A DNA stretch of 64,000 nucleotides from contig NC_091291.1 in the NCBI RefSeq assembly GCF_032444005.1, positions 109,430,001 to 109,494,000 on the forward strand. Reading direction: 5' to 3'. Shown one piece after another: positions 1-64,000 of the stretch. Origin of the DNA: Ranitomeya imitator (lineage: Eukaryota). A model generated the notes under the pieces. The model searched no databases, was not told the DNA's origin, and worked only from the letters and a program-made list of their open reading frames with translations. A program made the translations under genes and the position numbers. Position 1 is the stretch's first letter. Each line of letters begins with the position of its first letter.

Positions 1-488
1 GGGTCATAAATAAGCTGCAGTTTTGAATGCCACCCTTTAATTTACCATGAAATAGGCAATAAAAAGGGAGGCACAGGGTGGTAGAAGGTGGGTGTAAACT
101 GCAATGATTGGATCTAGCTCTGATCACTGCAGATACAGGAAGGTTCTGGCTATATCACAAGTTGAGTAGGTTACAAGAAGGGCGGAGGAGCAATCATTTA
201 TCTATTAACTCTATGTGTCGGAAACATTTTGATCATTTAGGGGGTCCCCAATTCAGGACTCAACTCTTGGGGCTCGAATTAGCTGCAGACATCTCTATCT
301 CTCTGCAGGAAGTAGCCTGACTATGGCTTGTTGTCAATGGACATAGTGTAAAAATGCAGGGTAATTATTAATACCTTAAGAAGAGTACCTCCAGACTTGG
401 TAGAGGTAGTACACAATGCCTGTGAGAACCTTATAATATTCAGGTATTTACTCTCGTTTCACAAAAACATTTTGATTAATAATTTTAG

Positions 489-1245
489 GTACCGCCTGGC
501 CCCAAAACACAGATGCCCGGCTGCATTTGATGACTGTGTCTTGGCTACAGTTCACTTTCTGAAGACGGCACAAGAACATGGAGTCGATCCTTCTTCTGTT
601 ATAATATGTGGAGACAGTGCCGGGGGCAATCTTACAGCTGGGGTTTGTCAAGCTCTCGTGGGTAGATCAGATATTCCAAAGCCTCTTGCCCAAGTGATGA
701 TATACCCATCGGTCCAGAAGGCGGACTTTAATGTACCATCTTACCAACAAAACAAGATGGTCCCATTGTTACTCCGAGAAAATGCTTTATACTACTCACT
801 GACCTATATAGGTGGTGATCTCTCTTTATCAAAAGAAATGATGAAGGGCAGCCATGTTCCTCCCGACGTAAGACAAAAATTAAGTAAATGGTTGAGTTCT
901 GAAGAATTTAAGGTTGAAGGCTACAAACCTCACATCATGGCGCCCTTTAGTAAAGACGTTTATGAGAAAATTAGGAAAGTTCTTGACCGTCCATGTTCTC
1001 CATTGTTCTCTGATGATGCTGTGATCCGGCAACTACCACAGGCCTACATACTAACATGTGAGTTTGATGTTCTCCGCGATGATGGGATACTCTACAAGAA
1101 ACGGTTGGAGGACAATGGAGTCCCGGTCACATGGTATCATGTTAAAGATGGCTTCCATGGAATTGTTAGCTTTTTTGATCAACCTGATGGGGTGTCTGGA
1201 AAGCTGGCTGTGGATAATGTTATTACTTATATTAAAAACCTTTAA
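489..1245 (+). CDS. AADACL4-like: AADAC-family esterase paralog A, terminal coding exon (exons 1-3 lie upstream of the window)
   Basis: The acceptor ttttag|G at 481-489 gives G|TAC CGC (GYR). The exon has the GDSAG nucleophile, CEFDVLRDDG (Asp) and DGFHG (His) motifs, and ends at TAA 1243-1245. It is 757 nt, the same length as the paralog B last exon. Confidence 0.93.
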
Positions 1246-1601
1246 CTCTTAAAAGTGAAAAAAATTGGTGATTTTAGATGACCCAAAATCTTATTCTGTT
1301 TCAAACGATGAATTTCAGCTTTATTTTTTCAGTTCTATTATAAAATTGTTACCTTTTACTCAAGGGTTTATCTCACTAAAGTTTTGATAGATGAGGTCCA
1401 TACATGATGACATGTGTCAATGTTATCTAATCAGTAGGTTGTTTCGAAAAAAGGTCATATCCGAACCTGAACCTCGTCAATAAAAAAACTACTTGAACTT
1501 CTCCAAGAGTATGAAACTACTCTTCAACCAATAGCAGCATGGTAAGTATCATACATCTATGCCTCTTCACTTGATGTGTCAGTGTTTGGCACAGTGCTTA
1601 A

Positions 1602-1921
1602 AGGGACTCTGTCACCTGAATTTGGAGGGAACAATCTTCAGCCATGGAGGCGGGGTTTTTGATTCACCCTTTCCTTACCCGCTGGCTGCATGCTGGCCGC
1701 ACTATTGGATTGAAGTTCATTCTCTGTCCTCCATAGTACACGCCTGTGCAAGGCAATCTTGCACAGCGCAGGTGTGTACTATGGAGGACAGAGAATGAAC
1801 TTCAATCCAATATTGCAGCCAGCATGCAGCCAGCGGGTAAGGAAAGGGTGAATCAAACACCCAAAAACCCCGCCTCCATGGCTGAAGATTGTTCCCTCCA
1901 AATTCAAGTGACAGTGTCCCT
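1602..1921. mobile_element. TTAA-target palindromic MITE (T2/Kolobok-like)
   Basis: The termini are AGGGAC(T/A)CTGTCAC...GTGACAGTGTCCCT with TTAA on both sides. The element is almost entirely a hairpin, and a second copy lies at 4047-4374. Confidence 0.8.
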
Positions 1922-2208
1922 TTAAAAGAGAAGTAGAAAAGTGCCTGGCATCCAAAACATTGTCAATTTATCATCAATTGTATAAAAATCTGTACTAGAG
2001 CCTTTATCTATCATACATTTAGTTGTGACTTCCTCATATGGAGCATGCACTTTTTTGATTCTCCAGACTCTAGAGCCTGACTTCATTCCCCAACTATCTA
2101 TTAATCCAGAACATTCGATAATCCACTACTGTTGAACACTCGTAAGTGCCTAACAAAAGGAATTTCACCAAACTACTAATTTGTTTTGGTTCAGTTACTC
2201 ACACCTAA

Positions 2209-2941
2209 GGGTATCGTCACACAGTGGCACTTTGGTCGCTAGGACGGCACGATCCGTAACGTTCCAGCGATATCCTTACGATCTCGCTGTGTCTGACACG
2301 CTACTGCGATCAGGGACCCCGCTGAGAATCGTACGTCGTAGCAGATCGTTTGAAACTTTATTTGGTCGCTGGATCTCCCGCTGACATCGCTGAATCGGCG
2401 TGTGTGATGCCGATTCAGCGATGTCTTCACTGGTAACCAGGGTAAACATCAGGTTACTAAGCGCAGGGCCGCGCTTAGCAACCCGATATTTACCCTGGTT
2501 ACCAGTGTAAATGTAAAAAAAAAAAAACACTACATACTTACATTCCCGGTGTCTGGTCATGTCCCTCGCCTTCAGCTTCCCGCACTGACTGGTGAGCGCC
2601 GGCCAGACGTAAAGTACAGCGGTGACGTCGCCGCTCTGCTTTCCGGCTGTCCGGCGCTCACTGTCAGTGCAGAGAAGCACAGCGCCGAGGGACGCGACAG
2701 GAATGTAAGTATGTAGTGTTTTTTTTTTTACGTTTACGCTGGTAACCAGGGTAAACATTGGGTTACTAAGCGCGGCCCTGTGCTTAGTAACCCGATGTTT
2801 ACCCTGGTTACCGGGGACCTCGGGATCGTTGGTCGCTGGAGAGCTGTCTGTGTGACAGCTCTCCAGCGACCAAACAGCGACGCTGCAGCGATCGACATCG
2901 TTGTCGTATCGCTGCAGCGTCGTTTTAGGGTGACGGTACCC
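2209..2941. mobile_element. PIF/Harbinger-like MITE with nested internal palindromes
   Basis: The termini are GGGTATCGTCAC...GTGACGGTACCC with TAA/TTA flanks. Internal GGTAACCAGGGTAAAC...GTTTACCCTGGTTACC hairpins are shared with 36629-37068 and 60162-60958. Confidence 0.75.
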
Positions 2942-2989
2942 TTAGTGATCTTTCAGATGTGCTAGTGTTCACCATAGGTCATTCGTTAA

Positions 2990-4900
2990 TGTGGTCTATG
3001 ATCTTTTTGAGCTTTCTTACAGTCTTATCGTATACATAACGTAATTCCATGGGGACCTCAAATCTGTTGTTTTATTACAAATGTCCCCCAATGGCAGGGG
3101 GACAGCTTTAATGCCCATAGGGATGAAACCCTATTACTGATTGAGGAAAAATTTGACATCGGATTGAACACATCTATAACTTCCACTCTATGAAACTGGT
3201 ATACTTGGCCCAATGCAATAATTCTCCAACCCAAAGGTTACAGGAACTTGCTGCCTTGGACCTTAGGTGTGACCTTCTTAATGTACAGTTCCTCTAAGAG
3301 GACATGGGAAATATAGCGAGATAATTTTGAGGCCTACTCCCTAATGCTGGCCCCTAGAGGTTTGCACTATGGACCTTTGTCAGTTCCAGGAGTCTATGCA
3401 GGGCCATCACCACTATTTTTTCCTGATTATGGACTATAAACCTCCCAACGAGGTTTCCCAAGTTGCCACCTCATTTCTATCTGAGGATATTAAGCCTGCT
3501 TTCATCAGCCAGCAGAGAGCTAGGAATAAATGTCCAACTCAATCTCCAATCTACCTAGAGGAAACTCTGAGTCAGCCTCACTATGTTTTGGTAAAGGACT
3601 GCAATGGGAACATTGGCGTACAAGAAATCAGCGGATTCAGGATAAGAGAGAGGCAAGTGAAGCTGGAAGCACCAGATATTGCAGTAGGGGCAGTCACATA
3701 CAAGAGCAGCAGAGAAGTACATGCAGTACAGAACTTCAGCAGTAATATGATTAACAGCCGAGACATATATGCAATCAAGGACTTGCAGTAGGGATATGGT
3801 TAAAAAACAGAAACGCAAATGCAATTTGTTAACTTGGTTGCAAGAGGCGATTACACACAGAAATAATATACGTATAGGCTATCTGGTAACTTGCTTGCAG
3901 AGCCAAAGGTGTAAACAGCCCAAGTATTAGCAGATATCTGACTGAGCAAGGAAATAGTTGCAGATTGCAGGATAGCAGACTGGTGTTTGCTGGTGCGTTC
4001 ATTATTCACCTGGATGTATCTGAAAGGCTGCAACAAACTCCTTTAAAGGGACACTGTCACCTGAATTTGGAGGGAACAATCTTCAGCCATGGAGGCGGGG
4101 TTTTCAGGTGTTTGATTCACCCTTTCCTTACCCGCTGGCTGCATGCTGGCTGCAATATTGGATTGAAGTTCATTCTCTGTCCTCCATAGTACACGCCTGT
4201 GCAAGGCAAGATTGCCTTGTGCAGGCATGTACTACGGAGGACAGAGAATGAACTTCAATCCAATATTGCAGCCAGCATGCAGCCAGCGGGTAAGGAAAGG
4301 GTGAATCAAACACCTGAAAACCCCGCCTCCATGGCTGAAGATTGTTCCCTCCAAATTCAGGTGACAGTGTCCCTTTAAATATCCTAGTAAATGGATGCAA
4401 TGCTTCCTGAATACTCAGTCACACATGGATGCCTGAGCCAGCCTTAACACGCCTTGGGTGATGACCTTAAAGATGGTTTCATGGTTTTCAAAGTAACCTG
4501 GCACAGGCTAGTACAAAGGGAGACGGCTATAAGAGAAGGGAGCAAGGCCCAATGTTGGAGTCGGGATAGGTGAGTAACAGTTTTACTTTGAAAGACCCCA
4601 GAGGTGGATGCAGCCAAGGGACATTTAAGGGAAAAGTTGTCCAAGAAGCTGGCTGTTGACCTGACCAAGACGTGAATGGCTAGGATGAGGAAAGTTTGGT
4701 CATAAAAAGTCCTATCATTTTAGATCTGCTAAGTCATACAAAGTGACCATGTTTACTCCTTTTGGGCTGATGTCAGATGTGCCTGAACAACCAAAGGTCA
4801 GCTAGATATATCCATGGGCAACTGACAGGAGAAACCAAATTACCACTCGGTGAAAACCACTGCTGCTTTTCTTAGGATCAAGTTTGTACCTCTGCGATGT
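2990..4900 (-). mobile_element. Possible degenerate L1-type LINE ORF2 3' remnant, interrupted by a MITE
   Basis: There is patchy resemblance of minus-strand translations to L1 ORF2 C-terminal motifs, with many stops and no intact motif. Support is weak. Confidence 0.3.
4047..4374. mobile_element. TTAA-target palindromic MITE, same family as 1602-1921
   Basis: It has the same termini and a TTAA TSD, and the interior is near-identical. Confidence 0.8.
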
Positions 4901-5885
4901 CTGACAATATAACTGCTGTGCTGAAGTATGTGAGTTTATATTCCCTTAGTTACCTGTCGGGTTTACCTAACATGACACACTACCGTACTGGCGGGAGCAA
5001 CCCTTCATTTCACTGTTTTGTGTGTAAGGATAGCGGGAAGAAGAGATTAGTGGACCAACTTAAAAAAGAAAAAAACACTACATTTTGGTATGAATTTGCC
5101 ACAAAAATTTTAATTCGCCATTTGGACGCCATTTTGGATTCTTTTGAGCTCTCAGAAGGGCTTACAATTTAATAAAAGATTATACTTGCTTGTCCACGTC
5201 TACCCATCCTCCTGCGTCAACTCCCCACCCAGACTTTCATGTTCTGCTGCTAGTTTGGCTTCATGGGGTCACGTAAGGCACAATGTGCATCACTGGCATC
5301 AATATAATGCCACAAACTGGTAACACCTAGTTGTCAATATTTCCAGGAAAATTAATATTTAATTTTGCAGTGGCAGCCAATATATCCAGGGGTATTCCCC
5401 TCCTAATCGCCAGCATGTCACACTCATGTAGTAGGGTCCCAGATATTTTCTTAAAACTGTGCATTATACCTTTTCTTTGGTATTGCTATTATCAATAAAT
5501 TGTAGTAATAGCAAATAGTGGGATAAAAACATAATATTTATTATGTAAAATCTAAAATAAATATAGGAGGTCCACTCCTGGCCAATAACCAAAACACACC
5601 AAAAAAGTAGCACACAACTTATAAATAATAAGAAACGCCCTGTTAAGCAGCACCCCAAAGTTACAAAACACCGGTTGGTGTATTAATGCTTAAGCAAAAC
5701 ATTGAAGGTGTGCATATAAAAAGGATAACTCAAATAAATATCATTATATTGAGTATAGATAAGTAATAATCTCACCACAATATGAAGATACATCCTCAGT
5801 TGTTCCCTGGCGACCCCTCATTTGCATGGAGGAAGGGTCAAGTCCGAACCCAAACTTGCCTAACATCAGAGATTCCAATTGTGGT

Positions 5886-6009
5886 CTCCCGATGCGTTTC
5901 CTCAGTTAAGATTCATCAGGGGGAGTAAAAAAGTATGGTCGTGCCTGGTCCCAGGCTAGTACTATATTGGCTCCCCTGATGAATCTTAAATGAGGAAACA
6001 CGTCAGAAG
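5886..6009. ncRNA. Inverted pair of degenerate minimal hammerhead ribozyme motifs (Penelope-like pLTR)
   Basis: The minus copy reads CTCCCC-CTGATGA-ATCTTAACTGAG-GAAA-CGCATC-GGGAG. The plus copy reads CTCCC-CTGATGA-ATCTTAAATGAG-GAAA-CACGTC-AGAAG. Stem II is weak, and each copy has a defect. Confidence 0.5.
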
Positions 6010-6613
6010 ATGACAATTGAATATGCAGATCAATTATCGGAAAGTGGAGCTGAGCACCTTATAGGTTGAAGGGTAGGATGCAGTGCCCCTTACTTTCTAA
6101 GAGGCCCCGAGAATGGTGGTTATAGCAGACTTATGAGGCAGCAGGTTGACTTGAACAGGGGCGAAACAGTTGGTGCTTGCAACAAAAGGTTGACACTTGC
6201 GGCAATTTGTAATGTTCCACCATTCTGCGGATGTCTCTGTGCCTCTGTTTCAGCAGGTCACACTCTCTATATTGGTCACTCACAACTCCTCTCCTGGTCA
6301 CCTTTCAATGGCAGCATTATTCTGGAATATATTGGTTTATCAATTTTGCACACTGGTGCAGCCTACTCTCACAATCATCCATGACAAAAGCAACATACTG
6401 ACTAAGGATTGGCATTTCTATTCACACGTCACCTTCCAGACTTTTCAGGTGATTATCTTTACAGACGGATATACTCTTCACTGTCAGGAACGAGAATCTG
6501 CTCCCTGTGAAAATCTGTGCCCAATATTGGGGGTACCTAAGGCTGTTGAGCATGCTACCCAACTGCATGAGGATATTTTTGATCCTGAGGATTATCTCTC
6601 CTGAAAACTCTAA

Positions 6614-6934
6614 GGCCTTCTTCAGACGTCCAATTTTTCCACGTACGAGAAGATAGGAGCGATTATTCCGATCAGAGTGTGGTCAGAGTGTCATCCAATT
6701 TTCTCATGCGTGAAGTCATTGAAGAAAATACTTTCTCCACCTTCTCCATTCTGACAGTCCGTGAAAATCAGATTTTTTTTTTTAATGGACCAATTGACTT
6801 GGATTTTTTAATTTTTGATCCGATACGTCTCTGCCATTTTGCTCTCACCGACTTGTGACTTGCCCCATTAACTATCACAGGTGCGAGTGCTATCCATGAA
6901 AATCAGAGCAAAATTCGGATGTCTGAATGAGGCC
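6614..6934. mobile_element. PIF/Harbinger-like MITE
   Basis: The termini are TAA|GGCCTTCTTCAGACGTCC...GGATGTCTGAATGAGGCC|CAA. Confidence 0.65.
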
Positions 6935-7362
6935 CAACTGTGACCTCATCACTCTCTCCTCAAGGCAATGGAATAATTCCGTCTGTTGAAAATATATTGC
7001 ATCCTAAAACTTTTAAAGGACAACTCAGATAAAGCAATGACATTGTGTAAGTGGCACAATGGACACGTCACAATGCAGAGCTACAAAACATACAACTGAG
7101 GAGCGTTATTCTATAGGGAACAGACCGGTTGGGACAGACCACAGGCTGTTTATAAATTACATGGAGCACTGGGCTTAAGGGGGTTAAATGCATATACGAT
7201 ATGTCCCCAATGAGTTGTCCTTATAGAGACGACATTCTTGCACGTTAATATTTGGCTAATATAAACATCTGGTGGCACTTCTCCTTTAAGAGACTGCTTA
7301 GATACAAAACCCAGAGGAGAAACAGGAAGTCACAGGAGGACAAAGTATCAGAAACCGTGAAA

Positions 7363-7539
7363 ATGTTTGGAGTATTAGCTTCTCCGCTTTGTGCAATCAG
7401 CGTTTTTCTTCTTTTATGTCTTCTGATGTTTTTGGGGATAACTTGGTATGAATCCTCAAAAGCGGAGTACCCCCCGGGGATTGCAAATCCTGAATTACTT
7501 CGGAGATTTTATACATTTTTGACAGGCGTTCTCCTCCTG
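7363..7539 (+). CDS. AADACL4-like: AADAC-family esterase paralog B, exon 1 (N-terminal hydrophobic anchor)
   Basis: ATG at 7363 starts MFGVLASPLCAISVFLLLCLLMFLGITWYE. The donor is CTG|GTGAGT. The exon is 177 nt, phase 0, the same size as paralog C exon 1. Confidence 0.85.
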
Positions 7540-8149
7540 GTGAGTTCATGACCGGAATCTGATTTGTGTTGCTTCTTCCTACAAACCTCACAATCCCCGC
7601 TTTACATGCAATTCTACTTCTGCTACTGGGATCAGATGTTACACTGAAGCCATTGGGATTTTATGTTGTTGAAAACCCTGCAGTTTTTATGGCATTTTAT
7701 GTTTTCGTTGTGTTTTCCCATAAACTTCAGTAGAGACAACGGCTTCTATGAAAATCATTTCCAAACGCTACATCGTGTAGTACCGCAATATGACAGGCAA
7801 ATAAATTTTTTATAAAATTATTACTGGGCTGTTACCAAGGCAAAATATAATAAGTTCTTTTGGAATTTTTGTGTTGCATTTTTTGTTATGTGGAAATGTG
7901 CAGCTGGCGGCTTTCCTGTAAATTGTACTTGGAAGTGTCCAGTGGGAAACATAGAAATCAGGGGTCCCCATAGCACTTGCATGAATTGTGTGAATTGTGC
8001 ACGGCTTCCTAACATACAATTGTACAGTAAAGTCAGGCAGGATCACATCATGTAGGCGCAGTCACACAAGAGCATAAGTCCAACAGACAAGGAAGAGGAA
8101 CATGTAAAGTGGCGCACAAAATAGTGCCCTAATGAAGCCCCTCCTTGTT

Positions 8150-11100
8150 CCCACCCATTATGACACCCATTTCATGGCCTCCATGCAGTATGATGCTCCC
8201 ATGAAGCGCATCCACCAAGCATGATACGTACATAGTGCCCCTCAAACATGATGCCCTCACAATTTCCCCAAACACACTGTAATGCCCCCAGAATGCTGAC
8301 ACATGACGCCCCAACAGTTCCCCCTACACAGGATGATGCCCCCATTGTGATCTGACACACAATGCTCCCAAAGTTCCCCTTATATAGTATGATGCCCCAA
8401 TAGTGCTGTGACACACAATGCCCTCACAGTTCCCCTTACACAGTATGATGCCCTATAGTGCTGTGACACACGATGCCCTCACAGTTCCCCTTACACAGTA
8501 TGATGCCCCATAGTGCTGTGACACATGATGCCCTCACAGTTCCCCTTACACAGCGTGATGCCCCATAGTGCTGTGACACACAATGCCCTCACAGGTCCCC
8601 TTACACAGTATGATGCCCAAAAGTGCTCTGACACACAATGCCCTCACAGTTCCCCTTACACAGTATGATGCCTCGTAGAGCTGTGACACACGATGCTCTG
8701 ACACACCATGCCCTCACAGTTCCCCTTAAACAGTATGATGCCCCAATAGTGCCGTGACACACGATGCCCTCACAGTTCCCCTTACACAGTATGATGCCTC
8801 ATAGTGTTGTGACACACAATGCCCTCACAGTTCCCCTTACACAGTATGATGCCCAATAGTGCTCTGACACAATGCCTCCTCAGTTCCTTTTACACAGCGT
8901 GATGCCCAAATATTGCTCTGACACACCATGCCCTCACAGTTCCCCTTACACAGTATGATGCCCCAATAGTGCCGTGACACACGATGCCCTCACAGTTCCC
9001 CTTACACAGTATGATGCCCCAAAACTGCTGTGACACATGATGCCCTCACAGTTCCCCTTACACAGTATGATGCCCCAATAGTGCCGTGACACACGATGCC
9101 CTCACAGTTCCCCTTACACAGTATGATGCCTCAAAAGTGCTGTGACACATGATGCCCTCACAGTTCCCCTTACACAGTATGATTACCTATAGTGCTGTAA
9201 CAGACGATGCCCTCACAGTTCCCCTACACAGTGTGATGCGGTGTAGTGCTGTGATACATGATGCCCTCACAGTTCCCCTTACACAGTATGATGCCCCAAT
9301 AGTGCTCTGACAGACGATGCCCTCACAGTTCCCCTTACACAGTATGATTACCTATAGTGCTGTAACACACGATGCCCTCACAGTTCCCCTACACAGTGTG
9401 ATGCGGTGTAGTGCTGTGATACATGATGCCCTCACAGTTCCCCTTACACAGTATGATGCCCCAATAGTGCTCTGACAGACGATGCCCTCACAGTTCCCCT
9501 TACACAGTATGATGCCCCAATAGTGCTCTGACACACGATGCCCTCACAGTTCCCCTTACACAGTATGATGCCCCAATAGTGCTCTGACAAACGATGCCCT
9601 CACAGTTCCCCTACACAGTGTGATGCGGTGTAGTGCTGTGATACATGATGCCCTCACAGTTCCCCTTACACAGTATGATGCCCCAATAGTGCTCTGACAG
9701 ACGATGCCCTCACAGTTCCCCTTACACAGTATGATGCCCCAATAGTGCTCTGACAGACGATGCCCTCACAGTTCCCCTTACACAGTATGATGCCCCAAAA
9801 GTGCTGTGACACATGATGCCCTCACAGTTCCCCTTACACAGTATGATGCCCTATAGTGCTGTGACACACGATGCCCTCACAGTTCCCCTTACACAGTATG
9901 ATGCCCCAAAAGTGCTGTGACACATGATGCCCTCACAGTTCCCCTTACACAGTATGATGCCCTATAGTGCTGTGACACACGATGCCCTCACAGTTCCCCT
10001 TACACAGTATGATGCTCCAAAGTGCTGTGACACATGATGCCCTCACAGTTCCCCTTACACAGCATGATGCCCCATAGTGCTGTGACACACAATGCCCTCA
10101 CAGGTCCCCTTACACAGTATGATTCCCCAATAATGCTCTGACACACGATGCCCTCACAGTTCCCCTTACACAGTATGATGCCTCATAGTGCTGTGACACA
10201 CGATGCCCTCACAGTTCCCCTTACGCAGTGTGATGCCCAAAAGTGCTCTGACACACAATGCCCTCACAGTTCCCCTTACACAGTATGATGCCTCATAGTG
10301 TTGTGACACACAATGCCCTCACAGTTCCCCTTACACAGTATGATGCCCAATAGTGCTCTGACACAATGCCTCCTCAGTTCCTTTTACACAGCGTGATGCC
10401 CAAATATTGCTCTGACACACCATGCCCTCACAGTTCCCCTTACACAGTATGATGCCCCAATAGTGCCGTGACACACGATGCCCTCACAGTTCCCCTTACA
10501 CAGTATGATGCCCCAAAACTGCTGTGACACATGATGCCCTCACAGTTCCCCTTACACAGTATGATGCCCCAATAGTGCCGTGACACACGATGCCCTCACA
10601 GTTCCCCTTACACAGTATGATGCCTCAAAAGTGCTGTGACACATGATGCCCTCACAGTTCCCCTTACACAGTATGATTACCTATAGTGCTGTAACACACG
10701 ATGCCCTCACAGTTCCCCTACACAGTGTGATGCGGTGTAGTGCTGTGATACATGATGCCCTCACAGTTCCCCTTACACAGTATGATGCCCCAATAGTGCT
10801 CTGACAGACGATGCCCTCACAGTTCCCCTTACACAGTATGATTACCTATAGTGCTGTAACACACGATGCCCTCACAGTTCCCCTACACAGTGTGATGCGG
10901 TGTAGTGCTGTGATACATGATGCCCTCACAGTTCCCCTTACACAGTATGATGCCCCAATAGTGCTCTGACAGACGATGCCCTCACAGTTCCCCTTACACA
11001 GTATGATGCCCCAATAGTGCTCTGACACACGATGCCCTCACAGTTCCCCTTACAAAGTAAGATGCCCCATAGTGCTGTGACACACGATGCCCTCACAGTT

Positions 11101-12280
11101 CCTCTTCACTGTATTATGCCCCAATAGTGCTCTGACACATGATGCCCTCACAGTTCCCCTTGCACAGTATGATGCCTCATAGTGCTCTGACACACGATGT
11201 CCTCACAGTTCCCCTTACACAGTATGATGCCCAATAGTTCTCTGACACAATGCCTCCACAGTTCTTTTTACACACCGCAATGCCCCAATAGTGCTCTGAC
11301 ACACAATGCCCTCACAATTCCCCTTACACAGTATGATGCCTCATAGTGCTGTGACACACGATGCCCTCACAGTTCCCCTTACACAGTATTATACCCCAAT
11401 AGTGCTGTGACACATGATGCCCTCACAGTTCCCCTTACACAGTATGATGCCCCAATAGTGCTGTGACACATAATGCCCTAACAATTCCCCTTACACAGTA
11501 TGATGCCTCATAGTGCTGTGACACACGATGCCCTCACAGTTCCCCTTACACAGTATTATACCCCAATAGTGCTGTGACACATGATGCCCTCACAGTTCCC
11601 CTTACACAGTATGATGCCCTATAGTGCTGTAACACACGATGCCCTCACAGTTCCCCCTACACAGTATGATGCCCAATAATGCTCTGATACACGATGCCCT
11701 CACTGTTCCCCTTACACAGTGTGATGCGGTGTAGTGCTGTGATACATGACGCCCTCACAGTTCCCCTTACATAGTATGATGCCCCAATAGTGCTCTGACA
11801 CACGATGCCCTCACAGTTCCCCTTACACAGTATGATTCCCCAATATTGCTCTGACACACGATGCCCTCACAGTTCCCCTTACACAGTATGATGCCCCATA
11901 GTGCTGTGACACACGATGCCCTCACAGTTCCCCTTACACTGTATTATGCCCCAATAGTGCTCTGACACATGATGCCCTCACAGTTCCCCTTGCACAGTAT
12001 GATGCCTCCTAGTGCTGTGACACATGATGCCCTCACAGTTCCCCTTACGCAGTGTGATGCCCAATAGTGCTCTGACACACGATGCCCTCACAGTTCCCCT
12101 TACACAGTATGATGCCCGATAGTGCTGATATATAACGCCCTCACAGTTCCCCTTTACACAGTATGATGCCCCAAGTTTTCCCCCATCCACATTATGATGA
12201 CCTTAACATTCCCCAACACAATATGAAATCCTCACCATGCCCCTTACACATTATGATGCTCCACAGTGCTCCCTAACGCA
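8150..12280. repeat. Minisatellite, 55-56 bp unit (GATGCCCTCACAGTTCCCCTTACACAGTATGATGCCCCAATAGTGCTCTGACACAC), in paralog B intron 1
   Basis: The tandem periodicity is directly visible, with about 70 units. It is homogeneous from ~8385 to 12170 and has degenerate edges. Confidence 0.97.
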
Positions 12281-12663
12281 GTATATAAAATCCAAATAAG
12301 AGTCCACTGACAAAATAAAAAAAGCTACTCATGTAGCCCTGTTCCCACACTGAGCTGCTCTGCTTTGTGCTGAACCGAGATGTAGATGCATATGGGGAAG
12401 GGCGTTGACATCTCCCTGCTCCACCAGTTTCTTCATCTCTATCTGTGTCCTGAGGAAGCAGATTCCATTGAGGTCCTTATTAAGCTGTCATTTCATGTTC
12501 TTGGACCGACCTGCCATCTGGCTGAGACTTGCATCGATAATATGCCCATCTGAAAAAAATGGTGATGCACATCTCTGCCAACCAGAAACTATAGTGGTCA
12601 CATGTAACGAAAGGTCATCATAGGGTGCCAGGATGCACTGAGACTGGCATAGAAGCCCTGTTA

Positions 12664-13055
12664 AGGTACCGTCTCACAGTGGCACTTTGGTCGCTACGAC
12701 GGCACGATCCGTGACGTTCCAGCATTGCTCCATTATCGCTCCAGCGTTGTAGACTGCGGTCAAACTTCGCAATGCACGACGCTGGAGCGATAATTTCATG
12801 ACGTATTTGCGATGTAGAATCAGCAGAGGAGGTGGAGAATATCGTGCACACCTTTGTTACACGATGCGATCATGCCGCCACAGCGGGACACTTGACGACG
12901 AAAGAAAGTTTCAAACGATCTGCTACGACGTACGATTCTCAGCGGGGTCCCTGATCGCAGTAGCGTGTCAGACACAGCGAGATCGTAAGTATATCGCTGG
13001 AACGTCACGGATCGTGCCGTCGTAGCGACCAAAATGCCACTGTGAGACGGTACCC
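12664..13055. mobile_element. PIF/Harbinger-like MITE
   Basis: The termini are TTA|AGGTACCGTCTCACAGTGGCA...TGCCACTGTGAGACGGTACCC|TTA, with long terminal inverted repeats. Confidence 0.8.
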
Positions 13056-13058
13056 TTA

Positions 13059-13500
13059 GAGTAAGTTCACACTGGCCGTTTTTGCTGCTTTTTTTCTGCA
13101 GCAAAACCTGATTTCTTGGCAGGAAACAAGCTGTTGCAAAAACGCCGGTTTAGGTGCATTTTTGGTGCGGTTTTGTGTCTCTTTGTCAATACTAATGGCC
13201 ATGACTTTTCTGCAGAGAAAATGCTGCAAATAATGATACCTGCGTTTTTGCCGCATTTTTTCAACACCCATTCAAGCCAATGGGTGAAAAACGATGCAAA
13301 AACACTGCAAAAACGCTGAAAGAAGTGACATGCTCTATATCCAAAAAAAAAAAGCAGCAAAGCACAAAATCCTGATGACACAAAAAACCAATGTGTGTGC
13401 ATGAGATCTCTGAAATCTCATAGACTTTGCTGGTACTGTAAAAAGCAGCTCAAAATTAGCATAAAAAAGCAGCAAAAAAAAGCCCAGTGTGAACTTACCC
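13059..13500. mobile_element. PIF/Harbinger-like MITE abutting the previous one
   Basis: The termini are TTA|GAGTAAGTTCACACTGG...CCAGTGTGAACTTACCC|TTA. Confidence 0.78.
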
Positions 13501-14373
13501 TTAGTGGGAGAGCAATCACTAGGGGAATCGGCAGCAATGTCTGTAAGGTGTCCAGGGCGAGCTGCTGCTTCTCCACACCCACCACCGAGATCTGCTACGT
13601 TTCCCTCTCGTGGTTCCCCGTATGGCTTTCTCTGTATGGAAGGGATTAAGGCACGCTCCTCAGTGCTTAGTTTGGGTCCGTAGGACCTAGATATTACAGG
13701 AAGGTCCACACAAAAATTGGTCCGACTTCATGCTGTCAGAACGATATGTACTCCACGTGCCTCCTGCCCACTGCAGCTTAAACCTGAAGTGCACACGAAC
13801 CTCTCTCTAACTCAGACTTTCTCTATCCAACTAAACCAGGAAATGCTTCCCCTTTTTGCTTCACTTAATCCCCTTCCATGCCGGGCTGGTCCCAAACATT
13901 TAACCATCTCTGTTCCTGCAGTCTGTTGCTGGGACGATCTAACCTTTCACCTATATTCCAGTACACAGGTTTCATTACTTTCCTATGTTAACACTATGCT
14001 AACAATATTTATAGTATTCCTATATATTTCACACTAATAGGCCCACCACTTCCTAACTGTCCTAATCTTCCTATCTATTACTAAGTACTAAACTATGTTC
14101 TAAACTATCCCTATACCCGAGCTGAATATACCAGAGGTCCTCAGGCGTTACCTTTCAGTGCCCACACAACTGCACCAGTACCTATAACACTCGATGTATT
14201 TCACAAGTTTCATCGCACCATAAACCACAATGAAACCACACACCACACTTCACAATTGTTGTCTTCAGGGGCGGGTGCAAATTTCTGTGGATCTGCCACT
14301 CTTGACATTCCTGCAGATACCAATAAGGACAATTCTTGTTTTATTTTCATAACTTTGTTTCTTCATTCTATAG

Positions 14374-14596
14374 ACAGAAGCTCTTCATAAAATCGGATTG
14401 AGGAACATTGAAGGGATTTTTCATTTTGTACAAAAATTATTAATGCCTGTCCAGAAGGATGATCCAGAGGTTTTCACGAAAGACTTAGAATTTGGAGGAG
14501 TGCCGGTGAGGGTCTACCAGCCCCGAGCTCCATCAGTCGGTGGTAGAAAAGGAGTCATGTTCTTTCACGGAGGAGGATTCATGGCAGGCAGTATTG
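14374..14596 (+). CDS. AADACL4-like: Paralog B exon 2 (HGGG oxyanion motif)
   Basis: The polypyrimidine tract and tag acceptor end at 14373. It encodes GVPVRVYQP...VMFFHGGGFMAGSI. The donor is G|GTAAG (phase 1). Confidence 0.9.
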
Positions 14597-14687
14597 GTAA
14601 GCAAGTCAAAATTTGTGCTTTAAGGGTTGATCCATTGTGTGGTGGGATGTCTTTGTCTAATTATCTTTTCAATCGTCTTAGGGTTAA

Positions 14688-14980
14688 AGGGTTTTTACAG
14701 GTTTGGGATGAAAGTCTGCAGTGTCTCTATGTGGCTGCAGAATTGTGAATCCTCACAGCGCGCTCAGTGCACGCTGTCAGGATTCTCTGGTGCCAAGAAC
14801 AGGCAGTCACGTGACCACAAAAGTATGTGATTTACATCCTTCCTGCCACATTCTGACTAGACATGTCCTTGCTGGCACCCGAGAATCCTGACAGCGTGCA
14901 GTGTGCGCGCTCTGAGGATTCAAAAGTCTGCAATTACATAGAGTCACTGCTGACTTTCATCACAAGCCTGGACAACCCCT
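14688..14980. mobile_element. TTAA-target palindromic MITE
   Basis: The termini are TTAA|AGGGTTTTTACAGG...CCTGGACAACCCCT|TTAA, with internal inverted arms. Confidence 0.7.
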
Positions 14981-15330
14981 TTAATGCACAAAGCCGTTTG
15001 TATTACAGATCTCTTTTGTAAAGTGCTACAAAATGGATTTCATGGAGGTACGTGAGAGCTCGACTTTAACTATGCGTGCCTATGACGGAATAGTGAAAGA
15101 TGTGTAAGGGGTGACAGATACTGGTATATGCCCCCACCCCTTTAAGCACGTCCCGGTTGAAACTAGTACTAAATGATGCTTGTTCAATGTGTATATTGTT
15201 GTAGTTGAATGCCGTATCTAGTGCTGTTTAATGTAGAAGGTTACTTAGGGAAAGCGCAGTTCCTTGATTGGGACACTAGATGGGGCACAGTAGGATTAGG
15301 TTATAGAAGCTGAGTATAGTAACTAGTTAA

Positions 15331-15487
15331 TGAGACGCCCGCCAGGGCCTTGGGGTACTCGGTACCGGGTCCGGTACTTAAAGGGGATGTCACGGTGGCT
15401 GTGACACTGTCCGTGGCCTTGGGTGCCCAAGTAAAAGGGAAGGACTTTAAAGGAGTTTGGATAAAGTTTGTTTGTGATGCCACCTGT
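15331..15487 (-). mobile_element. 3' end fragment of an LTR of the 22866-24041 family
   Basis: The reverse complement matches the CACAGGTGGCGTCAC...GGCCACGGAC...GTACC...GGGCG..CA end seen at 23880-24041 and 56925-57086. Confidence 0.55.
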
Positions 15488-16710
15488 GCTTAAAGGGAAC
15501 CTGTCACCCCCAAAATCGAAGGTGAGCTAAGCCCACCAGCATCAGGGGCCTATCTACAGCATTCTGGAATGCTGTAGATAAGCCCCCGATGCATCCTGAA
15601 AGATGAGAAAAAGAGGTTAGATTATACTCACCTGGGTGGTCCGATCCGATGGGCGTCGCGGTCCGGGGCCTCCCATCTTCTTACGATGACGTCCTCTTCT
15701 TGCCTTCACGCTGCGGCTCCGGCGCAGGCGTACTTTGTCTGCCCTGTTGAGGGCAGAGCAAAGTACTGCAGTGCGCAGGCGCCGGGAAAGGTCTGACCTT
15801 TCCCAGCGCCTTCCTACGCTTCCAAGCGTGACATCGCTCTCCCCGTGAGGAAATGAATGCAATGTAACGACCAGGACCTTGGGGTGTTACACTCAAATCC
15901 CCCTGTTGAATCCAGTACTCCCGGACTGGGAAAAGAAGAAAACATAAACAATACAGGTTATTAAAAAGACATACAAAAAAAAACATTTTTATATGCATGT
16001 AAACTGGTTAAATGTTGGCTTCCCTTTATGGGAGGTAATTGATACTTTTAACGTTGCAGAACATATATACAAAGATATAAATAACTTTTCAGAATTAATA
16101 CATTTTACTTTAACATACTATGAAGCAGTAACTACCCTCACAGGTATACTATCTTTAAGACTTTCTTTAATTAAAGTGCAAAAAAAAAAAAACATCAACT
16201 TTCTTTACTAGTTCTCACTCTATAATTCTTTAACACTATCTGGTAACTTTTCTGACTATATATTTTGACTATCTGACACATACCAACTCACTTCTTCTAA
16301 TAATACTATGCAAAACATGTATGCTATAAAACTCTCTGGCATATAAAATACAATCCTAGCTAATTTTTCTAACCATATTAAATATTATCACTTTATTAAA
16401 CAAGTGCAAAAAAGCAATTTTCCTATATTGAGGTAGCGCAATTAAAAGTGCAAATAATATTCAAGTCAATTAATAACAGCAGTAACAATATGGGGGACCC
16501 CTTTCATAAACCCCCAACATAGGATTGGGCGGGCTACCAGACCTTGTCGTGGGCTGCGCCAAATGGGTTTTTCTTCAGGTCTCTGTAAAACTAATTAACT
16601 TTTTAGTGCAAAACAATGATGAATAGTATATTTAATGGTTCCTTGTAAAACCAGTAGAAAGCACCGAAGTAGGTGCAAACTATTTACAAAAGTGTTTGTA
16701 GCCCAATCAG

Positions 16711-17480
16711 TGTTGTGATGCAGTGACCCCTGTTACAGGTAGGGGGCACTGCATGGTCTTCCCAGAATACGCATGGAGGCATATTGAGGCCATAGGAATG
16801 CATGGCAATCGCAGGCATAACTGTGGTGATGATGAGTCAAAGTCCGGCATTATTGTGAATGGCCGGTATGTGTGTCGCAGAGGAAGATACTCTATGCTGT
16901 CAGCCTGAAGTAAAGATGTTCTGGGACCTGTAGTCCCACAAGTAAATGTGCTGTTTGTATAATTGTAAAAGGAGGCTGGCAGGGCTAGTTATGAGAGCTG
17001 GGCGGGTCGAACTAGCCACACACACACTCCCATCTAGGGGAGTAGCTACAAGTATATAATGAGACCAGGGTGTGGGTCACATGTCTCTGAGTGTGGATCT
17101 GAATGGTCTGTGCTGAAGGTCCTGGAAGAGCCTATGTGTTGGGAGTGCTATCTCCCTGAGTAGCACATGGTGGGGCTTTGGACCTGGTGGCCTGGGGTGT
17201 TGGATGAACGTCCTGAATAGCACCTGGACAGTCCACACGCCTCTCTGTTGGACGGACCGACGTGGGGACGGACGTCCTGAATAGCGCACTGTGGAAGGAC
17301 TGTGTTGGGAGGTCCTGGGAGTAGGACTGGATCCCTGAAGAGCACAGGGTGCAGTAAAGAACGGAGGACACAGGTTTGCAGTCTCTTTACCTGGTTTACT
17401 GAAGACTTCAGGCAGCCACAATCCAGGGCACCAGATCACAGGTACAGGCAGGTCCGGTCGGCTTGGAAGTGAATTCAACA
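16711..17480. mobile_element. Solo-LTR-like element nested in another repeat
   Basis: It has TGTTG...CAACA termini and internal short direct repeats. No TSD was found. Confidence 0.45.
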
Positions 17481-19423
17481 CGTGGAGTTAAAAGCCTTCC
17501 TACTAGCGCGGTGGTGTAATCCCTTGCTGCCTATGGCTTCTGTCAAGGTCCTCACAGTTCTCTCTGTCCTCCTTAAAGGTGGGACACAAACCCATATGAC
17601 AGGTGGCTCGAGCCTTTTTACAGGGTCTCTATCACGACCCGGGCTCTATGCGCCATTGTGTCTCCTGGGTATTAGGGCGGACAGGTGACGTGTAGTCCAG
17701 CTGTCCTTTCAGTTTCTGCTGTGCCTCCTAGAGTCCGACACAACCTCAGTCTTCCGGCTACCGGTGTCTGCGCTCTGTCAGGGAGGTAGCCTAGTCACAG
17801 CTATCCTCCCCAGTTGTCACTCTCCTGCGCCTCGCTCTCCTGCACGCTCACTACATGCTGTTCTTCCTTCTGTATTCTGCGAAGAGAAGAAAGTAAGGTT
17901 ATTTGTTTAAAGACGAACGTGAACTCTGTCTCGTTTTGTGCAATAACACCAGCAGCAAAGCCCCAGCTGCTGAGATGGGACCCTGAGGGTGCAGATGATG
18001 TGGCTGAAGGTAGGCAAAAAAGGGGACATTGTTTGCATGTGGCGGGAGGCCAGGGTGCATGTAAACAGATAGATTCAGCCACGACTACGGCCCTGGCCCT
18101 GCCTCACAGATGCAGCCTATCAGCAGCAACTAATTGACTGTGATGGTCATGGGACATATTAATGTCACACTTTCTTATCTGGCAAGGTACACAGACCCGT
18201 TAAGGGCTTAGTTTTGTTTGACAGGGGCTGTAACCTAGCGATTGATGATTGATAAGCTAGAATTATGGTGCATATTTCTGACACAAGGTAAGACAACTAA
18301 AAGGTGGTGTAAACTTAGACTAAGCAGTCTCAATGATGGCTGGACTATACAAGGTAAATACTCTGTACCCCTTTTTCATCATAGATTGTAACCCCTCACT
18401 CTTCTTGTATACATTGTTTTGGTTTTATATTATTTGTAAATGTCAACTCTGAATTTTAAGAAGGAAGGAGAGTTGTGAGAAGTGACTGCGTCACAGCTAG
18501 GTAGAAGTAAGTGAGAGTAGTACTCCTTACATATATGTAAGAAGTGCTACCCCAAAGCTGCAAAGTTGCAAACATAAAGTCCCAGCTTGTTCTGCCATGC
18601 ATGTAATTTGACCCACATGATGGAGGACACCTTAAGTGCAAGACGGAGTACCATCACTGCTGAGAGATGGTGAGGATCGCCTTCATAGAGGGGAGCATAG
18701 GCTTATTCATCAAGAATGAGTTTCAGTCACTGCTTATCTGAGTTAGGTAGTTTGCCATCTCGGAGATTAGGAGGTGACTGATACAAGGTAACGGAGGGAG
18801 CAGTTTGTCGGAGTGTACAAGATTGCCAGAACACAATAGCAGCGCATTGGTTTAAAGGGGGACGACTGGGATCACGGCTGCACTAAGCACTAGGAGAGAC
18901 TGTGCTGTGACGTATTGAGAGTGGCACAAAGACTGTGACATTAGCTTTTAGTTCTGAATCCAGTGTTACGTGTACATTTTTCTGTCAATTTTTATCATAA
19001 ATGTTTGATTATTGCGGCGGGGTTCACTTCCGGTAGAATTGAGACGTGCAGCAAAAGCTGGGCAACCAGGGGAGAAAGGCAGGGGACCACCATACACCCA
19101 TTTATCTCTCTAACTCCAACGTTCAGTATTTGTAAGCCAAAACCAGGAGACGACCAATCAGAGGAAAAGTATAATCGAAACACGTCACCACTTCTGTATT
19201 TATCACCCACTCCTGGTTTTGGCTTACACATTCTGAGGTAAAATACTGACCAAATACTGAACATGTAAACGTGGCCTTATAGCCAGCAGAATCTGGAATC
19301 CTCGCTATATGTAAATATGATTGATTGTTATGGATAACAGAGCATTTTTCATTTGTCATGATATTGGATAATTGTTTGGTATAATGGATTCCTATAACTC
19401 ATGTCTTACTTATTTGGTTTTAG

Positions 19424-19487
19424 AGAGCCATGACACTTTCTGTCGATACCTGTCAGAGAAATCTGGAGCTGTGGTTGTCTCTGTTGG
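19424..19487 (+). CDS. AADACL4-like: Paralog B exon 3
   Basis: This is a 64-nt exon with acceptor ttttag and donor GG|GTAAG. It encodes (E)SHDTFCRYLSEKSGAVVVSV(G), and its phases fit exons 2 and 4. Confidence 0.88.
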
Positions 19488-21354
19488 GTAAGATGGAATC
19501 GTTCATCTAATGTTTCCTTACGTTCTAATTAAAATAATGAATTAGTGAAAGTGAATTGCGACTAATTTTTGTAGAATGAAAGTGATCTGACCAAAGGATC
19601 TTTTCCGAGTTCTGTCGGAAACTAAAGCTGTAATCTGATTGGTTGCTTTGGGCAACTGTTCCATTTGTTTTGTCGGTAGTAGTTTTTATATTCCCCGAAA
19701 ATGAAAAAAAAAACATGTCCAGGAACAAAATAATGAGAACTGGGTTCACATTTTGTTCAAAACCATTATAAATATTCATTATCGAGATTGAAAAAGACAT
19801 ACTGATGCACAGAAAACAGTTGGGTGAGCCAGGACCCAGTCATTAATATAGGGCAAAAAAATATCTATTTGTGTATTGTATGGAGTAACCGCCAAGTATA
19901 CCTCATTTGTGAGTATTTCAATTATTTTTTTTCCCCATCTGCAATTAAAGGGGTTGACATATCCTTTATTTGCACATATTGAAATACCATGGAGATATAA
20001 CTGGCTATTACTCAATAGTATATAGAAATAGATATCGCTATGGTCCAGAGGTGTTGGCACTTATTCTCCTGGGGCTCACATGACATTATGTCACTCAAGC
20101 TCTGCAGCCAATAGGCGGCCGCTTCACTCCTTCCCCCTTCAGAAAAATCAGACATGCCTAGTAAATCAGAGCTGCGGCTGCTCTCACTTTCTCCAGAAGT
20201 CTGATTTGTCTGAAGGAAGAGAGAGTGAAGAGGCCACGGATTTGGCTTCAGGGATTGCGTGACGTAATGTCATGTTAGTGCAAGGAGAGCCAGTGCCGTC
20301 AATGCTGGAACCGCACCCCCACTGGAGGTGAGTATAGCTGCTATTATTTTCTAAGGGGGTAACCTAGTGATTCAGAAGGGGATGTTAGAATAGCGAACAA
20401 CCCCCTTAATGTGTTTCCTCAAAAGTTGTCTATAACTGACCCTTTGCTTTATAAGTACTGGTGGATGAGAGACAGCGACTGCAGCACTGGCCTCCTGATC
20501 ACATCCCGTTTGAGTATCCCAGAATGCACTGGGGATTCTCAAACAAAACGTCAGCAGAACAGAAAAAAAAAAAAAGCAGAAAGATAGTAGAGAAGGAATG
20601 ATAGGGAATTTTTAATTAAAGTATGTTAAAAAAAAGTGATCAGATGATTAGATTACAAATATAGAAATTCAGGATTAAATTCAATTGGTTTTGGATCACC
20701 CTTTAATGAATTTGGCCCATCTTTCAAGTGCCGTGCGCCACCAACAGAAAGGTCACTCTGGAGTTTTTGTCGTAATTTACAACACTTTTGTGGTGTAAAC
20801 TATGACAAATTTGTCAAGTGCTCTTAGTAGGTCCCATCCAATGTGAGCCGAGTCTTCTTTTCTAAAAGTGGCCAGGACTGGTGTAAAAAAAACCACCAAA
20901 AGTTGCTACATTTTTTGCACAACTTCAAGTCACGCAAACATTTTGTGAGATTTCACGGAAAAAAATGTACTTAATGAATAGGGCACAAAGTCGACAACAT
21001 GATTGGTTTCAAAAAATAAATGTTATCAAGTGTTGTCTACTTCGGACAGCCCCTGCCCATTTACCTTATTGAAGCATTTTTTAAGAGGAGGACTCAATTC
21101 TGAACCCACATCTTTTGCATAGAGAAAAGAGGATCTACAACACTATCTCTCAGTCTGGAGGACGTACGGTAGCTTGGTAATAAATCATTGCCATTAGACC
21201 GCTGTGAATTAATTAACACCGTAAAGAACATCTAAAATGGCGGAACTAGGTGGAGATATTAACCAATGCAAATGTTGGTCCCTATTATCCAAATATTGAC
21301 TGTTGCTTCCCATATCAAAGATCTAATAATCTTTTTTTAAATCATTAATTTTAG

Positions 21355-22111
21355 GTACCGCCTGGCCCCAAAACACAGATGCCCGGCTGCATTTGATGAC
21401 TGTGTCTTGGCTACAGTTCACTTTCTGAAGACGGCACAAGATCATGGAGTCAATCCTTCTTCTGTTATAATATGTGGAGACAGTGCTGGGGGCAATCTTA
21501 CAGCTGGTGTTTGTCAAGCTCTTGTGGGTAGATCGGATATTCCAAAGCCTCTTGCCCAAGTGATGATATACCCAGTGCTCCAGATGGCGGACTTCAATTT
21601 ACCTTCATATCAGCAAAACAAGATGGTCCCATTGCTATACCAAAAGTATGCATTATACTGCACAATGAAATACATAGGTGGTGATCCATCTTTGTCAAAA
21701 GAACTGATCAAGGGCAGCCATGTTACTCTTGAGATAAGACAAAAATTAAGTAAGTTGTTGAGTTCTCAAAAATTTAAGGACAAAGGCTACACACCTCACG
21801 TCATGGCACCTTTTAATAAAGAAGTTTACGAGAAAGTTAAGATAACTCTTGACCTTCCATGTTCTCCATTGTTCTCTGATGATGCTGTGATCCGGCAATT
21901 ACCACAGGCCTACATACTAACATGTGAGTTCGATGTTCTCCGAGATGATGGGATACTCTACAAGAAACGGCTGGAGGACAATGGAGTCCCGGTCACATGG
22001 TATCATGTTGAAGATGGTTTTCATGGAGTAGTTATCTTCTTTGATCGGTCTGATGTGGTGTCCGGAAAGTTGGCTATGGATAATATTATCACTTACATTA
22101 AAAACCTTTGA
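21355..22111 (+). CDS. AADACL4-like: Paralog B exon 4 (catalytic Ser/Asp/His)
   Basis: The acceptor is ttttag|GTACCGC. GDSAG, CEFDVLRDDG and DGFHG are present, with TGA at 22109-22111. The spliced CDS is 1221 nt (406 aa). Confidence 0.93.
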
Positions 22112-22865
22112 GACTTTGTATGGGTGAAATATTGTTTATCTGTGTATGAAATAACGAGATATCTTACATGTTCTTTATTTTGGGTTTATGTCATGAGTTG
22201 TATTACAAAATTGTATTATTTAGCTAAACTGTTTCTCACTAAGGTTCCTTCACACATATGTTTTAGTTTTTGATTTGTAAGAAACACTGTGATTTTCATG
22301 CATATTTTTGACGTGTTGTTGGCAGGGTGTAGACAGGCAGTTGCAAAATGCGTTTTTCCAGTCCTATGGATAATCCTATTAAAAAAAATGCATGGAAAAA
22401 GTGGCACACTTGGGCAATGCTGCATTTTGTCAAATATGTCAGTGATCAAACAAATGCACCAAAATTGAAGTTAAATGACCACGCACTGTAGATAACAGAC
22501 AGAAAATGCCCCCCCCCCCCGTGCAAGAACAATATATGGGGCTTATCAAAAGTCTGCATCCTGAGTTTCTTCCTATTCCCCATTCACCGCCGGCCTCCTG
22601 AATCTGATTGAGAAGTCACACTTGTTTCAGTGACCTTCCTCTCCTGTCCGAGATTTTGCACAAGCACAATTATTGCAGGGACTCATCCGCTCAGAAGGAG
22701 CAGAGCATGTGCAGATTGTTAGTCCGGGACTTGCAATGTCATCGGGACCTTACTGCACATCTACTGCCTCAGGCAATTACTGCGCTTGCGCAAAATTTCA
22801 GTGTACTGCTGGGGTTTCTTTCTTATACTGCACTCTCCCTCTGCTCCTTAGGGAGTGACATGATA

Positions 22866-24041
22866 TGCAGCGCCCTAGGGTCCTGGTTGTGGCAGTAATA
22901 TCATTCTCCTCTAGGGGGAGTGATGTTACGTTTGGGAGGCAAAGAAGGACAACTGAATCCAGGTATCACAAACATGCAACACATTTCGCACTCCAGGCCA
23001 CTAGGGGAAGCTCTGTTCCTATTTATTAGGGCACTCCTCACACTTAGGTAAAACTGGTTGCCTGGGGAGGAAGTTAGTTAGTTGCTGGCTGAGCTTTGCT
23101 CAGTTAGTTGGTCCCTGACAGGGGTTGGACCCTGTAGAGGCCGAGACAGAAGGACACAGAGTTGTGCCTGCCCTGAGTGCGGCAGCTTCTAGGAAGAGAC
23201 ACGGAAGGAGAACTGCATTGTAGAGAGGGTGAAGAAGTCGTAGCAAAGGAGTGGATTTCAGAGGAGTTCTGCCCTACACAGGCTGTCTCCTTCTGAGGTG
23301 CAGGATTCCGGTAGCCGGAACCCCGAGGGAGCAACAGTCCTTTATGCCTTGCTCCAGAGCTCGGCAGGACAGCTAATTTCACGTTACCTGCCCGCCCTAT
23401 ACCCAGGAGGCAAGGTGGCACCACTTAGAGGCTGGGGCATGATAGAGTCCCTGTAAAACGCCTCAAGCCACCGGTCATACGGGTTTGTCCTATCCATCTG
23501 GGGGACAGAGAGAGACATAACATCTGTAACATCTTCAATAGTTGTGAGGACCTTATGAGATGCTTAGCAGTAAGGTACTACAACACACGGCGCTAGAGGA
23601 AGGCTACTGATTTCTATCTGGACTAGGGAACTCTAGATTTGCCTCCAAACTGGCCGGACTCTGCCTGTCCTGTGGTCTGGTGCCCTGGACTGTGGATGCT
23701 GAAGCCTTAAGTAAAAGGTAGAGAGACTGCAACCTTGTGTCCTCATTCTTCACTGCGCCTCTCACCATCCACCATCTACACACTTGGAAGCCCTGGTGAC
23801 ATACTTCACCTGTGGGAAGGTTTACCATCTAGCTGCCATAACATCACCCAAGCGGACCCCCTTAAACCAGCGTCGGTCACCCTGACCGAATACCACAGGT
23901 GGCGTCACGAACATTCCCTTTAAAGATCTTTCCCTTCAACACGGTCGTCCCAAGGGCCACGGACCAGGTCAGCCACGTGACATCCCCCCGTGAACCGAAG
24001 GACCCGATAACAAGTACCCTGCTGCCCTCGGGGGCGCTCCA
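22866..24041 (+). mobile_element. Solo LTR (Gypsy-like by inference)
   Basis: It has TG...CA ends and a perfect 5-bp TSD TGATA (22861-22865, 24042-24046). It is homologous to 56053-57086. Confidence 0.8.
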
Positions 24042-24559
24042 TGATACACTCAGCAACCTTTCAAGGAGCCAGGTCTGAGTTGTCTTCTCTAGTTTTACCT
24101 TCAGGGTCTATGCAGATGGCGCTGGAACCGCTAGGACCTGCTTTACTGGATAATATAGTCTGTACCGGAAGTGGGGTTTTTGCAGTTTTTTCATAGTTAG
24201 ATCCTTTACCCCCGTGCTTGCGCAGTGTGTATTGTAAAGCCACGCTTGCGCTGTGTGTATCGTCAAGCCGTGCTCGTGCAGTCTTGCATTGTGAACCGGG
24301 CATGCGCAGTGTGTATCGTGAAGCATCATTTGCGCATGTGCATCATCAAACCGCGCTTGCGCAGTGTGTATCGTGGAGCCACGCTTGCACAGTGTTGACC
24401 GCATGCAACATGACAAGTGTGTGTATTGACGCTGTGTGTAGTACCCAGCTTCACTGACTGTGCGAGCATGCACAGCTTGTCACGGTGCAAGTGCGGGGAG
24501 CCGCTCAAAACGGAGCATAGGCAGCTCCTTGAGCTGGCCGCTCAACTCTGCAACCGCTG

Positions 24560-26546
24560 CTCTCCACACAACACTGCACAAGCGCGGCTCTCAGCTAAAC
24601 ACTGCACAAGCGCGGCTCTCTGCTCAACACTGCACAAGCGCGTGCTCCGCTCAACACTGCACAAGTGCGACTCTCCGCTCAACACTGCACAAGCGCGGCT
24701 CTCCGCTCAACACTGCACAAGCATCGCTCTCCACTCAACACTGCACAAGCGCGGCTCTCCGCTCAAAAGTGCACAAGCACGGCTCTCAGCTCAACACTGC
24801 ACAAACACGGCTCTCAGCTTAACACTGCACAAGCGCGGCTCTCAGCTCAACACTGCACAAGCGTGGCTCTCAGCTCAACACTGCACAAGCGCGGTTCTCC
24901 GCTCAACACTGCACAAGCACGGCTCTCAGCTCAACACTGCACAAGCACGGCTCTCAGCTCAACATTGCACAAGCGCGGCTCTCAGCTCAACACTGCACAA
25001 GCACGGCTCTCAGCTCAACACTGCACAAAGCACGGCTCTCAGCTCAACACTGCACAAGCGCAGCTCTCTGCTCAACACTGCACAAGCACGGCTCTCAGCT
25101 CAACACTGCACAAGCACGGCTCTCAGCTCAACACTGCACAGGCGCGGCTCTCCACTCAACACTGCACAAGCACGGCTCTCAGCTCAACACTGCACAAGCA
25201 CGGCTCTCAGCTCAACACTGCACAAGCACGGCTCTCAGATCAACACTGCACAAGCGCGGCTCTCAGCTCAACACTGCACAAGCGCGGCTCTCAGCTCAAC
25301 ACTGCACAAGCACGGCTCTCAGCTCAGCACTGCACAAGCCCGGCTCTCAGCTCAACACTGCACAAGCGCGGCTCTCAGCTCAACACTGCACAAGCGCGGC
25401 TCTCAGCTCAACACTGCACAAGCGCGGTTCTCCGCTCAACACTGCACAAGCACGGCTCTGAGCTCAACACTGCACAAGCATGGCTCTCAGCTCAACACTG
25501 CACAAGCGCGGCTCTCAGCTCAACACTGCACAAAGCACGGCTCTCAGCTCAACACTGCACAAGCGCAGCTCTCTGCTCAACACTGCACAAGCACGGCTCT
25601 CAGCTCAACACTACACAAGCACGGCTCTCAGCTCAACAGTGCACAAGCGCGGCTCTCCGCTCAACACTGCACAAGCACGGCTCACAGCTCAACACTGCAC
25701 AAGCGCGGCTCTCAGCTCAACACTGCACAAGCGCGGCTCTCAGCTCAACACTGCACAAGCACGGCTCTCAGCTCAACACTGCATAAGCGCGGCTCTCAGC
25801 TCAACACTGCACAAGCGCGGCTCTCAGCTCAACACTGCACAAGCACGGCTCTCAGCTCAACACTGCACAAGCGCGGCTCTCAGCTCAACAATGCACAAGC
25901 GCGGCTCTCAGCTCAACACTGCACAAGCACAGCTCTCAGCTCAACACTGCACAAGCCCGTCTCTCAGCTCAACACTGCACAAGCGCGGCTCTCAGCTCAA
26001 CACTGCACAAGCGCGGCTCTCAGCTCAACACTGCACAAGCGCGGCTCTCCCCTCAACACTGCACAAGTGCAGCTCTCAGCTCAACACTGCACAAGCACGG
26101 CTTACAGCTCAACACTGCACAAGTGCAGCTCTCAGCTCAACACTGCACAAGTGCAGCTCTCAGCTCAACACTGCACAAGTGCAGCTCTCAGCACAACACT
26201 GCACAAGTGCAGCTCTCCACTCAACACTGCACAAGTGCAGCTCTCTACTCAACACCGCACAAGCACGGCTCACAGCTCAACACTGCACAAGTGCAGCTCT
26301 CTGCTCAACACTGCACAAGTGCAGCTCTCCGCTCAACACTGCACAAGTGCAGCTCTCAGCACAACACTGCACAAGTGCAGCTCTCCACTCAACACTGCAC
26401 AAGTGCGGCTCTCCCCTCAACACTGCACAAGTGCGGCTCTCCCCTCAACACTGCACAAGTATGGCTCTCCGCTCTACTCTGCACAAGTGCGGCTCTCAGC
26501 TCAACACTGCACAAGTGCGGCTCTCCGCTCAACTGTGCACAAGCGT
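24560..26546. repeat. Minisatellite, 28-bp unit (CTGCACAAGCGCGGCTCTCAGCTCAACA), about 70 copies
   Basis: The periodicity is directly visible. The translated repeat period of 28 aa equals 3 units. Confidence 0.97.
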
Positions 26547-27663
26547 GGGATTTGAAAGCGAATTTGAGCGATGTTGGTGCCACCCCAAGAACATCATTCA
26601 AATTGCGTGGGCAGCGACAACTGTGACTGAATGACATGAAGCACACCCCTACGACTAAATGAGCAGGCATGATATAACTATATAACGTGCATTTTTCACA
26701 TGATTAGACCACTGCTTTTAATGAAAAAAAATGTGTTAGTGATGCACATTGCATCACCAACAATGCACAGGGGACAGTTTACATGCTAAAATGGACATGA
26801 CTGGTTCCCTTTAAGAACAGAGAGGATCTTTAATAGGATATAGACTGGCAATAAGTGCCACAATGAATATTACTGAATTGCCAGCGTGTGTTTAGTTATT
26901 CCAGTCCAGAAATGCTAGTGGTCACTACAGGTTATCCATTAATGTGGACTATGTCCTCATACGTCCAGAGCTTTCTTATCATCTCATCCTAAGCTTGAAG
27001 GTATATGCTGGAGAAAAAAAACAAAAAAAAAAAAGACAAAGCGCTACTGGGGTAATAATGCTTAAAAACAAAAACCCCACGAAAGATGGGCGGGTAGGAG
27101 CGCTCACCTGGGGAGGTTATGCTATGGCATCACTGATTTTAGGGCTTTTTCTCCAGCCTATGTGGGGTGCTGCAGGCGCTGGAGAGCCTGTCGGTACGAG
27201 GTATAGGGTATAGGTTTTCTGTTTAGTGTCGGTCATTCCTTATAGTCACGGGCACAGGTTTCTGTCAGGGCTCGTGCATACAGCTCAATATATCTGACGT
27301 CTGCTCTTCGTGGTATTCACAGATGACACTCGTACCCATGATATTCTGTGGAGCTTCGCACATGTCCATTTTTTTGTGCTTGGACCGAGGAAAAATTGGA
27401 GACGTCCGATTCTGATCCAAGTGTCAGATTAAAATTGGCAATGCCAGTCTATGGGATGTGAAAAGCATGGGACCGCGCTCGGATGACATCTGAGTGCAGT
27501 CCAATTTTCACAGACTGACAGAATGGAGAAGGTGGAGAAAGTTTTTTTTCTCCACCTCATTAAAAAACTGATGACACTCTGATCAAAACCCGAAAAAACT
27601 TGGCACTCTAGATGAATAACTATTATATGCAAAAGGTTTATTGATGTGCATCCATAAAGGCAA

Positions 27664-27703
27664 GTCGAACGTTTTCGGTCCACATGCGAACCTTCATCAG
27701 AAC
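27664..27703 (-). ncRNA. Minimal type-I hammerhead ribozyme motif
   Basis: The minus strand reads GTT-CTGATGA-A-GGTTCG-CATG-TGGACC-GAA-AACGTT-C-GAC. It has an intact core, a 6-bp stem II, a palindromic stem III, a UUC triplet and AATAAA ~25 nt downstream. Confidence 0.7.
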
Positions 27704-28748
27704 AAATATACTGGATGCAGCAAGACGTCCTGACCACGTAGGCGCACGTGTGATGCGACCGGAGTCGCTGGGTAAATGAGCGCCGATTTAGTTACAGCAG
27801 GGATTTTGCTCATTTTGTTTCGTGTAGGTTTTGTATGTTTTATGGCCAATGTGAACATGCGTTTATGTGCTGAATGTATACCAAGTCAAACCAAGCTCAA
27901 TTTTTTTTTTTGCATTCTGTGTAATCCTGAGTGTGGGCTCCCTCTCCTGAGCTGGTGTCTACTGGTTGGGACCCAGTCCTTTTGTCTGCCCTTATTCACA
28001 CTGAGGTCAACTCTGACACATGGTAAGGTTTTTAATATTTGCCAGCGTAGGACCGTCCCGATCAGAGTTAACTTGCTGTGGGATGGCTTTTATGCTATTT
28101 TTGATCAAACACAGTATTACTAAGAACCTTGTGTTATTTAAATGCACTTTTGCTTTTTACTTATTTAGTTACAGCAGGGTTTTTGCTCATTTTGTTTCTT
28201 GTAGGTTTTGTGTATTTTGTGGCCACTGTGAACATGCGTTTATGTGCTGCGTGTATACCAACTCAAACCAAGCTCAATTTATGTGGTTTTTTTTCTGTGT
28301 AAGTGTATTTGCACAATTTCATTATTTGCAGCAGAAAAATCTGAAAATCCTGATGTACTTGCAGGAAAAACACAGCATAAAATTCATGCATTTTTTTTTT
28401 ACTCCTTTTTGATGCATCCATTAATATGTGTGAAATCTGCTGCAAAAACGCTGAAAGAATTGACACGCTCCAGATCGACATCACAAATGACCAATGTGTG
28501 CACGAGACTTCAGGAATCTCATTCGCTTCGCTGTTTGTAGCAAATCATTCAGGTTTTGTGACAAATCTGCAAATCTTGTAAGGAGGCTCCAATGGGCACG
28601 TGAAATTCCACCGTGCGCACAGCTCCTCCGTCCCCTCCAGGCCGCTGCCACTCCCTCACCTGCTGCAGAAGGAACAGAAGAGCAGGAAATCGACAAGTGT
28701 CAACTCAAAGTCAGTTGTGCCTGCGCTGAGCACCCGGCAGCAGCAGCC

Positions 28749-28925
28749 ATGGGCCTCGCTCTGGCATTGGTGGCCATCACTGCCGGCATTTTCATTGCGC
28801 TATTCTTTTTATTGGTGGCCGGCATCATTTATTTTGAATTTGCCAATTCGGACATCCCACCAGGAGTTGCCAGTCCTGCCAAGCTTAGGATCATTCACTG
28901 CATCATGATTGGCATTGCGGTGGTG
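28749..28925 (+). CDS. AADACL4-like: AADAC-family esterase paralog C, exon 1
   Basis: The start has a strong Kozak context (GCAGCCATGG) followed by a hydrophobic anchor MGLALALVAITAGIFIALFFLLVAGII. The donor is GTG|GTGAGT and the exon is 177 nt. Confidence 0.88.
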
Positions 28926-30268
28926 GTGAGTACCCAATATACATAATATATATAGAAAATATCGGAGGTGGAACTACAATTGTCAGCTTGACATCTGCCT
29001 GGACGGACGTATGGCCTAGTGCGCGGTTAGCGTTTGTGACATCTCTCGTCATACAGGAGCTCTCGGCGCAATATTGTTTTCCATACACAATTGCTCAGAG
29101 ATTTCTATCCTAAAACTTCCCTAGCTTCATTATTCTGACTCTTTGCTTTTACACAGTCCTATACGTATTTAAAAGGGTTGTCCACAACTTTTATATTATA
29201 CCTTATCGGTGAGGGTCCGATGCCTGGCACCACCTTCAGCAGCTGCCGGATGTGCGCGGAGCGGAGCTGCTGAGTTCCATATTGTTTAGTGACCGCCAGG
29301 TTCTAAACATCAGCTCCTGATCTGCCAGGGCTGATAGCAGCTGATTTATGGGGGGAGCCTGGTATGGGACCCCCTCCGATCAGATATTGATAACCTGTTC
29401 TAAGGATTGGTCATCATTATTAAAATAAAGAAAAAACCAGAAGGCGCTGCTTTATCATTTGAGATTAATTGCGGCAAATATAAGGACGAAACCACTCCTC
29501 TTCGTCCAAAATAATAATATATTTTTACTTTCCCCTTTATCATTATTAAAATACCCTTTTCAGTTTACTGAAACTACTCGGGATCTGTTATCACAGTTTT
29601 TTTTTCTTCAACGTGTATTTTTAAGCCAATTTGCTTCAAAATCCACTTCAAATAATCAAATACATTGATTTCAATGTGAATTTCACATTTCTGTTCCTAT
29701 TGCAAGAGTTTGGTTTTTTTTCAACCAAGTTTTAAAAATCTCGCTGCTGGTAAAAAAAAAATTGACGTGTCACGTATTTAATGGGGATTCCTTCACAGTA
29801 CCAACAAGTCAGGAACAAAAAAGTATCAAAAACCTCTTCAAATCTGCTTCAAAATCATGCTCATGTTCGAAAAGGTTACAAAAAACTGTGTCGAATAAGA
29901 AAAAAAAAAGTGTCAAAAAGCAAGTGGATTTCTCGTGAAAACCACATCAGACCTGTCAGGGTTTTTTTGCTTTTAAGCTCTATAGTTGGAGTGGATCTGC
30001 TCTAAAACAAAAATCACTAAAAATGCTGTAAATTGTTGTTTTTTTTATGGCAACTATATCACTAAAAGTTAAACTACAGGTATGAGTTTAAGGCACTGGC
30101 GGACGTAGGCGGAAGAGGCCCCTGTGCAAAAACGATATAAGGGTCCTTTGCCATCCAATATCTCATCATAATGCACGATGCCATATGTTTTAGAGATGGT
30201 AGTGGCCCCCTTACCTGCTGGGCCCCCGTGCACAAGTTGCACCAATGATATCTCGGCCCCTGGTTTAA

Positions 30269-30715
30269 GGGCTCGCTCACACTGGCGGGTAGCATCCAAT
30301 GATTCACTCATGCGAGAGAATCGGATGCTATATGCAAATGACCCTCAGCTCAAACTCTGCTACGAGTGTGATCCGAGCGTCATTTGTACTCTGATCCGAG
30401 TCTCTTGCATGTAAGATCCCAGGTGCGGAGAAGATGGACAACTTAATTTCTCCATCTTCCCCATTCTGTGTGTCGGCATATATCAGACTGCACTCGGATA
30501 ACATCTGAGTGCAGTCCGATGTTTTGCATGCACCCATCAATTTGCATGGATGTGTACCGTCCGATATACTCTGCTAATCGCAGCATGCTGTGATTTTTTT
30601 TTTTATACTACGGACCTAGTTGGCACTTGTCCATAGTATAACACTGGAGCGAGTGTTATATTGGAGAGCACTTGTCTGAGTTATACTCTGGCTACTTGCC
30701 AGTGTGAGCGTGCCC
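30269..30715. mobile_element. PIF/Harbinger-like MITE
   Basis: The termini are TAA|GGGCTCGCTCACACTGGC...GCCAGTGTGAGCGTGCCC|TTA. Confidence 0.72.
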
Positions 30716-30999
30716 TTACTAGTGGCTAAGTCCCCTACATGCCTGTATAAGTGGATTAGATAGGAGTTTTGGGGTAACATACCCCCTTTTAATAGGAACT
30801 ATGCATTGCTTCTCTTTTCTCCTGCAGTGGAGCTAGTGGGCTTTACCCGATTTCTAGGAGTACCAGAACTGGGGCATCCTGTGATCATCATAGTATTGTT
30901 GAACACCTTTTAAAAATGTGGTTGTCCAAGGCAGATAATCTTAAATAGTATGAAACGTCCGGTTTTGGTCAATGAGTTTAGGCCTCCAATGATGAGACG

Positions 31000-31720
31000 T
31001 GTCTGCCACTTGCATCTCCTTCTCAGGTATCCCCAAAAGTGAAGCTAATGGGGTAATCCAGGCTAAAATCAATGGGTCCCACCATTGTTGGAGGCACTCT
31101 GTCTGTATTAATAGTCAAAAGGTCTTAGCACAAAAGCCCTTTATCAATAAAGGGCCAAGTTCCCTCCAGGGCCGCACAGTTAGGGACCCTTAATAATGAT
31201 ATGTTTGGACCTGTCCTTATTATTAGCGTCGTCTTTATATTATTTACACTTGTACCAGTTTAGATTCAGGTTTTACGACACCAAACTAGAAAAACCTGTA
31301 GTGATAAGAAGAGAGGGAGCTGGTTTCATGATGGCAGGTGATAATTATCAGCAACGATATGGCTTCAGTGGGTGCAGAGGTGGCATCTACTCTTGAGCCC
31401 TGGTGTCATCCCATCAATCCAGGAGAGTAGCTAGGGGCTAGCTTGGACCAAGGGTGTAGCGAAGGGGGTGGTAACCCCATGGTGCTGGATTTCGGAGCCA
31501 CATTTCACGGGCAGTATATTGAACCTTTTGCCCTGGGCGAAAAGTTCTTGCTTCAGTTCCGGCTTGAACTAATATATATTCTTGTGTCCTTCTGATCTTG
31601 GGTGCTGCGACTAGGACAGAAGTCAACACCAACAGGTTGTCTATTGGCATGATACTCGGGGACTGGACAGTTGCTGTTTTTTCTATGGTCACTCTTTCCG
31701 AAACTTTAACAAGTTCCAAA
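31000..31720 (-). mobile_element. Degenerate Gypsy-like internal fragment, partly repeated at 33765-34270
   Basis: The minus-strand ARTFRPGQKVQY resembles the Gypsy integrase C-terminus. About 430-500 bp are repeated in direct orientation at 33765-34270. Confidence 0.45.
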
Positions 31721-34700
31721 GATTCTAGATTATCACGTACCAGGGTGAAGGTCGAATGTAAATGCTAAATTTTCCCGTTGGTGTTTCCATTTTTATCTGC
31801 TGATACTGCTTAGTTACTATCAATGTGTAAAGCTAAAATATATAAGATAATACAAGTTTATCCATTAACACTATGTAATCACAGAAGAGTAAACTTCAAC
31901 CCTATGGTTATAGATCCGAGAAGATTAAACACGCACTATACATAAAACAGCCAAAACAAGCTACCCCAAACCACAAGACACGAAATGGTCAGGTCAATCA
32001 CAGGCGCCAATATTGTCTGTGAATTACTTTCATGTAAAAATGGTTGAAATAGTTAATTGCAGCAAAAAATCATCTTAGATTTCTGTCGTGGATTTACTGT
32101 AAAATCCATAGAGGATGCCTACATAGTGTGAAAATGGACGTAGGATGAATCAACTGCAAAAATGTTCAGAATTTGCTGCGGATTTTCCTTTTGTATCGCA
32201 ATATGCTAGCACTATATAAGTAATCGTAATAAATAAATTAAGGGTGATCTCTACCAGGGAATTAAGTGATGTCAAGAATATTCCACCACTGCCATGGATA
32301 ACAGCCGGAGGGGTGGCGCAGACACCATCACTTCCACTAGTTTGTCAAGGAGGACAGCGGGGGTTCACGCAGATCCCACTGCAGTCACCTTTTTGTCAAA
32401 GAGAAGGAACTCTGCTGCGGAAAGATGGAAGTGTCAGTTGTCTCTCTATAACTTTCTGTTTTAACTAGTTTCTCTCTTTCTCAGTTATAATTAGTTTCTC
32501 TCTTTCTCAGTTATAATTAGTTTCTCTCTTTCCCTGCCACAATTAATCCCTTATGTTCAATGTGAGGGTGAGATGTCTCCTCTACGGAGATGTCATATGG
32601 ATTTTAGTTTCTCTCTATAACAAGTGCTTATTTCACGTTATGTGTGTATGGGGCTTGAAAATCTCATCGATATGTATTTTTCAGGTTGCCTAAGAATTTA
32701 CAGACATAGTGGGCCTGATTCATTCAAGCTTGCATGCCAGAATTCTAGTGTAACAGCTTTGAAAAGTAATAAACGTATGGCAAAACTTGGAGTTGTCCCA
32801 AAAATTACCAACTTTTGGTATTTTCACACCAGTTTCTCCCAGCTACAACAAAATGGGTAAAGATGGGGTGCCACCACAAAACTTCATGACGAGGTGTGAA
32901 ATCTCACTCCAGTCCCTTAGGTTAACTTTGTACTAGTGGGGGAAGGGCTTCTGCTACAGCCAGTTGTCTCACAGCCAGAGCAGAGCTGATCGGAAACTTG
33001 GGGGAAGAGGACAAAGGTCACATTTAGTACCCCCAAGCCATAATGCACTTCTCTCGGCCTTGCTCATCTAGTAAAATGCTGAAAGATAACCCTCTTATCT
33101 TTCAGCCTACTATACCATAACAGATTCCGGAACTGAACTTTGCACATTGTACATATATAAACTGAAAAAAAAATGAAGGTAAACATCTCCCCTGTATGTT
33201 TTACATAAGGATCTTGATATGGATTCGTCTCTATTGTTACTTTTGCAAGAATGAAAGGTGGGGAAATCCATGGTAATCATCTGCGGTGAGGATTACTTAA
33301 TAGAACAATATAAATGAATGTGTCTTTAAAGGGAACCTGAAAGGTCGGATAACGCTACTAATCTGCAGATATAGGGTTAATCTGCGTATAAATAGTGTAA
33401 GGTGCCAAGCCACCTTACTGAAAACCCGGCTAATGGGAAAAATTAACTTTATTCCTCCCAAGAGCCGCCGGCTTTCATGCGTACAGGGATGCCATTGCAA
33501 GCACGCCCGACACTTTGAGTGACAGCTCGCAGTGGAGTGCCTCAGTCGGTTGTCAAAGTTCTAGGGGGTGTTTGCAGCAAGTCACGGGTTTTGGGCCGGC
33601 TATTGGTTTTCTTTAAACACCCCATTCACAAGTTTAAACAAAATTATGAAAGAAAATTAGAGCAATTTGTGGAATTTTACATTTGCTGCATTCTCATTCA
33701 CAGCAGATTTTACCTTTGTAATATAGTTGGGGGGCAATCCGCAACTAACTCCACCAGTAGGGACAGTTTCCATCTCCTTCTCAGGTATTCCCAAAAGTGA
33801 AGCTCATTGGGTAATCCTGGCTAAAATCAATGGGTTCCACCATCATTGGAGGCATTCCGTCCACATCAGTAGTCAAAAGGTCTTAGCACAATAGCCCTTT
33901 ATCAATAAAATTGTCCCATTGGATAGTTAAAGGGTCAAATAAATGAAGGTCTGCACAGTTAGGGACCTTCAATAATGACATGTTTGGACCTGCCCTTATT
34001 AGTGGCGTTGTCTATTAAATTATTTAAACTTGTACCAGTTTAGATTCAGGTTTTACGACAACAAACTTGAGAAACCTGTAGTGATAAGCAGAGAGGGAGC
34101 TGGTTTCATGATGGCAGGCGATAATTATCAGCAAAGATATGGCTCCAGTGGGTGCAGAGGTAGCATCTACTCTTGAGTCTTGGCATCATCCCATCAATCC
34201 AGGAGTGCAGCAGCTTGGACAAGGGGTGTAGCTAGGGGGGCGGCAACCCCATGGTGCTGGATATGGACCAGCCATGGTCTTCTAATTGGAATTCAGCAGA
34301 ATCATATGTGCCTGACAGTAGACTCGCGGCTGCTCGGAACATCGCAGTCGATATTCAGTCCTTGAATTTCGATTGTGTGGCCTAATTTATGAAGATCTTG
34401 TTGAAGATTTGTCATAAATTTGTGACCAAATCTGGACCCTAATAATCTACTTCAAACTAGACATGGCAGCTGAGAATGCACCATACCCGGGATGAAGTCC
34501 TGTGATAGATAACAAATTGTGGCTAATGAGTTTAGATATCCATCTCACGTCTACTAATTAGCTTACCTTGTTCCATGCCATGAAACACAAAGGGATCAAT
34601 TCATCAGAGCAATTTTGCCAGAATTCTGGCTTTGAAAAGTCACAAATTTTCTTGCAAAATTTTGGAGAATTTTGGCAGAGCTGGGGCAGGAAGTGGACGT

Positions 34701-35400
34701 GGTGGGGGAGTAATGTCTGTTAACGAATCAGGAGCGTCTGAATCCTACATTCCCCCGACTCAAGACCGCTAAGAAAATCACCGGTATTGATGATCGGGAC
34801 CATAAACTCATAATAAGTGTGGTGTGAGGCATTTACGTCAGTTTTTTTGGTGCAAATTAACCAGGTGGAGAATCCGCGGGGCACATCATGGCAGAAGAAT
34901 TCAGGAACATGAACGAGATAACCTAACCTGCCCTGTACTAGGCATGATTCAGGATATACATATGATATTCCTCAGGGTGATTCTGTAAAGTGTCCATCAT
35001 GGCTGATACACCAGTCACATCTAATACTATATTCCATGTTCCTTTGAATTTGCACAACTGATTTAGACAACGCGGCGCCATGTTTTGGTGGCCCATGCCG
35101 GCTAATTTGGACTCATGATTTGCATGTTCTAGTAAGAGCTCCAGTCTATTTTTTAGGATATGTGCATAGTTTTTTGAAGAGGTCAAAGAAACGCTCCTTC
35201 TTTAGGACGTTTTTTATTTTCCTGAAGCTGTTTTTAAGAGCTTTTGAAGGTTTTTTTTGCGGCCTTCTGATTGGGGCAGTGCCTAGTTTGGAGCATTTTC
35301 TATCAGGAGCTGCGTCACATAAGTGACACGCACTTTCTTTTTTTCCTACACTTGGAACAAGTTATAAATGACATGGAATTTTACGTTTTGAATTTAACAG

Positions 35401-35626
35401 GGGAAGATCGCGCAGAACATGTTCATATGCAGCCAGCTTGACTTCACCCGTTTCATCAGAGATAAACTTCTGGCCAGAAGATTAGGAGAAGACCCCAAAC
35501 TGCTTATTAAAAACCTGACGTTTGAAGGAATTCCGGTGAGAGTTTACCAGCCCAAGTCGCCATCTGCTGGAGGAAGAAAAGGCGTCCTGTTCTTTCATGG
35601 AGGAGGATGGATATTCGGGAGCATCG
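35401..35626 (+). CDS. AADACL4-like: Paralog C exon 2 (HGGG motif)
   Basis: The acceptor aacag ends at 35400. It encodes GIPVRVYQP...VLFFHGGGWIFGSI. The donor is G|GTAAG (phase 1). Confidence 0.9.
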
Positions 35627-35826
35627 GTAAGCAAGTTCATGATAGAAACATTTCACGTATTAAATTTGATGAAACACCAAGATCAGCCGAGAAGAAACAT
35701 GAGATTCCTAATATATGAGGATTAATATAACATTCTCTTAATCCAAAGCGCTGCAGAATACGTTGGCGATATATATAATCACGCCTAACATGATCCTTAT
35801 CCTCTCCACGTTTCCTTTTTGCCCAG

Positions 35827-35890
35827 ATTCCTATGATGTGTTATGTCGCTACATCTCAAAGGGAACAGAATCAGTGGTCGTCTCCGTTGG
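35827..35890 (+). CDS. AADACL4-like: Paralog C exon 3
   Basis: This is a 64-nt exon with acceptor cccag and donor GG|GTGAGT. It encodes (D)SYDVLCRYISKGTESVVVSV(G). Confidence 0.9.
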
Positions 35891-36428
35891 GTGAGTCGTT
35901 CATGATTACGAGATTTTCTTTAAATGACTTTTGACCGGTGAACTTTTTATCTTTATGTTCAACTTCATTCTATTATCAGTATGGAAAAAAGATAATATTC
36001 CTTGTCTCGGATCTCAAGGCCCTAGTCCAAGATTACAAAGTTCCCCTCGAAAACCGTACCATTGTTATTCATTGGCAGTGTCTGGTTTTGAAAAGCAGCC
36101 CAAGAGTTTGAAATAATAGCAAACCTTTCCTGTTATGTTATACAGCCCATCATATTAGAGCATATGATGCCCTATCAAAGCTTAAAGAGTAACTAAAATT
36201 TTTTTTATTTAATTATCCTCCAAAGTTATGAAGGTTTGTATTATACCTCATTACCTTATTTTGCTTCTTTCTCTCTCAAACACCAAGGTGCAGAGCTGTT
36301 TCAGTTCCCAATTTATGCTCCTTTAGAAGCTGCTTTTAACTGCTGCCTGACAAGATCAATACACTAGATTCAATAAGAAAAATAAAATCGGCTTACCAAC
36401 AAATGGGAAAATGTGATCTTTGGCTTTA

Positions 36429-36625
36429 GGCCACGTTCACAGGTTCAGTATGTGGTCAGTATATTTTACATCAGTATTTGTAAGCCAAAACCAGGAGTGG
36501 GTGATAAATACAGAAGTGGTGCATATGTTTCTATTATACTTTTCCTCTGATTGTTCCCCTCCTGGTTTTGGCTTATAAATACTGATGTAAAATACTGACC
36601 AAATACTAAACATCTGAGTGTGGCC
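36429..36625. mobile_element. Short PIF/Harbinger-like MITE
   Basis: The termini are TTA|GGCCACGTTCAC...GAGTGTGGCC|TTA. A truncated inverted copy lies at ~19120-19277. Confidence 0.7.
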
Positions 36626-36628
36626 TTA

Positions 36629-37068
36629 AGGTACCGTCACATTTAGCGACGCTGCAGCGATCTAGACAACGATCCCGATCGCTGCAGCGTCGTTGTGTGG
36701 TCGCTGGAGAGCTGTCACACAGACAGCTCTCCAGCGACCAACTATGCGAAGTCCCCTGGTAACCAGGGTAAACATTGGGTTACTAAGCGCAGGGCCGCGC
36801 TTAGTAACCCGGTGTTTACTCTGGTTACCAGCGTAAATGTAAAAAAAAACAAACACTACATACTTACATTCCGGTGTCTGTCCCCCGGCGCTGTGCTTCT
36901 CTGCACTGACTGTAAGCGCCGGCCGTGAAGCAGAGCATAGCGGTGACGTCACCGCTGTGCTCTGCTTTCCGGTCGGCGCTTACACAGTGCAGAGAAGCAC
37001 TGCGCCGGGGGACAGACACCGGAATGTAAGTATGTAGTGTTTTTTTTTTTTTTACATTTACGCTGGTA
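36629..37068. mobile_element. Truncated nested-palindrome MITE (2209/60162 family)
   Basis: The left end is TTA|AGGTACCGTCACATTTAGCG with the same internal hairpins. The right end is missing. Confidence 0.75.
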
Positions 37069-37074
37069 ATTCAG

Positions 37075-37766
37075 CATGCCACAAAATATAATGCAACCCC
37101 TCAGCTATAACGCAGTCCCCACCATAGAAAATAATGTAGCACCCTCATAGGGTATAATGCAGCCCCCCTCATAGTATAATGCAGCCCACCACAGAATATA
37201 AAGCAGTCCCCCATAGAGTATACTGTAGCCCCCTCATAGGGCAAAATGCTGCCCCCCTAATATAGTATGATGTAGCCCCCCAGAATATAATGTAGTCCCG
37301 AGAGAATAATGCAGCCCCACCACAGTATATAATGCAGCCCCCCATAGAGTATACTGTAGTCCCCTCATATAGTATGATGTAGCCCCCAGAATATAATGTA
37401 GTCCCCTGAGAATAATGCAGTCCCTCACAGAATATAATGTAGCCCCCTCATAAAGTATAATGCAGCCCCTCTCCACTCTCATCATTGTTCTTATCATTGC
37501 CTTCTCCCCCACCACCCCTATCATTCTCCCCCACCAACCCATCACTGCGTCCTCCCCACCACCATCATTGTCCATTTCATCACCTCCATCATTGCCTCAC
37601 CCCACCACCATCATTGCCCATCACTTCCATCATTGCCACCCCCCACCATCATTGCCCAGCAACTCCATCATTGTCTCCCCCACCGGCATCACTGCCCATC
37701 ACCTCCATCAGTGCCCATCACTTCCATCATTGCCCATCACCTGCATCATGGCCTCCCCCACGACCC

Positions 37767-37802
<36 letters not shown>
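37075..37802. repeat. Degenerate ATAATGCAGCCCC-type tandem repeat, then a CCATCATTGCCC-type repeat, then (CA)15 at 37773-37802
   Basis: The low-complexity periodicity is directly visible. Confidence 0.85.
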
Positions 37803-37803
<1 letters not shown>

Positions 37804-38491
37804 CACCGCATCACTCTCTCACACTCACACACAAAGCACGGTACCACATACACAGGCACACAGCACAACTCACCTCCCCACAGCAGCAGCTCATCCCAGC
37901 AGCCTCTTCCTCGCCGACACGGCAGCTTTCTGTCTGAGACAGGAAGCCGGTTGCCGGGATGTGCTGCGCTGTGTGTCTGTGTGCATTTGTGTGTATGTGG
38001 TGCGGTGCTTTGTGCATGTGTGTATGTGGTGTGGTGGTGGGGCTTTACATGCGGGCAGTGTTAGCTGCAGCCTGCTGCTAACGCTGCCCGCTATTAAAGA
38101 GAAATGGTATTCACGCCTCTCCACGCCCATAGGGGCGTGGGGAAGCGTGAATATTCACTTTGCTTTAGCAGCGGGGACAGGATCCTGTCTCCAGCTGCTG
38201 CTACGCTGGCACAGGGAGGGCCCCCTTGACTCAGGGGCCCCTGGAGCAGTGGGGGCCCTGGGTAGCTGCTGGGCAGTATGCCAGCAGGTGTCAGTGCCTG
38301 GGCCCACCGGAAAATCCTCTGCTTCTCTGGTGGGGCAGACCAAGCCTGGATATATTACAGATTCCTTAGTCTGCATTTTTTACTGTGGTTTACCTGGATA
38401 AACCTGGCTAATGAACAATCATCGATCAGTAAAGGGTAAATAATCTGCGGTTATTTAAAACTGCCGGTCAATTTATGTGAAGAGACCTTAA

Positions 38492-38957
38492 GGTCCTGAT
38501 TCATCATTTGTGTTCTTTTTAGAGTCACTTTCCTTCTTTAACTTGGGGTATTAGTTGCTGCTTTGGGCACACGCAACTCATGAATTTGACACAAAGTCAA
38601 AATAGGGCTTTCTTCCTGTCTTGAACTGTTTTTGCAGCCTTCTGCACACTTTAGCACCAAAAGTTTCAAAAATTACACCAAAAGTTTGGCATTTTCATGA
38701 ACAGACCAGAGGGAGGACTGGAGTGAAATTACACTAAATTTTGCGATTTGTTTTGAAAAATCGCAATTTCATGAATCAGGTTCAAAGCATCTGAAATTAC
38801 TAGACTCTGCAGAAAAAGAGGGAAAGAAAATTAAGCACAAACAAAACATGCTTAAAAAAGGCACAAATAGAATAATGATTTGGGTGCAAACAAGAAAAAA
38901 AAGGCACAAAGCTAGACAAAAAACGTAAGCGCGCAAAGGCAACGATGAATTGGGGCC
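38492..38957. mobile_element. PIF/Harbinger-like MITE
   Basis: The termini are TAA|GGTCCTGATTCATC...GATGAATTGGGGCC|TAA. Confidence 0.65.
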
Positions 38958-39249
38958 TAAGTCTCTCTGCTTCTGACCCCCATACTCAGACAGGGAAAGT
39001 ACCATACGCAGATTTTTTTAGTATAATGTACCAAACTTGTTGAGCAGCGGTTGAAAGGAGCTTCTAAAGGAGCATGAACTGGGTTTCAAACAGCACTGCA
39101 GCATAAAGTTTGCTAGAGAAGGATTCAAAATAAGAAAATGAAATATAACACAAAAATTCATAACTTTACAAAACCTGCTGGAAATTTAAATGATACAACA
39201 TTTTTTAGCTACTCTTTAGTACAGGTATAGGAAAAATCTCTACAAGTGC

Positions 39250-39653
39250 ACTTTAACATTGATGGCCTATCCTTAGAATAGGTCATAAATGTCTGATGGG
39301 AGGGTGTGCGACATCCGGCACCCCCGACAATCAGCTGTCCCTGGTTTGGATGACGGCCAGAACTGCTCAGTTACTGTGCACAGCACAGCTCCGTCGACTG
39401 TATGGTGGATGCTGCCAGGTACTGCACATCCCCCCCCTATTGATTTGGCTAGCAAACTGATGCACAGTACCCAGCTGTGGCCACTAGACAGTCAGCGGAG
39501 CTGTGCTGTGCAGCTCCGTAATAGAGCAATTCCAGAGGACGATGACACCGGGAACTGATCGACCATGGTGCCGAGTGTCGCACCCCCACCAATCAGACAT
39601 TGATGACATATCCTAAGGATAGGCCATCAATCTTAAAGTACTGAACAACCCAT
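39250..39653. mobile_element. TTAA-type palindromic MITE, left end degenerate
   Basis: It has inverted arms TTGATGGCCTATCCTTAG / CTAAGGATAGGCCATCAA, and the right end is AACAACCCAT|TTAA. Confidence 0.6.
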
Positions 39654-39880
39654 TTAAGGGACCTCTTAGAACCTTAAAAAATCTGCCTCCATAGCTGGAT
39701 GCTGACTTAGGCTCACACCCCTTGGACACTTTGTGTAAGAGACCTCTCAGTTGTCAATTCATCTATTAACATTTTAGTAACTGAAACTAACTGGACTGGT
39801 TTTTTGAAAACAAAGGAAAAATGAGAGGTGAAAAAATGTGTTGACATATAGGAATCTTATGTGTATGTTTGTTTGTTTAG

Positions 39881-40652
39881 GTACCGCCTGGCGCCAGAAC
39901 ATAAGTACCCTGCGGCATTTGATGATTGTCTAAAGGCCACAAGACATTTTTTGAAGACTGCAAAAGAATATGGTGTAGACCCATCATCTGTAATAATCAG
40001 TGGTGACAGTGCTGGGGGTAATCTCACTGCTGCCGTTTGCCAAGACCTTTTGGGCGCAGACCTTCCAAAGCCTCTTGCCCAGGTGCTGATATACCCATTG
40101 GTCCAAGGTATTGATTTCCACTTACCATCCTATACCCAAAACTGTGCAGTGCCCATTCTCTATCGGGAACGAGCTGTTTTCTACATGATAAACTATATTG
40201 AAGGCAACCTGCAAATGATGGAAGAAGTTATAGATGGAGACCATGTTCCTGTTGACTTGAAGTTGAAGTTCAAGAAGTGGTTGGGTCTTGATAATATTCC
40301 TGATGAGTTTAAGGTCCGGGGTATTAAGCATCCTCTGATGGCTTCACATTCTGAAGATGTCTACGAAGCCCACAAGCAACTGTTCGAGACACACTTCTCT
40401 CCATTGTTGGCCGAGGACTCTGTCTTCCGTCTTCTCCCCAAAGCTTACGTTCTAACATGTGAGTTTGACGTCTTGCGTGACGATGGAATCCTTTATAAGA
40501 AACGTCTGGAGGACAATGGAGTCCCGGTAACATGGTTTCATCTCAAAGATGGCTTCCATGGAATAGTTAGCTTTTTCGACAATGGAAAACTCACTTTTGA
40601 ATCTGGAAAGTTGGCTGTCGATAATATTGTAAAGTTCATTAATGATGTTTGA
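39881..40652 (+). CDS. AADACL4-like: Paralog C exon 4 (catalytic triad)
   Basis: The acceptor is tttag|GTACCGC. GDSAG, CEFDVLRDDG and DGFHG are present, ending in TGA. The spliced CDS is 1239 nt (412 aa). Confidence 0.93.
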
Positions 40653-40810
40653 CATTTTGGTTTCACCCATCTGTTTTTTGATGACTTTTAGTACAATGGA
40701 TGTTATTTCATGGAGCAATGGAAGCCAAAAGAAACAAAACTTGGAGCAATGGAAGCCAAAAAAAAAAACAAAACTATGTCCATTCCTTAAGGGAGTGAAG
40801 TCTTCCAAGA

Positions 40811-41075
40811 GCTACACATGGTGGCTCAGTGGGTAGCACTGCAGCCTTGCAGCACTGAGGTCCCGGGTTAAAATCCCACCAAGGACATCATCTGCAAGGA
40901 GTTTGCATGTTCTCCCCGTGTTTGCGTGGGTTTCCTCCAGGTTCTCCGGTTTCCTGCCACACTCCAAAGACATACTGATAAGGAATTTAGATTGTGATCC
41001 CCATTGGGGGCAGTGATGATAATGTCTGTAAAGTGCTGCTGAATAAAATAGCACTATATAAGCAAAGCATAATCA
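40811..41075 (+). mobile_element. tRNA-derived V-SINE with an L2-type tail
   Basis: It has A box TGGCTCAGTGG and B box GGTTAAAATCC. The V-domain reads GGAGTTTGCATGTTCTCCCCGTG...GGGTTTCCTCC, and the tail reads GTAAAGTGCTGCTGAA...GCACTATATAA. Confidence 0.8.
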
Positions 41076-42569
41076 TAATGAATAAATACATAAAAATGTG
41101 TAATAAAGTTAATTTAAATTAAATGGTTAATCATTGACTATCACTTTATTAGGTCCTTCTTGCACGTTTCAGATGTCTCCATTTAATCTCTTGACTCCCC
41201 TCCAGAAAGTGGATACATGGGGCCTGAGCAACGGGCCGCATGTACCACACACTGGTTGGATGAACTCAGCCAGGTATGTTTGACTCTGAAACGTTGCGGT
41301 ATGAAAAATAAACTTTAAGAGCCGCCGGGGATGGAGTCGTGCTGGAGATTAGTCAGGCAGTGGCTTCTCCCTGCCCTCTCCTCTTAAGTGACAGGTCTTC
41401 CTGCCTGCCTCCACGGGAGCAGGTGAGTAGAAGCCGCCAGGGATCCGCCTTTTTGACTAGTCTCCTGTACTGCTCAGTCAACAGTGGCCTTCAAAGTCTA
41501 TTTTGCTCGGTCATAGTCAAACTAACCATACAGTCAGGGTGTGAAACATGCGGCCCGTGGATCGAGCAGCTTGTATCCGCCATCAGGTTCCTTTTACATC
41601 CACAGTAACATTTGGTAATTATTTCCCATTTTAAAGACCTAAAAATCTGCCCATATATAATATGTAAAGTTAGGGCTCCTCAACAATTGGCCATCCGCGA
41701 GTTGTGGTAAAATATCACCATCACTGTGACTTGTATGTGACTTCTGTGCTTCCCTACAGAAATATATTGTGCCATTTTACCTCTACTCCATTTGTAGCCG
41801 TGGACTCTAATGATGCTAGTCAGATTAATATAATCTCTGACGTGTAATAATTCAGAGACCTCTTTTGTATTGAGCAGTGCAGTTGTGTCATTTGGACATT
41901 ATCACGGGTTTCGGTAGATGTGTCCATTTAATGAAGCAAGCCTCGATCCTGAAAATGGTGAAAAACTGAAAAGAAAAACAGGAGTTGCAGAATTTTTCAC
42001 ACTATTCTAATATTGAATGTATTGTGTGGAGTCCTGAAGCAATGATACTTTGATTTATGGGCTGTTTCAGCTATTGGAGCTCCATTTATCGATCGGCTGC
42101 AATGCCAAATGCAGCCAGCAGACAATTGTGGCGCTGTTTCACTTCACTAGAATAAAGTGCAATAATGAAAGCAGCCTGTGGACAAGAGGATATTATACGA
42201 AAGTTGAGCAACTTCTGTATATGTATTTACAAAATTTCACTGGCAGCATTAGGACCTATTAGACTCATCTCTTCTTATTATTCTTTTCGTTCATGTTCGT
42301 TACTTTCATTATTTTACTGGACTCTCCAACACCAAAAAAAAGTGTCCAAATCGGCTCTCAGTTCATGGGTCTTAACACAACATTCAGATAAAACACAAAG
42401 CAAAAGTGCATTGAAATAACACAGGGTTCTTAGTAATACTGTTTTGATCAAAAATAGCATAAAAGCCATCCCACCACGTCAAGGTGACCCTGTTCGGGAA
42501 GGTCCTACACTGTCAAATATTAAAACCTTACCATGTGTCAGAGTTAACCTCAGTGTGTGAATAAGGGCA

Positions 42570-43018
42570 GGCAAAGGAAAAACTTTAGGGGTGCAGATTT
42601 AGAATGATGTCACTTTTGGGTATTTTATGTCACTTCAAATGTGAGATGGTTCCTGAAGAAAATTGGCTTTGTAAGTTTTGTTGGAAAAATGAGAAATCCG
42701 CTGGTCAACTTTTAACCTTATATCTTCTTAACAAAAAAAAACAATTGTTTCAAAAATTGTGCTGATGTAAATGAGACATGTGGGAAATGTTATTTATTAA
42801 ATATTTTATGTGACATAACTCTTTGTTTTAAAGGCATAAAAACGAAAAGTTAGAAAATTGCGACATTTTCCAAATTTGCCATATTTCCATTTTTTTTCTT
42901 CAGAAATACATGCAAGTCATATCAAAGAAATTTTACCACATAAAGTGACAGTGGTCAGAATTGTAAAATTTGGCCCGGTCGGGACGGTGGAAACAGGCTT
43001 GGAGGGTGAAGGGGTTAA
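42570..43018. mobile_element. piggyBac-like non-autonomous element, one terminus
   Basis: It ends GAAGGGGTTAA (a CCCCTTC terminus plus TTAA). The partner end was not found. Confidence 0.45.
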
Positions 43019-43213
43019 ACCACAATGTGTGCGAAATCTCTAAAAGCTGTCTGGTCATTTAAGACGAAAAAGCTCAAGTTAAGGGGCTAAAGGCGCTGTT
43101 TAAGTGATCTTGACCCTGTATTAACTGTAGGTGAATCGTTACTTTTCTTAGGAGGTTGACACGGCCGTATCCATTGGATATCTGCTGATGAATGGAACTC
43201 AGCTGTCAATGTG

Positions 43214-43227
43214 GTTCCCATGGCAAC
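43214..43227. promoter_or_regulatory. RFX X-box
   Basis: GTTCCCATGGCAAC is one mismatch from the palindrome GTTGCCATGGCAAC. It lies ~70 bp upstream of the ATG of a motile-cilia gene. Confidence 0.7.
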
Positions 43228-43297
43228 GGTAAACATTCCGACTGCAGACAGAACAGTGAGACGTGATCTCCGGAGAGCAGACAGATCCAGTCTCACT

Positions 43298-43408
43298 ATG
43301 GCGACATATCCCCTTTGTGCTAAGAATGGATCTCTGCCGGGATGGAGGATCGAGCAGAGATATTCTAACAGAGTGCTCATTGGGAACTGGGCGGAGGAGC
43401 GAAAAAAG
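43298..43408 (+). CDS. CFAP107: Cilia- and flagella-associated protein 107, exon 1
   Basis: It encodes MATYPLCAKNGSLPGWRIEQRYSNRVLIGNWAEERKK, matching the C1orf158/CFAP107 N-terminal W.IE..YS..VL.GNW.EER motif. The donor is AAG|GTACTT. Confidence 0.88.
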
Positions 43409-44599
43409 GTACTTTCCATGTACGAAGGCGTCATTGTGGTACAAATAGCAAGGTTATAAATTGGGGAAAGGGAATTGTGTCCTATTTTTGATAACCTTCC
43501 TCTTACTTAGTGCAATATTTGATTACAACCCACCTGCTCTTGTCATTCAAAGAAGCCAAAAAAAACCCACTCACTGTCCCCTCTTCATTTGGTCCCTGTC
43601 CGTATTCCGTCACTGCCGACACTTGCTAGATGGGGTTTCCCAGTCTTTTAATAGAAGTAAACCCCAAACGGGACTCCCCCATCAGACATCACATACCGTA
43701 CATAAAAAAACAATATAGGGGCTTTTTTTATTCATCTAGCCCTATGAAGAACAAGGGTTCTTTCCATTTTTTTTTGTTTTACGTTGTTTGATTTTATATA
43801 GGCGTGATCAGATAAACAAAAGAAGAGAATATTTTTTCTGATAAAAACTACAGACAAAATTCAGGTAAACGTACAGTATATACAAAAAAACATGAATACA
43901 AATAGGGATAAACATGTTATAGGTTTTAAAAAAAAGAGTTCAAATAAAAGATCCTGCAAATATGCGCAATCAGAGCCATTGGATAATTATTTAAAAAAAT
44001 ATAAAATTAAATTCACTTAAGAAAATGACAGTTTTTTATGCTAAATATATTTTTATTTTATTTTTATAATATTGTTTTTCAATTTTCTGCATCTATGAAA
44101 AAAAAAACCAGAAATCTTACAATTTTTACACTGGTCTCATAATCTTATACCAGAGATTCACAATTGCTGTTCTGTGTAGAAGACTTTTCAGCAGTTTCAT
44201 TATCATCACAGAAAGGATTTCAAGGAAATGTAACCTCTATACACAGTAGATGATACAGGATCCACCAATCACAATATGCGATGCCTCATCTGCTCCCTCT
44301 TCCTTCACAAGGACCTTTTGGGTCAGGCTCAGATGAAAAGCTCAGAAGTTTTTTTACGCAAAAGTCCGTGTCTGAGTTAGTCTATTCCTGTTACGTCCAC
44401 CTGCCCAACAAGAAGAGTCTTAAAGGGAACGTATCACCTTGGAAAAAGCTATTTACGTACAGATTTACAGTTACTCTGCAGGTCAATAGCGTTACAATAC
44501 TGTCTGGGCATTTTACTGATCGTGCGGCTACAAGGAGAAAATGAACTTATTTCCTCCCAGCAGCCCCTGGCTTTCAGTCATGGGAGGTGCCCTCAACGG

Positions 44600-45130
44600 C
44601 GACAGTGGGCAAATGGGAGCAAAAGCTTTATCATTGAGCATCGAAGAAACATTGTCTGGTCAGATGTTTCCAGATTGCTTGTGTATCATGCCCCTGGTAG
44701 GGTCAGAATTTTGCACGTGCAACATGAACCGGTGAACCCTTCTTGACAGGTGCCAACTTGTGTAGGTGAAGTAATGGTGCGGGGAATTGTGTTTTGGGCA
44801 CATCATGGGTCCTTATCTAAGCATTGTACCCGACCTTTATGGCAGTAGTTTACCCTATGGCAGAAGGACGCTATCAGCAGGACAATGCACCATTGCCACG
44901 AGGGTGAAATAGTCATGGATTGGATTAGAGGAACATGATCGTGACTTCTCGTTTCGTCCCTGGTCTTTGGAGCCACCTAGAGAACGTCTCTGGGACGAGG
45001 TGGAAAGGGCCATTCCGGACATGTCAATACCTCCATGTAATTTGCTGCTACTGTGAGATGCTATCCTGTCCTCCATCATGGGCCAATATTTGTCTAGAAT
45101 GATTTCAACAGTCACTGGAATGTACTCTTC
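44600..45130 (+). mobile_element. Old Tc1 transposase remnant
   Basis: Degenerate IVWSD, YQQDNAP and LWDEV motifs occur in order, with frameshifts. Confidence 0.6.
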
Positions 45131-46119
45131 AATGAATAGCTGCAGTTCTGAAGACCAAAGGCGATTAACCCAATGGGTGGTAGATCGGTGCCTCCAATAA
45201 AGCGGCCATTCACTGAGATTTGCCTTACTGTACAAAGATTACCCTCACTCCCGCAGACCCTGTCCCCAGTGGAGCTCACAATCTAATTTTCCTGTCCCAG
45301 GCAGATTATGGAAACTAGATTACCCAACCAGTATGATTTTGGAATGTGGATTATATTGGAGAATTTGGGGAGGATCTCTTAAGACAGGAAGCACATACTG
45401 TACATATTCCATGGAGATGTTATCTTTAGTAAACCCCATGATCCGAGCACGGCGAGGCAACATTGCTAACCATTGGGTCACCGTGCTTTTCATTACATGC
45501 GCTGCCTACTTCTCTACAGCACATTCTGAGCACCGCTGAATCCGCACAGCCCCCTCACTGTCTGTGCAATGTGTCAGGCAATGTCTGATGCCACCGCTAC
45601 CGTCTGCCAGGATCATCGGACTAAAATCTGAAATCATCTATGTAACCTAACGACTGGTGCTAACTGGTAACACCACTGTCTGGAAGGCTCCACCAGGAAC
45701 AATTGCAGAACTGTCAGAAGAAATCCCAGGGACCTCAGAGTTCTGGAAAGAAAATCCTGTGCCGCCTGTCATCTAAATTATCTACATTTGTGAGCAGCAT
45801 GTTCAGCGTCATACTCAATGTGATGCGCCAGGATACAAGGACTGGAGTCATAAAGCAGAGACACAAATATAATAATATACGTACAGATGTGAAAAACGGC
45901 AATAACCACAAGGTGGCGATATTCATTATGCATATTTAAGTCATAACTTGGAGAAGGGAATTTTTCTAGAATTAAATCCCTTGAATACGTTATTTAGGTA
46001 CAGTTTGGGCAATGTTCACAGTGTGATTGTGCACAGTTGTCACCCATCTTTAATTTCTTCTTTCTTTATGAAGATGTCCATGCTTTGTCTGATAAGGAAA
46101 TTCACATAAGAAGAGCTCA

Positions 46120-49100
46120 GCGCACACATTCCACAAGCACAGCACACTTGTCATGCAAGCACAGCATGCACATCACACAAGCACAGCACATACATCACAC
46201 AAGCACAGCATGCACATCACACAAGCACAGCACATACATCACACAAGCACAGCACATACATCACACAAGCACAGCACATACATCACACAAGCACAGCACA
46301 TACATCACACATGCACAGCACATACATCACACAAGCACAGCATGCACATCACACAAGCACAGCACATACATCACACAAGCACAGCACATACATCACACAA
46401 GCACAGCATGCACATCACACAAGCACAGCACATACATCACACAAGCACAGCACATACATCACACAAGCACAGCACATACATCACACAAGCACAGCACATA
46501 CATCACACATGCACAGCACACACGTTACACAAGAACAGCAGATATGCCACACAAGCACAGCACACGTCACACAAGCCCATTGCATACATTACAAAAGCAC
46601 AGAGCACATATCACACAAGCACAGCACATACATCACACATGCACAGCACATACATCACACAAGCACAACATATATGCCACAAAAGTACAGCACATACATC
46701 ACACAAGCACAGCACACACGTCACACAAGCATAGCGCACATTGTATACATCAGAAAAGCACAGCGCACATGTCACACAAGCACAACGCATATGCCACAAA
46801 AGCACAGCACATATACTGTATCACACAAGCACAGCGCACACATCACACAAGTACAGTGCATACATCACACAAGCACAGCACACACGTCACACAAGCACAG
46901 CGCACATTGTATACATCACAAAAGCACAGCACATATATCACACAAGCACAGTGCATACATGACACAAGCACAGTGCACACGTCACACAAGCACAGTGCAT
47001 ACATCACACAAGCACAGCACACACGTCACACAAGCACAGTGCATACATCACACAAGCACAGTGCATACATCACACAAGCACAGTGCATACATCACACAAG
47101 CACAGTGCATACATCACACAAGCACAGCACACACATCACACAAGCACAGTGCATACATCACACAAGCACAGCACACACATCACACAAGCATAGTGCACAT
47201 TGTATACGTCACAAAATCACAGCGCACATATCACACAATCACAATACATATGCCACAAAAGCACAGCACATATACTGTATCACACATGCACAGTGCATAC
47301 ATCACACAAGCACAGCGCACACGTCACACAAGCACAGCACATACGTTACACAAGAACAGCAGATATGCCACACAAACACAGCACATGTCACACAAGCCCA
47401 TTGCATACATTACGAAAGCACAGAGCACATATCACACAAGCACAACATATATACGACACAAAAGCACAGCACATACATCACAAAGCACAGTGCATATATC
47501 ACGCAAGCACAGTGCATACATGACACAAGCACAGGGCATACATCACACAAGCACGGCACACACGTCACACAAACACAGCACATACATAACATAAGCACAC
47601 CACACACGTTACACAAGCACAGCACATGCATCACACAAGCACAGTGCATATGTCACACAAGCCCATTGCATACATTACGAAAGCACAGAGCACATATCAC
47701 ACAAGCACAACATATATGCCACACAAGCACAGTGCATATATCACGCAAGCACAGCGCACATGTCACACAAGCACAGGGCATACATCACACAAGCACAGTG
47801 CATATATCACGCAAGCACAGTGCATACGTCACACAAGTACAGGGCATACATCACACAAGCACGGCACACACGTCACACAAACACAGCACATACATCACAT
47901 AAGCACACCACACACGTTACACAAGCACAGCACATACATCACATAAGCACAGCGCACACGTTACACAAGCACAGCACATACTGTACATCACACAAGCACA
48001 GCACATACATCACACAAGCACGGCGCACACATCACACAAGCACAGCACACACTTTACACAAGAACAGCACATACATCACACAAGCACAGCACATACATCA
48101 CACAAGCACAGCACATACATCACACAAGCACAGCACATACATCACACAAGCACAGCACACACTTTACACAAGCACAGCACATACATCACACAAGCACAGA
48201 ACATACATCACACAAGCATAGCGCACACATTACACTAGCACAGCACATGCATCACACAAGCACAGAACATACATCACACAAGCATAGCGCACACATCACA
48301 CAAGCACAGCACATGCATCACACAAGCACAGAACATACATCACACAAGCATAGCACATACATCACACAAGCACAGCACATACATCACACAAGCACAGCAC
48401 ATACATCACACAAGCATAGCGCACACATTACACAAGCACAGCACATGCATCACACAAGCACAGAACATACATCACACAAGCATAGCGCACACATTACACA
48501 AGCACAGCACATACATCACACAAGCACAGAACATACATCACACAAGCATAGCACATACATCACACAAGCACAGCACATACATCACACAAGCACAGAACAT
48601 ACATCACACAAGCATAGCGCACACATTACACAAGCACAGCACATGCATCACACAAGCACAGAACATACATCACACAAGCACAGCGCACACATTACACAAG
48701 CACAGCACATGCATCACACAAGCACAGAACATACATCACACAAGCATAGCACATACATCACACAAGCACAGCACATACATCACACAAGCACAGCACATAC
48801 ATCACACAAGCATAGCGCACACATTACACAAGCACAGCACATGCATCACACAAGCACAGAACATACATCACACAAGCATAGCGCACACATTACACAAGCA
48901 CAGCACATGCATCACACAAGCACAGCACATACATCACACAAGCACAGTGCATACATCACACAAGCACAGCACACACTTTACACAAGCACAGCACATACAT
49001 CACACAAGCACAGAACATACATCACACAAGCATAGCGCACACATTACACAAGCACAGCACATGCATCACACAAGCACAGAACATACATCACACAAGCATA

Positions 49101-50537
49101 GCACATACATCACACAAGCACAGCATATACATCACACAAGCACAGAACATACATCACACAAGCATAGCGCACACATTACACAAGCACAGCACATGCATCA
49201 CACAAGCACAGAACATACATCACACAAGCATAGCGCACACATTACACAAGCACAGCACATACATCACACAAGCACAGAACATACATCACACAAGCATAGC
49301 ACATACATCACACAAGCACAGCACATACATCACACAAGCACAGAACATACATCACACAAGCATAGCGCACACATTACACAAGCACAGCACATGCATCACA
49401 CAAGCACAGAACATACATCACACAAGCACAGCACACACTTTACACAAGCACAGCACATACATCACACAAGCACAGAACATACATCACACAAGCATAGCGC
49501 ACACATTACACAAGCACAGCACATGCATCACACAAGCACAGAACATACATCACACAAGCATAGCGCACACATTACACAAGCACAGCACATGCATCACACA
49601 AGCACAGAACATACATCACACAAGCATAGCACATACATCACACAAGCACAGCACATACATCACACAAGCACAGCACATACATCACACAAGCATAGCGCAC
49701 ACATTACACAAGCACAGCACATGCATCACACAAGCACAGAACATACATCACACAAGCATAGCGCACACATTACACAAGTACAGCACATACATCACACAAG
49801 CACAGAACATACATCACACAAGCACAGCACATACATCACACAAGCACAGAACATACATCACACAAGCATAGCGCACACATTACACAAGCATAGCGCACAC
49901 ATTACACAAGCACAGCACATACATCACACAAGCACAGAACATACATCACACAAGCATAGCACATACATCACACAAGCACAGAACATACATCACACAAGCA
50001 TAGCGCACACATTACACAAGCACAGCACATGCATCACACAAGCACAGAACATACATCACAAAAGCACAGCGCACACATTACACAAGCACAGCACATGCAT
50101 CACACAAGCACAGAACATACATCACACAAGCATAGCACATACATCACACAAGCACAGCACATACATCACACAAGCACAGCACATACATCACACAAGCACA
50201 GAACATACATCACACAAGCATAGCACATACATCACACAAGCACAGCACATACATCACACAAGCACAGCACATACATCACACAAGCATAGCGCACACATTA
50301 CACAAGCACAGCACATGCATCACACAAGCACAGAACATACATCACACAAGCATAGCGCACACATTACACAAGCACAGCACATACATCACACAAGCACAGA
50401 ACATACATCACACAAGCATAGCACATACATCACACAAGCACAGCACATACATCACACAAGCACAGAACATACATCACACAAGCATAGCGCACACATTACA
50501 CAAGCATAGCGCACACATTACACAAGCACAGCACATA
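46120..50537. repeat. Minisatellite, 22-bp unit (CACAAGCACAGCACATACATCA), left block, CFAP107 intron 1
   Basis: The periodicity is directly visible, with about 200 units. The translated period of 22 aa equals 3 units. Confidence 0.97.
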
Positions 50538-52129
50538 CAGTGGGGCAAAAAAGTATTTAGTCAGTCAGCAATAGTGCAAGTTCCACCACTTAAAAAGATG
50601 AGAGGCGTCTGTAATTTACATCATAGGTAGACCTCAACTATGAGAGACAAACTGAGAAAAAAAAATCCAGAAAATCACATTGTCTGTTTTTTTAACATTT
50701 TATTTGCATATTATGGTGGAAAATAAGTATTTGGTCAGAAACAAACAATCAAGATTTCAGGCTCTCACAGACCTGTAACTTCTTCTTTAAGAGTCTCCTC
50801 TTTCCTCCACTCATTACCTGTAGTAATGGCACCTGTTTAAACTTGTTATCAGTATAAAAAGACACCTGTGCACACCCTCAAACAGTCTGACTCCAAACTC
50901 CACTATGGTGAAGACCAAAGAGCTGTCAAAGGACACCAGAAACAGAATTGTAGCCCTGCACCAGGCTGGGAAGACTGAATCTGCAATAGCCAACCAGCTT
51001 GGAGTGAAGAAATCAACAGTGGGAGCAATAATTAGAAAATAGAAGACATACAAGACCACTGATAATCTCCCTCGATCTGGGGCTCCACGCAAAATCCCAC
51101 CCCGTGGGGTCAGAATGATCACAAGAACGGTGAGCAAAAATCCCAGAACCACGCGGGGGGACCTAGTGAATGAACTGCAGAGAGCTGGGACCAATGTAAC
51201 AAGGCCTACCATAAGTAACACACTACGCCACCATGGACTCAGATCCTGCAGTGCCAGACGTGTCCCACTGCTTAAGCCAGTACATGTCCGGGCCCGTCTG
51301 AAGTTTGCTAGAGAGCATTTGGATGATCCAGAGGAGATTTGGGAGAATGTCCTATGGTCTGATGAAACCAAACTGGAACTGTTTGGTAGAAACACAACTT
51401 GTCGTGTTTGGAGGAAAAATAATACTGAGTTGCATCCATCAAACACCATACCTACTGTAAAGCATGGTGGTGGAAACATCATGCTTTGGGGCTGTTTCTC
51501 TGCAAAGGGGCCAGGACGACTGATCCGGGTACATGAAAGAATGAATGGGGCCATGTATCGTGAGATTTTGAGTGCAAACCTCCTTCCATCAGCAAGGGCA
51601 TTGAAGATGAAACGTGGCTGGGTCTTTCAACATGACAATGATCCAAAGCACACCGCCAGGGCAATGAAGGAGTGGCTTCGTAAGAAGCATTTCAAGGTCC
51701 TGGAGTGGCCTAGCCAGTCTCCAGATCTCAACCCTATAGAAAACCTTTGGAGGGAGTTGAAAGTCCGTGTTGCCAAGCGAAAAGCCAAAAACATCACTGC
51801 TCTAGAGGAGATCTGCATGGAGGAATGGGCCAACATACCAACAACAGTGTGTGGCAACCTTGTGAAGACTTACAGAAAACGTTTGACCTCTGTCATTGCC
51901 AACAAAGTATTGAGATGAAATTTTGTTTCTGACCAAATACTTATTTTCCACCATAATATGCAAATAAAATGTTAAAAAAACAGACAATGTGATTTTCTGG
52001 ATTTTTTTTTCTCAGTTTGTCTCCCATAGTTGAGGTCTACCTATGATGTAAATTACAGACGCCTCTCATCTTTTTAAGTGGTGGAACTTGCACTATTGCT
52101 GACTGACTAAATACTTTTTTGCCCCACTG
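50538..52129 (+). mobile_element. Tc1 (IR/DR, DD34E) transposon, defective
   Basis: It has a TA TSD and ~208-bp TIRs (CAGTGGGGCAAAAAAGTATTTAG), with outer AAGTATTTAGTCAG and inner AAGTATTTGGTCAG direct repeats. The ATG is at 50905, with a premature TAG at 51040 (W46*) and a 14-bp deletion at the 3' end. Confidence 0.97.
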
Positions 52130-52527
52130 TACATCACACAAGCACAGAACATACATCACACAAGCATAGCACATACATCACACAAGCACAGAACATACAT
52201 CACACAAGCATAGCGCACACATTACACAAGCACAGCACATGCATCACACAAGCACAGAACATACATCACACAAGCACAGCGCACACATTACACAAGCACA
52301 GCACATGCATCACACAAGCACAGAACATACATCACACAAGCATAGCACATACATCACACAAGCACAGAACATACATCACACAAGCATAGCGCACACATTA
52401 CACAAGCACAGCACATGCATCACACAAGCACAGAACATACATCACACAAGCACAGCGCACACATTACACAAGCACAGCACATGCATCACACAAGCACAGA
52501 ACATACATCACACAAGCATAGCACATA
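52130..52527. repeat. 22-bp minisatellite spacer between the two Tc1 copies (18 units)
   Basis: The spacer is 398 bp, equal to 18 x 22 plus the duplicated TA. Confidence 0.95.
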
Positions 52528-54134
52528 CAGTGGGGCAAAAAAGTATTTAGTCAGTCAGCAATAGTGCAAGTTCCACCACTTAAAAAGATGAGAGGCGTCT
52601 GTAATTTACATCATAGGTAGACCTCAACTATAGTAGACAAACTGAGAAAAAAAAAATCCAGAAAATCACATTGTCTGTTTTTTTAACATTTTATTTGCAT
52701 ATTATGGTGGAAAATAAGTATTTGGTCAGAAACAAAATTTCATCTCAATACTTTGTAATATATCCTTTGTTGGCAATGACAGATGTCAAACGTTTTCTGT
52801 AAGTCTTCCCAAGGTTGCCACACACTGTTGTTGGTATGTTGGCCCATTCCTCCATGCAGATCTCCTCTAGAGCAGTGATGTTTTTGGCTTTTTGCTTGGC
52901 AACACGGACTTTCAACTCCCTCCAAAGGTTTTCTATAAGGTTGAGATCTGGAGACTGGCTAGGCCACTCCAGGACCTTGAAATGCTTCATACGAAGCCAC
53001 TCCTTCGTTGCCCTGGCGGTGTGCTTTGGATCATTGTCATGTTGAAAGACCCAGCCACGTTTCATCTTCAATGCACTTGCTGATGGAAGGAGGTTTGCAC
53101 TCAAAATCTCACGATACATGGCCCCATTCATTCTTTCATGTACCCGGATCAGTCGTCCTGGCCCCTTTGCAGAGAAACAGCCCCAAAGCATGATGTTTCC
53201 ACCACCATGCTTTACAGTAGGTATGGTGTTTGATGGATGCAACTCAGTATTGTTTTTCCTCCAAACACGACAAGTTGTGTTTCTACCAAACAGTTCCAGT
53301 TTCGTTTCATCAGACCATAGGACATTCTCCCAAAACTCCTCTGGATCATCCAAATGCTCTCTAGCAAACTTCAGACGGGCCCGGACATGTACTGGCTTAA
53401 GCAGTGGGACACATCTGGCACTGCAGGATCTGAGTCCATGGTGGCGTAGTGTGTTACTTATGGTAGGCCTTGTTACATTGGTCCCAGCTCTCTGCAGTTC
53501 ATTCACTAGGTCCCCCCGCGTGCTTCTGGGATTTTTGCTCACCGTTCTTGTGATCATTCTGACCCCACGGGGTGGGATTTTGCGTGGAGCCCCAGATCGA
53601 GGGAGATTATCAGTGGTCTTGTATGTCTTCCATTTTCTAATTATTGCTCCCACTGTTGATTTCTTCACTCCAAGCTGGTTGGCTATTGCAGATTCAGTCT
53701 TCCCAGCCTGGTGCAGGGCTACAATTTTGTTTCTGGTGTCCTTTGACAGCTCTTTAGTCTTCACCATAGTGGAGTTTGGAGTCAGACTGTTTGAGGGTGT
53801 GCACAGGTGTCTTTTTATACTGATAACAAGTTTAAACAGGTGCCATTACTACAGGTAATGAGTGGAGGAAAGAGGAGACTCTTAAGGAAGAAGTTACAGG
53901 TCTGTGAGAGCCAGAAATCTTGATTGTTTGTTTCTGACCAAATACTTATTTTCCACCATAATATGCAAAAAAAATGATAAAAAAACAGACAATGTGATTT
54001 TCTGGATTTTTTTTTCTCAGTTTGCCTCCCATAGTTGAGGTCTACCTATGATGTAAATTACAGACGCCTCTCATCTTTTTAAGTGGTGGAACTTGCACTA
54101 TTGCTGACTGACTAAATACTTTTTTGCCCCACTG
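52528..54134 (-). mobile_element. Tc1 (IR/DR, DD34E) transposon, full length
   Basis: It has a TA TSD, the same TIRs and an open 340-aa ORF. Confidence 0.97.
52745..53767 (-). CDS. Tc1 transposase, 340 aa, open reading frame
   Basis: It has a paired-like HTH N-terminus with GAPRK, then WSDETK, HDNDPKH and NLIEN, with 34 residues between the second D and the E. Confidence 0.93.
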
Positions 54135-55225
54135 TACATCACACAAGCACAGCACATACATCACACAAGCACAGCACATACATCACACAAGCATAGCGCA
54201 CACATTACACAAGCACAGCACATGCATCACACAAGCACAGCACATACATCACACAAGCACAGTGCATACATCACACAAGCATAGCGCACACATTACACAA
54301 GCACAGCACATGCATCACACAAGCACAGCACATACATCACACAAGCACAGTGCATACATCACACAAGCACAGCACACACTTTACACAAGCACAGCACATA
54401 CATCACACAAGCATAGCACATACATCACACAAGCACAGCACATACATCACACAAGCACAGCACATACATCACACAAGCACAGCGCACACATTACACAAGC
54501 ACAGCACATACATCACACAAGCACAGAACATACATCACACAAGCATAGCGCACACATTACACAAGCACAGCACATGCATTACACAAGCACAGAACATACA
54601 TCACACAAGCATAGCGCACACGTTACACAAGCACAGCACATGCATCACACAAGCATAGCGCACACGTTACCCAAGCACAGCACATGCATCACACAAGCAC
54701 AGCACACACTTTACACAAGCACAGCACATACATCACACAAGCACAGCAGATACTGTACATCACACAAGCACAGCACACACTTTACACAAGCACAGCACAT
54801 ACATAACACAAGCACAGCACATACATCACACAAGCACAGCACATACTGTACATCACACAAGCACAGCACACACTTTACACAAGCACAGCACATACATAAC
54901 ACAAGCACAGCACATACATCACACAAGCACAGCACATACTGTACATCACACAAGCACAGCACAAACTTTACACAAGCACAACACATACATAACACAAGCA
55001 CAGCACATACATCAAACAAGCATAGCGCACGTCACATAAGCTTTGTGCAAGTCACTCATGCACAGCGCACACATCACACAAGCGCAGCACATATGTTACA
55101 CAAGCACAGAGCATGTCGCACAAGCACAGCCCACTTGTCATATAAGCACATAGGACGCATTACACAAGCACAGTGCATACACCACTCAAGAATAGCTCAC
55201 ACATTACACAAGCACAGTGCATAGG
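54135..55225. repeat. 22-bp minisatellite, right block
   Basis: It has the same unit and degenerates toward 55225. Confidence 0.95.
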
Positions 55226-55783
55226 GCACACAAACATAGTGTTTTATCTGCTGCACATCTACCAGTTCTCTAAATGCTGAGCTCTTTATAACCCTGCCCA
55301 CATCACTGTTTGGCAGCCTTCTGTGTATACTGTGCATAGGCAGAAAGCTGACAATCAGTGTTGGGGAGGGGTTACATAGAGCTCATAAATTAGGAGGACT
55401 ACATGGCAACAGATTTATTAGTCCTGTAGCAATAATCTCCTCTTGATAAAAAAGGAATTTTACAAAGATTATAGCAAGCAGCCCAGTAAGTGACACATCA
55501 CTGGAATCAGGGTCTCTGCCCCTATATTATACTTATCTCAGATTAGGTGGAAAAAACCTAATGGCAGATTACCTTTAGGTGTACCATTCTTCAAAGGCTC
55601 ATATGCATGTGTACCTTTTATTAATTTTGTAGGGACAGAGCAATGCAATCATATCAAAATATTGAAACAGTTTATTTAAATAGTGGCTGTTACTATATGT
55701 CTTCATTATTACATTTGAACATCTATCTTTATTATAATACACATTTTCATTTATTGTGTTTTTTTCTTTGTTTTTATTTTTAG

Positions 55784-55897
55784 TTTATGAGAAGCAATCT
55801 TTCACCATCCAAGAGCTGCTATCAAAAAGACTTTGTACAGTTCTCAGGCACTAAACCAGATCGAATACAGAGGAGATATTTCTTAAAAAGGATGGAG
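55784..55897 (+). CDS. CFAP107: CFAP107 exon 2
   Basis: A long polypyrimidine tract and tag precede it. It encodes FMRSNLSPSKSCYQKDFVQFSGTKPDRIQRRYFLKRME. The donor is GAG|GTAAA and the exon is 114 nt, phase 0. Confidence 0.82.
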
Positions 55898-56052
55898 GTA
55901 AAAAAAAGTTCCTTAATATTGAAACTGAGCCTTCTGGATTGAGCTTTTGTTTAGTTTAGCATTATGATAGTTAATATGTGCTAAACACGACAATCATTAA
56001 CCATGAAAGCTGCAGTTGAGCTTGAAAACACACCTGGCTCCTTATAGGGGTG

Positions 56053-57086
56053 TGTGGCATCCCAGGAGTCAGGTTGCCACAATGGCATTGCCTTCCACAT
56101 GGGGGAGGGTGATGTCATGCCTGGAAGTAAGGAGGGATCCCCTTAGCAGGTAACACAAACATACAACACCTTCCTGACTCCAGACCAGAAGGGGGAGCTC
56201 TAAACCCGGTTTCAGGGGAACTTCCCTATAAGTTCTGGTCTGGAGGCTGGGTTAGAGAGTTTACTGTGAGACAGTGAAGGGAGAGGAAGCATGTGAGGGG
56301 AGAGACTGGGAGTGGAACTGTGACTGAGCTCTTCTCAGGATTAAGCACAAAAGAAACCGGACACCGGAGTCCGTGGTTGCACGGGTACTAAAGGCCCAGC
56401 AACTAGAACCAGAGGGCAGGAGATTGCAGGTCTCCTGGCCCATCTAACACCTGGAGGCACCACAACAGGTCAGGAGCCTGGGGCTGCCAGTGAGAAGACA
56501 GTGCCCATGAAAGGCTCATGCTGTGAACCATATGGGTTAGGAGTAACAGACACCAAGAGGAACTTGTGTAAAGCTTCAGGCAGCAAGGGACAGAAAATAC
56601 AGCACAGAAGAAAGGCCTCCGAACCCACCTGGCTAGGTGGATCCCAAGTAACTCCCAGGCTGCCCGAATGCCATCAATACCTGCAACCTGTGCCCCGGAC
56701 TGCACCTGCAATTCACAAGTAAAAGGTAAAGGAAACTGCAACCCCTGTGTTCTCTAATTATTTCCTGTCCCCTCAGTCCTGCGCCCCACCGTCTATCATC
56801 CCTTACCAACTGCACCGGTAGCCTTGGGGCCCCACTACACCTGTGGGGAGCAGAACCATCTTCGCTGTGTTACCGTCTGCCCCAGCGGTCCCTTTAAGCA
56901 GCGTCGGCCATCCTGGCCAAACATCACAGGTGGCGTCACAAATTATCCCCCATAGACTTTATTTTCCACTTCCCTTCATTTTTGTTGGACGCCCAGGGCC
57001 ACGGACCGGGTCATCTCTTCCGTGACCACCCCTTTAAGTACCGCCGGACCTGGCCTGAGTACCCCACAGCACTAGCGGGTGCGCCA
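56053..57086 (+). mobile_element. Solo LTR related to 22866-24041
   Basis: It has TG...CA ends and shared 5' (GGGGGAG.GTGATGT.A) and 3' (CACAGGTGGCGTCAC...GGCCACGGAC) motifs. No TSD was seen. Confidence 0.65.
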
Positions 57087-57112
57087 TTTCCACTTCTAGA
57101 GGGTGCATTACA

Positions 57113-57490
57113 CTATATGGAGGACTAAGAGCGTACATTATGCTATATGGAAGACTTTGGAGGTACATTATACTATATGGAGGAATATGGGGAGTGCATT
57201 ATACTATATGGAGGACTATGGGGAGTGCATTATACTATAAGGAGGTCTATGGGGAGTACATTATACTATATGGAGGATTATGTGGTGCGTTATGCTTTAT
57301 GGAAGACTATGGGGTGCATTATGCTATATGGAGGACTATGGGGTGCATTATGCTATATGGAGGACTATGGGGTGCATTATGCTATATGGAGGACTATGGG
57401 GTGCATTATGCTATATGGAGGACTATGGGGTGCATTATGCTATATGGAGGACTATGGGGTGCATTATGCTATATGGAAGGCTATGTGCAG
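57113..57490. repeat. Minisatellite, 29-bp unit (TATATGGAGGACTATGGGGTGCATTATGC)
   Basis: The periodicity is directly visible, with about 13 units. Confidence 0.93.
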
Positions 57491-57657
57491 GCTATTATAA
57501 TATTTGGGAGGCTATTTGGGAGCCTTTTTACTGTATGTAAACAATTGTACAATGTGAATATTTGTGTGGGATCCATCATGCTATGGGGAGGGCTGTTTGG
57601 TGGCCATTATACAGTGTGAGGCCATTATACTGCATGTAGGCCCATTATACTACATGA

Positions 57658-58606
57658 TACAAAAACCAGGCAGCATACTAAATACCACAGAGAGGATAGA
57701 GCACTAGGTAGTGCCACACTGCCCCTCACCCGAAAGGGAACCCAACTCCATACAGACCATGGAAAATAGGAGTACACCAGGAGCATATAGGTAATTTGAA
57801 AAATGTAATATTTTATTAAATCACATATAATATCATATAATTTACATCTAAATTTGCAAAAACCAGTAATATACAAAAGAATCTAATAGAGTACAAAGCT
57901 AAAGGCCGCCGGCCGGAAACCATGTGACCGCTCACATGGTAGATATCGGCCAATGGATGCAGGATAGAACGGCGCATGCGTGCGCTGCCAGCCGAGTACA
58001 ACGTCACGGAAGGCGTCACACCCCGCACGGGCGCCTGGGAAACAGATCCAGGACGCACGCGCAAGGCCAGGACAGACGCCGCCGCGGCGGAGGACAAGTG
58101 AAGGAGCACAGCGCATGCGCACACCCGCAAAACACTGGCCACAGACCAGTCTGTGGTTTCCGGCCGGCGGCATTTAAGGGAGCCACATACACTCCTGGGC
58201 ATCTCCCCTTGAAAAAGCAACTTCACTCGTGGGCGAAACGCGCGTCGGGGGTCGGTCTGTGGATCTCATCCGGTGTGCCCCGTCTTGGTGCCTCGCATTG
58301 ATCTTCCTTGGGTAAGAGCCGCTCTTATTCACCTGTCACCTTACGCCGCTTCTGGCATTTCACATGGACAGTGTGACAGGTAGTTGGCAGCTGTACATTT
58401 CTTCCACCTTTTGGTATGCATGTTGGCTCTGATGACGGTGTACACCGGGGGATGCTCACTCACGTTTTTACCATCCTTTAGCTTTGTACTCTATTAGATT
58501 CTTTTGTATATTACTGGTTTTTGCAAATTTATATGATATTATATGTGATTTAATAAAATATTACATTTTTCAAATTACCTATATGCTCCTGGTGTACTCC
58601 TAGTTT
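57658..58606. mobile_element. Penelope-like (pLTR) non-autonomous insertion with inverted arms
   Basis: It has a 16-bp direct repeat CCATTATACTACATGA at 57642-57657 and 58607-58622, inverted arms at 57759-57905 and 58475-58610, and contains a hammerhead motif. Confidence 0.7.
58204..58251 (+). ncRNA. Minimal type-I hammerhead ribozyme, U3-A8 variant
   Basis: It reads TCCCC-TTGAAAA-A-GC...GC-GAA-ACGCGCGT-C-GGGGG. Stem I is 5 bp, stem III is palindromic and the triplet is GUC. Confidence 0.6.
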
Positions 58607-59158
58607 CCATTATACTACATGAAGGACTGTATGGTGGATCACAGTTGGAGGATCATACTGTGTTGGGGTCACCATACTTTTCTGGGGGAGTTGAGGGGTG
58701 GGTACAGTAGGATCATCATACTGTGCATGTCTAGGGTACTGTGCAAGAATTCAATATGGGGTATCACAGTGTTTGTGTGGCACTTTTGTTGGCATCATAC
58801 TTTATGGGTGCAATGAATGGGAATCTAGGGCTCCAGCAGGAGGAAAATTACTTTACAAAGGCTGCTAAGTTGTGAGATATGCTCTTCTGTTACCCTGCTG
58901 AATATTCTTACTTTTCCTTTTTTGGGGGGGAAGGTTGGAGCAATTAGAACTTCTGCTCTGGAGCCCTATGATTTCTATGTACACCCCTGGCATCACATTA
59001 TGCCTTTAGTTCCAGATTATGGCAGCCCGTTGTAATTAGCGCACATCCAATGATTTCAGTGCCTTGCAGTCATGTCCATTGTGACTTTCTTGCTGTAAAA
59101 GCCAATTCCGAAAAACTGAAAACTGGGGAAAATGACATATTTGTATTCCATATTCCAG

Positions 59159-59333
59159 GGTTTACCAGGACATCATTTGCTGTCCCATCACGGAGAGCCC
59201 GGTTCTGGACACTTAGTCTCACACTATGACGACCATTACATAAGACGCGGCAACTCTACTTTGCCTCCTCTTCGGAGTTGGGATAGAAACTGTCTGACCT
59301 GGGCTCCAGAGAAATCTGACTTTCCTTCTACGG
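59159..59333 (+). CDS. CFAP107: CFAP107 exon 3
   Basis: The acceptor is ttccag. It encodes GLPGHHLLSHHGEP...SHYDDHY...LPPLRSW...WAPEKSDFP, conserved family motifs. The donor is G|GTAAA (phase 1). Confidence 0.9.
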
Positions 59334-59669
59334 GTAAAAGAAAAGTTTATTTAATTTTTCTTATTCCATTTCAATAGTATCAGAATGTTTAATTCAGCAA
59401 TTTCCCGGTGTCAGACGTGATCCCGCAGCTTAGGCCTCATTCAGATGTCTGTTTTAAACAGACAGAATGTGCATTTATTACCCTGTAACGACCTGTTCAC
59501 ATGTCCGTGTTTTTTTGTGTCCGCAAATAATCATGGAGACATGTCAAATTTCATCACTTTTTTAAATCAAAATCACCCATAGAAGTCTATGGGTCTGTAA
59601 AAATCCCAGCTAGCACACGGATGGTGTCAGTGTACACCCCATGTACTCCCCATTGCAGTGGAAAGGAAA

Positions 59670-61340
59670 TGGGCCAAATCCTCACTTCCAGGACTCCTTG
59701 TTCTTCTTTACGCAGATAATAGTTATTGATGACATTGGCCGTATGTTTGGGGTCTTTGTCCAGCTGCATACTAAATTTGGAGCCAATCAGAAGCCTCCCT
59801 GATGGTCTACGTGATGGATAAGTAACTGCCTGTATTTCTCAGCATTGAGATCCTGAACAAATCCCCAACTCAATTTGTTGAAATGTAACCCCAAACGTGC
59901 AGGACCCTCCTCTGTGGTTCACTGTTGCCTGCAGACCCTCATTATTGTACCCCTCTCCAAAAAACTGTCTGCTGTTACAACCAAATATTTCACATTACTC
60001 CAGGGAACCTGCTGCCATTTTGCTAGCCAGACTTTTCTGAATAGAAGTTGGGTGCATCTGGGTCCCACTGGTTGTTGCCAGTTCTGCACTGATGGCACTG
60101 CTGGAAATCTTCCAATTTAGCAGGAAACTAAGCATGATGTGTCTTTCATCTGCTGCACTAAAGGTACCTTCACACATAAGGATTTCGTTAACGATATCGT
60201 TGCATTTTGTGACGTAGCAACGATATCGTTAACGAAATCGTTATGCGTGACAACGACCAACGATCAGGCCCCTGCTGGGAGATCGTTGGTCGTTGGGGAA
60301 TGATCAGAACCTTTTTTTGGTCGCTGATCACCCGCTGTCATCGCTGAATCGGCGTGTGTGACGCCGATCCAGCGATGTGTTCACTGGTAACCAGGGTAAA
60401 TATCGGGTTACTAAGCGCAGGGCCGCACTTAGTAACCAGATATTTACCCTGGTTACCATTGTAAAAGTTAAAAAAAAAAAAAACAGTACATACTTACATT
60501 CCGATGTCTGTCACGTCTCCCGCCGTCAGCTTCCCGTACTGACTGTCAGCACCGGCCGGCCGTAAAGCAGAGCACAGGGGTGACGTCACCGCTCTGCTTT
60601 ACGGCCGGCGCTTACACAGTGCAGGGAAGCTGACGCCGGGGGACGTGACAGACATTGGAATGTGAGTATGTACTGTTTTTTTTTTTTTTACTTTTACAAT
60701 GGTAACCAGTGTAAATATCGGGTTACTAAGCGCGGCCCTGCGCTTAGTAATCCCAATATTTACCCTGGTTACCCGGGGACTTCGGCATCGTTGAAGAAAG
60801 TTTCAACGATGCCGAAGTCTTTCCCCTGATCGTTGGTCGCTGGAGAGAGCTGTCTGTGTGACAGCTCTCCAGCGACCACACAACGACTTACCAACGATCA
60901 CGGCCAGGTCGTATCGCTGGTCGTGATCGTTGGTAAGTCGTTTAGTGTAACGGTACCTTAAGTTTCCTTGGCCGAACTACTGCGACAACGGTCTTCAGCT
61001 TTGCTTATTTCTTGTTGCTTCTTCAAAAAAAACTTGAACAGCACAACTTGAAACCCCAGCCTTCTTTACATAGTTAATATGGAAAAAAGACACATGTCCA
61101 TCAACTTCAAGCAAGGGATGCTTTGAACTCTTGCCTGCTGGAGACCTTGCTGTTGCACTATAACTACCTTGTGTCTTGCTGCTGTGCTCATTCTGCGGCA
61201 TGAATCTGTCTTCCACAACCTCACCTTTATAGCAGAGTTTGGCTATTCCCCAGGGAGTTTTTAAAAGAACAAGTGTGTCTTTACGCAGTCTGATATTGGC
61301 AACACTGATTGGAGAGTGTCAGTATGTAGGGACAAGCCGC
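59670..61340 (-). mobile_element. Old Tc1 remnant split by a MITE at 60162-60958
   Basis: The minus-strand QLDKDPKHTANV...LEVRIWP resembles the QQDNDPKHT...WP motif. The sequence is continuous across the MITE's TAA TSD. Confidence 0.6.
60162..60958. mobile_element. PIF/Harbinger-like nested-palindrome MITE
   Basis: The termini are TAA|AGGTACCTTCACAC...GTGTAACGGTACCT|TAA, with the same internal hairpins as 2209-2941. Confidence 0.82.
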
Positions 61341-61490
61341 CAACTCGTCACAGTTATCAATTTAGTCATACGCTTCTTTTAAAAAAACAAGAGGAGAAGA
61401 CATTATAAATAATAAGAATTCTAGAATTGCTAATTCATAAAGATTGTCAGCTTTTACAGAAACACTTCATGAGTCACTTATCATAAATAT

Positions 61491-62491
61491 AAATAGAAAG
61501 AAGTCTAGCACTCAACTTAAGCGGCAAAAGATTTGATTTATTTGTAGCACTCGAAACGTTTCAGTCCATAAGGACTTTCTTCAGTCACTACAAAGTCATA
61601 ACAAAATAAACAAAATAAAGAGTACAACCAGTACAAAACAACGAAAGTATATACAAATGACAAAAAAACAAAATATCATATAAACATATAAAGCCGATAA
61701 CAATGAGGACATCATAAACGATCATATCTGAGTAAATATATGAAGGCAGTGGATATATAGCAAATAGCTCCGCTCAGTGCCAAATGAGGTGATAGTGAGT
61801 TGTTGTGAGGACCGATATAGCCAGAAGAAAGCAAAAAGGGAACAAAAAACGTACCGTGCCGTTAGAAGCCCGTAGGGCTGGGTTCAGAAAGAGCAGGGAT
61901 GCACAGAATGTGCCTAATAAAATGCAGAAAGAAGACAATCGGTAAATGGAGCAGGGAGTTCCCCCTGCTCCATTTACCGATTGTCTTCTTTCTGCATTTT
62001 ATTAGGCACATTCTGTGCATCCCTGCTCTTTCTGAACCCAGCCCTACGGGCTTCTAACGGCACGGTACGTTTTTTGTTCCCTTTTTGCTTTCTTCTGGCT
62101 ATATCGGTCCTCACAACAACTCACTATCACCTCATTTGGCACTGAGCGGAGCTATTTGCTATATATCCACTGCCTTCATATATTTACTCAGATATGATCG
62201 TTTATGATGTCCTCATTGTTATCGGCTTTATATGTTTATATGATATTTTGTTTTTTTGTCATTTGTATATACTTTCGTTGTTTTGTACTGGTTGTACTCT
62301 TTATTTTGTTTATTTTGTTATGACTTTGTAGTGACTGAAGAAAGTCCTTATGGACTGAAACGTTTCGAGTGCTACAAATAAATCAAATCTTTTGCCGCTT
62401 AAGTTGAGTGCTAGACTTCTTTCTATTTGTATTGAAGGTCTGGGAACCTAGTCTAAGCACCACAGTATAGCTGTGCACACGGTGTTTTCTC
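61491..62491. mobile_element. Penelope-like palindromic insertion (938-bp palindrome plus 63-bp tail)
   Basis: It has a 17-bp TSD TCACTTATCATAAATAT (61474-61490, 62492-62508), arms at 61491-61956 and 61963-62428, and a hammerhead followed by AATAAA in each arm. Confidence 0.8.
62328..62375 (+). ncRNA. Minimal type-I hammerhead ribozyme (mirror copy at 61544-61591, minus strand)
   Basis: It reads GTAGTGA-CTGAAGA-A-AGTCC-TTAT-GGACT-GAA-ACGT-T-TCGAGTGCTAC. The core is intact, stem II is 5 bp and the triplet is GUU, with predicted cleavage after 62364. Confidence 0.72.
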
Positions 62492-62901
62492 TCACTTATC
62501 ATAAATATGGCATGTCATTTATGTATGCGGTGTAAATGCCGCTCTCCTCCTAAACCCAACCTTGTTTTTCTTTTGTTTCTGTCCCTCATCGTTCCTGAGA
62601 TATGGCCGTTTCATCCTTGTATATGAATCTAGTCTTGACGGTCAAGTGGGCGGGACCTCAATGGGTTTTGTGGGAGTCACCGCCCTATTGGCTAAAAAGA
62701 GTGACATTTATATACACGTAAGACATGATCATATTTCAGGAATGAAGAGGCGCGGGAATAAAAGAAATACAGCGCCAGAGTCAGGAGAACAGCGGCATTT
62801 ACACCAGATAAATTACATATTTATGACAAATTACAGGTCTTAAGAAGATTTACATAAAAAAGGAGTAAAAGAGGGTGAAATAATATTTGTCTCTTTTTCA
62901 G

Positions 62902-63182
62902 ATCCTCCAACCAATTTTGGGCTTTTGCAAGAAAAGCAAAAAAACTGGAGAAAGCAAATCTCTGAAGAGCCGAGAAGCGTTTACTCTGCGTCATACCGGC
63001 AACCACCACCCTCCGCCCTCATCACCGTCCGCTACGGCGTGGCTCCCCGCATCCTGTCCAGCACTGTGCATCAGCCCAATAATACCAACAAAGCTTTAGA
63101 CTTTAAATGTCAAACGTACCTTCAAGTCCCAGACGACCTAGTTAGAAGAACTAACCACAACCTGACAATAGACTCATCCTAA
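62902..63182 (+). CDS. CFAP107: CFAP107 exon 4 (terminal)
   Basis: The acceptor tttttcag|AT gives (D)PPTNFGLLQEKQKNW...SVYSASYRQPP, ending in TAA at 63180-63182. The spliced CDS is 681 nt (226 aa). Confidence 0.87.
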
Positions 63183-63626
63183 CGCAATTCATAGAAATCT
63201 GACTATTCCACCATTAGCAATTTGTCTTACAAGATCAATGTGATGATGATACATTGTAATTAATAACTTCAAAATTATTTTTTGCGATTTTCTTTTCATG
63301 AAAATGTAACCACAGTTTAGTATAGTGGATGATTGAAATCCTGACATTTTATCCTATGAAAGTTGTCATGTGAAAATGACCCAAAGGGTTGGTGTATATG
63401 CAGATATGCCCCAAGGTGGGCATTTTGGGGTATTAGGATGTTTGAGTAATGCTGGGTAGACAAGTGTAACTTAAAACTGTTGCAAAAGAGGATTCAAACA
63501 TGACCTGGATAAATAAGTACCGTATATTGTGTCGTGGATACAGCTAAAACACAATATGGAGAAAGTATTGGAACACGTGTCCTAATTATTGATTTCAGGT
63601 TTCTCATTCAGTCTCTTTGCCCCGGT

Positions 63627-64000
63627 GTATAACATCTGGCCCCTCGCTCCCAGTATATAACTTCTGCCCCCCCCTCCCCCGATGTATAACATCAGACCTC
63701 ATGCCCCCCGGGTATAACATCTGGCCCCTCGCTCCCAGTATATAACTTCTGCCCCCCCCCCCCGATGTATAACATCAGACCTCTTGCCCCGGTGTATAAC
63801 ATCTGGCCCCTCGCTCCCAGTATATAACTTCTGCCCCCCTCCCCCCCCGATGTATAACATCAGACCTCTTGCCCCGGTGTATAACATCTGGCCCCTCGCT
63901 CCCAGTATATAACTTCTGCCCCCCCCCCCGATGTATAACATCAGACCTCTTGCCCCGGTGTATAACATCTGGCCCCTCGCTCCCAGTATATAACTTCTGC
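63627..64000. repeat. About 80-bp tandem repeat with a variable poly-C tract, running off the window
   Basis: The unit is GTATAACATCTGGCCCCTCGCTCCCAGTATATAACTTCTG(C)nGATGTATAACATCAGACCTCTTGCCCCG, with more than 4 copies. Confidence 0.93.

What the first reader, a model, noticed from the sequence alone, without database searches (positions are those of the whole stretch)
61474..62508. 938-bp perfect palindrome carrying twin hammerhead ribozymes, inserted with a 17-bp TSD in CFAP107 intron 3
Seen in the sequence: two 466-bp arms (61491-61956 and 61963-62428) in which I found no mismatch, a 6-nt loop AGTTCC, a 63-bp unpaired tail (62429-62491) and an exact 17-bp flanking duplication. Each arm holds a well-formed minimal type-I hammerhead followed by AATAAA. 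Established: Penelope-like elements carry minimal hammerheads with palindromic stem III in their pLTRs and make inverted, tailed insertions. Inference: this is a very recent, ORF-less, ribozyme-bearing element mobilised in trans, with the inversion made by a template switch. A family defined by this foldback design may be undescribed.
Basis: partly seen in the sequence, partly recalled or inferred. Interest (0 to 1): 0.8.

Follow-up and report, generated by a model that had tools for sequence, protein, structure and literature searches.

The report
Penelope-type inverted hammerhead insertion in frog
A young, protein-free piece of an abundant frog "jumping gene" family carrying a small self-cutting RNA motif was pasted into a cilia-gene intron as a perfect mirror-image pair, a layout already known for Penelope-like retrotransposons, so it is a clean textbook example and not a new kind of element.

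Summary
Two 466-nt arms are exact reverse complements, with a 6-nt spacer, a 63-nt one-sided tail and an exact 17-bp target duplication, in an intron of CFAP107. Each arm carries a minimal type-I hammerhead motif (3 loci in the window against 0.015 expected), although Rfam models miss it.

The "new foldback family" reading is not supported. Contigs from public runs show that arm plus tail belongs to a high-copy family, present under six organism labels and in RNA libraries. Other copies run on 5' past the palindrome centre. Both outer ends (about 62428/9 and 62491-94) recur in other copies.

This matches published Penelope-like element (PLE) insertion. The protein nicks and extends both target strands, and reverse transcription starts at two sites, with the "tail" lying between them. 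An inverted 5'-truncated copy is typical, and opposed hammerhead pairs 100-700 bp apart were reported in 2014. The scan's own notes list similar palindromes elsewhere in this genome.

One addition: a 267-nt GT..AG segment ends 3 nt before the ribozyme core, and copies without it exist as DNA. Only the joined form has the hammerhead fold as its best fold, as described for Drosophila virilis Penelope.

The loop and left junctions were not confirmed by independent reads. Self-cleavage and the autonomous parent are untested.

The parts
61474..61490 (.). Left copy of the 17-bp target-site duplication (14 of 17 bases A/T)
   Evidence: Exact direct repeat of 62492-62508.
61491..61956 (-). Left arm. 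An inverted, 5'-truncated copy of the element whose sense strand is the - strand; it lacks the last 63 nt of the family's 3' end.
   Evidence: Exact reverse complement of 61963-62428. Other copies also end without a tail at 61486-61491 next to unrelated DNA (X3 loose end, X2 record 2).
61957..61962 (.). Inversion joint or spacer, AGTTCC. CC (61961-62) continues the family sequence of the right arm; AGTT is not family sequence.
   Evidence: 144-nt contigs in X2 and X3 match from 61961 rightwards and carry 69 other letters upstream.
61963..62428 (+). Right arm. A 5'-truncated sense copy made of an exon-1-like part, an intron-like segment, the hammerhead and AATAAA.
62429..62491 (+). The 'tail': the normal 3'-terminal 63 nt of the family, present on one side only.
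   Evidence: Contigs of X2, X3 and X6 bridge 62428/62429, with word depth about 5,700. Family contigs diverge after 62494. In PLEs the tail is the stretch between two RT start sites.
62492..62508 (.). Right copy of the target-site duplication. Its first 3 nt (TCA) may equally belong to the element's 3' end.
   Evidence: Family contigs match up to 62494.
62328..62375 (+). Minimal type-I hammerhead motif. C3-A9 = 62335-62341 (CUGAAGA); extra A at 62342; helix II 62343-47/62352-56 with loop UUAU; G12-A14 = 62357-59; palindromic ACGU 62360-63; U17 = 62364. Predicted cut between 62364 and 62365.
   Evidence: Descriptor hit against 0.015 expected. Features as in Cervera & de la Pena 2014. The family majority has U at position 7 (canonical CUGAUGA): the mirror site 61580 reads T>A at depth 5566 of 5675. 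No Rfam hit.
61544..61591 (-). Mirror copy of the hammerhead motif. Predicted cut between 61555 and 61554 on the - strand.
62065..62331 (+). Intron-like 267-nt segment (GTACGT...pyrimidine-rich...TTTGTAG) that ends 3 nt before the hammerhead core. Its mirror is 61588-61854 on the - strand.
   Evidence: Joint 62063->62331 (GT..AG with the cut shifted by 1) in DNA runs X2 (depth 848) and X3 (29), in RNA-labelled run X6 (3.6), and as its mirror in X4. 67% A+T, 73% pyrimidines before the AG, no flanking duplication.
62377..62382 (+). AATAAA directly after helix I (mirror at 61537-61542 on the - strand)
   Evidence: An AATAAA followed by CTTTTGC is also found after the unrelated hammerhead at 27700(-).

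Best explanation
This is one real, young retrotransposition event made by the enzyme of a Penelope-like element (PLE) acting in trans on a short or 5'-truncated non-coding RNA of an abundant hammerhead-bearing family.

The RNA reads left to right in the right arm. It has an exon-1-like part, a retained 267-nt intron, a minimal hammerhead, AATAAA and a 3' module that ends at 62491.

Shown: the anatomy, the family membership, the recurrent termini and the motif.

Inferred from published biochemistry:
- The GIY-YIG nuclease nicked both strands of an AT-rich target 17 bp apart.
- Both 3'-OH ends primed cDNA on element RNA. The bottom strand primed at the outer start site (62491). The top strand primed at the inner start site (62428/9), where 4 bp plus a G-T wobble can pair with the primer.
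- Both cDNAs ended at the same 5' point (61956 and 61961). This happened either because they ran off one RNA end or through a jump onto each other.
- They were joined with 4 untemplated bases, giving a perfect palindrome with a one-sided 63-nt tail and a TSD.

The hammerheads are passengers of the family's 3' region. In this copy they sit on opposite strands, and the retained intron disfavours the active fold.
For: - Exact arms, spacer, tail and TSD.
- The element, not the flanks, is shared with other runs. Shares rise for all runs when only loop, arm and tail are queried.
- Word depth is 430-7,600 on the element against 3-12 on the flanks. The family continues 5' of 61961. Termini recur at 61486-91 (tail-less) and 62494. 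The tail is contiguous with the arm in other copies.
- Craig et al. 2021 describe 5' truncation, an adjacent inverted 5'-truncated copy, a one-sided tail and intron retention.
- Frangieh et al. 2024 show that the PLE protein cleaves and extends both strands, that there are two RT start sites with the tail between them, and that targets are AT-rich.
- Cervera & de la Pena 2014 describe the min-HHR features, opposed pairs 100-700 bp apart, and an intron ending at helix I in D. virilis.
- The motif is far above chance.
- The hammerhead fold is the MFE only in the joined form.
- There is no RT ORF in the window.
Against: - No RT/GIY-YIG parent sharing this 3' module was found; the genome could not be searched.
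- The tail is 63 nt against the usual 30-40.
- 10.1-11.1 is A-U, not the highly conserved G-C, and the cleavage triplet is GUU. No Rfam hammerhead model scores, and self-cleavage is untested.
- The spacer and left junction were not seen in independent contigs.
- The equal 5' ends of the two arms are not predicted by two independent priming events unless the RNA had a defined 5' end or one cDNA copied the other.
- Word depths are not copy numbers.
Confidence: 0.8

Rival explanations
1. Same PLE-type event, but the inversion arose by snap-back. A single cDNA primed at 62491 reached 61961, folded back on itself and copied itself. The second strand stopped 63 nt short and was then joined to the upstream target end.
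For: Perfectly symmetric arms with a 6-nt spacer follow automatically from self-copying. Four untemplated bases at the turn fit a template jump.
Against: Snap-back does not explain why the tail-less end falls on a boundary that recurs in other copies next to unrelated DNA, or why that boundary can pair with the top-strand primer. In vitro, the PLE protein extends both strands from two start sites. The neighbouring insertion at 57642-58622 has unequal inverted copies that snap-back cannot make.
Confidence: 0.25
2. Assembly or sequencing artefact: a foldback chimeric read or missed adapter created the inverted arm.
For: No independent contig shown bridges the spacer or the left junction. Craig et al. 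2021 note that such structures trouble assemblies.
Against: An artefact would not stop at an exact 17-bp TSD, and it would not end one arm at a terminus that recurs in the family. A contig from run X2, with 3 differences from the window in the right flank, carries the tail-to-flank junction. The scan notes list similar palindromes elsewhere in this genome (unchecked).
Confidence: 0.04
3. A foldback or MITE-type DNA transposon whose terminal inverted repeats happen to contain hammerhead-like motifs.
For: Long inverted arms with a TSD are the hallmark of Foldback elements.
Against: Other family copies continue past the palindrome centre. The ends are asymmetric (tail). The sense strands point outward with a defined 3' end. 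Copies with and without a GT..AG segment exist as DNA, which points to an RNA intermediate. A 17-bp AT-rich TSD of variable length is PLE-like.
Confidence: 0.03
4. A non-LTR retrozyme in the strict sense: a tandem hammerhead unit that cycles through a circular RNA, here caught as a fold-back.
For: Amphibian genomes are rich in retrozymes derived from PLE pLTRs. The scan notes report retrozyme fold-backs in this genome (unchecked). The family is present in RNA libraries.
Against: Each strand has only one hammerhead and there is no tandem unit. The family has a defined linear 3' end at 62491-94. The inversion joint is 403 nt upstream of the predicted cut site, and the sequence there is unlike the post-cleavage sequence.
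Confidence: 0.1

Closest known systems
PLE insertion architecture: pLTR, inverted 5'-truncated copy and one-sided tail (Evgen'ev & Arkhipova 2005; Arkhipova 2006; Craig et al. 2021, PMC8557442)
   Same: TSD, 5' truncation, an adjacent inverted copy, an extension on one side only, a hammerhead in the terminal non-coding region, and a retained intron.
   Different: The tail is 63 nt, not 30-40. There is no ORF and no direct pLTR. The two copies are truncated at the same point, so the result is a near-spacerless perfect palindrome.
Poseidon_Ac (PAc) of Anolis carolinensis, in vitro mechanism (Frangieh et al. 2024, PMC11167929)
   Same: An AT-rich target. Both strands are usable as primers. Two RT start sites lie downstream of the hammerhead cut site, with the tail between them. 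Here the two termini lie 64 and 127 nt after the predicted cut site.
   Different: In PAc the start sites lie in an AC-rich stem-loop inside the ORF, and the primer is not homologous to the RNA. Here there is no ORF and no significant structure (z = 0.22), and the primer can pair with 4-5 nt at the inner site.
Minimal PLE hammerheads (Cervera & de la Pena 2014, PMC4209133), including the D. virilis Penelope motif at the intron end
   Same: Conserved boxes, a nucleotide between 9 and 10.1, a palindromic 15.2-16.2, helix II longer than helix I, opposed pairs a few hundred bp apart, and an intron 3' end at the 5' side of helix I that gives different ribozymes before and after splicing.
   Different: A10.1-U11.1 where G-C is usual, and a GUU triplet. 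The host is a frog, and the intron is 267 nt against 75 nt in D. virilis.
Vertebrate non-LTR retrozymes (Cervera & de la Pena 2020, PMC7229834; Li, Clavereau & Pollet 2026 preprint)
   Same: Non-coding, hammerhead-bearing, related to PLE pLTRs, abundant in amphibians and expressed.
   Different: Not tandem. There is a single ribozyme per strand and a defined linear 3' end, so no unit can be excised and circularised from this copy.
L1 twin priming (Ostertag & Kazazian 2001; cited from my own knowledge)
   Same: Both target strands prime cDNA, giving an inversion inside one TSD.
   Different: Twin priming inverts one part of a single copy. Here the same sequence is present twice.

Membership tests
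PLE-mediated insertion | Target-site duplication of variable length in AT-rich DNA | tested here: met
   Exact 17-bp TSD, 14 of 17 bases A/T. The neighbouring insertion has a 16-bp TSD.
PLE-mediated insertion | 5' truncation with an adjacent inverted 5'-truncated copy | tested here: met
   The family continues 5' of 61961 in X2 and X3 contigs. The inverted arm is 61491-61956.
PLE-mediated insertion | One-sided tail bounded by two recurrent RT start sites | tested here: met
   The tail is 62429-62491. Both boundaries recur as ends of other copies. Its length is 63 nt against the published 30-40.
PLE-mediated insertion | An autonomous partner with RT and GIY-YIG sharing the 3' region | not testable with these tools
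   No RT or GIY-YIG ORF in the window. The genome is not searchable. The motif is absent from metagenome and viral contigs.
PLE-mediated insertion | Intron retained after retrotransposition | tested here: inconclusive
   A GT..AG 267-nt segment with a pyrimidine tract. Copies with and without it exist as DNA. Splicing itself was not shown.
Minimal PLE hammerhead (min-HHR) | CUGANGA and GAAA boxes with a C3-G8 pair | tested here: met
   CUGAAGA at 62335-41 and GAAA at 62357-60. The family majority reads CUGAUGA.
Minimal PLE hammerhead (min-HHR) | [quoted passage not shown] | tested here: met
   A at 62342. The feature is listed.
Minimal PLE hammerhead (min-HHR) | G10.1-C11.1 base pair | tested here: not met
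   A62343-U62356 takes the place of G-C.
Minimal PLE hammerhead (min-HHR) | Palindromic 15.2-16.2, allowing a helix III formed between two molecules | tested here: met
   ACGU at 62360-63, followed by U17.
Minimal PLE hammerhead (min-HHR) | Self-cleavage (weak, as dimers or protein-assisted) | not testable with these tools
   Only folding was done. The HHR fold is the MFE in the joined form (-17.2). In the intron-containing form it scores -9.9 against an MFE of -18.2.
Rfam hammerhead families | Score against the covariance models | tested here: not met
   No hammerhead hit at E<=10 in 61000-63000, and none at gathering score in the window. Inference: these models include a helix III, which this motif lacks.
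Non-LTR retrozyme | Two or more tandem units, each with a hammerhead on the same strand | tested here: not met
   One motif per strand, and no direct repeat of the unit.
Foldback / MITE DNA transposon | The palindrome centre and symmetric termini are shared by family members | tested here: not met
   Other copies read through the centre. The ends are asymmetric.

The most novel reading that the evidence does not exclude
The family may be a self-contained pLTR-only transcription unit of about 0.53 kb. In this reading the transcript starts near the palindrome centre (about 61961), so both cDNAs ran off the same natural 5' end. It would have a 104-nt first exon, a 267-nt intron and a second exon with the hammerhead and the RT-recognition module. 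Splicing would act as a switch that builds the ribozyme's helix I. That arrangement would then be conserved between insect Penelope and a vertebrate PLE derivative, linking spliceosome passage to ribozyme competence and to template choice.
Probability: 0.2. Interest if true: 0.55.

Novelty: new member of a known kind. Interest (0 to 1): 0.3.

Why it matters
It is a very clean natural record of how Penelope-like elements insert. The exact TSD, the two arms ending at the two reverse-transcription start sites and an untouched inversion joint agree with the 2024 in vitro work on a lizard element, here in a frog and on a non-coding passenger RNA.

The added observation is an intron-like segment that abuts the ribozyme core and decides whether the hammerhead fold is favoured. 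It extends a feature so far described for Drosophila virilis Penelope to a vertebrate family, and it gives a testable link between splicing and ribozyme folding.

A 938-bp perfect palindrome inside a gene intron is also a potential long double-stranded RNA and a fragile site. That is of local interest for CFAP107, but nothing here shows an effect.

Tried and rejected
- Rfam at E<=10 on the region and at gathering score on the window: no hammerhead. The only hits were spurious miRNA/snoRNA matches caused by the hairpin.
- Exact 27-mer of the ribozyme in metagenome and viral contig collections: no match. I left out the bacterial genome collection as pointless for a frog repeat.
- The search of earlier findings by sequence: blank.
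- A stable RNA structure at the 3' module or tail, like the AC-rich stem-loop of PAc: not significant (z = 0.22). The tail of the neighbouring element gave z = -1.03.
- An RT or GIY-YIG parent in the window: none. The long ORFs are a Tc1/Sleeping Beauty-type transposase, Abhydrolase_3 exons and ORFs with no Pfam hit.
- An empty-site allele or a contig across the spacer: none listed in four runs. This is uninformative, because contigs drop rare paths next to high-copy repeats.
- The hammerhead claimed for the neighbouring insertion (57642-58622) was not found by my descriptor, which allows U3-A8. I did not pursue it.
- A TE-insertion origin for the 267-nt segment was rejected, because at most 1 nt is shared at its two ends.

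Full report
OBSERVATION

A script shows that 61491-61956 and 61963-62428 are exact reverse complements (466 nt). The spacer is AGTTCC. The stretch 62429-62491 (63 nt) has no mirror copy. TCACTTATCATAAATAT occurs at 61474-61490 and again at 62492-62508. The repeat finder extends the arms to 471 nt because 4 of the next 5 bases also match. No other copy of arm or tail lies in the 64-kb window.

Pfam finds CFAP107 (PF22595) exons on the + strand at about 55787-55942, 59132-59377 and 62925-63182. The insertion therefore sits in a CFAP107 intron. The intron number was not verified.

THE RIBOZYME MOTIF

Rfam gives no hammerhead hit, at gathering score or at E<=10. The hits in the region are artefacts of the long hairpin.

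I wrote a descriptor from the published definition of minimal PLE hammerheads. It requires:
- CUGANGA, or the U3-A8 variant;
- an optional nucleotide after A9;
- a helix II of 4-8 bp;
- GAA;
- a palindromic A...U;
- H17;
- at least 3 bp of helix I.

The descriptor finds three loci in the window: 62335(+), its mirror 61584(-), and an unrelated one at 27700(-). The expectation is 0.015 loci per shuffled window.

The motif has the features that Cervera & de la Pena (2014) list as emerging beyond their descriptor:
- the unpaired base between positions 9 and 10.1 (A62342);
- a helix II (5 bp) longer than the inner helix I;
- a palindromic ACGU in place of helix III.

It departs from the published motif in having A-U, not G-C, at 10.1-11.1 and a GUU triplet.

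In the wider family, position 7 is U. The mirror site 61580 reads T>A at depth 5566 of 5675, which gives the canonical CUGAUGA.

The two motifs lie on opposite strands, so no single transcript carries both in sense. They cannot act as a dimer in cis.

IT IS A COPY OF AN ABUNDANT FAMILY, NOT A FOLDBACK FAMILY

When the search for sequencing runs was restricted to spacer, right arm and tail, the share of words held rose for every run. Examples are 0.59 to 0.76, 0.36 to 0.62 and 0.24 to 0.42. The shared sequence is therefore the element, not the locus. It occurs under six organism labels and in RNA-labelled libraries.

Laying contigs of four runs on 61300-62700 gave the following.
- Word depth is 3-12 on the flanks. 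It is about 430 on the inner arm, 1,200-2,000 near the centre, and 5,700-7,600 on the last ~150 nt, including the tail. These are rough measures, not copy numbers.
- 144-nt contigs in two organisms match from 61961 rightwards and carry 69 other letters upstream. Other copies therefore read through the palindrome centre, this copy is 5'-truncated there, and AGTT is not family sequence.
- Contigs bridge 62428/62429, so the tail is the ordinary continuation of the arm.
- Contigs diverge into different flanks after 62494, so that is the family's 3' end. The first three TSD bases may belong to it.
- Other copies end without a tail at 61486-61491 next to unrelated DNA (an X3 loose end of 227 letters, and a 1,728-nt X2 contig).

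Both outer boundaries of this insertion are therefore recurrent termini of the family.

FIT TO PUBLISHED PLE BIOLOGY

Craig et al. (2021) describe PLE insertions as heavily 5'-truncated. They often have an inverted 5'-truncated copy adjacent, a 30-40-bp tail at one end only, hammerheads in the pLTR and retained introns.

Frangieh et al. (2024) purified an Anolis PLE protein and showed the following:
- it cleaves and extends both target strands, unlike R2 or L1;
- it prefers AT-rich DNA;
- it starts reverse transcription at two adjacent internal sites;
- the genomic tail is the sequence between those sites;
- the hammerhead is protein-assisted and not needed for insertion in vitro.

Here each arm has its antisense strand attached to a target 3'-OH, which is the topology expected from priming on both strands. 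The two ends lie 64 and 127 nt after the predicted ribozyme cut site, a geometry similar to PAc. The target is 14 of 17 bases A/T.

Sequence shows two possible primer contacts. The top-strand primer end (AATAT) can pair with the RNA at 62429-62433 through 4 bp and a G-T wobble. The bottom-strand primer shares TCA with the RNA end.

Two features are not explained by two independent primings: both cDNAs stop within 5 nt of each other (61956 and 61961), and they are joined by 4 untemplated bases. The possible causes are that both ran off the same RNA 5' end, that one RT followed the other on one RNA molecule, or that one cDNA copied the other or itself (snap-back). I cannot tell these apart.

The recurrent tail-less terminus argues against pure snap-back. 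So does the neighbouring insertion at 57642-58622, which has a 16-bp TSD, unequal inverted copies and a 101-nt tail.

AN INTRON-LIKE SEGMENT AT THE RIBOZYME

The same joint, 62063->62331, appears in DNA runs of two organisms (depths 848 and 29), in a run of unrecorded type from a third organism as its mirror, and in an RNA-labelled run (3.6). Read one base to the right it skips 62065-62331, which begins GT and ends AG.

The segment is 267 nt and 67% A+T. It starts GTACGT and ends in a 73%-pyrimidine run followed by TTTGTAG. It has TTTAT branch-like sites 18 and 28 nt upstream of the AG. At most 1 nt is shared at its two borders, so it is not a TE insertion. Copies without it have a higher word depth than copies with it (848 against 432).

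Because both forms exist as DNA, the RNA contigs do not prove splicing. I rate the intron reading at about 0.65-0.7.

The acceptor lies 3 nt before C3, so the outer helix I comes from the intron in this copy and from the upstream exon in the joined form. In the joined form the hammerhead fold is the minimum-energy structure (-17.2 kcal/mol; helix I of 3+5 bp). In the intron-containing form the hammerhead fold scores -9.9 against -18.2 for a competing fold that buries the CUGA box.

Cervera & de la Pena described the same layout for D. virilis Penelope, where the intron end maps to the 5' end of helix I and spliced and unspliced ribozymes differ. I found no report of it for a vertebrate in the papers I searched. 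This was not an exhaustive search.

IS THE PALINDROME REAL, AND HOW OLD IS IT

The single read-laying run showed no contig across the spacer or the left junction, and no empty-site joint. Contigs drop low-depth paths beside high-copy repeats, so this is not evidence against the palindrome. One X2 contig (340 nt, depth 12.3, three differences from the window) runs from 62464 in the tail into the right flank.

An artefact would not end at an exact TSD and at two family termini. I put the artefact reading at about 4%.

Zero differences in 466 bp give a 95% upper age of about 3 My at an assumed 1e-9 substitutions per site per year. Gene conversion between the arms could keep the arms identical in an older insertion.

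CLASSIFICATION

This is a PLE-type insertion of a truncated, ORF-less, hammerhead-bearing copy. The longest stop-free run is 61 codons, and there is no RT in the window.
- It is not a retrozyme in the strict sense, because it has no tandem units.
- It is not a foldback DNA transposon.
- Whether its parent is an autonomous PLE or a non-autonomous pLTR derivative, as Li et al. (2026) describe for Xenopus retrozymes, could not be tested.

The scan's notes for this genome, which they call a poison frog, list many retrozyme and PLE fold-back insertions, including other palindromes with opposed hammerheads. I used them as leads only.

VERDICT

The mechanism is of a known kind, and the proposed new family is not supported. 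The intron-ribozyme coupling adds modest value.

Noticed in passing
window 57642-58622: A second TSD-bounded inverted insertion in the preceding CFAP107 intron. It has a 16-bp TSD (CCATTATACTACATGA), inverted copies at 57759-57905 and 58475-58610, a 101-nt one-sided tail at 57658-57758 and a unique ~570-bp centre. The unequal arms fit priming on both strands. My descriptor did not find the hammerhead claimed for it.
   Followed up: partly
window 27640-27710 (- strand): A third minimal hammerhead (CUGAUGA, extra A, G10.1-C11.1, palindromic AACGUU, C17), followed by AATAAA and CTTTTGC. It shares short blocks (AATAAA-CTTTTGC, GAGTGC[CT]A) with the 3' module of the studied element, so the two 3' regions may be distantly related.
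   Followed up: partly
window 52745-53767 (- strand): An uninterrupted 340-aa ORF of a Tc1/Sleeping Beauty-type transposase (HTH_SB, HTH_Tnp_Tc3_2, DDE_3).
   Followed up: no
window 397-1245 and 39861-40652 (+ strand): Two large ORFs with Abhydrolase_3 domains (arylacetamide-deacetylase-like), probably terminal exons of tandemly duplicated genes upstream of CFAP107.
   Followed up: no
window 57100-57520: An array of about 14 tandem units of 29-31 bp (CATTATRCTATATGGAGGACTATGGGGTG-like). The second insertion's target site (CCATTATACTACATGA) resembles one unit.
   Followed up: no
window 46000-50500: A stretch with extreme AT and GC skew (AT skew up to 0.62) that carries long ORFs (621, 520 and 262 aa) with no Pfam hit. 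It may be a repeat or a degenerate element.
   Followed up: no
window 62521-62813: An imperfect inverted repeat (108-nt arms, 72% complementary, 77 nt apart) just right of the insertion, MITE-like. It is the cause of a spurious MIR2630 hit.
   Followed up: no
window 62366-62375 and 62407-62414: The helix I 3' strand GAGUGCUA is repeated 39 nt downstream (GUUGAGUGCUAGAC). This offers an alternative partner for the helix I 5' strand. Its significance is unknown.
   Followed up: no
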